NCBI GenBank assembly: GCA_951406725.2
Contig: OX597833.1
Location: forward strand, 22,444,001-22,508,000
Direction of reading: 5' to 3'
DNA from: Octopus vulgaris
Taxonomy: Eukaryota
DNA: 64,000 nucleotides
Shown here: piece after piece, positions 1 to 64,000 of the stretch
Position numbering within the stretch: the first letter of the stretch is position 1
How the letters are laid out: every line of letters begins with the position of its first letter
Translations under genes and position numbers: made by a program
Notes under the pieces: model-generated
Seen by the model: the letters and a program-made list of their open reading frames with translations, nothing else
What the model was told of the DNA's origin: nothing
Database searches by the model: none

Positions 1-1262
1 GCTGTCTTTAAATGTTCCAGTCTCCACCATTTTCTGTTAGATGTTCCATCATAGCTGCCACACAGGCCATTAGATGTTCCTATCACAGTTGATACAAGTG
101 TCCATTGGATGGCCAAGAAGTTCCTAAGTTGTCACCAGTTTCTTCTTTGACTTAAGATAACAAAAATCCTGAAAATGAAGCCAAACAAAGCATTTCTTTC
201 TTCTAAAGTCACCAGTCAACATTTGCAGATGTCCACATGCAAGTCCACCATAACTTCAATAATTAGTTGCATTCTATCACAATTTCCAATAGATTATATT
301 CCATTTGCAGGCATCAGCTTATATAATACATCCTACCAGACAATTATCTTCAAGATTCCATCATGTAGTTACCATCAAATAGTCACAAATATTTCATCCA
401 AAAATTGCCACCAGTCCTTTGTCAATTACAGACATCATCTGCAGAAAAAAATACCAGAAGATAAACTCACCTCTTCTTTCAGTCTAACAATTTGGCAATG
501 ATGAACCAGTCTCTTCAACATATATAGCAGTCTTAGAAGTTTACACATCATCAACAACCATCAGGTTTCATAATAGACATCACTATGTTGAGGTTCTTTT
601 TCAAGTAGCTCTTATTAGATATTTCAGAGCTGGCACCAGCCTACATAAGATTTTCAACCACACTTGCCAGTCTTCATTGTATTGCCAATCTCCATCAGAT
701 GTTCTAAAGTTGCCATTGATCTCCAGATGTCCAACAAGACTTGCTATCAGTCTCCAAATGTTCAATCAGTCAACACTACTCTCCAGATGATCCACCATAG
801 TTACCACTAGTCCCTTGTCCAACTCCTCAAATATGAAAATGTCTGAAAACAAAGCAAAAGAAACCACTTCTTTCCTCCAAATTTACCAGTCTTGTTGACA
901 TTTGTAGATGTCCAAACACGTGTGCACAGTAACTACGATAATAATTAGTTGAATTCTATCAAATATTTCGTCCAAAAGTTGCAACGAGTTGGTTATCAAC
1001 TACAGATGTCATCCACATCTAGAGAAAAAAATAGTCAAAGAAAAGCTCACCTCTTCTTTCAATCTCACTAATTGGTGATGATGAGCCAGTCTCTTCGATA
1101 CATGAAGCTGTTTCATTATGTCTTAAAGCAGACACCACTAAGCTATGCAATGATTCTTTTCTAAGCAGCGCTTATTAGGAATTCAGACCTGTCACCATTT
1201 CCATTAGTAGTTCTGCCACATTTGTCACCAGTGTGTCATATGTTCCATCACAGTCGCATCCA

Positions 1263-3110
1263 GTCACAAATCTTTTATCATAGAGCTGTCTCCAGTTAGT
1301 TGTCAATTATAGATGTCATCATTTTCTGCAAAAGAAAACCTCAGAGAAGAAAAACTCACCTCATCATTCAGCTTCACAAATCAGCATAGTCTCTGCAATA
1401 TACAAAAGTTGCCTCAGACACTCAAATCATCATCAGTCGTCAAGTTTCTTTGCAAGCATCGTTGAGGTACTTGGGAGTTTCTCTTGTGTTACCATCACTC
1501 ATCAACCGTCAAATACTGGACAAATGAAAATAGGCCTGAAATTCAAGCAAAATGTACCTCCACTTCAGTTTCCAGATGTTACATCACGGTTGGTACCCAT
1601 CTCTAGACATTACATCATGGTTGCCACCAGTCTCCATAAGATTCTATTACAATTGCCACCAGTGCCCATCAGATGATTCTATTAGTTGCCACCAGTCACT
1701 ATCACATGTTCATCTGTTGCTACCAGTCACCATCAGCTGCTCCAGCTTTTGCTACCAGTCACCATCAGATGCTCCACCTGTTGCTACTAGTCACCATCAG
1801 ATGCTCCATCTGTTGCTACCAGTCACCATCAGTTGCTCCATCAGTTGCTACCGCTCACCATCAGATGCTCCATCAGTTGCTACCAGTATTATCTCGAACT
1901 CCATGAAAATTGCTAACAGCCTTTTCTACCAATTTCCAGTAAACAAATGTTCTATTAGTAGGCACCATCTTCTACTGTATTATCCTTCAGACTATTTTCT
2001 TCATGAAGATTCAACCAAAGAGTCATCACCAATGTCACAAATCTTTTATCATAGAGCTGTCTCCAGTTAGTTGTCAATTATAGATGTCATCATTTTCTGC
2101 AAAAGAAAACCTCAGAGAAGAAAAACTCACCTCATCATTCAGCTTCACAAATCAGCATAGTCTCTGCAATATACAAAAGTTGCCTCAGACACTCAAATCA
2201 TCATCAGTCGTCAAGTTTCTTTGCAAGCATCGTTGAGGTACTTGGGAGTTTCTCTTGTGTTACCATCACTCATCAACCGTCAAATACTGGACAAATGAAA
2301 ATAGGCCTGAAATTCAAGCAAAATGTACCTCCACTTCAGTTTCCAGATGTTACATCACGGTTGGTACCCATCTCTAGACATTACATCATGGTTGCCACCA
2401 GTCTCCATAAGATTCTATTACAATTGCCACCAGTGCCCATCAGATGATTCTATTAGTTGCCACCAGTCACTATCACATGTTCATCTGTTGCTACCAGTCA
2501 CCATCAGCTGCTCCAGCTTTTGCTACCAGTCACCATCAGATGCTCCACCTGTTGCTACTAGTCACCATCAGATGCTCCATCTGTTGCTACCAGTCACCAT
2601 CAGTTGCTCCATCAGTTGCTACCGCTCACCATCAGATGCTCCATCAGTTGCTACCAGTATTATCTCGAACTCCATGAAAATTGCTAACAGCCTTTTCTAC
2701 CAATTTCCAGTTAAACAAATGTTCTATTAGTAGGCACCATCTTCTACTGTATTATCCTTCAGACTATTTTCTTCATGAAGATTCAACCAAAGAGTCATCA
2801 CCAATGTCACAAATCTTTTATCATAGAGCTGTCTCCAGTTAGTTGTCAATTATAGATGTTCATCCATTTTCTGCAAAAGAAAACCTCAGAGAAGAAAAAC
2901 TCACCTCATCATTCAGCTTCACAATGATCAGCATAGTCTCTGCAATATACAAAGTTGCCTCAGACACTCAAATCATCATCAGTCGTCAAAGTTTCTTTGC
3001 AAGCATCGTTGAGGTACTTGGGAGTTTCTCTTGTGTTACCATCACTCATCAACCGTCAAATACTGGACAAATGAAAATAGGCCTGAAATTCAAGCAAAAT
3101 GTACCTCCAC
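1263..3110. repeat. Near-perfect 771-bp tandem duplication (2 copies plus partial third)
   Basis: GTCACAAATCTTTTATCATAGAGCTGTCTCCAG at 1263, 2034 and 2806. ORFs at 1552 and 2323 are identical over most of their length and offset by 771. Confidence 0.92.
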
Positions 3111-6100
3111 TTCTATCATGAGCTTGGCAATATCACCGTTTGCACATTCCATTACAGCTGTCACTAATGTTCCACGATTTTCTGTTAGACATTCTATCGC
3201 AGCTTCCAAAGATTCCAGTAGATGTTCTGTCAGTTGTTACAAGTGTCCATTAGATGCTCCACCAGATACCAGTCTCCATTAGAAGTTATGAAGTCGTCGC
3301 AAATCTCTTGTTTGATGTATTAGATACCAAAAAGGCTAGATATAAAGCAAAACAAACCACTTCTTTCCTCAAAAGTTGCCCAACATTTGCAGATGTCCAA
3401 ACGCATGTCCACAGTATCTACCATAATAATCATCAGTTGAATTCCATCACAAATATTCCATCCAAAGTTGTCACCAGTTGGCTGTCAATTGCAGATGTCA
3501 TCCACATCTACAGAGAAAAAAAATACACAAAGAAAAACTCACCCCTTCTTTCAGCCTCACGATTCAACAATGATGAGCCACATTCTCTTCAACATATAAA
3601 GCTATCTCAAAGTTCACAAATCATCATGCTTCACATTGTCCTATCAAAGTTGCCAGTCTCCATCAGATGTGCTAAAGTTGCCAACAGCCTCCAGATGTTT
3701 CACGACTTGCCATCAGTCCCCAAATGTTCAATCAGTCGACACTACTCTCCAGATGAAACACCATAGTTGCCACTAGTCCCTTGTCCAACTACTTAAATAT
3801 GAAAATGTCTGAAAACAAAGCAAAAGAAACCACTTCTTTCCTCCAAATTTACCAGTCTTGTTGACATTTGTAGATGATCAAGTCAGGGCTGCATTCCATC
3901 ACAAGTGCAAAGAGATTCCATTAGATATTCTACTGGTCCACACTAGCTTCCTCCAATTTATCATGAATCTTCTATCACATAGTTATCACAAGTTGGTTGT
4001 CAATTGTAGATGTGATCCTTATCTGCAACAGAAAATATCTCAAAAGCAAATCTCACCTCTTCTTTCAATCTAATTGGTGATGAGCAAGTCTCTTCGATAC
4101 ATGAAGCTGTTCCAGAAGTCCAGATCTTTATGTCTCACAGTAGTCACCTCTAAGCTATGCAGTTATTCTTTTCTAAGCAGCTCTAATTAGGTATGCAAAC
4201 CTGTCACCAGAATCCATTAGTTGCTCTGCCAGTTGATACCAGTCTGTCATATGCTCCATCTCTGTTGCATCCAGTGTCCATCAGATGGTTTGTCACCATT
4301 TCCATTACTTGTTCCACTACAACTTCCGATATCTATTAGACGCTCCACCACAAATCCCATTGGTAATCTTATGTTCCATCAATTTGCATATGCTCGATCA
4401 CAGCAGCCATCACTCTTCTTCACAGATACCACCAGCTTCTTGTCTGATTCATTAGGTATTGAAAAGCCTGAAAATGAAGTAAAATGAGCTACCTCTTTCC
4501 TCCTAAGTTATTGGTCCTTTCAAAATTTGATGTCATCTTGATTTGCAAACGAAAATACTTGAAAAAAGAAAGTGATCAGTTTCCAGATGTTACATCACGG
4601 TTGGTACCCATCTCTAGACATTACATCATGGTTGCCACCAGTCTCCATAAGATTCTATTACAATTGCCACCAGTGCCCATCAGATGATTCTATTAGTTGC
4701 CACCAGTCACTATCATATGCTCCATCAGTTGCTACCAGTCACCATCAGCTGCTCCATCTGTTGCTACCAGTCACCATCAGATGCTCCATCTGATGTTCCA
4801 TCACAGTTGCTCCCCATCTCCATCAAATGTTCAAAAGATGCATCCAGTTTGTCTCACCAATTACGTAAACAAAATAGCATGAACATGAAAGTAAGCGAAC
4901 CACTTCTTGCCACCAAACTCATCAGCTCTGGTTGTAATCTGGACTTGCATTCCATCAAAATTGCTAACAGCCTTTTCTACCAATTTCCAGTTAATAAATA
5001 TTCTATTAGCATGTACCATCTTCTATTGTATTATCCATCAGACTATTTTCTTCATGAAGATTCCATCGGAGTCACCACCAATGTCACAAATCTTCCATCA
5101 CACAGCTGTCTCCAGTTAGTTGTCAATTACAGATGTTATCCTTTTCTGCAAAAGAAAACCTCAGAAAAGAAAAACTCACCTCATTCAGCCTCACAAATCA
5201 GCAATGATGAGCCATAGTCTCGACAATACACAAAGTTGCTTCAGACACTCAAATCATCATCCACCATCAAATTTCACTGTAAGCATCGTTGAGGTACTTG
5301 GGAGTTTCTCTTGTGTTACCATCACTCATCAACCGTCAAATACTGGACAAATGAAAATAGGCCTGAAATTCAAGCAAAATGTACCTCCACTTCTATCATG
5401 AGCTTGGCAATATCACCGTTTGCACATTCCATTACAGCTGTCACTAATGTTCCACGATTTTCTGTTAGACATTCTATCGCAGCTTCCAAAGATTCCAGTA
5501 GATGTTCTGTCAGTTGTTACAAGTGTCCATTAGATGCTCCACCAGATACCAGTCTCCATTAGAAGTTATGAAGTCGTCGCAAATCTCTTGTTTGATGTAT
5601 TAGATACCAAAAAGGCTAGATATAAAGCAAAACAAACCACTTCTTTCCTCAAAAGTTGCCAGTCAACATTTGCAGATGTCCAAACGCATGTCCACAGTAG
5701 CTACCATAATAATCATCAGTTGAATTCCATCGCAAATATTCCATCCAAGGTTGTCACCAGTTGGCTGTCAATTGCAGATGTCATCCACATCTACAGAGAA
5801 AAAAAATACACAAAGAAAAACTCACCCCTTCTTTCAGCCTCACGATTCAACAATGATGAGCCACATTCTCTTCAACATATAAAGCTATCTCAAAGTTCAC
5901 AAATCATCATGCTTCACAATGTCCTATCAAAGTTGCCAGTCTCCATCAGATGTGCTAAAGTTGCCATCCATCTCCAAATGTTCAAGACTTGCTATCAGTC
6001 TCCAAATGTTCAATCAGTCAACACCACTCTCCAGATGAAACACCATAGTTGCCATTTCTTCCTTGTCCAACTTATTAAATATGAAAATGTCTGAAAACAA

Positions 6101-9100
6101 AACAAAAGAAACCACTTCTTTCTTCCTAATTTACCAGTCTTGTTGACATTTGTAGATGATCAAGTCAGGGCAGTAATAACTTTGGTAAGAATTAGTTGCA
6201 TTCCATTAGATATTCTACTGGTCCACACTAGCTTCCTCCAATTCATCATGGATCTTCTATCACATAGTTATCACAAGTTGGTTGTCAATTGTAGATGTGA
6301 TCCTTATCTGCAACAGAAAATATCTCAAAAGCAAATCTCACCTCTTCTTTCAATCTAATTGGTGATGAGCAAGTCTCTTCGATACATGAAGCTGTTCCAG
6401 AAGTCCAGATCTTTATGTCTTACAGTAGTCACCTCTAAGCTATGCAGTTATTCTTTTCTAAGCAGCTCTAATTAGGTATGCAAACCTGTCACCAGAATCC
6501 ATTAGTTGCTCTGCCAGTTGATACCAGTCTGTCATATGCTCCATCTCTGTTGTATCCAGTGTCCGTCAGATGGTTTGTCACCATTTCCATTAATTGTTCC
6601 ACTACAACTTCCGATATCTATTAGACGCTCCTCCACTGATGCCATTGGTAATCTGATGTTCCATCACAGTTGCCATCAATTTGCAGATGCTCCATCACTC
6701 TTCTTCACAGATACCACCAGCTTCTTGTCTGATTCATTAGGTATTGAAAAGCCTGAAAATGAAGTAAAATAAGCGACCTCTTTCCTACTAAGTTTTTGGT
6801 CCTTTCAAAATTTGATGTCATCCTCATTTGCAAACGAAAATACTTGAAAAAAGAAAGTGATCAGTTTCCAGATGTTACATCACGGTTGGTACCCATCTCT
6901 AGACATTACATCATGGTTGCCACCAGTCTCCATAAGATTCTATTACAATTGCCACCAGTGCCCATCAGATGATTCTATTAGTTGCCACCAGTCACTATCA
7001 TATGCTCCATCAGTTGCTACCAGTCACCATCAGATGCTCCATCAGTTGCTACCAGTCACCATCAGCTGCTCCATCTGTTGCTACCAGTTACCATCAGATG
7101 CTCCATCTGTTGCTACCAGTCACCATCAGATGTTCCATCACAGTTGCTCCCCATCTCCATCAATTGTTCAAAAGATGCATCCAGTTTGTCTCACCAATTA
7201 CGTAAACAAAATAGCATGAACACGAAAGTAAGCAAACCACTTCTTGCCACCAAACTCATCAGTTCTGGTTGTAATCTGGACTTGCATTCCATCAAAATTG
7301 CTAACAGCCTTCTCTACCAATTTCCAGTTAATAAATATTCTATTAGCATGTACCATCTTCTATTGTATTATCCATCAGACTATTTTCTTCATGAAGATTC
7401 CATCGGAGTCACCACCAATGTCACAAATCTTCCATCATACAGCTGTCTCCAGTTAGTTGTCAATTACAGTTGTTATCCTTTTCTGCAAAAGAAAACCTCA
7501 GAAAAGAAAAACTCACCTCATTCAGCCTCACAAATCAGCAATGATGAGCCATAGTCTCGACAATACACAAAGTTGCTTCAGACACTCAAATCATCATCCA
7601 CCATCAAATTTCACTGTAAGCATCGTTGAGGTACTTGGGAGTTTCTCTTGTGTTACCATCACTCATCAACCGTCAAATACTGGACAAATGAAAATAGGCC
7701 TGAAATTCAAGCAAAATGTACCTCCACTTCTATCATGAGCTTGGCAATATCACCGTTTGCACAATCCATTACAGCTGTCACTAATGTTCCACGATTTTCT
7801 GTTAGACATTCTATTGCAGCTTCCAAAGATTCCAGTAGATGTTCCGTCAGTTGCCACAAGTTTCCATTGGATGCTCCACCAGATACCAGTCTTCACCTAG
7901 AAGTTATGAAGTCGTCGCAAGTCTCTTGTTTGATGTATTAGATACCAAAAAGCCTAGGAATGAAGCAAAACAAACCACTTCTTTCCTCCAAAGTTGCCAG
8001 TCAACATTTGCAGATGTTCAAACGCATGTTCACAGTAGCTACCATAATAATCATCAGTTGAATTCCATTGCAAATATTCCATCCAAAGTTGTCACCAGTT
8101 GGCTGTCAATTGCAGATGTCATCCACATCTACAGAGAAAAAAAATACACAAAGAAAAACTCACCCCTTCTTTCAGCCTCACGATTCAACAATGATGAGCC
8201 ACATTCTCTTCAACATATAAAGCTATCTCAAAGTTCACCAATCATCATGCTTCACAATGTCCTATCAAAGTTGCCAGTCTCCATCAGATGTGCTAAAGTT
8301 GCGATCCATCTCCAAATGTTCAAGACTTGCCATCAGTCTCCAAATGTTCAGTCAACACTACTCTCCAGATGATCCACCATAGTTGCCATTTCTTCCTTGT
8401 CCAACTTATTAAAGATGAAAATGTCTGAAAACAAAACAAAAGAAACCACTTCTTTCTTCCTAATGTACCAGTCTTGTTGACATTTGTAGATGATCAAGTC
8501 AGGGCAGTAATAACTTTGGTAAGAATTAGTTGCATTCCATCACAAGGGCAAGCAGATTTCATTAGATATTCTACTGGTCCACACTAGCTTCCTCCAATTC
8601 ATCATGTATCTTCTATCACATAGTTATCACAAGTTGGTTGTCAATTGTAGATGCGATCCTTATCTGCAACAGAAAATATCTCAAAAGCAAAACTCACCTC
8701 TTTTTTCAATCTAAGTAATTGGTGATGAGGCAGTCTCTTCGATACATGAAGCTGTTCCAGAAGTCCAGATCATTTTGCCTCATGGTAGTCACCTCTAAGC
8801 TATGCAGTGATTCCTTTCTAAGCAGTTCTAGGCATTCAGACCTGTCACCAGAATCCATTAGTTGCTCTGCCAGCCGATACCAGTCTGTCATATGCTCCAT
8901 CTCTGTTGCATCCAGTGTCCATCAGATGGTTTGTCACCATTTCCATTACTTGTTCCACTACAACTTCCGATATCTATTAGACGCTCCACCACAAATCCCA
9001 TTGGTAATCTTATGTTCTATCAATTTGCATATGCTCGATCACAGCAGCCATCACTCTTCTTCACAGATACCACCAGCTTCTTGTCTGATTCATTAGGTAT

Positions 9101-9344
9101 TGAAAAGCCTGAAAATGAAGTAAAATGAGCTACCTCTTTCCTCCTAAGTTATTGGTCCTTTCAAAATTTGATGTCATCTTGATTTGCAAACGAAAATACT
9201 TGAAAAGAGAAAGTTCAGTCTCCAGATGTTACATCACGGTTGGTACCCATCTCTAGACATTACATCATGGTTGCCACCAGTCTCCATAAGGTTCTATTAC
9301 AATTGCCACCAGTGCCCATCAGATGATTCTATTACAGTTGCCAC

Positions 9345-9630
9345 CAGTCACTATCATATGCTCCATCAGTTGCTACCAGTCACCATCGGATGCTCCATCT
9401 GTTGCTACCAGTCACCATGAGATGCTCCATCTGTTGCTACCAGTCACCATCGGACGCTCCATCTGTTGCTACCAGTCACCATGAGATGCTCCATCTGTTG
9501 CTACCAGTCACCATGAGATGCTCCATCTGTTGCTACCAGTCACCATCAGATGCTCCATCAGTTGCTACCAGTCACCATCAGATGCTCCATCTGTTGCTAC
9601 CAGTCACCATCAGATGTTCCATCACAGTTG
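9345..9630. repeat. 32-bp minisatellite (CAGATGCTCCATCTGTTGCTACCAGTCACCAT)n, with copy number varying between macro-units
   Basis: About 8 tandem copies here; fewer in the equivalent position at ~4715-4800, ~7000-7140 and ~1700-1890. Confidence 0.9.
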
Positions 9631-12600
9631 CTCCCCATCTCCATCAAATGTTCAAAAGATGCATCCAGTTTGTCTCACCAATTACGTAAACAAAATAGCA
9701 TGAACATGAAAGTAAGCGAACCACTTCTTGCCACCAAACTCATCAGTTCTGGTTGTAATCTGGACTTGCATTCCATCAAAATTACTAACAGCCTTTTCTA
9801 CCAATTTCCAGTAAATAAATATTCTATTAGCCGGTACCATCTTCTACTGTATTATCCATCAGACTATTTTCTTCATGAAGATTCCATCTGAGTCACCACC
9901 AATGTCACAAATCTTCCATCATACAGCTGTCTCCAGTTAGCTGTCAATTACAGAAGTCATCCTTTTCTGCAAAAAAAAACCTCAGAAAAGAAACTCACCT
10001 CATCATTCAGCCTCACAAATCAGCAATGATGAACCATAGTCTCTGCAATATACAAAGTTGCCTCAGACGCTCGAATCATCGGCCATCAAGTTTCATTGTA
10101 AGCATCATTGAGGCACATGGAGTTTTTCTTGTGTTACCATCACTTGTCAACTGTCAAATACTGGACAAAGGCGAATAGGCCTGAAATTCAAACAAAATAT
10201 ACCTCCACTTCTACCATTAGCTTGGCAACATCACTATTTGTAAATTCCATTACAGCTGTCACTAAATGTTCCATAGCTTCTTCCATTTTCCGTTAGACGT
10301 TCTATCGCAGCTACCAAAGATTCCAGAAGAATGTTCCGTCACAGTGACCACAAGTGTACATTGGATGCTCCACCAGATACCAGTCTCCAGATGCTACATC
10401 ATGGTTGCCACCAGTCTCCAGACATTACATCATGGTTGCCATCAGACGTTACAACATGGTTGCTGACAGTTTCCATCAGACTATTCTATTGCAGTTGCCA
10501 CCAGTCTATCAAATGTTCCATCACAGTTGCCACCAGTCACCATCAGATGTTCCATTACGTTCAATCAAAATTCTCCTCATGAACATTCTACCTTAGAGTC
10601 ACCACTAATATCACAAATCTTCTATCAAACTGCTGTCTCCAATTAATTGTCAATTACAGATGTTATCCTTTTCTGCAAAAGAAAACCTCAGAAAAGAAAG
10701 ACTCACCTCATTCAGCCTCAAGTCAACAATGATGAGCCATAGTCTCGACAGTACACAAAGTTGCTTCAGACACTCAAATCATCATCCACCATCAAATTTC
10801 ACCGTAAGCATCTTTGAGGTACTTGGTGTTTCTCTTGTGTTACCATCACTCATCAACCATCAAATACTGGACAAATGAGAATAGGCCTGAAATTCAAGCA
10901 AAATATACCTCCACTTCTATTATGAGTTTGGCAACATCACTCTTTGCACATTCCATTACAGCAGTTGCTAATGTTCCACAGCTTCTACAATTTTCTGTTA
11001 GACGTTCTATCATAGCTACCAAAGATTCTAGATGTTGTCAGTTGCTACAGGTCTCCATTAGATGCTCCACAAGATACCAGTCTATTAGAAGTTATGAAGT
11101 CCCAAAAAGCCTGGAAATAAAGCAAAACAAACCACTTCTTTCCTCCAAAGTTGCCAGTCAACATTTGCAGATGTCCAAATGCATGTTCACAGTAGCTACA
11201 ATAATAATCATCAGTTGAATTCCATCGCAAATATTCCATCCAAAAGTTGTCACCAGTTGGTTGTCAATTACAGATGTCATCCACATCTACATAAAAAAAA
11301 AATACTCAAAGAAAAACTCACCCCTTCTTTCAGCCTCACGATTCAACAATGATGAGCCACATTCTCTTAACATATAAAGCTATCTCAAAGTTCACAAATC
11401 ATCATACTTCACATTGTCCTATCAAAGTTGCCAGTCTCCATCAGATGTGCTAAAGTTGCCAACAGCCTCCAGATGTTTCACGACTTGCCATCAGTCCCCA
11501 AATGTTCAATCAGTCGACACTACTCTCCAGATGAAACACCATAGTTGCCATTTCTTCCTTGTCCAACTTATTAAATATGAAAATGTCTGAAAACAAAACA
11601 AAAGAAACCACTTCTTTCTTCCTAATTTACCAGTCTTGTTGATATTTGTAGATGATCAAGTCAGGGCAGTAATAACTTTGGTAAGAATTAGTTGCATTCC
11701 ATCACAAGTGCAAGCAGATTTCATTAGATATTCTACTGGTCCACACTAGCTTCCTCCAATTCATCATGAATCTTCTATCACATAGTTATCACAAGTTGGT
11801 TGTCAATTGTAGATGTGATCCTTATCTGCAACAGAAAATATCTCAAAAGCAAAACTCACCACTTCTTTCAATGTCACTAATTGGTGATGAGCAAGTCTCT
11901 TCGATACATGAAGCTGTTCCAGAAGTCCAGATCATCATCTCTCACGGTAGACACCAGTAAGCTATGCAGTGATTCCTTTCTAAGCAGTTCTAATCATTCA
12001 GACCTGTCACCAGCTGCCATTAGTTGTTCTGCAAGTTGATACCAGTCTGTCATATGTTCCATCTCAGTTGCATTCAGTGTCTGTCAGACAGTTCATCACC
12101 ATTTCCATCTATTTCTCCACTACAATTGCTGATAACTACTAGACACTCCTGAATAGATGACATTGGTAATCTGTACCATCACTGTTGCCATCAATTTCAA
12201 GATGCTCCATCACAGTAGCCATTACTCTTCTTCACAGATACCACCAGCTTCTTGTCAGATTCTTTAGATATTGGAAAGCCTGAAAAATGAAGTAAAATGA
12301 CGGACCTCTTTCCATGTTATTGGTCCTGTCAACACTTGATGTCATCCCATTTGCAAACGAAAATACTCGAAAAGAGAAAGTGATCAGTCTCCAAGTGTTA
12401 CCCATCTCCAGACATTACATCACAGTTGCCACCAGATTATCGAATGTTCCATCACAGATGCCACCAGTCATCACATGTTCCATCACAATTGCCAGTCACC
12501 ATCAGATGCTCCCCATCTCCATCAAATGTTCCAGCGATGCCTCCAGTTTGTCTCACCAATTATATAAACATATTTCCAGTAAATAAATGTTCTATTAGCA

Positions 12601-14261
12601 GGCACCATCTTGTACAGCATTATCCACCAGAAAATTCTCATGAAGATTCAACCAAAAAGTCACCACCAACATCACAAATCTTCTATCATACAGCTGTCTC
12701 CAGTTAGTTGACAATTACAGATAACTTTTTCTGCAAAAGAGGACCTCAGAAAAGAAAAACTCACCTCTTCAGTATCTGCAATATACAAAGTTGCCTCAGA
12801 CACTCAAAACATCAGCCATCAAGTTTCATCATAAGCATCATTGAGGTACTTGGAGTTTCTCTAGTGTTACCATCATGCGTGAACCACTAAATACTGCACA
12901 AATGAGAATAAGCCTGAAATTCAAACAATTCATCTCCACCTCTATCATGAGCTTGGCAACGCCACCATTTGCACATTCCATTACAGCTATCACTAGATGT
13001 TCTAGTTTCTACCATTTTCCATTAGACCTTTCATAGTTGTTCCTATCACAGTTGCCACAACTGTCCACTACAGATGCTAGTTTCCATTAGAAGCTCAATA
13101 GTTGTCACAAGTTTGTCTCAAGATACCAAAAATCCTGAAAATGAAGCAAAACAAACCACCACTTCCCTCCAAAGTCACCAGTCAACATTTGCAGATATTC
13201 AAACACATGCACACAATAACTTCGATAATTATTAGTTGCATTTTATCACAACTGCCACCAACCTTCATTACATGGTCCATCTCCTTCTTGTCAATTTTCA
13301 GCAGACTATGTTCTATTTGCCAGGCGTCAGCTTACATAATACATCTCACCAGACAATTATCATCAAGATTCTAGCATGTAGTTACCATCAATTTATCACA
13401 AACATTCCATTAGCAATTTCTCGCAAGCTGGTTGTTAATTCCATGTCATCATCATGTGCAGAAAAAAATTTACTACAGAAGAAAAGCTCACCTCTCCTTT
13501 CAGTCTCACAATTCGGCAATAATGAACTAGTCTCTTCAACAAAGTAGTCTCAGAATTTCACAAATCACTAACCATCAGGTTTCACAATAGACATCACTAT
13601 GTTGAGGTTCTTTTGTACGCAACTTTCACTAGGTATTTCAGAGCAGTTACCCCAGCGTCCATCAGATGTTCTACCATGCTTGCCACCAGTTTTCATTATG
13701 TTCCATCACAGTTGCCAGTCTCCATCAGATGTGCCAAAGTTGCTATCAGTCTCCAGTTTTTCAATTACAGTTGTCAACAGTCTCCAGCCGTCACTATATG
13801 TTGTCACCAGTTTGTCTGACATGTCCGATACCAAAAGGACTGAAAATGAAGCAAAACCAACCACTTCTTTCCTCCAAAGTCAACATTTGCAGTAGTCCAA
13901 AGAAAGGTTCACCATAACAGTAATAATTAGTTGCATTACAACACAATTGCCACCAATCTCTTTTACATGTTCCCTATTTGCCAATTTCCAGTAGACTATG
14001 TTCTATTAGTAGTCATCAGCTTCCATATTATATCCACTAGACAATTATCTTCAAGGAGGTTCTACCATTTTGTCATTAGTTGATAGATAGTATATCCTCA
14101 TCTGCAAAAGAAAATTTCTGAAAAGAGAAACTCACTTTTTTTTTTTCCAGTTCCAAAAATCAACATGTGTGAATCATTTCAGTTGTAAGTGGAGATTCTT
14201 TTGTTAGCTTCCCTAATGCATTCCAGAATTGTAATCAGCTTTCATAAACATTGTATCAGTT

Positions 14262-16235
14262 GCAACCAGTGTGAAGATGTTCCATGACAGTCGTCACCAG
14301 TCAGATGTTCCATCGCAGTCACCGCCAGTCTGAAGATGTTCCATGACAGTCGCCACCAGTCTGAAGATGCTCCATCACAGTCGCCACCAGTCTGAAGATG
14401 CTCCATCACAGTCGCCACCAGTCTGAAGATGCTCCATCACAGTCGCCACAAGTCTGAAGATGCTCCATCGCAGTCGCCACCAGTTTGAAGTTGTTCCATC
14501 GTAGTCGCCACCTGTCTGAAGTTTTTCCATGACAGTCGCCACCAGTCCGAAGATGTTCCCTCGCAGTCGCCAACAGTGTGAAGATGTTCCATGACAGTCG
14601 CCACCAGTGTGAAGATGTTCCCTCGCAGTCGTCACCAGTGTGAAGATGTTCCCTCGCAGTCATCACCAGCGTGAAGATGTTCCCTCGCAGTAGTCACCAG
14701 CGTGAAGATGTTCCCTCGCAGTCGTCACCAGTGTGAAGATGTTCCCTCGCAGTCGTCACCAGTGTGAAGATGTTCCATCGCAGTCGCCACCAGTATCCAT
14801 GACAGTCACCACCAGTGTGAAGATGTTCCCTCGCAGTAGTCACCAGCGTGAAGATGCTCCCTCGCAGTAGTCACCAGCGTGAAGATGTTCCCTCGCAGTC
14901 ATCACCAGCGTGAAGATGTTCCCTCGCAGTAGTCACCAGCGTGAAGATGTTCCCTCGCAGTCGTCACCAGTGTGAAGATGTTCCCTCGCAGTCGTCACCA
15001 GTGTGAAGATGTTCCATCGCAGTCGCCACCAGTATCCATGACAGTCACCACCAGTGTGAAGATGTTCCCTCGCAGTAGTCACCAGCGTGAAGATGCTCCC
15101 TCGCAGTAGTCACCAGCGTGAAGATGTTCCCTCGCAGTAGTCACCAGCATGAAGATGTTCCCTCGCAGTCGTCACCAGTCTCCATGACAGTCGTCACCAG
15201 TGTGAAGATGTTCCCTCGCAGTCGTCACCAGCGTGAAGGTGTTCCCTCGCAGTCGTCACCAGTGTGAAGATGTACCCTCGCAGTCATCACCAGCGTGAAG
15301 ATGTTCCCTCGCAGTCGTCACCAGCGTGAAGATGTTCCCTCGCAGTCGTCACCAGCGTGAAGATGTTCCCTCGCAGTCGTCACCAGTTTGAAGATGTTCC
15401 TTGACAGTCGTCACCAGTCTGAAGATGTTCCATCGCAGTCGTCACCAGCGTGAAGATGTTCCTTCGCAGTCGTCACCAGCGTGAAGATGTTCCCTCGCAG
15501 TCGTCACCAGTGTGAAGATGTACCCTTGCAGTCGTAAACAGTGTGAAGATGTTCCTCGCAGTCGTCACCAGCGTGAAGATGTACCCTCGCAGTCGTCATC
15601 AGTGTGAAGACGTTCCATCGCAGTCGCCACCAGTCTACATGACAGTCGTCACCAGCGTGAAGATGTTCCCTCGCAGTCGTCACCAGCGTGAAGATGTACC
15701 CTCGCAGTCGTCACCAGCGTGAAGATGTACCCTCGCAGTCGTCACCAGCGTGAAGATGTACCCTCGCAGTCGTCACCAGCGTGAAGATGTACCCTCGCAG
15801 TCGTCACCAGCGTGAAGATGTACCCTCGCAGTCGTCATCAGTGTGAAGATGTTCCATCGCAGTCGCCACCAGTCTACATGACAGTCGTCACCAGTGTGAA
15901 GATGTTCGATGAGTCGTCACCAGCATGAAGATGTTCCCTCGCAGTCGTCACCAGCGTGAAGATGTACCCTCGCAGTCGTCACCAGCGTGAAGATGTACCC
16001 TCACAGTCGTCACCAGTGTGAAGATGTTCCATCGCAGTCGCCACCAGTGTGAAGATGTTCCATCGCAGTCGCCACCAGTGTGAAGATGTTCCATGACAGT
16101 CGTCACCAGCGTGAAGATGTTCCCTTGCAGTCGTCACCAGTGTGAAGATGTTCCCTCGCACCCGTCACCAGTGTGAAGATGTTCCATCACAGTAGCCACC
16201 AATTTGAAGTTCCACCACAATTGCCACCAGTCTGA
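14262..16235. repeat. 31-bp minisatellite (AGTCGTCACCAGYGTGAAGATGTWCCCTCGC)n, ~60 copies
   Basis: 31-nt periodicity read directly (e.g. 15661-15840), with occasional ~20-nt truncated units. Related to the motif underlying the upstream array. Unit length is not a multiple of 3. Confidence 0.95.
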
Positions 16236-18097
16236 CTCATTAGGCAGTACCAGCTTCCATTGTATATCCAGTTATCCTCAAGGGGTTTCCACCACATTAT
16301 CATACTGTGAATTCATTTCCCCACTCACAGCCAACAATCAATGTCACTACATAATGCAGTAGAGAAACAGCTGACTAGATGCACAAGTTTCTACACCATC
16401 ATGGGACATCTGGAAGAAACAAGAAAAACAGAAAGAAAAAACTCACCTTTTTTCCAAACCAGGAATGTTCAAGAGCCTCCAGTCACTTTAGATACTTCAG
16501 GGCAGATCCATTACATTGGAAAGAAATTAGACATATCCCATAAGAACTGTTAGTCTTCAGTGGATGCTGTCATTTTTCACCAGCCTCTTAACATTCCACC
16601 TGTCACTAGTTTTCATTATTTGTCCCCCAGTTCTCATAGATCCCACTCTCATATTCACAATCAGTAGATGCAGTTTCATCTCCTCCCCTGATGTATACAT
16701 TGACAATCATCGTTTCTGAACCATACAGTAAATACCTGGTGCCAAACAAATTCCCACACCACAAAATATCTAAAAGAAAACCTGAGGAAAAAAGTAGCTA
16801 TTCTTTCTATGTGATAAATCAGCAAATACAAGCCGAGTCAAATGCTTGAAGCAACTTCATGTACAATTCATTTTGTGATGTGTAAATACTGTTAACATTA
16901 CCAACTGATTTTCAAGAGAGTCAAACAAGAACCTGTAAAGGAAACTTGAGCCATAACTGGAGATACCTTCAGGGCAGTCCATCATATAATTGGTATTAAA
17001 CGTCAGTCAGACCTTTATCAGCTACCATTAGATGCTCTATTAGTTTTCACCAGTCTTATTCTTGTATCTGTGAGTGATCAGCAAGAAACCTGAAAATGAA
17101 CCAAAATAAACCTCCACTTTCCACCTCTTGTCACCATTAATCAGTCACAACTTATCTCAGGGCAGGTGCATCATAATGCAGATATTGATACACCCAGTCC
17201 TTTATTTGGCAAGTTATGCTATAATTTTTGTAATAGGTATTCATTAACAGAGAAGTTCCTATCCACCAATGTAGTTTCCTTAGATAATCTAAAGTTTAAA
17301 AAAAATGTAGTTCATGATTCAATCACATGGCTTACAAAAAACTCGTTTTAAATTGTGAAAATGAATTTGCCACTCCATATACCTGAAAATGAAAGATTAC
17401 ACCTCCACCTGTTGCTTGAAGGTATTAGTTGATCACACCTAATAGTAATCGTTAGATTAGGAAGCTACAAGTGAAGCATAGTAGTGATACCAACCATTAA
17501 TCACAGATTTTAAATGTTAATTTCACGTGTATTAATCATAGCCATCTATCATCAGGCTTTTAAAGATTCTTTTGTACATCTTGAGCTGTCAATTTCTCTT
17601 AGAATATGCTCCAGTTTTCTCTAATGTGGTGACATTGTTTTACAAAGATATAACAAAACCCAATTATGCAAATTTCTGTATAGATGTTACTGCGAAACAG
17701 GAAAAGGTAAACTTTCTTTTTGGTCTATCGTGTCAGCCAACTGTAGTGAATCATGAAAATTCAACTGAATTTCAGTTAACACCATGTTAGATCTGCTGTG
17801 TCATGTATAGATGTGTTTATGTACCTGAAAATAAAAGAACCATATTCCACATGTTCATATACCGAGTTGATCTTATACTTATATCAAACCCTCTAATTCA
17901 CAAGTCTCCACTTAATACAAAATTCCAACGATGCCACCCATTGGACAATGTATTTGAAATTGCAAAAGCCATGCTTCTGATTATAAAGATATTGCACTGC
18001 ACAAAACCATAAAAAAAAATTTTTTTAATTCTGTAGGAGTTCGTTTGTCTACTATAGATTGTTTACATTTTTTTCCAATGTAGTTATGATCATAAAT

Positions 18098-18504
18098 GAT
18101 GCATTTTCTGTTATTGTCAATAACTGTTAGAGATGACTTGATCTTGTAAATATATATATATAAAAAATTTTCTTTTTACCTTGCATTCATATCCTTTGAT
18201 ACATTTGCTCCTAACCTGCTGCAAACTATCAATGATGCATTTTCTGTTATTGTCAGTAACTGTTAGAGATGACTTGATCTTGTAAATATATATATAAAAA
18301 ATTTTCTTTTTACCTTGCATTCATATCCTTTGATACATTTGCTCCTAACCTGCTGCAAACTATCAATGATGCATTTTCTGTTATTGTCAATAACTGTTAG
18401 AGATGACTTGATCTTGTAAATATATATATAAAAAATTTTCTTTTTACCTTGTATTCATATCCTTTGATACATTTGCTCCTAACCTGCTGCAAACTATCAA
18501 TGAT
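18098..18504. repeat. ~135-bp tandem repeat x3
   Basis: TGATGCATTTTCTGTTATTGTCA...GCTGCAAACTATCAA starts at ~18098, ~18233 and ~18367. Confidence 0.92.
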
Positions 18505-20448
18505 GTATGTATATTCATTATTAGTGTTGTCATCACCTTTTAAAAGAAAATACCAAATACCTGCAAGTGAAGGAAAAGTCTGGTGCTGCAACTTGTCAGT
18601 GCAACATTGCAATTTCTTTCCTATTTTCTCCTTTACAACAATGAATGCCAAGTGCTCTCACATACCTGAAGACATTTTGTTCTTCCCTTCCCAAATCACA
18701 ATGAGTGGGAGACTGCTTTCTCTGCATTCTAACAGAGATGCTTGCACAAATATTACCTCATCCTATCCAAATATTTTAAGGGCTGATGAAAATTGCCGTC
18801 AATTACAGAATAGTAATTTCATCAATAATAACAGTATCTGCAAATGGAAAAAAATATGCTGGGTGGAAACCACCTAGCAACAATATAGAACTTTTCACCC
18901 CCTCCCTACGAACAAATTTGTCAAAGAATTTAAAATTATCTTCCATATTACTTGTAATTATAATTTAAATAGGCAATGGAACCTCTAAATTCAAGTTCTA
19001 TTGATTAAACAAACTGAATCTCCACTAGCATCATTTGTCTTAACACTACATTTACATTTGGAAACAAAATTTAACACTTTTGTTTTTAGTTATGATTAAA
19101 ACCAAAATTAATTTTGCAGCCATGCAATGCTGTGATAAATTTATCTTATTACATTTTCATCCTATTTTCTTTTGTAAATTTAGTCATTGCAATACAATGA
19201 AAAATCTGAAACAAAATAAAAAAAGCAATCTCTCCAACCCGTGAATTAACCTATCATACCTGAAGAATTTGTAGGAGTGTTTCAAGATAATATATAGTAC
19301 ATCATACTGTAGAACTTTCTTCTGTCATCCATTTCAAAATTCTATCAGTATTGCAGCAATAACAACTCATTTCAAATGGGACTTCATTCTGGAGAACATT
19401 GCAGGATGAGAATATTTGCCTTCCAAGTTTTATCAAATTGACATTTACTCTGTTGGGTTCACTATTTAAAAATGTGATGTTTCATAAGAACCTATTTGTT
19501 TCCTATTCATGTAACCATGAAGCTCAAGATTTCACCCTAATTTTTCAGCACATTTGTATATTCCAAAGCATTAGTGTTGTATGTCATCCAGAGCTGTTTT
19601 GTTGTATGCAGTTAAAATAGCTTGTCACTTTTTCAGTTTAGTATCTTATGTGGGATTGTCTTTTTGTGAATGTAAATTCATGTTTGCCTTGTCTATTTCC
19701 AGTTCCAGATTTGGTTATGATGCTCAATAAATTACAACTTATTTCATTTAGAAAATGTGAAACTTGTTAAAATTTACAGAAACCCTTTTCTTCGAATATT
19801 CAAAAGCCATGTTTCATGAAGCACTCATCCAACACAACATTCCTGCCACTGCAGTTGTCCCAAGTGTCTTGGACAAGTATGCAAATTGCCTTGTAAGCTT
19901 CAAATATTGGACAGCAGACCTAAAAAGGAAAAGATCTTTTGTTGTTCAACTATTTTGTTAAACTTCAAAACAATACTAAAATATATCCAAAAAATACCAT
20001 AGTTATCTTAGCCACTTCATTGACAACCTAACCAGATAGCTCTATACACAAACTTTGGATTGGATATAATAGTATGCCTGCATTCAACATATTTTAGTAT
20101 ACACATTTTAATACTTTAATGCAATAGATATGTTGCATGATATACCATCTAAAAATACTTCAGCCCATCATGCATTGCCTATGTGTCAGTTTTAATTCTA
20201 TAAAACGCTTCAATACTACACAAGATAAACAGAATATTCATGTAGCAGCTATTGATGTATTACTGACTGGCAAACAAGATCATAAATGAACTGATATGTC
20301 TACTTTAAGCCTATCAACCATTTACATAGGTGTGAAATTCAAATTTCATTTCGTTAAGTCGAACGGAAAACTGCACTTGTGAAAAAAATCTATTCATCTA
20401 ACTGGTTCAAGACTAAATCAAGTTATCTCCCCTTAAATCTGCAACAAA

Positions 20449-20845
20449 GTTTTTGAGAAAAGCTTATATTTAGAAGTTATTTCACGTTAAAGTTGTAGTA
20501 TTTCGGTAATTTCAACCAAGCAATGACGTGTATTCAGCTGAATAAATTATTGCTGTTGTCAACAAGAACTCCTGGCGGTGTATACTTCGTTTGTCACTTA
20601 TTTTTGACAACCCTAACCCCTTACAGCTAAAACCAGTACAAACGCACGAACGATGTCATCATTTATTGGTTGAAATTACCGAAATACAACTTTAACGTGA
20701 AATAACTTCCTAAATATAAGCTTTTCTCAAAAACGCTAAGAGCAAAAGATATTTTACGACACATTCTGCCAGTGTCCGAAGTTTGAAAGTGTTCAGTTAC
20801 AAAAAATTATTTTTTAAATCTGTCAGTCAAAAAAGGTAAAGATCT
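20449..20845. mobile_element. MITE-like non-autonomous DNA transposon with internal inverted repeat (same family as 36629-37046)
   Basis: Inverted arms 20449-20519 and 20666-20734. The right end ACACATTCTGCCAGTGTCCGAAGTTTG...AAAGATC resembles 36961-37045. Confidence 0.7.
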
Positions 20846-21363
20846 CAAAACGCTACTTGTTTGCAAGTACCACAGATCAATCATAGGGCCTATCATGTGA
20901 TTTCAATAAGAGTGGAAAGTTGGGGTAAAATAGTGAAAAGAACATTCCACTCCTTTTAAGCAACTTGTATTGTCTACTTCTGCCCACTCCCTTGTAAATA
21001 TGTGCTTGTATATTATGATATAACTAGTTTTATATTGAAAATTACAAGATCCAATCCAAAGTTAAAACTGTGCATTAATTTTCTGGCAGCATCTAAAAAC
21101 TTAATATTATCTAATCAGACATTTATCTTAGAAAACGCTGCACCACCTTGATGGTTTAGGTGGTCTATACTTTGTCCAAGAGATGGTACCATTATATATA
21201 ACAGCTTGTAGTAACATAGAATAGTTTCCCCATTACGAGAAAACCAAGAAACAAGATTAACGTTACATATATTAGAAACAGACAAGCGTTTGGAATGAAG
21301 CACATTTTAAGGCCTAAACTTGCATTTTCGACAATCTTTTACATGTTTACGTGTAAGGATAGC

Positions 21364-21915
21364 GTGTGGAAAACGAATATGAAAAAAAATGAGCTGACGA
21401 TTTCTGGGGTGGGGAGGAGACTTTCGGAAAATTCACAAGATCCTATTTTTCCGTCATAAATTAAATTGGGGTAAAATGGATATAGATTTTTACGGAATCC
21501 CACGTTTTTGGCTATGGAGGATTCGATTCTGAAAATTTTTTTTTCAAAATTTCTTTACGTCATCGCAGCTTTGTGAGATTTGGCCGTTATTTCTAGCATG
21601 TGGATAGCCTGCTTAAAGGCCTGAGGGTATATGTATTATTGTTGAAAAATTGAAGTTTTACAAATTTTTTTCAGAATCGTAATCTTCGCATTTCTCTACC
21701 TATTTCGGTCACCCACAAAATCCGGAAAAAGCTACTTTTGAAAAATTTCCAGGATCGAATCCTCCATAACCAAGAGCGTCGGATTCCGTAAAAAAATATC
21801 CATTTTCTCAAAAGTTATAACGGAAAAATCAGATCTTGTGAATGTTCCGAAAGTCCCCTTCCCACCCCGCCAGGATCGTCAGCGAACATTTTCATCATAT
21901 TCGTTTTCCATACAC
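21364..21915. mobile_element. MITE-like element with ~190-bp imperfect terminal inverted repeats
   Basis: GTGTGGAAAACGAATATGA...TTTTACGGAATCC (21364-21550) is the reverse complement of GGATTCCGTAAAA...TCATATTCGTTTTCCATACAC (21735-21915). Confidence 0.8.
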
Positions 21916-23792
21916 CGGGGAATGTAAAAAAAAAAATATCCTAAAAAAACAACCAAATTGTACGGTGTGCTTCGCCAGCATCACACTAGATAAATCTCTA
22001 CACGATATTAACCAAGACAAAACAAAGAGAAAACCTATCAAATTATGTGGAATCCCAAAATATAAGCACTTCCTGACCTTGTTTCCTTACTTTCAGAAAT
22101 AACGAAGTTATCTAATGAAATTCCAACTTTCAGGTAATGTACATCGCGATTATAACGCAATTTAATGTGAGAAAGAGTTGCGCGCTCACCATCTAGATAA
22201 TGAAGCTCGAAATTATACCCACATTAAATTCCGATACCATCGTAATTTACATCTGAATGTTACTTCATGGAAATTTTCATTACAAAACACCCAATTTTCA
22301 TGAAGTTGAGGAAACAAAATCTAAGAGTACATTATAAAAACCGCCAACTTATCCTTAATAAAATCATTTTACAGTGACAAAGCATAGTAGGAAGTTACTT
22401 CAAAAATACAAGCTCATCTCTGTATTTGTTCACATCACAAAACTCCCACATCTGAAATCAATGATATATTAACTCAAGGTGTAAAACCTCTTTAAACAAA
22501 GAGAAATTATCTATGAACTACAAAACTAAAACAAGTAGAGACTGCAACTCATGTGGTGACAAAACTTACCTTAACCAAAAATCATGGCCCAGGCAATTAT
22601 CATCGTTATGTGTAGCTTGGTTGAACAAGATTTAACAGCTCCCCAATATCTGATGACTTTTTGTCTACCCTGTCACAGAATAGCCTTCCTATAATTCTTC
22701 TAGTTATTTTTTTGCCAAAGAAGCTGACTTCGTCTTGCCAGCAACTCAGCCCCATTTTCATCCAGGTAACATAGTGTTGGGGGGAAAAAAAGACACATAT
22801 TGGTACAAATTCCAATACTTTTATCAACAAACAATATTTACAATATCAATAGCCTGAAGCTAATATAAGACTTATCAAAGATAGAAGCGTTACATCTTAA
22901 AATACAATTTCGGGCACAATCACTCATTCACAATAATACACCTTGTTTTAATTTTAAGAATATTACATGACTCAATTGCAGAATAAACGAATAAAAGTAA
23001 CAAGCTTTCATCGAAATATATCAATGCTAATTATATAACTATTTCAAGTTAAAATATAAGCATTCTAAATACCAAGTGTTTCGAGAAATGAACGCAAAAT
23101 GAATTCAATCCTCGCATACAAGCAAAATAATATTTGCTACCAAAGGTTAAAATTTTAAATTATGGGCGGTCCACGTCCAATGACATTTGTAATTTTTTTT
23201 TTTTTTGTTTCAATGTGGTCATATACTGAACTAAGAACTCTTTCCACATAATTCAGAATAATTCATTTTCATTTATGAAGTAGTCAAGATAAGCGCGTAA
23301 CGAATATCACTATTCCAATTCTGACCTTGGAATTGAAATGTCAAAATATCGATATTAAACACGAGCTATAAATAGCTTGACAAAGTGTAATCAATATTTG
23401 TTTCCCCTTGACAGGAAATTACTAAAATTTGCATGGAGAAAAATATCCAAATAGAAATAGCCAGCTAAAACAAGTGGCTTCTTAAGCGTGGAAAACAACA
23501 AATTCCATCTAAAACTATATTCAGATTAATTTTACAAAAAAGATAATTTCTGAATTGCTATATAATCACGCTTACTCGAGTATTCTGCAAAGCCAACCAA
23601 AGCAGCATCATACAGTGATATTTCCCATCCAAACTGGCATACACAAACCAAGTGCCTTGAATTAGTTTACTTTAAAGCTAACGTCGCTTTCGATTCCCTT
23701 AAAGTAACCGTACTATCGATCGAACATATTCACATTGCATCACAATCCAGTGTTGCCATACCGCGACCATAAAATAGGGCGAAGTTTCGGTT

Positions 23793-24218
23793 GTCGTAGC
23801 ACACGTTTCCGTCGATTTCCGTAAAAAACTTTTATTTTTTTACATAGGGCTTGCGGGAACTTTTGAAGTAATGAGAGCGAAAGAGACTAAGAGAAAGCGA
23901 TTGTATGACGAGGGAAGTTCTTTTGAAGTTACCGTGCATGGCAAGCATTGATGTACATGTGTGTGTGTGTTTGATGGAGTGTGGGAGACAGACAGTATGT
24001 TGTGTAAGTGAAGTGCTTCTGTTAGTGTGCGAAGAGACAGAGAGAGTAATGTGTGAAAGAGAGAGATAACTGAAATTTTTTACTCGGTGTATGTGTATAT
24101 GTATGTGTGCGTGTGTATGTATGTATGTATGTATGTGTGTGTGTGTAAGTATGTGTGTGTGTATGTATGGCCGATTCAGTGTAATTTTTTACTCGGTGTA
24201 TGTGTATATCTGCATGTA

Positions 24219-24250
<32 letters not shown>

Positions 24251-24674
24251 GCCGATTCAGTGTAATTTTTTACTCGGTGTATGTGTATATGTATGTGTGC
24301 GTGTGTATGTATGTATGTGTGTGTGTGTAAGTATGTGTGTGTGTGTGTATGTATGGCCGATTCAGTGTAATTTTTTACTCGGTGTATGTGTATATCTGCA
24401 TGTATGTGTGTGTGTGTATGTATGTATGGCCGATTCAGTGTAATTTTTTACTCGGTGTATGTGTATATGTATGTGTGCGTGTGTATGTATGTATGTGTGT
24501 GTGTGTAAGTATGTGTGTGTATGTATGGCCGATTCAGTGTAATTTTTTACTCGGTGTATGTGTATATCTGCATGTATGTGTGTATGTATCTATGTATGTG
24601 TGTGTGTGTATGTATGTATGGCCGATTCAGTGTTTACATTTTTTACGGAAATCGACGGAAACGTGTGCTACGAC
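23793..24674. mobile_element. MITE-like element with perfect 36-bp TIRs and an internal minisatellite/(TG,TATG)n expansion
   Basis: GTCGTAGCACACGTTTCCGTCGATTTCCGTAAAAAA at 23793-23828 and its reverse complement at 24639-24674. The internal unit GGCCGATTCAGTGTAATTTTTTACTCGGTG recurs about 5-6 times. Confidence 0.85.
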
Positions 24675-26699
24675 AAACGAAACATCGCCCAATACAGATG
24701 TCAATATCAATCATTCACTCCAACACGAATCACCATCAGCATCTCATACATTCAAGTGACAACATTCACTTCGTGTCCACACACACCGTTTAGCAAAAGT
24801 AAAACACTAGGGTTTACCTGAACCGTTGTATAGATATCCTTTGTTGTATCTGTATGTACACAATATGATGGGGAGACATGAGCCTGGACAAGACAAAGGG
24901 TTTGGGTCCAAAGTAGCCAACTGGCGGCAACCCGTGGACCGGAAGAAATGACAGACCTTGCTGTAGTCTCAATAACAGGATTCTCAAGGTGAACACTGTA
25001 GCCATAAAATACAAACAAATTGCGTGGACGAGAAAATGCTATAACACAAGCAAGCATGTTTATAACAACTAATTGTTAGAGAAAATTCTTATCGTTTACC
25101 TCTTGAATTCAAACAGTATTCCGAAAACTATTCCCAAGAATACAGGTCTGGCACATGAAATAGACCTAAAATCTCCGTAAATGCGGCCAAGCAAACACCT
25201 AAAGACGATCATCTTTGAGAGAAGAGCAAATCTACATCTCAAATCAAATTTAATCTTCACAACGAAATGTCATTGCATTAGCATACAGGAAAATGCTTCG
25301 CATACTACGACAAATGAAGTTTATTAGTGAATTTCGTCACAATATTTAACAAATTCATGTAAAACAGGATTCTAAATTCACGTCAATTTAGCTTAAGAAT
25401 GTTTCCGTTATCTTTACGTATGACGTATTTTGTTCTCTAAAATTTTTAATTAGAAAAAAAAAAAATTCCGTCATAATTCTCATATCGTCTGATCTACATC
25501 AGAACTATCTTAATTAAAAACCATCGTTTTACAATTATATTAACTTGAGATTTTTTTTTAAATGTCAATTTGAAAAAAAAATTAGTCTACAAAATAAGGT
25601 CACGAACTAAATACAATAGACGTAGAAAGAAATCAAAATGGCGTCTCAAGGACACTCGACCTTTACTCAACACAACTTACAATTTTACCCACACACGTCA
25701 CTCATCACTCACAGTAAGCAGGTTATTTCTTCTAGTAGCAGGTTCCGTCACAAAATGGTTTATTTCAATTTTATACGGCCAGCTTTCTCCTACTGAGGTA
25801 TATGGCTATAGAAAAAAGAAAACCACGAACAAAGAGAATTGCGCCGCAACAAATTTCGCTATTATTTCAATAAAATTAAATTATTGTAAGCATTTACACT
25901 GTAACCAATGTAATATATGTAGTTTCTTTTAAATTATTGTATTTTTGATTGTTTTTTCGCTTATAAAGAATTTTTATTACATTTGGAGCTGAAAATGTAT
26001 AGAAGAATGTAAAGAGAAACCTTACAAAACGCGATTGTTTGATGTAGATGCCCGTGTACTTTTTCCAAGCTGCCAGGGTGGATGCGGAATATATTAAAAG
26101 TTTAACCATGATTACCCATAAAATGTAGGAATATACGCAGGAATTTAAGCAGAAATGGTATGAGTACTTGGGAACCAGGATAGATCAGTGAACCTTTGAT
26201 TCTCACTATGTTGACAAGCCAGATTGTCGAAGTATTTCACTTCTAATAATGTTAACTGCAGAAGAAAAAGTCAAGTAAAATATTAAAAAGAATAATAGAC
26301 ATATGTATAACACAAAATACAAATTTTATTTTCTGATATTTTACAAAACGTTGCACAAATAATTAAATTTCGAAAAATAAGGGAAAAAGTTTTACGACAA
26401 ATTGACAAGAACTTGCTGAGGCGACCAGGTACTGCAACTGCTGGAAAATAGTACACAAGTAGTATTTATACTAATAGGTCTAATCACATTTTTTGGTATT
26501 AATACGCACCCAAAGTAAAATATAGTTCCTTTCACATTTTGTTTTTATTTTCAAATACAATTAAACCTAATGGATATTTTCCTCGTCCATCAAATAAAAA
26601 TTATATATTAAATATATTAGAAAAAATATATCAAAATTTAAAACTTATAATACGATATACATAAATAGTATCATCGCGGAGGAATTCGTTAATGTCTGT

Positions 26700-26975
26700 T
26701 CTGTGACTCACACCCACGTCTTGATCACGTGTTGTTTACTTCATAGTATTTGCCACGTCACTTCATGGCCTAAAAAGAAGCTAAAGCCCCCCCCCCCCCC
26801 CTCCGCCATTTTACATGTATCAAATATTAAAATAAATATTTACAAAAATCTAAAATGTAGAATAATTACTAAAGTAAACTCCGATTGTTATTGTTTTAAT
26901 AAAATATATATTTTCTGCATTGAAAATTATTTAACAATCATGTTTAAAAATAAAAATAAATGGCGTCCCGGAAAA
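26700..26975. promoter_or_regulatory. Putative bidirectional Pol II promoter
   Basis: YY1-type CCGCCATTTT at 26803-26812 faces away from AAATGGCG at 26958-26965, which is followed by ETS-like CCGGAA. TGACTCA, CACGTG and CACGTCA motifs lie within 26700-26760. Another CAAAATGGCG is at 25634. CpG is locally retained. Confidence 0.45.
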
Positions 26976-29006
26976 TGAACTAAATGTTGGATATTTGATT
27001 TTAACTAGAAAGTAACTAGTTTGACTAAAAATAAAAATCCTTTTAGATAATCTGTTACTCACAAATTTGTTAAGAATGTATAAAAAATATATCAATACGA
27101 CATATAGAATGATGGCTGATCGCCATTGAAATCTATAGCGTTGTGAAATTTAGGTTATTCGACTTAGTCAATAATAACTCCCATTTTCCATGGTTCAAGA
27201 GTTATAAACATTTTTATGTCTATTAAAATAAATATAGATTATAATGTTAGGCGATCTTTCGTTTGTAGTGTTAATAATAATAGTAATAGTAAAGTCGCTG
27301 AGAATGGTTTTAAGTGTGGTTTCACAGTTTTATACTTACGAAATACAAAACCGAATTAATAGGAAGCATTATCTTAATAATCGAGTCATATGTAGTTTTA
27401 AAAAGTAAATGCTAACGAACGGAGAAACGATCAGCTAAAGTAAAAGCTATATATAAAGTGTGTGTATATAACTGACGAAAAATCTCCAAGGAAACTAAGA
27501 CCTATTTATCATCACAGAACGACGCTAAACTTTCTGAATCCCCTAAGTTTCTTTTTTGGAATAAACTGATAATTTCAAGTTAATTTTTTTTTTTTTTTGG
27601 CTATTAAATCGAGTCATTAGGTTAGAAAATTCAATGAGTAATTGTTTGTATGTGTGTGTACAATTATATATAACACACACAAATATAAATATGTGTGTAT
27701 ATATATATATATATATGATAGGGTAAAATCAGTAATAATTTTACCAAGTAGTAAGTTCGTAAATAAAAACCTTTTAGTAAATTTTACAAATTATTCTATA
27801 TATTTATATATACATATATATATACACACACATATACATACATATGTATATACACATAAACACACACACACATATATATATATGATTGATTGATTATATA
27901 TATTGATTGAATATATATATATTTATATATATACACACACACACACACATACATAAAAATCCTTTCAATACACTATTTTGTGCAACAGCAATTTGTAAAA
28001 TTTATAGAAAAGTATCGACACAACAATCGCCATAATTTTTTTTAAACATGGGGTTGGAATATTTGCAATAATCAAATCCGTTTATATAGTAATTATGATT
28101 ATCCACTTTAATGTTTTTCAAACATTTCTTATGTATATTACAATGTATCGATAATAAAGAAACAGTTACTAAAACTATTTTACAGTAGTAGTAGTAAAAA
28201 CTAACAATAGTATTTCTTCTATGATGCCGTGGGGGTAGCCATTATTTATACATTTATATTAGTCTCGTCTTAAAGCTATGGTGGAGTTATATTCGTTAAT
28301 AAGAGGAAATATCTCAAAAGAATTTTATTTAAAAAAAACTTTAAAATAAACTATCTTGTGCGTATAAACATACACACACAATTTGGTATCGTTGATATAT
28401 ATATATATGCACGTATGTATATTTGGTTGCATCATCATTAAAATAAAGCATCGAAACGACAGGCTTGTCGCCATTGTTATAATAGCTATGGCGTTGAGAA
28501 ATTTAGTTTAATCGAATTGGTCAATATATTATCTAAAACTCTCACTTTCCGTAGTTGAATGTATTCAAATATTTCTGAAGTTTATTGCAATATGTACAAA
28601 GAAACTATTTGGAATATTTTATAGGAGTAGCTTGAAAGTAACGACAGTATCCTATGACGTAAGGGTTCCCATTTTTGAACAAGTTATAAGGAAGGACTAT
28701 CCCACTTTACGAGTTCTTTTATTTCAGAAAATGTAAGAAAAATATACATCATTACAGTATATTTAGATAAAGATATTTAATATGTTTATATTTTGAATAC
28801 ACATGCTGTTTCAACTAAAGAAAAATCCTTTTTTAAAATACATAACAATGGAGTCAATTTATTCGAGAAAAAATGCCCCAACATGTCTGCAGTCAAATGA
28901 CTGAAACAAATAAAATGAAAATGAAAACCATCGATACAACAGATCGAGATTTATATTACATATACATACACACACACATGTAGAGAGAGGTGTGGTGTAT
29001 GTATAT

Positions 29007-29215
29007 TGGCAGAAACGTTAGCGCGCCGGGCGAAATGCTTAGCGGTATTTCGTCTGTCGATACGTTCTGAGTTCAAATTTCTCCGAGGTCGACTTTGCCT
29101 TTCATCTTTTCGAGGTCGATAAATAAAGTACCAGTTTCGCACTGGGGTCGATGTAATCGACTTAATCCCTTTGTTTCTCCCCTCTATGTTTAACCCCTTG
29201 TGGGCAGTAAAGAAA
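29007..29215 (+). mobile_element. tRNA-derived SINE, family A (octopus-type)
   Basis: TGGCAGAAACGTTAGCGCGCCGGGCGAAATG head, B-box-like GAGTTCAAAT, body GTCGACTTTGCCTTTCATC...CTGGGGTCGATGTAATCGAC. Matches the inverted copy at 51873-52102. Confidence 0.88.
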
Positions 29216-29709
29216 TATATCTGTATGTATGTATAGTTCTAAAGAGGAAATACTTGGTGATGTTATCAATAAACTATGTAAGGTGTGGAAACGACGGAAG
29301 GAATGACGCATGGTCACCATAGTTTTATACATTTGTAACTATGGTGTTAAGAATGTTACAATAAGCTAATAAATCAACTATGATAATCCACTTTCTGTGG
29401 TTCGATCTTTTCAAATATTTATTATGTGAAGTACAATGTATAGATAATAAATAGTGTTATTGAAAATATTGGTAACGAAGATGTTATTGAGAATGCTAGT
29501 AATGAAGATGTTCTATTGTGTTAAGTTACCAATATTATACATTTGTTAAAAGTTTTTAAAAATCTCACTATCCTATCGTGTGTGAGAGTAAACTGTCACT
29601 GTGTGTAAATATATATGTGTGTGTGCATACATGCACACGCATACCACATACACATATTGTATATATACATAAGGGACTATCCCTTTACATAGACATAAAC
29701 ATATCTATT

Positions 29710-29960
29710 CATTCGTCCATCTTCCCTGTCCACTATTCCTGGAAGGGTCATTGGGGAAGAGTCCTCAGGCACCTCCTCCACTGGGTCCTATCAGAACTAA
29801 CTATCATTGGAATTTCTGGCTGGATTTCCAAGCATGTCCAATTGACACCATGGATATTATCCAACCATCTTGTATGTGGTCTACCCTCAGGTATCTTGCT
29901 GATTGGTTCAGTTTGAAGAATCCATCTTGCAATTCTTTCCTGCAACATGTTGGGTGGCTT
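29710..29960 (-). pseudogene. 3' remnant of an RTE-clade LINE ORF
   Basis: Translation QERIARWILQTEPISKIPEGRPHTRWLDNI...SDRTQWRRCLRTLPQ matches the RTE C-terminal GRPxxRW...DRxxWR signature. Confidence 0.7.
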
Positions 29961-30230
29961 TGGAACTCTGGAAAGACACTGAAGCAAAGCCAACCTGGAT
30001 TGATAACATCAATTTTTTTAAATGGAGACAAGAGAAAGCGCTCTAATTATAGAGAGGAATCTCTTTATTCAGCCTCCCCGGTAAAGTCTATGGTTAGTGT
30101 CTGGAAAAGAAATGTAGGGAAATTGTTAACTTGAAGCTAGCTGAAGAATGGCATGACTTCCATCCTGGGGACAAAAACCAACCATCTTTCAAAGAGCTAT
30201 AGACATACACACAATACTACATATATTATA

Positions 30231-30374
30231 CAGGCATGGCTGTGTGGTAAGAAGTTTGCTTCCTAACCACATGGTTCCAGGTTCAGTCCCACTGCATGGC
30301 TCCTTGAGCAAGTGTCTTCCACTATAGCCTTGGATTTGGTTGACAGAAACTGAAAGAAGCCCATCATATATATA

Positions 30375-30428
<54 letters not shown>

Positions 30429-30520
30429 TAGTATATATATGTATGTATTTGTGTGTCTGTGTTTGTCCTCCAACTCTATCGCTTGGCAACCGATGTTGGT
30501 GTGTTTAAGTCCCCCTGACA
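30231..30520 (+). mobile_element. tRNA-derived SINE, family B, with internal microsatellite
   Basis: GGCTGTGTGGTAAGAAGTTTGCTTCC...GGTTCAGTCCCACTGC head (A/B boxes), GAAACTGAAAGAAGCCC, then (TG)/(TA) tract. Confidence 0.85.
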
Positions 30521-30656
30521 TTTAAGAAACACACAAAAGCTGTTCGATTCACTTCAACATTTAAGTTTAATTTGTCAAAATATTTTTTCAACGTATTCCC
30601 CTCTTAGATTCACACATTTATTGCAACAGTCCTTCAGTTTTTCTAAGCCTTGTAAA

Positions 30657-30863
30657 AGGATGCAGAAGGTTGGGCCTCCAATCAGGCGTTTCACGATACC
30701 CTCAAAACCAAGAACTTTTCAGCACTGGGGTCGATTTGTTCAACTAAAGGCGGTGCTCCAACATGGCGGCAGTCAAATGACTGAAACAACTAAAAAAATG
30801 CCTGCCTGCCTGCCTGCCTGCCTGCCTACCTACTTTCCTATCTATCTATCTATCTATCTATCT

Positions 30864-30906
<43 letters not shown>

Positions 30907-31190
30907 ACATAAGGGACGTTAGCCATCCGAATATGGCTAGGGACAGGGCAGGGCGGTGGGGGTGTTACTGATGCATTTAGCCCCAGACAATCATCAACGT
31001 CACCAGAAGGAAGGATGCAGAAGGTTGGGCCTCCAATCAGGCCTTTCACGATACCCTCAAAACCAAGAACTTTTCAACTAAAGGCGGTGCTCCAACATGG
31101 CGGCAGTCAAATGACTGAAACAACTAAAAAAATGAATGCCTGCCTGCCTACCTACTTACCTATCTATCTATCTATCTATCTACACACACA
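30657..31190 (+). repeat. Local direct duplication (~355 bp offset) including a SINE tail and (CCTG)/(CTAT) microsatellites
   Basis: AGGATGCAGAAGGTTGGGCCTCCAATCAGG...CAAGAACTTTTC at ~30657 and ~31012; both copies are followed by AAAGGCGGTGCTCCAACATGG...GACTGAAAC. Confidence 0.85.
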
Positions 31191-31206
31191 TATATATATA
31201 TATATA

Positions 31207-31604
31207 CTCTTTTACTTGTTTCAGTCATTTGACTGCAGCCATGCTGGAGCACCGCCTTTAGTCGAGCAATTTGACCCCAGGACTTATTCTTTGTAAGCCT
31301 AGTACTTATTCTATCAGTCTCTTTGCCGACCCGCTAAGTTACGTGGACGTAAACGTACCAGCATCGGTTGTCAAGCGATGTTGGGGGGACAAACACAGAC
31401 ACACAAACACACACATACACTTACATACATATACATATATATGACGGGCTTCTTTCAGTTTCCGTCTACCAAATCCACTCACAAGGCCTTGGTCAGCCCG
31501 AGACTATAGTAGAAGACACTTGCCCAAAGTGCCACGCAGTGGGATTGAACCCGGAACCATGTGGTTGGTAAGCAAGCTACTTACCACACAGCCACTCCTG
31601 CGCC
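31207..31604 (-). mobile_element. Full-length tRNA-derived SINE, family B
   Basis: Reverse complement begins GGCGCAGGAGTGGCTGTGTGGTAAGTAGCTTGC...GGTTCAATCCCACTGCG and ends AAAGGCGGTGCTCCAGCATGG...GACTGAAACAAGTAAAAG. Confidence 0.9.
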
Positions 31605-31727
31605 TATATACATACATACGTACACACACACATTCCTGAGCGCCATACTAATACAATTGTTATATCTCCACCTGCCTTCGTCTTTTGTTTATTTTCATAA
31701 AGCTTCCCGTTATATATAAGGCTCCAG

Positions 31728-31760
<33 letters not shown>

Positions 31761-31762
<2 letters not shown>

Positions 31763-31922
31763 TGCAGGTATGGTTGTGATTTAAGAAGTTTGCTTCCCAA
31801 CCGCATGGTCTGAGGTTTAATCCCACTGTGTGATACCTTAAATAAATATCTTCTATTATAGCGCTGGACTGACCAAAATATGTGAATAGATTTGGTACTC
31901 AGAAACTGAAAGAAGCCCTTTC

Positions 31923-31925
<3 letters not shown>
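31761..31925 (+). mobile_element. Degenerate 5' part of a family B SINE
   Basis: GGTTGTGATTTAAGAAGTTTGCTTCCCAACC...GAAACTGAAAGAAGCCC. Confidence 0.75.
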
Positions 31926-31962
<37 letters not shown>

Positions 31963-32193
31963 TATAATAATAATAGTAGGGAATATAATTCCAAAACTTA
32001 CAGGGGAAAATTCAATGTAACAATTTTAAATCAAATTTCACAATATATAATATATGTATATAATTTAGAGAAAAACCACTATGAAACAATTCAATAAAAA
32101 AAGATGTTATTCACACCATATAGAAAACATATACTATAAAAAAAATTTATTTTAAATCAATAAAGTACGATAAATAGTAAGCAGTAGTAAAAA

Positions 32194-32310
32194 AAACTAT
32201 GCACGTTTCATGGCTATATTTTCAAATAGATAATAATAAAATCAATTCAATTCAAAATTGAATCGAACTAAAATTTATTCTATTTAAAAATATAGTCATT
32301 CATCAGGTCT
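32194..32310 (-). ncRNA. Degenerate type I hammerhead ribozyme motif with extended stem II (probable Penelope-like element remnant)
   Basis: Minus strand reads AGAC-CTGATGA-ATGACTATATTTT...AAAATATAGCCAT-GAAA-CGTGCATA-GTTT: intact CUGAUGA and GAAA cores, long complementary stem II, decayed stem III. Confidence 0.55.
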
Positions 32311-32564
32311 AAGATAATAAATAATTTATTTTTGATGTTTCAAGCATAGTTCTTCATCAGAAAGGTAAATGGAAAAATTCCAAAGAAGGGAAAATATCAC
32401 CAACAGCATGTGTGTAGTTATGTGTGTATGTATACACACATATGCACAGACACACACACTTTATATATAAGTTAACAAGGCTAATCCACATCATTCATCC
32501 ACCAATGCAGTGTCAAGCACTCATTCTCACTCTTTCATATCATCATCATCATCATCATCATCAT

Positions 32565-33010
32565 TGATGAGAAAATGTGAATATTTACAAATATGCTAAT
32601 ATGTATATAATGAGAGGAGAAAAAGAAGAGAGAAAGAGATGCTTTCAAAAACAATAACTGAAACAAGAATAACATCTTGAATTGTGATTAAATTTCAATG
32701 GGTTGATCACCTCCTTATAATATAATTGAGAAGAAACCTCTCTCTCTCTCTTTCTTTCCCTCCCCCTCTCTCCCTCCATCCCCCCTCTCTCTATCTTCTC
32801 CTCCTCTTAGCTTTTCTGTCTCTTTCTCACTTGTCCTGATCTCTATCTTCCTCTCTTTCTCCCTCTCTCCAAAAAACAAAATTTCTCTTGGTTTCATATA
32901 AAAGACAAAGAAACTTCCTGTTTTATCTTGGTTTTATCCTCAAAGAGTTCAGTCAAACAAACAAAAGCACTAATAATTATCCAAAATTCCAACCTCCCTT
33001 TTTCTTAATA
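32565..33010. mobile_element. Solo arm of the foldback element family at 33789-35024
   Basis: GAGAAAATGTGAATATTTACAAATATG...ATTATCCAAAATTC...TTTTTCTTAATAT parallels 34605-35024 in direct orientation and 33789-34232 in inverted orientation. Confidence 0.7.
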
Positions 33011-33016
33011 TATATA

Positions 33017-33718
33017 TGAGGGACATTCAAAAATTATATGCACCCCTGTTTTCTCAATGTATTTACACAAAAGCAGGGGATAAACAAGTATGCCGTTTTC
33101 CTATATGGTCTCCTTCCTTTTTGATGCACTTGGTCCAGAAGTCCACAAGTTTGTGTATTCCCTCCAAGAAGGTTTCTGGTTGTTTGTGCCACCATTTATG
33201 CACCACTTCCGTCACATCTTCATTCGTAGGAAATTCACAACCTTGTAAACCATCTTTGAGCAGTCTAAAGATATGATAGCCAGGAACAGTGAGATCTGTA
33301 GGCAGGATGTTCCAGCACCTCCAAACCCAATTGATTAATGGTTTTAACAGTCTGGGCAGCTGTATGTGGGTGTGTATTGTCATGCAACAACAAAACTTTC
33401 TTCCACAATAGGCGTTGGTGTTTGGTGCGAATTGCTGGCTTCAGCTTCTTAGCCAGCAAAGCACTGTATCTTGCACTGTTGATCATACACCCCTTTTCCA
33501 GAGAAATTGGATCACTGCTCTTTGTTTTTCTTTGGTGCGCATTGCTAGTGGAGCAGTCATACTTACACTATAAAGCCAGAAAGAAAAATGGCGCAATCAG
33601 GCTCAAACTTCAATCACGTGACTACAATAGTACCAACTATAAGCATGCATGTGCAGAAGGCAATGTGACAATGATAAAGATATGTTATGGTGAAAGTGCA
33701 GATAATTTCTGACTTGCC

Positions 33719-33722
<4 letters not shown>
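33017..33722 (-). mobile_element. Internally deleted mariner (Tc1/mariner) transposon
   Basis: TIRs TGAGGGACATTCAAAAATTATATGCAC and GTGCAGATAATTTCTGACTTGCCCTCA, flanked by TA. Frameshifted transposase C-terminus: LLLHDNTHPH...LEHPAY and EGIHKLVDFWTKCIKKEGD. Confidence 0.92.
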
Positions 33723-33761
<39 letters not shown>

Positions 33762-33788
33762 AAAATGTTTCAAATGGTGTACAAATGT

Positions 33789-35018
33789 ATATTGAGAAAA
33801 AGAAGGCAGTCAGAATTTTGGATAATCTTTTATTAGTGTTCAAGACAAAATCAAAATTAAAATGGTAAAAACGGAATGTTTCATTGTTCATTTATATGAA
33901 TTGGATGCTTTTTTGTTTAGTTTAGAAGAGGAGAATATTGTTTTTGTTGTTATGGAAACAGGGGGAGGGAGAGAAAGAAAAGCAAAGAGGTGGAGGAATA
34001 GACAGAAAGAGAGGTTTCGGGACAATGAAGAAAGAGGAGAAAAAATAATAAAGGATGGGAAAAGGATAGATAGATAGATAGATAGATAGATACAGATAGA
34101 GAGAGTGAGAGAAAGAGTGATTTCTTTTCAATTCCATGGGGTCAATTCATTGAAATTTTATTAGGAAGCATTTTTCTTATTTTCTTTCCATTGTATACCT
34201 ATCAACATATTTGTAAATGAAAACATTTTCTCAAAAGTGCTAGTGACTTTTCTAAGATGTCAATTTTAGGAAGTAGGATAGGAAAAATAAGAAAAGGGAG
34301 AAGGTGCAGTCATTACTGAAAAATAAAAGATAGTTCAAAGTTCAAAGCCCTATGAAAATGTATACTCCTTTACACTTGTATAGTCAAGTCCCATATTCTG
34401 TGTAATTCCATGTTTTGCATGGACAAACATTAAATATTAGTACAATATTCATAAATTAGGGAAATAAAGTCAGAATATAAAAAAAGGACTTTGAACTTTG
34501 AACTCTTTTTTATTTGTCAGTGATGACTGCACCCTCCTCACTTTTCTTATTTTTTCCATCTTACTTCCTAAAATTGACATTTTTGAAAGGCAACCAGCTC
34601 TTGTGAGAAAATGTGTTTATTTACAAATATGTTAAGTATACAATGGGAGGAAAAAAAAGAAAGAAAGAAAGAAAAACACTTTGCAATGAAATTTCAATGA
34701 ATTGACCACTTCAAATTGAAAAGAAATCTCTCTCTATCTATCTGTCTATCTATCCTTTCCCCATCCTTTATTATTTTTTCTCCTCTTTCTTGATTGTCCT
34801 GAATCCTCTTTCTGTCTTCCTCCCCCTTTGCTTTTCTTTCTCTCTCTCTCCCCTTTTTTCCAAAGAAACAAAAACAATATTTTCCTCTTCTAAACAAAGC
34901 ATAGAAGCATCTGATTCATATAAATGGACAACAAAATAAATTTTGTCTTGACAAGTTCAAAAAATGAATGAAAGTGCTAATAAAGGATTATCCAAAATTC
35001 TGACCGCCTTATTTTTCT

Positions 35019-35024
<6 letters not shown>
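33789..35024. mobile_element. Foldback/large palindromic non-autonomous element (~560-bp arms, ~135-bp spacer)
   Basis: ATATTGAGAAAAAGAAGGCAGTCAGAATTTTGGATAATC at the left end mirrors GATTATCCAAAATTCTGACCGCCTTATTTTTCTCAATAT at the right. Inner ends GTTCAAAGTTCAAAG and CTTTGAACTTTGAAC. Confidence 0.85.
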
Positions 35025-35061
<37 letters not shown>

Positions 35062-35439
35062 TCTCTGTTTATTTCCTTAAGTTCTTTTCTATTGAAGGTT
35101 GTAGGCTCGAAACGTAAAAGACTTTCTTACCTTCCCGAGTGTTAAACTAATACACCTGTTTGTTGTTTATACACCTGTCTTCGTCTTGTGTTTTCTGTAA
35201 ATTTCAACTATATATATAAGTCAATGGCAAAGGGTGACTAGGAAACCAGGGCATGCAGTCCACTCCACACCCCACTGAGGTTGTTGGGGGTGGTTCCAAT
35301 TGTTCCACCCTTCCCCATTCTCCATGAAAAGTGTAGATATGGTGAGTCTGAAAATGAAAATAGTTTCCCCCCTATGATGCACCATTTTGAAGTAGTTAGT
35401 AAGACATGAGAAACGTACATATAACTTTGGAAATCACCT

Positions 35440-36060
35440 TCCAACGCTTTCATTTAGTAGGGGCTATTTAAGCCATCAACTTTGAGGAAAAAGTCGAACT
35501 TCTTTTTAAAGTTTGGAAGAAAATTTGACATTCACAAACTCTTGAAGCTGATTGAGAGAGTACCAAGTTAAGTGAATATGTGTAACAATGTACAACTTCT
35601 ATCAGTGATGCGGCTTTTCTGTCTTTACTGACATCAACTCATCCCCTAAACCTTTCTTGAAGCCTTTCCATCTCATCAACAAATCGCAAAACATGTGATA
35701 GTTAAGATTTCATTTGAAGGTCTGTATTCTCACCAAACATAACAACAACAAATGCTATTTATTTCAATCATTGGCTTAATTACACCTTCACTTGTAACAG
35801 CTATAAAATTAAATGATTTCGTTTTGAATATCACTTGAATGTGGCATTCATCTTCAATATCACTTCAAAGCTGAGAAAATGTATTCTTATACTGACAAAC
35901 AATTTTTTCAGAATGGGTCATCTCGTCATTTGCTCAGACTGTTCATAATACTTCCAATCAAAATAATGACGACATTCCTTGCTGCCCACTTAAGTTTTGG
36001 CTTTCAGCTTAAGCTCTGGTTTCTCTTTTTTGAGAATGATAATATTCTTCTTATCTGTTT
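35440..36060 (-). pseudogene. Decayed hAT (Tip100/ZMYM-like) transposase remnant
   Basis: Manual minus-strand translation gives SSDIQNEII, VMFGENTDLQMKS*LSHVLRFVDEMERLQERF and VHCYTYSLNLVLSQSASRVCECQIFFQTL. These match the hAT motifs SxxIQNE, DETTD...QLS..LRYV...ERF and HCxxHxLNL. Confidence 0.72.
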
Positions 36061-36417
36061 CAAAGTTGGGGAAAGTAGAGAGAAAACTGAACTAATTGAC
36101 CCTTTTGCCATCCTGGGGGGTAATTGAAGGCATGAGAAATTCTACTATGAATCAAAGATTTATGCTAATAGATAATTTAGTTTACTTTTTTTTACATAAC
36201 CTTTCTTAGATAACTTTAAATATTTAAAACTTAATTTCAAAGCATTGTTATGAACGAATGGGTAAAAACTTTATTTTTTAATCAAACACACACAACTTGC
36301 CAGTTTCTTCTTTTCGTTGTATGTGTGAAATAGTAAAAACCTCTGGAGTCACATGACTAAATTCAGGTCTTAAGGGATCAAAAATACTCTCTCCATTGGT
36401 GACATCTTTTTAGAAAG

Positions 36418-37110
36418 CAAGCGTGGGTATGTGGTAAGAAGTTTGCTTCCCAACAACATGGTTCCAGGTCCAGTCTTTCACTAGTGTCTTCTCCTGTGTG
36501 TGTGTGTATGTTTGTTCTTCACCAACCTTAACAACTACCGTTGGTATGTTTATGTTCCCGTAACTTAGCAGTTCGGCACAAGAGACCAAAAGAATAAGCA
36601 CCAGGATTTTAAAAATGTACTGGGGTAGGGAACCTTTTCGGTTTGAACGGCAGTTTTTTCTAGCGGTGTCATATGAAATTGTCACCCATAATTATGACCC
36701 TAGTATCGATCTATTACATTTCAATCTGTTTTAGGGTTAGGGTTAGGGGTGGGGGGAAAGGTATCTTTTTTTCTTCAGATATGTAAATAAACCCAATCTG
36801 TTTCTTAAACGAGGGACATATTCATACGGCACAGAATATTTTCACCTCAATAGACGTCATTGATTGGTTGAAATTGCAGAAATTGAAGTAAAAAAACAAC
36901 AAATGTCTTACAAACTATAGAATTTTCTCAATAAAGCCAAGAGAAAAAGATGTTTTATAAACACATTCTACCAGTATACGAAGTTTAAAGGTGTTTAGTT
37001 ACGTGGAAATTATTTTAAAAAACTGCCGTTCAAACCGAAAAGATCCGTTCATTACACTAAAAATTATTAAAGGTGGTGCCCCAGCATGGCCACAATCTTC
37101 TGATTGAAAC
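36418..37110 (+). mobile_element. Family B SINE split by a MITE insertion
   Basis: SINE head and body at 36418-36626 end in TACTGGGGT; the tail AAAGGTGGTGCCCCAGCATGGCC...GAAACAAGTA resumes at ~37047-37105. Confidence 0.8.
36629..37046. mobile_element. MITE with ~28-bp TIRs nested in a SINE
   Basis: CTTTTCGGTTTGAACGGCAGTTTT at the left end, AAAACTGCCGTTCAAACCGAAAAG at the right; internal (TTAGGG)3. Confidence 0.88.
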
Positions 37111-37858
37111 AAGTAGAAGATAAAGATAAAATGTGTACTCTTTGGTACCAAATAATCGTACGAAATATATCAGAAAGCAATAAAGCAAACTTGTAAATTG
37201 ACTAAATATGCATTTCTCATCTATATCTGTCTGACTATGGAGGAATGTCACAGGAAAGTCACTCACTTCAAGAGTAAAAAAATGTCGACGAAGTGTCTGC
37301 TGGCTTGACGCAGCGGAAGGTAAGCAGTAAAAATCTGCTTTCTCTGTCCTCTTTTTTTGTCACTGCTCTTTCGATGACTGAAAGCAAGCAGTAAAAAATT
37401 TGTTTTCTGTTGTTGACAACCACAGCTAGCTGAAAGGCAAGCAGTAAAATATCAGCTTTCTCTGTCTTTCTCTGTCTTAGTCACTCACTCATTTTGTTTT
37501 GTTTCTCTTTTTTACGCTCTCTTCTCGAAAATAAGAGATTACAAACAAAATAACACCATTGCTCTTACTATGACTGAAAGCAACCAGTAAAACACATTTG
37601 TTTTCCTTCGCCTTTCTTCCTCTTGACCACTTTATATTAAAAAATGAAGGAATGTGATATGAAAGTAAATATGACTACAATGAATCTAGTAAAAAATATC
37701 AATAATCAAATATATTACACAAACGTTATCGTAGAAAAATAGTAAGGCATGCAGTGCATGCGTTGCATACATAGACGCTTCGTCCCTCACACACACACAC
37801 ATACACACACACACATATATATATACACAGACACTTGGAAATGAATGCGTGGTGTTCG

Positions 37859-37910
37859 GCTGCTCTGCATTGATAACAGGCAAATACCCTGAAACTAGTC
37901 TGCAGATGCC
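37859..37910 (+). ncRNA. Minimal type I hammerhead ribozyme, U3-A8 core variant
   Basis: TCTGCA-TTGATAA-C-AGG(CAAATAC)CCT-GAAA-CTA-GTC-TGCAGA: 6-bp stem I extendable via GGC/GCC, palindromic ACTAGT stem III, GUC cleavage triplet ending at 37900. Confidence 0.7.
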
Positions 37911-38208
37911 TGATCATGCCTGACCTCCCCTATTCGAAGGTTATAATGGACACAGGTTCATGTGTCACATTGCTAGCTAGAGGCGATGGCCTCTTGGAGC
38001 TAATCAATGGCAGCATTCGTCCTATATTTCTGGACTGCCATATTAGCTTGGCGATAACTATTAATATCCAGTACCGCTGACCGTAGTCTCCTTTAGAGAG
38101 ACTTAGAAATTTTAATATTTCTAGTTTTGAAAACCAGTAGATGTATTCCACCGAATTTAAATAAATAATCCTTCGAACAGATGGTTAGTAGTGACATCTG
38201 CTGGGTTC

Positions 38209-38261
38209 GGCTGCTCTGCATTGATAACAGGCAAATACCCTGAAACAAGTCAGCAGATGCC
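38209..38261 (+). ncRNA. Second hammerhead copy with two substitutions (stem III loop, stem I)
   Basis: TCTGCA-TTGATAA-CAGGCAAATACCCT-GAAA-CAA-GTC-AGCAGA; predicted cleavage after 38251. Confidence 0.55.
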
Positions 38262-38435
38262 TGATCAGCAAGCGGAAGTGGCTGACCTCCCCTGTTTGAA
38301 TGAACACAGGTTCATGTGTCACATAGCTAGCTAGAGGCGATGGCCTCTTGGAGCTAATCAACGGCAGCATTCGTCCTATATTTCTGGACTGCCATATTAA
38401 CTTGGTGATAACTATTAATATATATATATATATAT

Positions 38436-38998
38436 GCATATATGGGTACAGGAGTCACCAATAGTAAACAACATGAAATACGAGAGACATAGAAAATGGT
38501 GAAAGGGTTTATCTGTCTCTCTGTCCCCCTCTTTCTCTTTCTCTCTCTCGTTGCTCACACATGACCATTGTCCATCTTTCTTTTCCTGCACGGACCTTCT
38601 AAGGATTGGACGTCTCCTATCTTTTCTCTTTTAAAAGAAAATATTTCTCTCAGCATTCAGAATTTTCTCCTTGTTCTGGTCTAATGACCCTCCATGTTTG
38701 TTTTTGTTCGGTTTCCTTGTATGTCTCCACCGTCCTGTTTTTGTTCCTAAGTTGGCTTGCCATAAATCCAAAATTTTATTTTTGGTATTTATGGGAGCGA
38801 CTGTCTTCGAAGATTCATATTGTCATTGATTGCTCGAAATGGGGAGTAGATAGACAGCTGACAACTGATAAGGGGTTGTTCTTTGTAATACTTGTCCTGT
38901 TTTCCAATTTTTTCTCTCATTGTTTGCATATTTAACTCATTTGTTTTTGCATTTCATGTTGTTTACTGTTGGTGACATCCTGTAACCATATATGCATA
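38436..38998. mobile_element. Repeat fragment bounded by ~45-bp inverted repeats
   Basis: GCATATATGGGTACAGGAGTCACCAATAGTAAACAACATGAAAT versus ATTTCATGTTGTTTACTGTTGGTGACATCCTGTAACCATATATGC. Confidence 0.65.
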
Positions 38999-39065
38999 TA
39001 TACACACACATACACATATATATTATTTATATTATATATGTATATATATATATATATATATGTAT

Positions 39066-39330
39066 ATCTTTATATATATAAAACTGAGAATGTGTGTGTG
39101 TCTGTCTGTCTGTGTGTTTCCCTAAAATTTGAGAATTACACAACCAATTTCATTCAAATTTTACACATGCCTTACTTAGGGTCCATGTAGTTTCATGGGC
39201 AAAAAAAATGTTCAACTTCTTGCCTAGAGCGAGCCCATAGCAATATCATATCTTCTCCACTATTTCAGTATTACGTGTTAAAAGTGAAACAAACACATTT
39301 CTCTAGTTTATGTCAGATACTTTCACTTTA
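39066..39330 (+). mobile_element. Probable 5' fragment of a non-autonomous Helitron
   Basis: A|TCTTTATATATATAAAA...(TG/TCTG)n...CAACCAATTTCATTCAAATTTTACACA has the same architecture as the Helitron 5' end at 58763. No matching 3' end located. Confidence 0.5.
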
Positions 39331-40486
39331 ACAATAAAAATAATAATAACAATTGAATTATATGTAGTAAATAATAATTAAAATCAAACTAAAGTATAAT
39401 ATTATCGTAACATAACAAAAGTAAAAATATAGCAATTGGTATAAAATTGCATCAATGACTTAAACTTGAATCAGAGGTTTCACATGAATGGGAATAAATA
39501 AAAAATAAAATTTAAGTGCAGAAATGGAATAGTCCAGATGGAGGTGTGCACGGCTTTTACATTAGATTATTTGCTAATTAGCTAGCATTAAGCATTCTAC
39601 TGAGTACCGCTGTTAGTTTATTTCTGATCCATAAAGGCCTATAGCTTCAACAGAGTACTGCTTTTTGGTTTACCGTAAGGTTTGTTGTTATTATTATTTC
39701 TGTTTAACTATTGTTATCACGTTTGTTGGTTCCTCGTAAGGGAAGCGTTGTTGTGTTGCATTTGTTAAATAATTGTAAACCGTAACCCTCCCCCTTTACA
39801 CGGAATTTGAATTTAAAATTATCATTATCTTCCTCATGGTTGGTCAATTGAGAGCCGCCCGACCTCCACCACACCGCACAAGCAAAACATACACATCCAC
39901 ATCTAACCCTAAACCCACACATCCACACAGAAACTCACACGCACATGCACACACACATGAATACACCCCGACACATCCCTACACATTCAATAAATTGCAG
40001 AGTGCATCTCTGTCATCGCATGGCTTATAGACAAATCAGTACAGGCAGCAGTGTCTAACACTAACACACACACTCACACGCACATCCGCATATACGCATA
40101 AATATTAATACACTTTCCTATACTGTGTCAGAGAACTTTCACACACACATATATATATTTAAATATATATCTGCGCACTCATACGTACAAATAAAACCTA
40201 TATTTATATCCACCCATGAATGAATATTCGCATATACATATATACATATCCAAGTACGCACCTGCGTGCTCATATGTGCAATAAAAACATACATCCGTAC
40301 ATCCACCCAGGATCATACCTATATGTACAAAAACATACATACATACACATACACATTTTCACACACCTACAGAGGTTACTATTAATTTAGAATAAGTTTA
40401 TTAATTATAAATTAAATTAATTATAGATTAGTAAGTGCCAAATAAACAAAAATAAATAATTAAATAAATAAATATATATATATATA

Positions 40487-40754
40487 TCCGGCACCTGTGT
40501 CGGTGGCACATAAAAACACCATCCGAGCATGGCCGTTCGCCAGCCTCGTCTGGCACCTGTGTCGGTGGCACATAAAATCACCCACTACACTCTCGGAGTG
40601 GTTGGCGTTAGGAAGGGCATCCAGCTGTAGAAACACTGCCAGATCTGACTGGCCTGGTGCAGCCTTCGGGCTCCCCAGACCCCAGTTGAACCGTCCAACC
40701 CATGCTAGCATGGAAAGCGGACGTTAAATGACGATGATGATGATGATGACGATG
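40487..40754 (+). mobile_element. Solo RTE 3' UTR (heavily 5'-truncated LINE) with (GAT)n tail
   Basis: Matches 46330-46588 (GGTTGGCGTTAGGAAGGGCATCCAGC...CCATGCTAGCATGGAAA...GATGATGAT). Confidence 0.88.
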
Positions 40755-41478
40755 TATAGATAAATAGATAAATAAAATGGAATACAAATTAAGGAGGGCA
40801 CAAAGATAAACCTAATATAGTAAGTATAAGTGGATACGCTGGAATGCACCCACATGCACATACATGTGCATGCACGCCTCCGCACAGACACGCGAGTTCA
40901 AGGCTGGGTACACCCGCACACGTCCCTCTCGCACACATGATCACCAAGATACACACAAGAACACGCGTACAAGTACACGCGAATGTCCACAAGCACAGCA
41001 CGCGGGAGTGCACACGTTAATGCACATGCACGGACGTGCCCGCGCCTGCGCACGCTGGCGCACAAACTCCAGTTCGGTGCCATCCGGGCCCACGCCTGTG
41101 CCGCAGAAATCGCACAACCCCCAACAAACCAACCGTAAAAAAAAAAAAGCCCACCTTATATGCTCATCGAGATAAACAACTTATAGTAATTATAGACTCT
41201 TACATATTACATATTGGTATAGTAAAAACTCAAACTAGTGCCCTAAGATATGATGCGCATATACATCTTACACCTATAAAAGACTCTGTGGGGTTCCGAA
41301 TATCATGCATATATCAGAATAACTATATATTTTTGTATATTTTTCCAGTCGGGATAGAAACAATCAATGTAGAACACATACATGGAGACACAAAAGTTAT
41401 AAATTATAAATTGTAAGGACCAATAGTACAGTCCTATATAGATGAATGCTAAAAGGTTACTGGTAGAAGAATTAGATG

Positions 41479-42597
41479 TTATTTAAATCTAGAGAAAGTG
41501 TACGCCAATTTGTGAAGGCAAAAAAAATTTCGCTCATTAATGCTGTTAATAATGGGTTGGCTGACTTTGATGATGAAGAAAATTTCATTGATACATAAAG
41601 AGCATTTTTTATTTCTACTATTGTATACAGGTGCAGATGTTAGTATTTCCCAATCTAATTTAAAATCTATGTTCTTACTCTTGAGTTCCCAGATATACGT
41701 ACTTAACCCCGTAGAGTTCATCCTATTTTTATTTTTAAAAGTATATCTATGATAGTTTAGCCGTTGTTTTATACTAATTTTAGTCGCACCAATGTACACC
41801 CTGCTATTATATTGTGTATTTACAGTGCATTGGTAAACCACCTCTCTCCTCAGGCATTTATTACCAAACACACATTGATTCATGCTTCTGCAATTTCAGC
41901 CATTAACAGACTGAGGAGATTTAACCCTGGCAGAAATCTCCGTAGCCCTATTTCTGTTGATATTATTGCACTTATTTTCACTACTACCCATGTTTATCTT
42001 TCTATCATTATAGAAGCAATCCAATTTCTTGTTGTTGAAGGAGGAGATGATGGTGGCTAGATTATTCGTGTTACTATATCCTATTCTAATAGTTCTATTG
42101 TTAATTATTTGGCTAAATTTATTCTTACCCTTAGTAAATAGTCTACATATTACTTTATGTATAGTTCTGACTATATCCGTTTTAATCTGCATTGCATATG
42201 GTATTATTAGTCATAGTGTATCGTCATCACTATGTGGATTACTCCTCAAGTTGTTATTCTTGGGAAAAACTCTATTATTCTTCCAACCCATATGCTTTCT
42301 ACCCTTAGTATTGTCAATATAATGCCTAGAATTCCCCTTTAGATTGGTTTTATTAGTGACTTTATTGTTATTCTTCTTATTATTATTGTTTAGATGAACT
42401 CCATTATTACCATAAATATTATCAATGTTACTATGCCTATTGTTAATATCCCTACTCCTAGTAGTTCCACCTGTGTTCGAAGGATTATTATTGGGTATAT
42501 ACCAAATTTTATTTTTGTAGCCTGCCTTCAGCAATGCTGTGTTGTATTTTTCCCAATGCTTATTGAATATGTCCTCGTTTGAGGATAGATAAGAGAG
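41479..42597 (-). pseudogene. Penelope-like retroelement ORF 3' part: RT thumb, Cys linker and C-terminal GIY-YIG endonuclease
   Basis: One continuous frame: LSSNEDIFNKHWEKYNTALLKAGY ... IPYAMQIKTD...IINNRTIRIGYS ... G*NCRSMNQCVFGNKC ... VVYQC...VYIGAT...QRLNYH...STGLSTYIW...CSLCINE...CLH. Only two in-frame stops (TGA at 42211 and 41896). Confidence 0.9.
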
Positions 42598-43089
42598 GTC
42601 GGGCGGCTCTCAATTGACCAACCGTGAGGAAGATAATGATAATTTTAAATTCAAATCCATAAGGAAAATTACTAATTGGAACCCGGACATACATATATAC
42701 CGCTCTGGATCCTAATGTAAGCGTTATTAATAATATTATGAATGATAATAATGGTAACATTAATGGTATTGACAACGATAATGATGCTAACTTTAATGAC
42801 AATTTAGAAATTATTATGAAGTAATATAATGTACTATTGACTATGTATATTTGCATCTAGGTACTAATTTGTGTATGTTTATTATCACAATATTAAGTCG
42901 AAAAACTGAGACATTGAATGTGGAACACATATATATGTTTACTAATTTATATTATTTATTTATATCATTATGTATATGTATATTTTTATATGTATAAGAG
43001 TGTGAGTATATGCACTCATATGTATATGTATATGTTGTATTATGGGTATGCACCCACACCCATGTGGGTATATATGTAGACTGATTTAT

Positions 43090-43229
43090 ATTACATAATC
43101 TCCGAAGAGGGCTTATGATATTTTTGTAAATGTCTCATTTATATCTATATATTGACCAACCATAAAGGGCTAATATTGGTAAAATGAGACATACTTATCT
43201 ACATGGCCGAAACAGCTGTAAGATGTAAT
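43090..43229 (+). ncRNA. Hammerhead ribozyme-like motif (type I, extended stem II) at the end of the Penelope-like element
   Basis: ATTAC-ATA-ATCT / AGAT-GTAAT stem I; core CCGAAGA (U4C variant) and GAAA; palindromic ACAGCTGT stem III; GUA triplet; 11-bp ATGTCTCATTT/AAATGAGACAT helix within stem II. Confidence 0.6.
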
Positions 43230-43422
43230 CTATACTTATATTTATATTCTCTTTTATATGTATTCTACTTATTATACAACATTACTCTTTTATGTACACT
43301 TTTTTATGTACATTCCTTTATGTACACTGATTTGTTCTGCTTTTTATATTTAACCCTACAGTCTCTTATGTGGTGGTTTAATAAAGTATGTGATTGAGTA
43401 TTATCTGGTAATTGATATTTGA

Positions 43423-46400
43423 ACGAACGACAGAGACCTTCTCTTTGTGGCTGGTGACTTCAATGGTCACGTTGGACGACATGCTGGGGGCTTCCATGGC
43501 GTACATTGAGGCTATGGCTATGGCTCCCACAACGAGGAGGGAACCAGGCTGCTGGAGTTCTGCGATGCAAATAATCTTATGATTTGCAACACTAACTTCA
43601 GGAAACCTACCAGCCACCTAGTCACTTACCGATCGGGCCAACATACCAGCCAAATTGACTACATCCTTGCAAGGCACAGGGAGAGATGGCTGCTTATAAA
43701 TGCCAAAACCTTCCCAGGCGAAGAATGTATCCCACTACATAGACTGGTAGTTAGTGACTTTAGGATCAGGACTAGGAGGACAACCAGAAGACGACCAATA
43801 TGGAGAAGAAGGATCTGGAAGCTTAAAGATCCTGCAAATGGACAGAGATTTAGGGACATATTACTTGAAGCCTTTGACGAAGTAGAAGGGGATAGAGCAT
43901 CACAGGGGGTAGAAGACAACTGGACGTTTCTAAGGGACAACCTGCTGAGAGCCACTGACCAGATCTGTGGCTGGTGCAAAGTCCCCTCTCGACCTAGAAT
44001 AACGTGGTAGTGGAACAATATTGTAGACAGGGCTATTAGAGAAAAGAGACAGGCTTGGAAGGTCTGGAAAAATGGGGGTAGCAGGGAATTGTATCAGACT
44101 GCCAAAAGAGAAGCTAGGAGACAGGTTTATTTCGCCAGAGGGGAAGCAGATAAGAAAAAATTTGCCAATGTTCTGCGCCGTGAGGACCAAAGACTGGAGG
44201 TGTTTCGCGTTGCAAGACAGTGTGTGAGAGAGAATCGTGATGTGGTAGGAGAGAAGTGTGTTCGCATGGAAGATGGTTTACTTGCGCTAAATGAGGATGC
44301 AAAGAGAGAGGTTTGGAGACGCCACTATGAAAGGTTGCTGAATAAAGAAAATGAATGGGATAAAGAGAGTCTGCCGAATGTTGACCCAACAGAGGGACCA
44401 GCTATCCGAGTTGATAGTTCCGTGGTAGCTAAGGCAATTAGAAGCATGAAGACAGGGAAAGCCCCAGGCCCATCAGGAATCACTGCAGAGATGCTCAAAA
44501 TGTCTGGTAGTGTCGGCTATAGCCTAGTCACCCGTATAGTTAATCAGGTGATACACAAAGGAGTCATACCCAATGACTGGTGTAGCAGCATAATAGTCAA
44601 CTGCTACAAGGGTAAAGGTGACGCCCTAGATACAAATAACTACAGAGGTATCAAGCTGTTGGATCAGGTGATGAAGGTTACGGAAAGGGTCATAGTCCAA
44701 CTAATTAGAGAGAGAGTTAGTTTAGATGAGATGCAGTTTGGGTTTGTGCAAGGGAAAAGTACCCCTGATGCTATATTCCTGGTAAGGCAGCTGCAGGAGA
44801 AATACCTAGCCAAAGATAAGCCCCTGTACCTGGCTTTTGTTGACATGGAGAAAGCTTTCGACAGGGTCCCCCGATCCCTTATCTGGTGGTCAATGAGGAA
44901 ACTAGGGATAGATGAATGGTTAGTGAGAGCTGTGTGGGCCATGTATAGGGACGCTGCTAGTAAGGTAAGGGTTGGCAACGAGTACAGTGAAGAATTCCGG
45001 GTAGAGGTTGGGGTCCACCAAGGCTCAGTCCTCAGCCCCCTCCTATTTATCATAGTCCTCCAGGCAATAACGGAGGAATTCAAGACAGGATGCCCTTGGG
45101 AGCTCCTCTATGCTGATGACCTTGCTCTAATTGCTGAGTCGCTATCAGAACTGGAGGAGAAGTTTCAGGTGTGGAAACAAGGATTAGAATCGAAGGGCCT
45201 TAGAGTCAATCTAGCTAAAACCAAAGTCGGAAGGTAGAAAAATCACAAACGCCTTCAGGTAGATGGCCCTGCTCGATCTGTAGAAAAGGTGTAGGTAGAA
45301 ACTCTATAAGATGCACCAAGTGTAAGCTATGGACACATAAGAGGTGCAGCAATGTCAAAGGAAGGCTAACATGGAAGATGGTTTTTGTATGTGGCAGATG
45401 CTCAGGAACAATAAACACTGAAAATGCTCTGAGACCAACTTCCGTCACTTTCCAGGGAGAAAAACTAGAAATAGTTGATAGTTTCCATTACCTAGGTGAC
45501 CAAGTCAGCAGCGGGGGCGGGTGTGCTGAAAGTGTAACTGCTAGAGTAAGAATAGCTTGGGCAAAGTTCAGAGAGCTCTTACCTCTGCTGGTGACAAAAG
45601 GCCTCTCGCACAGAGTAAAAGGCAGACTGTATGATGCGTGTGTACGATCAGCCATGCTACATGGCAGTGAAACATGGGCCGTGACTGCTGAGGATATGCG
45701 TAAGCTCGCAAGAAATGAAGCCAGTATGCTCCGATGGATGTGTAATGTCAGTACTCATACTCGGCAGAGTGTAAGTACCTTGAGAGAAAAGCTGGACCTA
45801 AGAAGCATCAGTTGTGGTGTGCAAGAGAGACGTTTGCGCTGGTATGGTCATGTGGCGAGAATGGATGAAGATAGTTGTGTGAAAAAGTGTCACACCCTAG
45901 CGGTTGAGGGAACCTGCGGAAGAGGCAGACCCAGGAAAACCTGGGACGAGGTGGTGAAGCATGACCTTCGAACTTTAGGTCTCACTGAGGAAATGACTAG
46001 AGACCGAGACCTCTGGAAGTGTGCTGTGCACGACAAGACCCGGCAGGACAAGTGAGTCCATAACCCGTGGCCTTCTACATGGGATGGAGCCAGCCTACGT
46101 ATGCATACCTTCCCTTCTTGGGACACAAAACCCTACTTGTGAAGACCTGTTGAGGCAAGTGAGGATCAGAATCGAAATCGATCAATGGAAATTGCAGATG
46201 TGTTACCAGTGCCGGTGGCATGTAAGAGAACCATCCGTTTGCGACCGTTGCCAGCGCCGCCCCGACTGGCCTCGTGCCGGTGGCACGTAAAAAGCACCAT
46301 CCGTTCGTGTTCGTTGCCAGCCTCGCCTGGCCCCCGTGTCGGTGGCACATAAAAAGCACCATCCGTTTGTGGCCGTTTGCCAGCTCTGTCTGGCACCTGT

Positions 46401-46588
46401 GCGGGTGGCACGTAAAAAGCACCCACTACACTCACGGAGTGGTTGGCATTAGGAAGGGCACCCAGCCGTAGAAACACTGCCAGATCTGACTGGGCCTGAT
46501 GAAGCCTTCTGGCTTCACAGACCCCAGTTGAACCGTCCAACCCATGCTAGCATGGAAAACGGACGCTAAACGATGATGATGATGATGT
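43423..46588 (+). mobile_element. 5'-truncated RTE-clade LINE: APE endonuclease C-half, reverse transcriptase, Cys/His finger, 3' UTR and (GAT)n tail; inactivated
   Basis: VAGDFNGHVG and SQIDYIL (APE); KAPGPSG, NYRGIKLL, QFGF, FVDMEKAFDRV, GVHQGSVLSPLLF and YADD (RT); GRGRPRKTW and DRDLW (C-terminus). Stops at 43507 (TGA) and 44008 (TAG), frameshift at ~45230, ORF end 46055. Confidence 0.96.
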
Positions 46589-46633
46589 ATTTCTCCATTT
46601 TCTTATCTTGTATATATATATATATATATATAT

Positions 46634-47922
46634 ATCATCATCATCATCATCATCATCATCATCGTTTAACGTCCGTTCTCCATGCTAGCATGGGTTGGAC
46701 GGTTTGACCGGGGTTCTGGGAAGCCAGAAGGCTGCACCAGGCTCCAGTCTAATCTGGCAATGTTTCTACAGCTGGATGCCCTTCCTAACGCCAACCACTC
46801 CGTGAGTGTAGTGGGTGCTTTTACGTGCCACCTGCACAGGTGCCAGGCGAGGCTGGCAACGGCCACGGTCAGATTGGTGTATTTTATGTGCCACCGGCAC
46901 GGAAGCCAGTTGAGGCGGTGCTGGCATCGGCCACGAGTCGGATAGTGCTTTTTACGTACCACCAGACCAGGGATCCTGGCTGGTTCAATTCGGTTTCGAT
47001 TTCGCTTGCCCCAACATGTCTTCACAAGCAAAGGGGGTTGGCATGGGTGCCTGTCGTACGGTCGCATTGGAGTATTTTACGTGCCACGGCCACGAGTCGG
47101 ATAGTGCTTTTTACGTACCACCAGGCCAGGGATCCTGGCTGGTTCAATTCGGTTTCGATTTCGCTTGCCCCAACATGTCTTCGCAAGCATGGGGGGCTGG
47201 CATGGGTGTCTGTCGTCGGATGAGGTTCTATATCGACTTCGCTTGCCTCAACAGGTCTTTGTGTCCAAGGGAGGAAAGGCATTCATAAGTGGGCTGGGCT
47301 CACTTGTCCTGCTGTCTGGTCTTCTCACGTACAGAGTATTTCCAAAGGTCTCGGTCGCTGGTCATTTCCTCAGTGAGGCCTAAAGTTCGAAGGTCGTGCT
47401 TCACCACCTCGTCCCAGGTTTTCCTGGGTCTACCTCTTCCACGGGTTCCCTCAACTGCTAGGGATTGGCACTTTCTCACACACCTATCTTCATCCATTCT
47501 CGCCACATGACCATACCAGCGCAATCGTCTCTCTTGCACACCACAACTGATGCTTCTTAGGTACAACATTTCTCTCAAGGTGCTAACGCTCTGTCGAGTA
47601 TGTACACTGACATTACACATCCATCGGAGCATACTGGCTTCATTCCTCACGAGCTTACGCATGTCCTCAGCAGTCACGGCCCATGTTTCGCTGCCATGTA
47701 GCATGGCTGTTCGTACACACGCATCATACAGTCTGCCTTTTACGCTGAGCGAGAGGCCTTTAGTCACCAGCAGAGGTAAGAGCTCCCTAAACTTTGCCCA
47801 GGCTATTCTTATTCTAGCAGTTACACTTTCAGCGCACCCACCCCCACTACTGACTTGGTCACCTAGATAATGGAAGCTATCAACTACTTCTAGTTTTTCT
47901 CCCTGGAAAGTGACGGAAGTTG
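46634..47922 (-). mobile_element. Second 5'-truncated RTE LINE, tail-to-tail with the first
   Basis: ORF 47300-47920 (TSVTFQGEKLEVVDSFHYLG...GRPRKTWDEVVKHD) is nearly identical to 45440-46055; (CAT)n tail at 46634-46663. Confidence 0.95.
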
Positions 47923-50280
47923 TTTTCTGCAGTATATATACACATATACACTCATACACATATGCATAATATATGGGAATAGCCACCCTCATGGCTTTCC
48001 TTGCTTAAATACATTCATATATGTCTATATATATCTACATATACAGACATTGAACTTGAGGTATTTACATGATGCTCACTTGCCACTACCCACATTAACA
48101 GTGGTGGATTTAGCTATCTGTATCTGAATTCTGCCACCCGAAGAAGCAATTTACCACTTCATTTTTGAAGCCTGCATCATCCCCAGCATAATTAGGCAGG
48201 TTATAAATCTAGGAGCACAAATTTCTTTGAATATTGCCATGAACATATTTATGCATATATACGTGCACACACACACACAGAGCATTACTGATTAGTGTTA
48301 TTGAACATGTAAGGGTAAAAGTGGAAGCTCTTCGAATGCTTGATGTTGAAGTACACCAATCTAAAATTTTTTCATCTCTGTTGGAATTCTATTTTTCTTG
48401 TTTCCAATCAATAAAAATTATTTTCCTATAGTGCTTTTCAATAATACTGAAATTGTTCCCAGTAATCCATTAAAGGCAGCTCTGAAAAATGAGTCTTGAA
48501 ACTTGATTTAAAATTACTATGGGGCTTAATTTTGCCATATCTTTAAATATATCACTTCTTGAAAGAAGTCTATGTTTTGATTGTCTAATAGCTCCTTCTA
48601 GTTTAGTCAGCTTGTCTTTGACATTTTTTATTTCTATAAGAGATTCATCGTTACTCTCTTGTTGGAACATATACTTCATTCTGTTAGGAATTTAATTCCC
48701 CAAACAACATCATTAAATTGTCATTTCTGATAATTGGCACCATACAGCCTATTGTTAAAACTCTTGTAATGCATGAGTAATTTTTGGTGTAGTTCATATG
48801 GATTAGCTTTAGTTTGTGGGAAAAACTACACAATCTTTCAAATTTCTGTACAAGTGTTGTAAATTCAGGAAAATAAGTTTTAAATGTCCTTACTTTGAAT
48901 CTTGTATCAAACTTTAATTTTGTTAAGTTAAATATATTAAAATAAACCTGAAATTCTTCTCAGTTCATCAAAATATCTATAATATTATTCTACACATTCC
49001 TGTGTTACTGTCTGTTAAGGAGAGTAATAACTCAAATGGAGAAATATATATGGAGAGAGACGTGGGAGATAGGGAGACAATGAAATGGAAATAGTGGAAT
49101 CACTGAAATAACCAAAAGGGAAAACACAAAATAGAGGAAGAGAAAGAGAGAGAGAGAGAGAGATGTCTATATTATTAAAGTTAGGGTGAGGGAGAGGGTC
49201 AATATTATTCTACATATGTGTGTTAGAATTGCAGACACAATTGAAATGTTTAACATAATGAAACAATGCCACGAAGATCTATAAATTTACACTTAAAAAG
49301 ATATATCAATAGATATAAAATAGATATCAATAGATTAACGTGAAATACCCTTAGTTAGCAAATAGCTGTGGAAGTTACACTTTTGTCTTTTATGTGTTCC
49401 AGACCAAAACCTGTGGCCATGCTGGGGCACCACTATTTTTTTTTTTTTTTTGTACAGTTTAAATGCTTAGCAGTATTGTGAAAGTAAACAGATACACAAC
49501 CAGTAGAAGGGAAAGTTGGGATAGTTATTTAGAAGGACAGAGAGACAGAAGTAGCAGGTAGGTGAGCCTACCAATATATATCAAAAGTTGTGCAAATAGA
49601 CAGATATATTAATAGATAGATCACTAAACTGAAGTGAAATGAAAAGAACTGAAAATAATCTCCATCAGTAAATAACTTAGACTGACAATTGTTGGTGGTT
49701 GGACAATGAAAAATATAGTTTGTTTACATATTTCATTTTTAAAATTCCCGAAACCAACAGACAAAGCAAAGAAGATAAAACTCTTACAAAAAATGTTGTT
49801 TATAAAGAGGCGCTGAGAGAGTAAATCTAGAATTTTGCTAATCTGATGCAATTCATATTACATTCAGTTCATACAGTTTGTAGAGTGTTTTCTCTGATCA
49901 CACACAAAGCCTGTTTCATATACATTTAAATTAGTTCATGTTTTGTATTTCTGTTTATATATGTATGGCATAATAGTTTGTATAGTTCAGTTTATAACGT
50001 AGAATGTTTGTATCTACTTCAGTGAGTAAGCTCATGTCTTTTCATGAGCACATATAATCGTATGAAATATTTCTCCTCATTTTGCTGTAATTAAAACAGT
50101 GAGGAATTTCAAAGAGCAGAAATCCTATGTTTGATGGTGGTTTTGACACCTGTTGAATACATAATACCAGCAAATGACAGACACATTAGAGATGCACATT
50201 GAAAGGTGACACATCTTTTGGTCTAGTCCACATAGAGTTGTTGCATCCTACCATATTTGAAGCACCATCAGAGACAAACT

Positions 50281-50558
50281 GATGCCAGTGCCGCCTTGAC
50301 TGGCTTCTGTGCCGGTGGTACATAAAAAGCACCAACCGATCGTGGCCATTGCCAGCCTCCCTTGGCCCCTGTGCCGGTGGCATGTAAAAAGCACCCACTA
50401 CACTCACAGAATGGTTGGCGTTAGGAAGGGCATCCAGCTGTAGAAACACTGCCAGATCAGACTGGAGCCTGGTGCAGCCACCTGGCTTCCTAGACCCCAG
50501 TCGAACCGTCCAACACATGCTAGCATGGAAAACAGATGTTAAACGCTGAATATGATGA
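50281..50558 (+). mobile_element. Solo RTE 3' UTR fragment
   Basis: GCCGGTGGCATGTAAAAAGCACCCACTACAC...CATGCTAGCATGGAAAAC matches the RTE tails. Confidence 0.88.
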
Positions 50559-50574
50559 TATATATATATATACG

Positions 50575-50838
50575 TGGAGGTGCAATGGCCCAGTGGTTAG
50601 GGCAGCGGACTCGCGGTTGGAGGATCGCAGTTTTGATTCCCAGATCGGGCTTTGTGAGTGTTTATTGAGCGAAAACGCCTAAAGCTTCACGTGGCTCCGG
50701 CAGGGATCCCTGCTGTACTCCTTTGCCACAACTTTCTCTCACTCTTTCTTCTGTTAGCCAGCGGATAGCGTCATTTGAAGGCTAAAACAATGCGAAGCGA
50801 TGTGTAGCAACATCTGATAGCCTGGTCGGTCACGGTGA
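50575..50838 (+). mobile_element. tRNA-derived SINE, family C
   Basis: TGGCCCAGTGGTTAGG (A box) and GTTTTGATTCCC (B box-like) tRNA head, followed by a non-tRNA body, between TA tracts. Confidence 0.75.
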
Positions 50839-50857
50839 TATATATATATATATGTAG

Positions 50858-51147
50858 CAGTCCAGAAATATAGGACGAATGCTGCCATTGATTAGCTCCA
50901 AGAGGTCATCGCCTCTAGCTAGCTATTTGATACATGAACTTGTGTCCATTATAACCTTTGAACAGGGGAGGTCAGCTGCTTCCCTTTGCTGGTCAGGCAT
51001 CTGCAGACTAGTTTCAGGGTATTTGCCTGTTATCAATGCAGAGCAGCCGAACCCAGCAGGCGTCGCTACTGACCATCTGTTCGAAGGATTATTTATCTAA
51101 ATTCAGTGGAATACATCCACTGGTTTTCAAAAATAGAAATATTAATA
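50858..51147 (-). mobile_element. Dispersed copy of the hammerhead-containing ~351-bp repeat (ribozyme at 50996-51048)
   Basis: Reverse complement contains GGCTGCTCTGCATTGATAACAGGCAAATACCCTGAAACTAGTCTGCAGATGCC, identical to 37858-37910; flanked by TA tracts. Confidence 0.75.
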
Positions 51148-51175
51148 TATATATATGTATGTATGTATGTGTATA

Positions 51176-51340
51176 TGTCCCCCAACATCGCTTGACTTCC
51201 CCGTAACTTAGCAGTTCAGTAAAAGAGACTGATAGAATAAGTACTAGGCTTACAAAGAATAAGTCCTGGGGTCGAGTCCTTCGACTAAAGGCGGTGCTCC
51301 AGCATGGCCGCAGTGTAATGACTGAAACCGGTAAAAGAGT
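51176..51340 (+). mobile_element. Family B SINE 3' fragment
   Basis: GTCCCCCAACATCGCTTGAC...GAATAAGTCCTGGGGTCGA...AAAGGCGGTGCTCCAGCATGGCC. Confidence 0.8.
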
Positions 51341-51872
51341 ATACGCGTGTGTGTGTGTGTTGGTATGTGTGAAAGCTACATCAGTGGAAAAGATAAAAAA
51401 AAAAAGCAGGTGATTGATGACTAACCCTTTCTAGATCACTAGTAAAAACAGAAATCTTTCCCTTGCCCATCCTTACATTCTAAAAAAAAAAAGCCATGTG
51501 AGATAACTGTAGTCTTAGATGTATCTTAACCGTTTAGCGTTTAAACTGGCTGTATCCAGTCTAACTATTCTACCTGTTTGATGCTTAAACTGGCTAGATC
51601 TGGCCTCTCACTGTTTAATGTTTAAATTGGCTAGATCTGGCCCAACAATGTCATTCTAAATATAAACAATCAGATCTTTGAAATTTCAAAGTTACATAAC
51701 AATGTATAATTAATTCAAAACAAATGTAAATGGATAAGCAATACGTTTTGGCACAATATTCTGAAGGTTAAAAAATAGTTAAAATTTCACTGATCATAGG
51801 TAAGTACCACAGGTCTTAGGTTATCACAACCACCCCAACCATTAACTATAAATGACATTACCCCTATTACCT

Positions 51873-52102
51873 ATTTCTTTATTACCCACAAGGGGCTAAA
51901 CATAGAGGGAACAAACAAGGACAGACATAGGTATTAAGTCGATTACATCGATCCCAGTGCGTAACTGGTGCTTAATTTATCGACCCCCAAAGGATGAAAG
52001 GCAAAGTCGACCTCGGCGGAATTTGAACTCACAACGTAACGACAGACGAAATACGGCTACGCATTTCGCCCGGCGTGCTAACGTTTCTGCCAGCTCGCCG
52101 CC
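51873..52102 (-). mobile_element. tRNA-derived SINE, family A
   Basis: Reverse complement GGCGGCGAGCTGGCAGAAACGTTAGCACGCCGGGCGAAATG...GAGTTCAAATTCCGCCGAGGTCGAC; matches 29007-29215. Confidence 0.9.
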
Positions 52103-52498
52103 TATTACCAGCGACATCAACACAGTCATCACCACCACCGACGACAACAATAGCGATAACACAAATACCATCCCCACCAACACAACACCATCATTGACAA
52201 CTACGACGACACCAAAATAGTGGCGTCAACTACTGGAAGGAAACCAAATAGATGTTTTTAAATTTCATTATCTACCAAATAATTCTTTCTTTCCCTCCAT
52301 CGCTTAACTTCTACGGCGAGAAATATGACATACAAATGAAGGGAGATAATCATGTGTACTTCACTGTCGGTTTGCAATTTTAAAATGAAAGTTAAAAGTC
52401 CAGTGAGGTTACTTTTAACTAGCTTTACCATTTAAAAGAAAGAGACTTTACGAAGTTAAATCCTGTTTTAGTATCGATTGAAACGAGGGCTGACATCT

Positions 52499-53841
52499 GG
52501 TTTAAGCACTCCATTTAAACTTCTCATAACTTTTTTTTTTTTGGAATTTTCAGAAAATTTATGCGAATTTGTGTTCTATAGACGGGATTTCAAACGATAA
52601 GGCAAAAAAAAAAAAAGAATTTCAATTTTTCACCACCCCCATCTCATAAACCTTAAAATTTCTATTCTTTTTCGAGATTTTTTTCATTAAAGTTTTAAAA
52701 TACAGACAATCCGAATCTGCTATTTGTTTCTGTTTCTAATTTCAAAATAAGTTTCAGATGAAAAGGTGTTTGATATAAGGGAGAATTAGCTGTTAAAAAA
52801 AAAAAATAATAATGAAATTATTGTATACAGTGCTCAGGTGCACCACAACTTGTCAGAAAGTGCATATAAAGTACATGCAGTAATGTAAAAATGTCTGGAA
52901 AGCGAACAATGTATGAGTCAGATACATGCTTGTGTGTGTATGGAGGGGAGAAAATCAGGTGTAGTGTTGGCGAATCTCAGAAAGCATGGAAGTCTTGAAG
53001 GATGCAGTGCTCTGACAACTAACAACTGATGCCGGCAGTTTGTTGTTTTAACACATCTCCCGATCACCTTCTACCTGTCTCGTTTCTTTGTCACTGACAT
53101 GTATTGATGTTTTTCAATATTTTTCTCTCCATAAACACATCTAATGGAATTGTGATTTGCCCAAAGGTGGTCCATTGTTGAGATTTAAGTAAAAAAAACT
53201 TGTAATTTTTTGTAAGTAAAAAAAAACCCCAAAACATTTACAAACAGAAAAGAATGCTATTAAATTATCTTTCACATACCCTTTTTAAATCACTGTGGAT
53301 AAATCCCTGTTGTAACATCAGGCTCTCCTGTACCTATGTGATTGATACAGGTTAACTCCAATTCAAGCATTCATAAGGTTTTAGGGATGAACAAATTTTA
53401 ATTGAAAATTTTGTTTTTGTATAATCATGCGAGGTCCAGGGTATAGAACACAAATTTACAAAAAATTTCTGAAAATACTAAAATGTGAAAAGTTTTTGAC
53501 CAGTTATATGATGTGCTTTGATCAAGAATCCATAATAGGCTGTGTGCATGCATGAATATTTGTAACTTTTTGAATTTGAATTTCAAAAATTATTTTGAAA
53601 TTATAAACAGAATATACATGACAGATTTGGACTGACTGCATTTTAAACTCTGATTTAAAAAAAAAAGTTTGAGAAAGGGTGGAAGTTTTAGGATTTTAGG
53701 GGCTGAGGTTAAAAAAATTAATAAATTATTTGTTGCATAATCATATGAATTCCCATGTGCAGACCATGAATTCACAATAATTTTCTGAAAATTTCAAAAA
53801 AATATAAAAGATTATGAGTGGTTATATGGTGTGCTTAAACC
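52499..53841. mobile_element. Old inverted-repeat DNA element (~200-bp diverged arms) containing a LINE fragment
   Basis: GGTTTAAGCAC...GGAATTTTCAGAAAATT at 52499-52570 mirrors AATTTTCTGAAAATT...GTGCTTAAACC at 53779-53841; a further partial arm copy lies at ~53440-53530. Confidence 0.55.
52812..53045 (-). mobile_element. 3' end of a CR1/L2-group LINE
   Basis: Minus strand translates NKLPASVVSCQSTASFKTSMLSEIRQHYT*, matching the WNxLP...V...S...FK C-terminal signature, followed by a 3' UTR. Confidence 0.65.
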
Positions 53842-55899
53842 AAAATTCCACTGAAATGAGAATAAAACTTGAAGACAGAAAGTGAAAAACTGACACACAG
53901 GCAATGAAATTTACTTTGTTTCTGTGTGCATGTAATATGTGTGAGTGTGGGGAACTAGCTGGGTACAGATTATACTTATTTGTATGTACAAACATCATTG
54001 AAATATGATGTTTCTATAACATGCTTGCATTGAATTCGTTTGCTTCCTGTGCAGTTGCTCGTTACAGTTCATGCACTAGCATTTCTCATTACAGTTCATG
54101 CACTAGCATTTACCAAGTTCTACTACGTATAAACTACTAGTATTTCTCTTTTGTGTTTAAGACTTAAAGAGTAACCCAAATCTTTATCATATGTCATAAT
54201 GATGTTGCCATTGCAGATTTTAGTACTTTGTAGATGGGTTGTTGATATTTTAATTTGGCTGGATTTGCTACTTATTGTTACTCATATTAAAAGCAACCCC
54301 CATTTAAAATTTCTTGAGGAAACTATTTATTTATACTTAAACATTACAACTGCACAAAGAAGAAAGTGGAAATCTTTCTGGATTTTTAGACAAACAAAAT
54401 TTTTATTCTTTTCGGTTACAGAAAAACAAATACTGTCATTATTATAAATGACAAAATACCAAGAGAGTTTGAATGTTATTACTCTTGGTGTAAGTGTAAT
54501 AATAGCCGAAAAGTTCACTGCTGGTCATTGTGTTGCTGTTGCAAATTGTTCATTGTGGTTGTTGTCAGTTTAGGTCAGCATCTGTCTGCATCTGTTCATC
54601 ATCTGTCTGCTATCTTTTCTCTGCTGTCTCTCAATGCTCTCTCTGCATTGAGAGGTGCATCCCAAAGCTTTGTCAAGCAGTCCAGGTGTGTTGAATTTAT
54701 ACAGTTGGATAGTCTCAGAAGAAAGTGTGCCAAAAGATGAAATCATCACTGGATCCTATTCCATGTGAATTTGGGCTTAGTCAGATTTTGTTAATCATGT
54801 GGGTAATATTCTAGCTAATTGCAACATCAGGTGTAGTGCTGAACATTCCTGCTCCACAATGATTACCATTGTAACTTGCCAGAGGCTGTATCACTGATTA
54901 CCAGTTGTGAGTTACCTATGTATGCTAGTCAAGAATTAGATAGCTACATATTTGTGTTGGCAAGAGGCAGGAAAGTTCTGTGTTCATTGTTGACAAAATG
55001 ATTCTTTGTAACCCAAAGTTGAACAACCAACCAAGAATCCTGTTCATCTGCCTTCTTTGCAAACCACTGCATTAATTGTCCTGTGTTTCTACTTTTATGA
55101 CCACATTATGACAGGAAACTCATGACAATTTCTGTTTAAACTTATGTGATTGAATAATTACTGCTGAAATACTATTGGCTATCAATTAGACAGAATCACC
55201 TGATATGCTGTGGCCTATTTTTTGTTGCTGAGCTAATCCAGCTTCATTTCTAAGCTCTGCTACAAGTTCTTGACAATGGCTTTTGTCATGAGTAAAAACA
55301 GATTTGTAGTAGATGATACATTCCATGTTGTATTCCCCCTGCCAGCATTGGTAGAGTAAGACATCAATTAAGGTGTCATGGTTGGTTTGGTGGATTTAAA
55401 ATATTTTTGCATTGGAAATGAAGCAAAAAAAAATAAGTGTCATTACTATGAAAGTATATATCGAGTATATTACTGTTACCAGCTGAGGTGGTATGAAAAA
55501 AATCTGACATCACATATTCTATAATTAGTCCCATGTTCTCTCAGAAGTTCTTTTCAGATAGAACAGGGAAATTATTAGCAATATTTCTTTACTGTCTGGA
55601 ATGTTACAAGATGATTTTGTATTCTAATAAAACTTGGACAAAAAAAAGAGAAAGGAAAATGCCAAAAGTATAATCAGTCTCCTATGGGAAAAGTTTACAA
55701 ATAAAAGTATTTCAATCTTTCAACACATCTCATTGACTCCATGTTCAATGTTGTTGAAATTTCTCTGACTATGTATGACTGAATGTTGCTATATCTCTGA
55801 CTACATGCCACCAATAAAAAGTTATAACACTAAAATTTCAGTACTAGATGTAGTTAAAAATAAGTTTTGCTCAGGGTACCAAGTTCTACTACACATAAA

Positions 55900-56145
55900 A
55901 TAAGAGGTTTGTCTTACGGTGTCAACAATTGTATGGTTACAAAGAAAAATGACTAATCAAGAACCTGATCTAATTACACAGTATCTAAATAACATGATTC
56001 AAACTTTTTCTTGTTCAACTCTCATTTTGAAAAAATGTTGACTGATGTGCAAGAAGCAAATTTTTTTTCCACAGTTGATTTAAAGACTGGTTGCTGGCAG
56101 ATTGGAGAAGGTTCAAAGAGACTATGTGCAATAAATATACACAAT
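55900..56145 (+). pseudogene. Ty3/Gypsy-type LTR retrotransposon RT remnant
   Basis: FEKMLTDVQEANFFSTVDLKTGCWQIGEGSKRLCAINIH resembles the Gypsy RT block (A..FS.LDL..GYWQI...S..L..I.TH). Confidence 0.6.
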
Positions 56146-56849
56146 ACTGCTGAGCATTTCGCCTGGCATGCTAACATTTCTGCTAGCTCACTGCTTTAAT
56201 GAACTGGTGCATACTGTCAGCTACAATATATATCACCTTCGAAATCATGTGCAAAAGCGCTCTATTGTACAAGTCAGCTATTTAGAAGTCCTCAATTGTT
56301 TATCTGCCTACTGAAAGTAATCAGAAATATAAAAGGGCCCTTTACTGAAACATAAAAAAAAAAAACCTTGGATACATAAACTCCTAACGATGATACTGGA
56401 ACAACCAAGCATTCAAGGATACACTCAGGGAAGATCAGCTGCTATAAACTCAATCAGAGACCAACTTCAAGTCTGCAACAACAAAACTGAGAGAAAATAA
56501 ATTAAGGCAGTGCTCCAGCATGGCAGTGGCCTTCTGACTAAAACTATTAAAAGAATATAGAATAATGTTTTACTAAATACCTTAATTTCATTTACTTTTT
56601 CTTCTTTTTTTACTTACATATTGTAAAGTTAATTGTCTTCAGCATCATTATATAGAACAATTGAGTTGGAATATGAAGAAGTAAATTGTGAAAGTGTCTT
56701 GAGTAATGAAAATGATTGATCTGGTTTGGCTTCTCAAAATTTCAGAGAAGGAAATATTTCATAAGTTTGTTTAAATATGTGGTCAAGCATTGCATTGCCA
56801 TTTAATTTTCCTCCTTATTAGTGTTATTTTACATGAAGTAGTATTAATG

Positions 56850-57160
56850 ATATGCAGTGTTACCTGAGAAAATATTGATAATTTTTATAAGAAGTAGCCT
56901 GACCAATCACAAGTTTGAATTGTATCTCATCTTTTATTAATCTTTCTGTTACATTCACCAACTTAGTCCATCAGATACCTTTGTACAGCATATCTTTTGT
57001 CTTTTAAGCAGTTGATGATTATATTGCTATGCCAAGTAATACAAGGAAACACCTCTTTGTTTTACCTGGTTGATTAGACTTGGTCCTACTTTGCAAGATA
57101 TTTTCAGTATCTCAGAAATAATACCTGATGAACCAGCTGCCTTCCAATCTGCAATGAGAT
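56850..57160 (-). pseudogene. Highly decayed RTE RT fragment
   Basis: Minus-strand KAAGSSGIISEILKIS...LINQV and VTERLIKDEIQF align with KAPGPSGITAEMLKMS...IVNQV and VTERVI...DEMQF of the RTE at 44 kb. Confidence 0.6.
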
Positions 57161-57540
57161 AAAAAGAATTTTACTTCAGTAATATTAGAAGTAGGATTTG
57201 ATAAAAGCATGAATGTCACAACATCAGTTTGTCTTTCATCACTCACCCAGAAGTCAACAAAGCTAATCATGACATCACACATTTATATGTATTCATACAT
57301 CCCTGATGTAAGAATAGACAACAAGGAGGTGTTTGGCTTTGGGGTTTGCCTTGATTCATTTCTGCAGACAGCTTGTCTTTGTTACCAAATCCTGAATTCA
57401 GCTGATGACAAAACAAAGAAAAGCAAATATAAAGTCGTAGAATATTGTCAAAGAAAAAGAGTCAGCAGATTCAAAATTTAAAATAAAAGGGATAAGATCA
57501 AATAAAATAAGAATATTGGAAAAAAAAAAAAAAGAAAATT

Positions 57541-57695
57541 GCATGGTTGTGTGGTTAGAAGTTTGCTTCCCAACCACATAGTTCTGGGTTCAGTCCCACT
57601 GTGTAGCACTTTGGGTAAGTGTCTTCTACTTTAGCTTCAGGTTGACCAAAGCTTTGTGAATGGATTTGGTAGATGGAAACTGAAAGATGCTCATC

Positions 57696-57736
<41 letters not shown>

Positions 57737-57972
57737 CAAATGCATGTGTGTGTGTGTATGTGCATCTGAGTTTGTCCCCCATCACCACTTGACAACTGGT
57801 ATTGGTTTGTTTATGTTCCAGTAACTTAGCCGTTTGGGAAAAAGAGACCAATAGTCTAAGTATCAGGCTTTACGAAAAAGCAACAAGTACTGGAGTCAAT
57901 GAGTTCAACTAAAATCCTTCAAGGTAGTGCCCCAGCATGGTCACCGTCTAATGACTGAAACAAGTAAAAGAT
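57541..57972 (+). mobile_element. Family B SINE with internal (TG)n
   Basis: GCATGGTTGTGTGGTTAGAAGTTTGCTTCCC...GGGTTCAGTCCCACTG...CCCAGCATGG...GACTGAAACAAGTAAAAG. Confidence 0.88.
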
Positions 57973-58379
57973 AGAGAATAAAAGGTAAAGCTGGGAGATT
58001 GCTGATAGAAATTTCATAACAAACAAACATGGAGACAAAAACAAGGACTCTATTTTCATGATTCATAAAGTGTGTATGTGTATATGTAAAATTTGGATAA
58101 TTTGAGATCTAAAGTAGACCTTTTTAATAAACATGCAATTTTTGTCTCATTGTTAAGAATAAACAAAGCGGTTATGTCAGATGTTTTATCTCTGTGGACA
58201 GTATAAATTGGATTGATCTAATTAGGAGAGATAAAACAGCTGCTGGTGTAATCACTATAATTGTTTTATTACAGCGAGCTAAAATTATATCACACGTAGA
58301 AAGATATATTTTTCAATGCATAAATACTGATAGAACAGTATATATAGGATACCTTTATAGAGTAGAAAAATCTGTCAGC

Positions 58380-58450
58380 AACCAGCCATGAGAATCAAAC
58401 TCACATCTCTTTGACTTCCGGTCAAGTGCTTTACCATTAAGTTAAACTGC
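58380..58450 (-). pseudogene. Degenerate tRNA-like sequence (tRNA pseudogene or SINE head)
   Basis: Reverse complement GCAGTTTAACTTAATGGTAAAGCACTTGACCGGAAGTCAAAGAGATGTGAGTTTGATTCTCATGGCTGG has D-loop, anticodon-stem and T-loop remnants with mismatches. Confidence 0.45.
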
Positions 58451-58696
58451 TTTTCTGACAATTCTTCTGCAATTTAAGAACTTATAAAGTCATCCAGAAA
58501 TGCTAGATGTAATACAGATTATGACATATGTAAACATAACATAAGTTTGTTTTTGAAGCACTGAAATGTATATATATGTGTGTATATATATATGTGTGTG
58601 TGTATGTTTATATGTGTGTGTGTGTATATATATGTGTGTGTGTGTATGTTTTTTTAAGATAGTATGCTGTAAATTTCACACACTCACACACACTCA

Positions 58697-58762
<66 letters not shown>

Positions 58763-58763
<1 letters not shown>

Positions 58764-61255
58764 CTCTCTATATATAAAAGGCAGTTTGTCTGTCTGTGTG
58801 TCTGTCAGGTTGTACCCTCACCCTGACCATGACTTTCAACCGATTCTGATGAAACTTGACACACACATAGCCCAATGTCATAATTCAAAACTAACACAGC
58901 GAAAATTTTGAAAAGTTCTCCCAGTTCTGAAAACAATCGATAAATTCGACATGGGGTCGAGAATCTAAGCTTATCATATGCAACACATTTTCCGTTGTAG
59001 TTTTCGCAACTTGCAATCGATTTTCACCAAACTCATGGTGAAGCTTAATGTTACCCTAAGGAACTTAATTATGGCGTTAGTTTTCCATGCAATACCTTAT
59101 CATCAGAAAAAAATCGATAAAATCATGCCATTTTGGGAAATTCAAGATGACATATTTTCGACAATATCTTTAACAAATTGGCAGGAATTTTTTTTTGAAA
59201 TTCACAGCGAGCATCATGTCTGCTCCAAGGAGCTATATGGCCCTTTTTATTCCAATAGGATACGTTATTACTGGAAAAAATCGGTTAATTACATCATATG
59301 TGGCACACATAGCAAACTGATTTTTCTGCGATATTTTCTGAAAGTTCACATAGATTTTCCCTACACCAATGTTGGACATCAAGTTTGCATTAAATGTCAA
59401 ACTAACGACCTTTTGTCAATGCAGTTAACAAGTATTGGGAGAAATCGACAAAACCATATCACTTTGAGACCGACCATGCGAACCCTACAAAACTGACTTT
59501 TGTTAAATAGTTGGCGGATTTCAGGTGATTTAGTCGATTTTTGCCGCTTTTATCATAAAGGTTACAAGAAATGGCATATGTTTTCCTTTTGCTTCAAATC
59601 CGAGCAATGTTGGGCTGTAGATGTGTTTGCGGTTGTGTGCGCGCGTGTCCATGACACGATGATTGCAGCTCTTCCCATTGGCTCCCCAAACAGTGAACAA
59701 TGCTCTCAATTAAACACCCTTTGGCCAATCACATGCACTGACACACTCAGTTGTGTGTGTATAGTTTGTGAGTCCCACTTCTTTCTCTCAGTTCACACCC
59801 GCTCGCTTCACACGTTGGCCTACTTCTGCTAATTGCTGCTGCAGCCGCAAGTTATTCGAATACTTTTTTTGTTTAAACTTTCTTTATAACTACCAGCCCA
59901 AACGTTTTACCTTAAATTTTTGACGAACCCTAAGGGTCTCGGATGCTACTTGCAAATTCTTGGTTTATTATAAGCTGCTTTTGTCGTGTGCACCAAAAAG
60001 CCTTTTCCATTCGTTTGTTCAGTTTGGTCACTTTTCGCTTTTTCGTTGTTGTCACTCACATTGCTGCCCGCTTTTTTTCTGTTTTTGTACATTTTTATAC
60101 ATTTTGGGATACTTACCCCACGTGTTCCTTTTTATTACACCTTTGCCAAACACATTGCTATCAACCAAAATGCCACCCAAGAAGAGAAGGACCCTCCTCA
60201 GCCTTCGGACGGCCAAGGCATCGGCTGCTAGGGCTAGAAGGGCACGCGAGACCCACGAGGAAACCACCTTGCACCTCTCGCAAAAGGCTTCCCGTTCTGC
60301 CGCTGCTCAGGCATCTGAAACTACTAGCGACCGTTCTACCTGACTTGCAAGGGCCGCAGTGTACAGATCTTTCCTCTGCTCGAGGTTGACGAAAGAGCAA
60401 CAGTCCAGCCAAAACATGCGGGCTTCTTCCTGTGCTTCAATCTGCAGAGCTCGCGAGAACCCCGAACAAAGGGCCATTCGGAATGCGGCTAACGCCGCTA
60501 GCACCGCCAGGACACGATTTGTCAAAACCCCACAGCAGAAGAGAGCTCGCCAAGCTGCTGACGCCGCAAACACAGCCACGGCTCGATCTGCCAAAACACC
60601 TCAACAGAAGAGAGCTTGCCAAGCTGCTGACGCCGCAAACACAGCCATGGCCCGATCTGCCGAAACACCACAACAGAAGAGAGGTCACCAAGCTGTTTCA
60701 TGTTTTCGTCCAAAGGGACAGCTAGGAACGTCGTATACACAGAAGTATTGGAGTGAAGAGAAGATGTTGCAACCTACACATGTGCCTTTGTTCCCTAGAA
60801 GGAAAGGACTAGATCGGGATTAGTCGTTGCCTACTAGAGGCTCCTGAGCCCCTTTTCGCTAGACTTAAGTTAGGATTAGGTAGGGCTTAGCTGTGGTCTG
60901 AACCCAACTTGGGTTCGGGTGGGGTGTCAAAAGGGCCGGCATGTGCAACCTTATCACCTCTGCCTGTCAAACTCCTGACCCTGCCTGTCAAACTCCTGAC
61001 CCATGCGCTCCCATCGCGACACTGATCCCGCAGAACTGGGTTGGGTGTGCTAAACAAAACCAGAAAATGCACTTTGACTGTCATAGATTTTCTTCATGCA
61101 TGCAAGGGAACGTTGCCTTGAATGCCTTGATGCCTTTTAGGCTTCATTTTACAAAATAACGGTTCAATGAGTACAAAAAACGGTAAAAAGGTAAAGGGCA
61201 TTGCTTATCGACAAAGTTTCTTACATACCCGGGCAACGCCGGGCTATGTTGCTAG
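58763..61255 (+). mobile_element. Non-autonomous Helitron (~2.5 kb) retaining the 5' end of a RepHel-like ORF
   Basis: A|TC 5' start; 3' GC-rich hairpin CCCGGGCAACGCCGGG, then CTAG|T; both ends shared with the copy at 62190-62989. Confidence 0.88.
60170..60690 (+). pseudogene. Truncated Helitron ORF N-terminus with tandem 23-aa STPR-like repeats
   Basis: MPPKKRR start, then six in-frame 23-aa units (ETHEE..., ETTSD..., LTKEQ..., ENPEQ..., KTPQQ... x2) and a partial ETPQQ; one TGA at 60341. Confidence 0.72.
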
Positions 61256-61395
61256 TATATGTATAAATATATATATTTATACATATATGCATAAATATAT
61301 ATATATGTGTATATATGTATATATATGTGTATATGAATATATGTATATATATATATATATGTATATGAATATATGTATATATATATATATATGTG

Positions 61396-61464
<69 letters not shown>

Positions 61465-61497
61465 ATGTGTGTGAGTGTGTGTGTGTGTGTGTGTATA
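61256..61497. repeat. (TA)n/(TG)n compound microsatellite (one of many in 27-64 kb)
   Basis: Read directly from the sequence. Confidence 0.95.
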
Positions 61498-61954
61498 CAG
61501 TAAAACACTGCCTGTTTATCCAGTGGTGGATCTGACTAGCGAGAATCTTTAGATTTGGTTTCGAATCTCAGCTCAGAAAAAGGAAGTGTTAGTCTTTACA
61601 CTACTCTACTTCTGGTGATCTGGCTTGATCTTGCCTGGGATTTGGAACCAGGTCTACCTGCGTGTTGCTTGTCAAAGCAAGGGGGAAATCCTCTCCACAC
61701 CAGATGATTGATGAGGAAACACTCAACTCCCTAGGACTTGTGCTGGTCAAGGAAAGGTCAGTCCTTTGTTTAGGGTTTGACCTACATTACCGACCATAAT
61801 CTATATAACAGAAACAATTTCCTATCTCTTCCTCTTTGGTGTCAGTCAGACCAAGGAGCAACACGGTCTTTTGTTTTTTCTCAGCTACAAGAAAGACGAT
61901 GCCACCTCTATCCTTTCTTCCTTTCTAGTCAGCACCATGCATTCCTTACTCTTT

Positions 61955-62008
<54 letters not shown>

Positions 62009-62189
62009 ATACATACATATATACCAGAGTAAGCATATAAATGTGAAACAAGATAGAAAAAAATGGTACTCAAATATCGGAGGTAGAGTAATATGCTTTA
62101 TTAATAAAGTATATATATATATATATATAAATATATGTATATATATATAGACATACATACATACATACATACATATACGTATGTATATA

Positions 62190-62989
62190 TATATATATAT
62201 AAACGGCAGTTTGTCTGTCTGTGTGTGTGTTTGTCAGGTTGTACCCTCACCCTGACCACGGCTTTCAACCGATTCTGATGAAACTTGACACACACATAGC
62301 CCAATGTCATAATTCAAAACTAACGCAGCGAACATTTTGAAAAGTTTCCCCAGTTCTGAAAAAAATCGATAAATTCGACATGGGGTCGAGAATCTAAGCT
62401 TTTTATATGCAACACATTTTCTGTTGTAGTTTTCGCAACTTGCAATCGATTTTCACCAAACTCATAGTGAAGCTTAATGTCACCCTAAGAAACATAATTC
62501 TGACGTTAGTTTTCCATGCAATACCTTACCATCAGGAAAAATCGATAAAATCATGCCATTTTGGGAAATCACGTTCAAATTCAAGATGACATATTTTCGA
62601 CAATATCTTTAACAAATTGGCAGGAATTTTTTTTTGAAATTCACAGCGAGCATCATGTCTGCTCCAAGTAGCTATATGGCCCTTTTTATTCCAATGGGAT
62701 ACTTTATTACTGGAAAAAATCGGTTAATTAAATCATATGTGACACACATAGCAAACCGATTTGTGTATTAAACACAAACGACAGACTGTCTAGGGGGACG
62801 CAACTCGACCTTTTTATCGCCCAAAGGGACAGCTAGGAACATCGTATACACAGAAGTATTCGAGTGAAGAGAAGACATTGCAACCTACACATGCGCCTTC
62901 ATTCCCTAGAGGGAAAGGACTGGATTGGGATTAGTCGTTGCCTACTAGGGGCTCTTACATACCTGGGCAACGCCGGGCTATGCTGCTAG
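62190..62989 (+). mobile_element. Shorter (~0.8 kb) Helitron of the same family
   Basis: First ~560 bp match 58770-59330; ends CCTGGGCAACGCCGGGCTATGCTGCTAG|T; lacks the ORF-bearing segment. Confidence 0.88.
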
Positions 62990-63410
62990 TATTTATATAT
63001 ATATATATATTGATAAAAATGGTAAGACAACAAAAGAAAGAAAGAGACCTTGATATTATGTAAATAGAGGAATTTATCTGTAAATGTAATATGTAATAAA
63101 TATATATGTGTGGGTGTACACACACACACACACACACACACTTAGCCAGTGAAAATACACGAAGAGCAGTCATGGTGAGATTAAAGTCCTAGATTACACA
63201 ATTTCTAATCTTTATATCTCATGTTGTGCTCCTGACCTGCATAGATAACTGTTTGTCTCACTTTTATTGACAATAAAAAATGGAAAAGTACAGGTTCAGT
63301 TATCTTTCATCATAGTAGAATGATAAACTGTAGAAGGGTCATGCAGTAAAAGAAACAACTGTATCTTTCATAAATGGAAATGGCTTTCTATCTCTTTCCC
63401 TCACCCCATC

Positions 63411-63462
<52 letters not shown>

Positions 63463-63464
63463 TT

Positions 63465-63802
63465 AAAGACCCCCTTCGGTCATGAGTGACCATGGGTTTG
63501 CACCTAGAGAGTTACCCTCTGAGGCACAAGTCTGGGCAAGGTTTTTTTTTTTATGGAAGACCAGTAGTCGTCCATGCATACCGGCCTCCCCTCTCCATGC
63601 CACCAGTGTTATCCAAGGGAAAGACAAAGGTCGATACAGCTTGGCACCTGTGACGTCGCAACTCATTTCTACAGCTGAGTGAACTGGAGCAACGTGAAAT
63701 AAAGTGTCTTGCTCAAGAACACAACACGCAGCCCGGTCCGGGATTCGAGCTCACAACCTCACGATCGTAAGCTCGACGCTCTAACCACTGAGCCATGCGC
63801 CT
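63465..63802 (-). mobile_element. tRNA-derived SINE, family D
   Basis: Reverse complement GGCGCATGGCTCAGTGGTTAGAGCG...GAGCTCGAATCCCGG (A/B boxes), then CTTGAGCAAGACACTT central domain; flanked by (TA)n. Confidence 0.88.
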
Positions 63803-63946
63803 ATATATATATATATATTAGAAGAAATAAGGTACTCAGAAATCTGGATGGTTTTATATTTAGAGATTTTTATTAATATGTCACATGCTTTTATAACTCA
63901 TATATTAGCGCTTGCATCTACTCTAGTAGAATCTCCAGATTTGATT

Positions 63947-63993
<47 letters not shown>

Positions 63994-64000
63994 GTATATA

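Follow-up and report, generated by a model that had tools for sequence, protein, structure and literature searches.

A repeat array of conserved splice donors and acceptors in Octopus vulgaris and its predicted long, mostly unspliced non-coding RNA

Our analysis identified a degenerate repeat array of about 53 kb at one locus of Octopus vulgaris, in which modules with a conserved splice donor (class A) and modules with a conserved splice acceptor (class B) follow each other on the minus strand. We see an even chance that this array gives rise to a long minus-strand non-coding RNA which is mostly unspliced and which, as predicted, is retained in the nucleus by U1 snRNP and U2AF. That the array RNA is long and mostly unspliced is likely; its nuclear retention via U1 and U2AF sites is a prediction by analogy with mammals.

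Homologs of the array were found at this locus only, and a class A 22-mer has three occurrences in the genome, all of them within the array. The host contig (C20, 73.6 Mb) is likely an autosome. The initial annotation had placed the array at 170..17410 of the window, by which we mean the whole stretch of 64,000 nucleotides analysed. Cassettes are indeed present there, but the array runs on past the left edge for another 35 kb or so, ending some 35,300 nt outside window position 1 (G000:C20 ~22,408,700). Its cassette-bearing part reaches some 21,500 nt beyond this edge, and donors and acceptors are almost absent from the distal 14 kb. Paralogous units share about 73% identity. Between 1 and 17500 we found 21 A-type GT(A/G)AG donors and 26 B-type acceptors, minus strand only (Table 1). 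The two modules mostly alternate, which bears out the previous description of about 20 cassettes alternating with a shorter class, and all nine cassettes cited there match in coordinates, length and GT..AG ends. Cassettes with donor and acceptor numbered 13, 10 and 10 per 4 kb on the minus strand of positions 1-12000 versus 2, 2 and 2 on the plus strand, and in the cassette array the minus strand has 57 TTYCAG versus 11.9 expected, the repeats being non-independent draws. The blocks of 32-nt satellite sit between an A donor and the following B acceptor, and the region from 12.5 to 14.25 kb has no duplicate of at least 500 nt.

Table 1. Features of the array and its upstream flank (window positions; a slash marks the splice border)
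Feature	Position	Strand	Remarks
Array part within the window	1..17500	-	GC skew about -0.28; homologs nowhere else
Class A module (21)	439..16446	-	Purine block GAAAGAAGAG, GT(A/G)AG donor, U-rich tract, weakly kept YAG
Class A cassettes	16410-16446, 14102-14135, 13473-13491, 12731-12764, 11826-11859, 11287-11321, 10673-10706, 9967-9998, 8664-8697, 8129-8163, 7483-7516, 6308-6341, 5791-5825, 5146-5179, 4023-4056, 3508-3542, 2871-2904, 2097-2130, 1326-1359, 1019-1050, 439-470	-	
Class B module (26)	169..17402	-	Purine block, conserved acceptor TTYATTTTCAG/G; GT about 22 nt upstream unconserved
Class B AG ends	17383, 17090, 13840, 13135, 12914, 12280, 11587, 11111, 10887, 10181, 9109, 8425, 7954, 7700, 6753, 6091, 5616, 5363, 4468, 3809, 3336, 3083, 2307, 1536, 843, 169	-	
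Extra strong acceptors, 5' edge of array	17825, 16933, 16782/16770 (range 16770..17825)	-	
Single-copy stretch crossed jointless by contigs of four runs	12227..14250	-	A donors 14135, 13491, 12764; B acceptors 13840, 13135, 12914, 12280
31-nt tandem satellite within array	14265..16209	.	64 copies
32-nt tandem satellite blocks	1621-1887, 2392-2658, 4631-4790, 6916-7140, 9271-9623	.	
Recent higher-order duplication	2671..9495	.	Period about 2.3 kb, 92-94% identity
Promoter-like zone (candidate)	25641..26812	-	TATAAA 26470, 25775; TGACGT 26760, 25700; CACGTG 26731; TGAGTCA 26710; consensus matches only

To compare rates of change, units were located via their upstream flanks alone, thinned to below 90% identity and placed on maximum-likelihood trees. 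On these trees, whose rates are subject to non-independence of alignment columns, distortion by gene conversion and anchoring of alignments by conserved motifs, the A donor (G/GTGAG) underwent 1.17 changes per column versus 3.85 for columns of the same letters (25 units, P 0.0001; with gaps counted, P 0.02), and the AG of the B acceptor (TTTTCAG/G) 0.5 versus 4.5 (27 units, P <0.0001). This acceptor AG is retained in 26 of 27 non-redundant units, and the invariant letters are the donor +5 G (21 of 21 ungapped rows) and the acceptor G (27 of 27). The other two ends served as internal controls and changed at background rate, namely the A acceptor (P 0.19-0.34) and the B 'donor' (P 0.11-0.46). 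Among the 12 rows of the GAG/GTA subclass of B, neither the GT (P 0.29) nor positions +3..+6 (P 0.83) are kept. Complementarity to the genome's own U1 amounts to 6-7 Watson-Crick pairs plus 1-2 G-U of 9 for A donors (15 correctly placed sites) and to 4-6 Watson-Crick pairs plus 0-1 G-U for B 'donors' (10 sites).

The earlier proposal that a non-coding repeat retains its splice signals is thus supported for the donor of A and the acceptor of B, both of which evolve more slowly than background. The cassettes themselves are real, but the persistence claimed jointly for their GTGAG and YAG ends holds for two of the four ends, which resist the decay expected of passive amplification, while the other two do not. 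Since neither class keeps both ends, the cassettes are not micro-introns. The conserved pair is formed by an A donor with the B acceptor that follows it, instead of by the two ends of one cassette. The 'introns' of 20-37 nt would each combine a genuine splice site with a relic, in A a donor with a leftover AG and in B an acceptor with a leftover GT. Both modules may derive from one ancestral donor-plus-acceptor motif, of which A would have kept the donor and B the acceptor; their alignment, a weak one, scored 53 versus a shuffle maximum of 50. A purine-pyrimidine hairpin was set aside as the cause of the motifs, one subfamily without the purine block having retained the tract.

It is unlikely that the array is a passive macrosatellite, in which an ancestral motif was amplified, conservation is an appearance created by alignment anchoring, gene conversion or a function at the DNA level, and RNA results from read-through. 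Such a history would agree with the recent 2.3-kb duplications, with the decay of donors in distal copies and with the still putative transcription of the array. However, the two motifs stand far above background and adjacent columns of the same alignments do not, the invariant letters are those read by U1 and U2AF, and poly(A) signals are depleted on the sense strand. The A donor is missing from several of the 17 units left of the window, which together with the nearly motif-free distal 14 kb indicates that constraint is uneven along the array.

Genuine micro-introns removed by the spliceosome are very improbable, and this interpretation, raised in the initial annotation, has already been largely refuted. 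A cassettes do combine a strong donor, a U-rich tract and a YAG, and introns with GT..AG ends at 20-37 nt are known in myxobolids and a dicyemid (PMC13644364). Against this stand the absence of both-end conservation in A and B, the 10 of 15 cassettes that contigs bridge unspliced in 9650-14250, and the coding capacity: in silico removal of 41 cassettes did not restore a reading frame and yielded no ORF above 95 codons. Moreover, among 51 metazoan genomes such introns are reported only from those parasites (PMC13644364). The introns of Dicyema japonicum and myxobolids, which share length class and GT..AG ends with the octopus cassettes, are described there as genome-wide, interrupting coding exons and having reduced splice motifs. 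In contrast, the octopus cassettes are confined to one locus, non-coding, conserved at one end and retained in contigs. Foreign DNA of a dicyemid or ciliate, co-assembled into the host, is almost certainly not the source. The short-intron look is all that recalls such an origin, whereas the array lies within a 73.6-Mb contig, contains a host SINE matching 11 copies listed from the flanks at 74-88% as well as an inserted LINE fragment, and is non-coding under tables 1 and 6, so that the dicyemid origin raised earlier had to be abandoned.

The non-coding character of the intervening segments was confirmed: none of 40 segments of at least 150 nt is open under table 1 or table 6. Alternative genetic codes were rejected, there being no open segments under table 6 and TGA read-through leaving 4 of 25 modelled exons open versus 4.2 in the null. 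With the standard stops 0 of 25 are open, and splicing from A to B would therefore yield no protein.

Contigs from four runs of four studies, taken as RNA by the tool's guess, were examined over 9650-14250 (4.6 kb of the 53 kb). The sets comprise 42-100 million letters and reach a depth of 6-28 on the single-copy part of this 2.8-Gb genome, so they probably represent RNA and not whole-genome DNA. In none of the four was a splice joint found in this region, neither at cassettes nor at the longer A-to-B borders. Among the 32 of 151 pieces listed, the 10 unspliced cassettes were bridged with at least 31 nt on each side (10, 8, 5 and 4 in runs X1, X5, X6 and X7), and single contigs pass through donors 14135, 13491 and 12764 and acceptors 13840, 13135 and 12280. 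As contigs lose rare forms, this result applies to the dominant contig form. Of the options raised in the initial annotation, the one in which donors too close to their own acceptors pair with more distant ones agrees best with the pattern of conservation, but these contigs showed neither skipped nor back-spliced joints. Back-splicing was rejected as an explanation of odd joints, since these and four of the loose ends or inserts map to paralogous copies; for the 12512-10526 joint, inspection by eye pointed to the 32-nt satellite.

For positions 10000-14200, 24 runs were listed, for none of which RNA status is on record. Part of this region is present in 17 runs guessed to be RNA and in 3 of unlabelled kind, which is no gauge of expression, and 4 runs of the same species contain almost none of it, which is no gauge of silence. 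Runs labelled as organisms B, C and D contain 0.41-0.56 of its words; this is a count over unaligned sequences and carries no cross-species claim.

An ordinary exon-intron lncRNA is possible but rather doubtful. Here A donors would be spliced to downstream B acceptors over introns of about 200-900 nt, slowly, combinatorially or in particular tissues, with selection on the spliced minority. The conserved ends amount to one donor and one acceptor per unit in correct order and at normal distance, the median from A donor to next B acceptor being 302 nt (at most 360 nt in 19 of 27), which is an ordinary intron size, and many alternative junctions, each rare, could be missing from contigs. However, contigs of all four putative RNA runs continue jointless through several donors and acceptors, no modelled exon is open, and a purine block with AGs occupies the place where a branch point is expected, roughly 20 nt before the B acceptor. 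TRAY was matched there in 3 of 36 cases, and the looser yUnAy in some.

That the array hosts small RNAs, as a C/D snoRNA array, a miRNA cluster or a piRNA/siRNA precursor marked by stalled spliceosomes, is quite unlikely. A C-box/D-box-like element (RTGATGA...CTGA twice) lies upstream of each A donor, the C-box-like RTGATGA being exact in 10 of 25 units, and tandem exon-intron snoRNA hosts occur in mammals. However, the basic satellite unit itself includes the words TGATG and CTGA, no terminal stem was apparent around the element by inspection, and an Rfam search of positions 1-20000 gave nothing at E up to 1. None of 32 candidate guides, some of them mis-extracted, had at least 10 nt antisense to the genome's 28S, 18S, 5.8S or U1 (mean 6.0 versus 6.1 in shuffles); orphan snoRNAs would likewise fail the guide and Rfam criteria. 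A miRNA hairpin upstream of A, suspected by eye, was rejected by folding of 228 windows, which showed no hairpin excess (mean z +0.28, 1.8% below -2, best -2.9).

Returning to the predicted nuclear-retained RNA, the flanks are consistent with a long transcription unit. A promoter-like zone with TATA boxes lies upstream of the array, in a region (20500-29500) whose observed/expected CpG ratio is 0.67-1.39 versus 0.36 in the array. In the cassette array the minus strand has 9 copies of AATAAA plus ATTAAA versus 28.7 expected, and they are absent from this strand between 17206 and -366; past the array's end, the first 700 nt contain five such signals, AATAAA sites among them. Transcription would start in the TATA/CpG zone, near 26.4 kb, and end at the AATAAA cluster beyond the array. 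An intron of a coding gene was rejected as its context, 120 of 168 flanking ORFs having been scanned and only mobile elements and one TRAP-alpha (SSR1) exon recovered. This near-C-terminal exon lies about 39 kb past the array's end on the opposite strand, and the last short SSR1 exon was not located among the ORFs scanned.

Selection would act on factor binding and not on excision: U1 and U2AF sites would hold the RNA in the nucleus and protect it from early polyadenylation, and the RNA might serve as a scaffold. We tentatively consider it possible that the locus encodes an octopus-evolved splicing-factor scaffold, an RNA of 55-60 kb with dozens of landing pads for U1 and U2AF, whose donor-only and acceptor-only modules split from one ancestral motif, were selected to bind and not to splice, and nucleate a nuclear body or tune spliceosome supply. 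MALAT1 and Gomafu are thought to play such roles in vertebrates. If true, molluscs would provide a large architectural or decoy RNA in which paralog conservation directly reveals the working motifs, and each site would come in dozens of natural variants. It would also make testable, beyond mammals, the question of whether splice sites are ever selected for binding without excision. In addition, an apparent instance of ultra-short introns in a free-living animal is removed.

The array has features of repeat-built nuclear lncRNAs such as Gomafu and FIRRE: it is long, non-coding and composed of repeated units at one locus, with a constrained motif predicted to bind snRNPs or proteins. Tandem diverging non-coding units at one locus are likewise found in DXZ4 and the SNORD115/116 host arrays of mammals. 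The octopus array shares this arrangement with them and with FIRRE, whose RNA is retained in the nucleus (PMC6199362), but differs in having no snoRNA that passed our tests, no spliced products seen in contigs and a likely autosomal location. Intact 5' splice-site (U1) motifs and U2AF65 binding keep mammalian RNAs nuclear and block early 3' cleavage (10.1101/310433, PMC6199362). There the motifs are scattered, whereas in the octopus array they form a regular series that has persisted in paralogs with about 73% identity. In Gomafu/MIAT, a nuclear lncRNA of vertebrates, tandem UACUAAC repeats bind the splicing factor SF1 (PMC4255692). The array resembles it as a tandem series of splice signals in a non-coding RNA, with splicing-factor binding predicted here, but repeats donors and acceptors instead of branch points and makes up the whole RNA; no homology is claimed.

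No earlier description of the locus was found among the hits listed by full-text literature searches, and it may already bear an lncRNA identifier. Two large Z-linked, sex-specific octopus lncRNAs, Zmast and Zfest, have been described (10.1101/2024.12.09.627507), and the array, too, putatively encodes a large lncRNA. Identity with them was rejected because Amnionless, the host of Zfest, lies on C16, the Z of that paper (10.1101/2024.12.09.627507), and the array on C20. The octopus array is about three times longer than Zmast.

All nine cassettes cited in the initial annotation, GT...AG pairs of 20-37 nt on the minus strand, are present as described. Positions 1-17500 of the window hold 21 donors of class A (long cassettes, G/GTGAG) and 26 acceptors of class B (short cassettes, TTTTCAG/G), exclusively on the minus strand and mostly alternating; per 4 kb, 10-13 such cassettes occur on this strand versus 2 on the plus strand. 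Conservation was assessed on units located by upstream-flank profiles alone (36 A, 31 B), which avoids selection on the tested motif, and thinned below 90% identity to 25 A and 27 B units (mean pairwise identity about 73%). On maximum likelihood trees the A donor showed 1.17 changes per column versus 3.85 in same-letter columns (P 0.0001) and the B acceptor AG 0.5 changes versus 4.5 (P under 0.0001), these P values deriving from permutations of columns that are non-independent and may be distorted by gene conversion. With gaps counted the A donor weakened to P 0.02, because several distal units have deleted it. In contrast, the two adjoining ends, which serve as internal control, were indistinguishable from background (P 0.19-0.34 for the A acceptor, P 0.11-0.46 for the B donor), and the GAG/GTA subclass of the initial annotation, tested apart on 12 rows, gave P 0.29 for GT and P 0.83 for +3 to +6. 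Thus, the proposed maintenance of splice signals holds for the A donor and the B acceptor only. To judge from sequence, A and B modules look like descendants of one motif, although support is weak.

Logan contigs of four sequencing runs from four studies (X1, X5, X6, X7) were mapped to 9650-14250. The runs were taken as RNA by guess; small totals and a depth of 6-28 on single-copy DNA suggest the same. Among the pieces listed (32 of 151), 10 of 15 cassettes were bridged unspliced, and single contigs also spanned A-to-B borders. The feature is real and selectively maintained but was misread as micro-introns: neither class keeps both ends, and most of these cassettes are bridged. The median distance from a conserved A donor to the next conserved B acceptor is 302 nt (27 pairs). 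The main rival explanation, which we consider rather unlikely, is that A donors splice to B acceptors, slowly or in varying combinations, and that the minority of molecules so spliced is functional. No splice joints were reported in 9650-14250 from these contigs, which lose rare forms; assembly of this type could erase junctions that most molecules do not use.

Our preferred reading, held with about even confidence, is a long, mostly unspliced lncRNA on which A donors are predicted to bind U1 and B acceptors U2AF. A donors pair with the genome's own U1 better than B 'donors' do (15 of 16 A positions scored). A large U1 snRNA gene cluster lies on another contig, and 42 U1 matches were scored genome-wide. 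Poor excision is predicted because the acceptor of A is too close and a purine block occupies the expected branch-point position of B modules. By analogy with mammals, where splicing factors are described to act in this way in the available parts of 10.1101/310433 and PMC6199362, bound U1 and U2AF would inhibit both export of the RNA and its early polyadenylation. Among octopus papers, passages of PMC9712504 mention lncRNAs with nuclear enrichment, and those of PMC9699675 describe octopus splicing overall as without major departure; neither these passages nor those of PMC9115989 describe the locus. In build the array resembles FIRRE and SNORD host arrays but is a member of neither. Closest in predicted working are U1-retained lncRNAs and Gomafu, as far as passages of PMC4255692 describe it; again the array belongs to neither.

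The non-coding character proposed initially was confirmed: 0 of 40 inter-cassette segments were open under genetic code table 1 or 6, in silico removal of 41 cassettes gave no run >95 codons, and modelled B-to-A exons were never open (0/25), their TGA read-through equalling its null expectation. Small-RNA options yielded no Rfam matches, no hairpin excess and no rRNA or U1 guide.

All 33 genome matches to one repeat unit fall within this locus, and a class A 22-mer occurs three times genome-wide, always inside the array. Profiles matched 49 A-type and 59 B-type sites, none of them on the plus strand; some sites of one class were also matched by the profile of the other. The distal 14 kb are a related purine-rich satellite nearly without splice motifs. 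A foreign origin, raised initially, is excluded by a host SINE and a LINE fragment inserted within the array. Amnionless maps to contig C16, which matches the Z in the part of the Zmast/Zfest preprint available (10.1101/2024.12.09.627507), and the array to C20; hence it is likely autosomal and neither Zmast nor Zfest, a distinction of location, not sequence.

Consensus motifs, namely a promoter-like zone and poly(A) signals scarce on the array's minus strand and clustered just past its end, are compatible with a single transcript, some 62 kb long, from the minus strand.

Features of the locus and related sites (L-numbers, further sequence stretches; C20 and C18, contigs of assembly G000; window coordinates negative left of position 1)
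Feature	Location	Remarks
Window	G000:C20:22,444,001-22,508,000	contig 73.6 Mb, genome 2.8 Gb
Skewed array	window, about -35,300 to +17,500	
Young homogeneous satellite block	L003:1-5260	distal array, several kb, without splice motifs
Host SINE	L003:9790-9660	inside array
LINE fragment	L002:5970-7490	inside array, antisense to inferred transcript
Tandem repeat	window 18095-18505	134 nt, 3 copies, 98% identical; directly 5' of array
CpG-rich zone	25.6-26.8 kb	two TATA/CRE modules
SSR1 (TRAP-alpha) exons	L009:6834-7097 and downstream	plus strand, converging on array from about 39-48 kb
LINE	window 43510-46055	reverse-transcriptase ORF split over several frames
Second partial LINE copy	window 47300-48004	strand opposite to 43510-46055 copy
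LTR-retrotransposon-type ORFs	L004:280-900, L005:6898-9430	adjoin array's 3' end; gag (weak), RT, RNase H, integrase
18S rRNA fragment	L004:1410-1545	about 3 kb past array's end, 97% identical to rDNA units
Tandem rDNA array	G000:C20 about 23.94-24.08 Mb (L016, L017)	period about 18.4 kb, about 1.5 Mb from locus
U1 snRNA gene cluster	G000:C18 48.97-49.21 Mb	

Copies similar to the 18S rRNA fragment are scattered over many contigs, and Rfam 18S and 28S matches in the rDNA array span 2.6 and 4.9 kb, exceeding the models. One mismatch falls at window position 14136, the -1 site of the A donor that starts at 14135: on the minus strand the genome carries A here, but contigs of X1 and X5, which come from two studies, carry G, giving the consensus AG/GT. 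The mismatch may reflect an allele, a homopolymer error or A-to-I editing.
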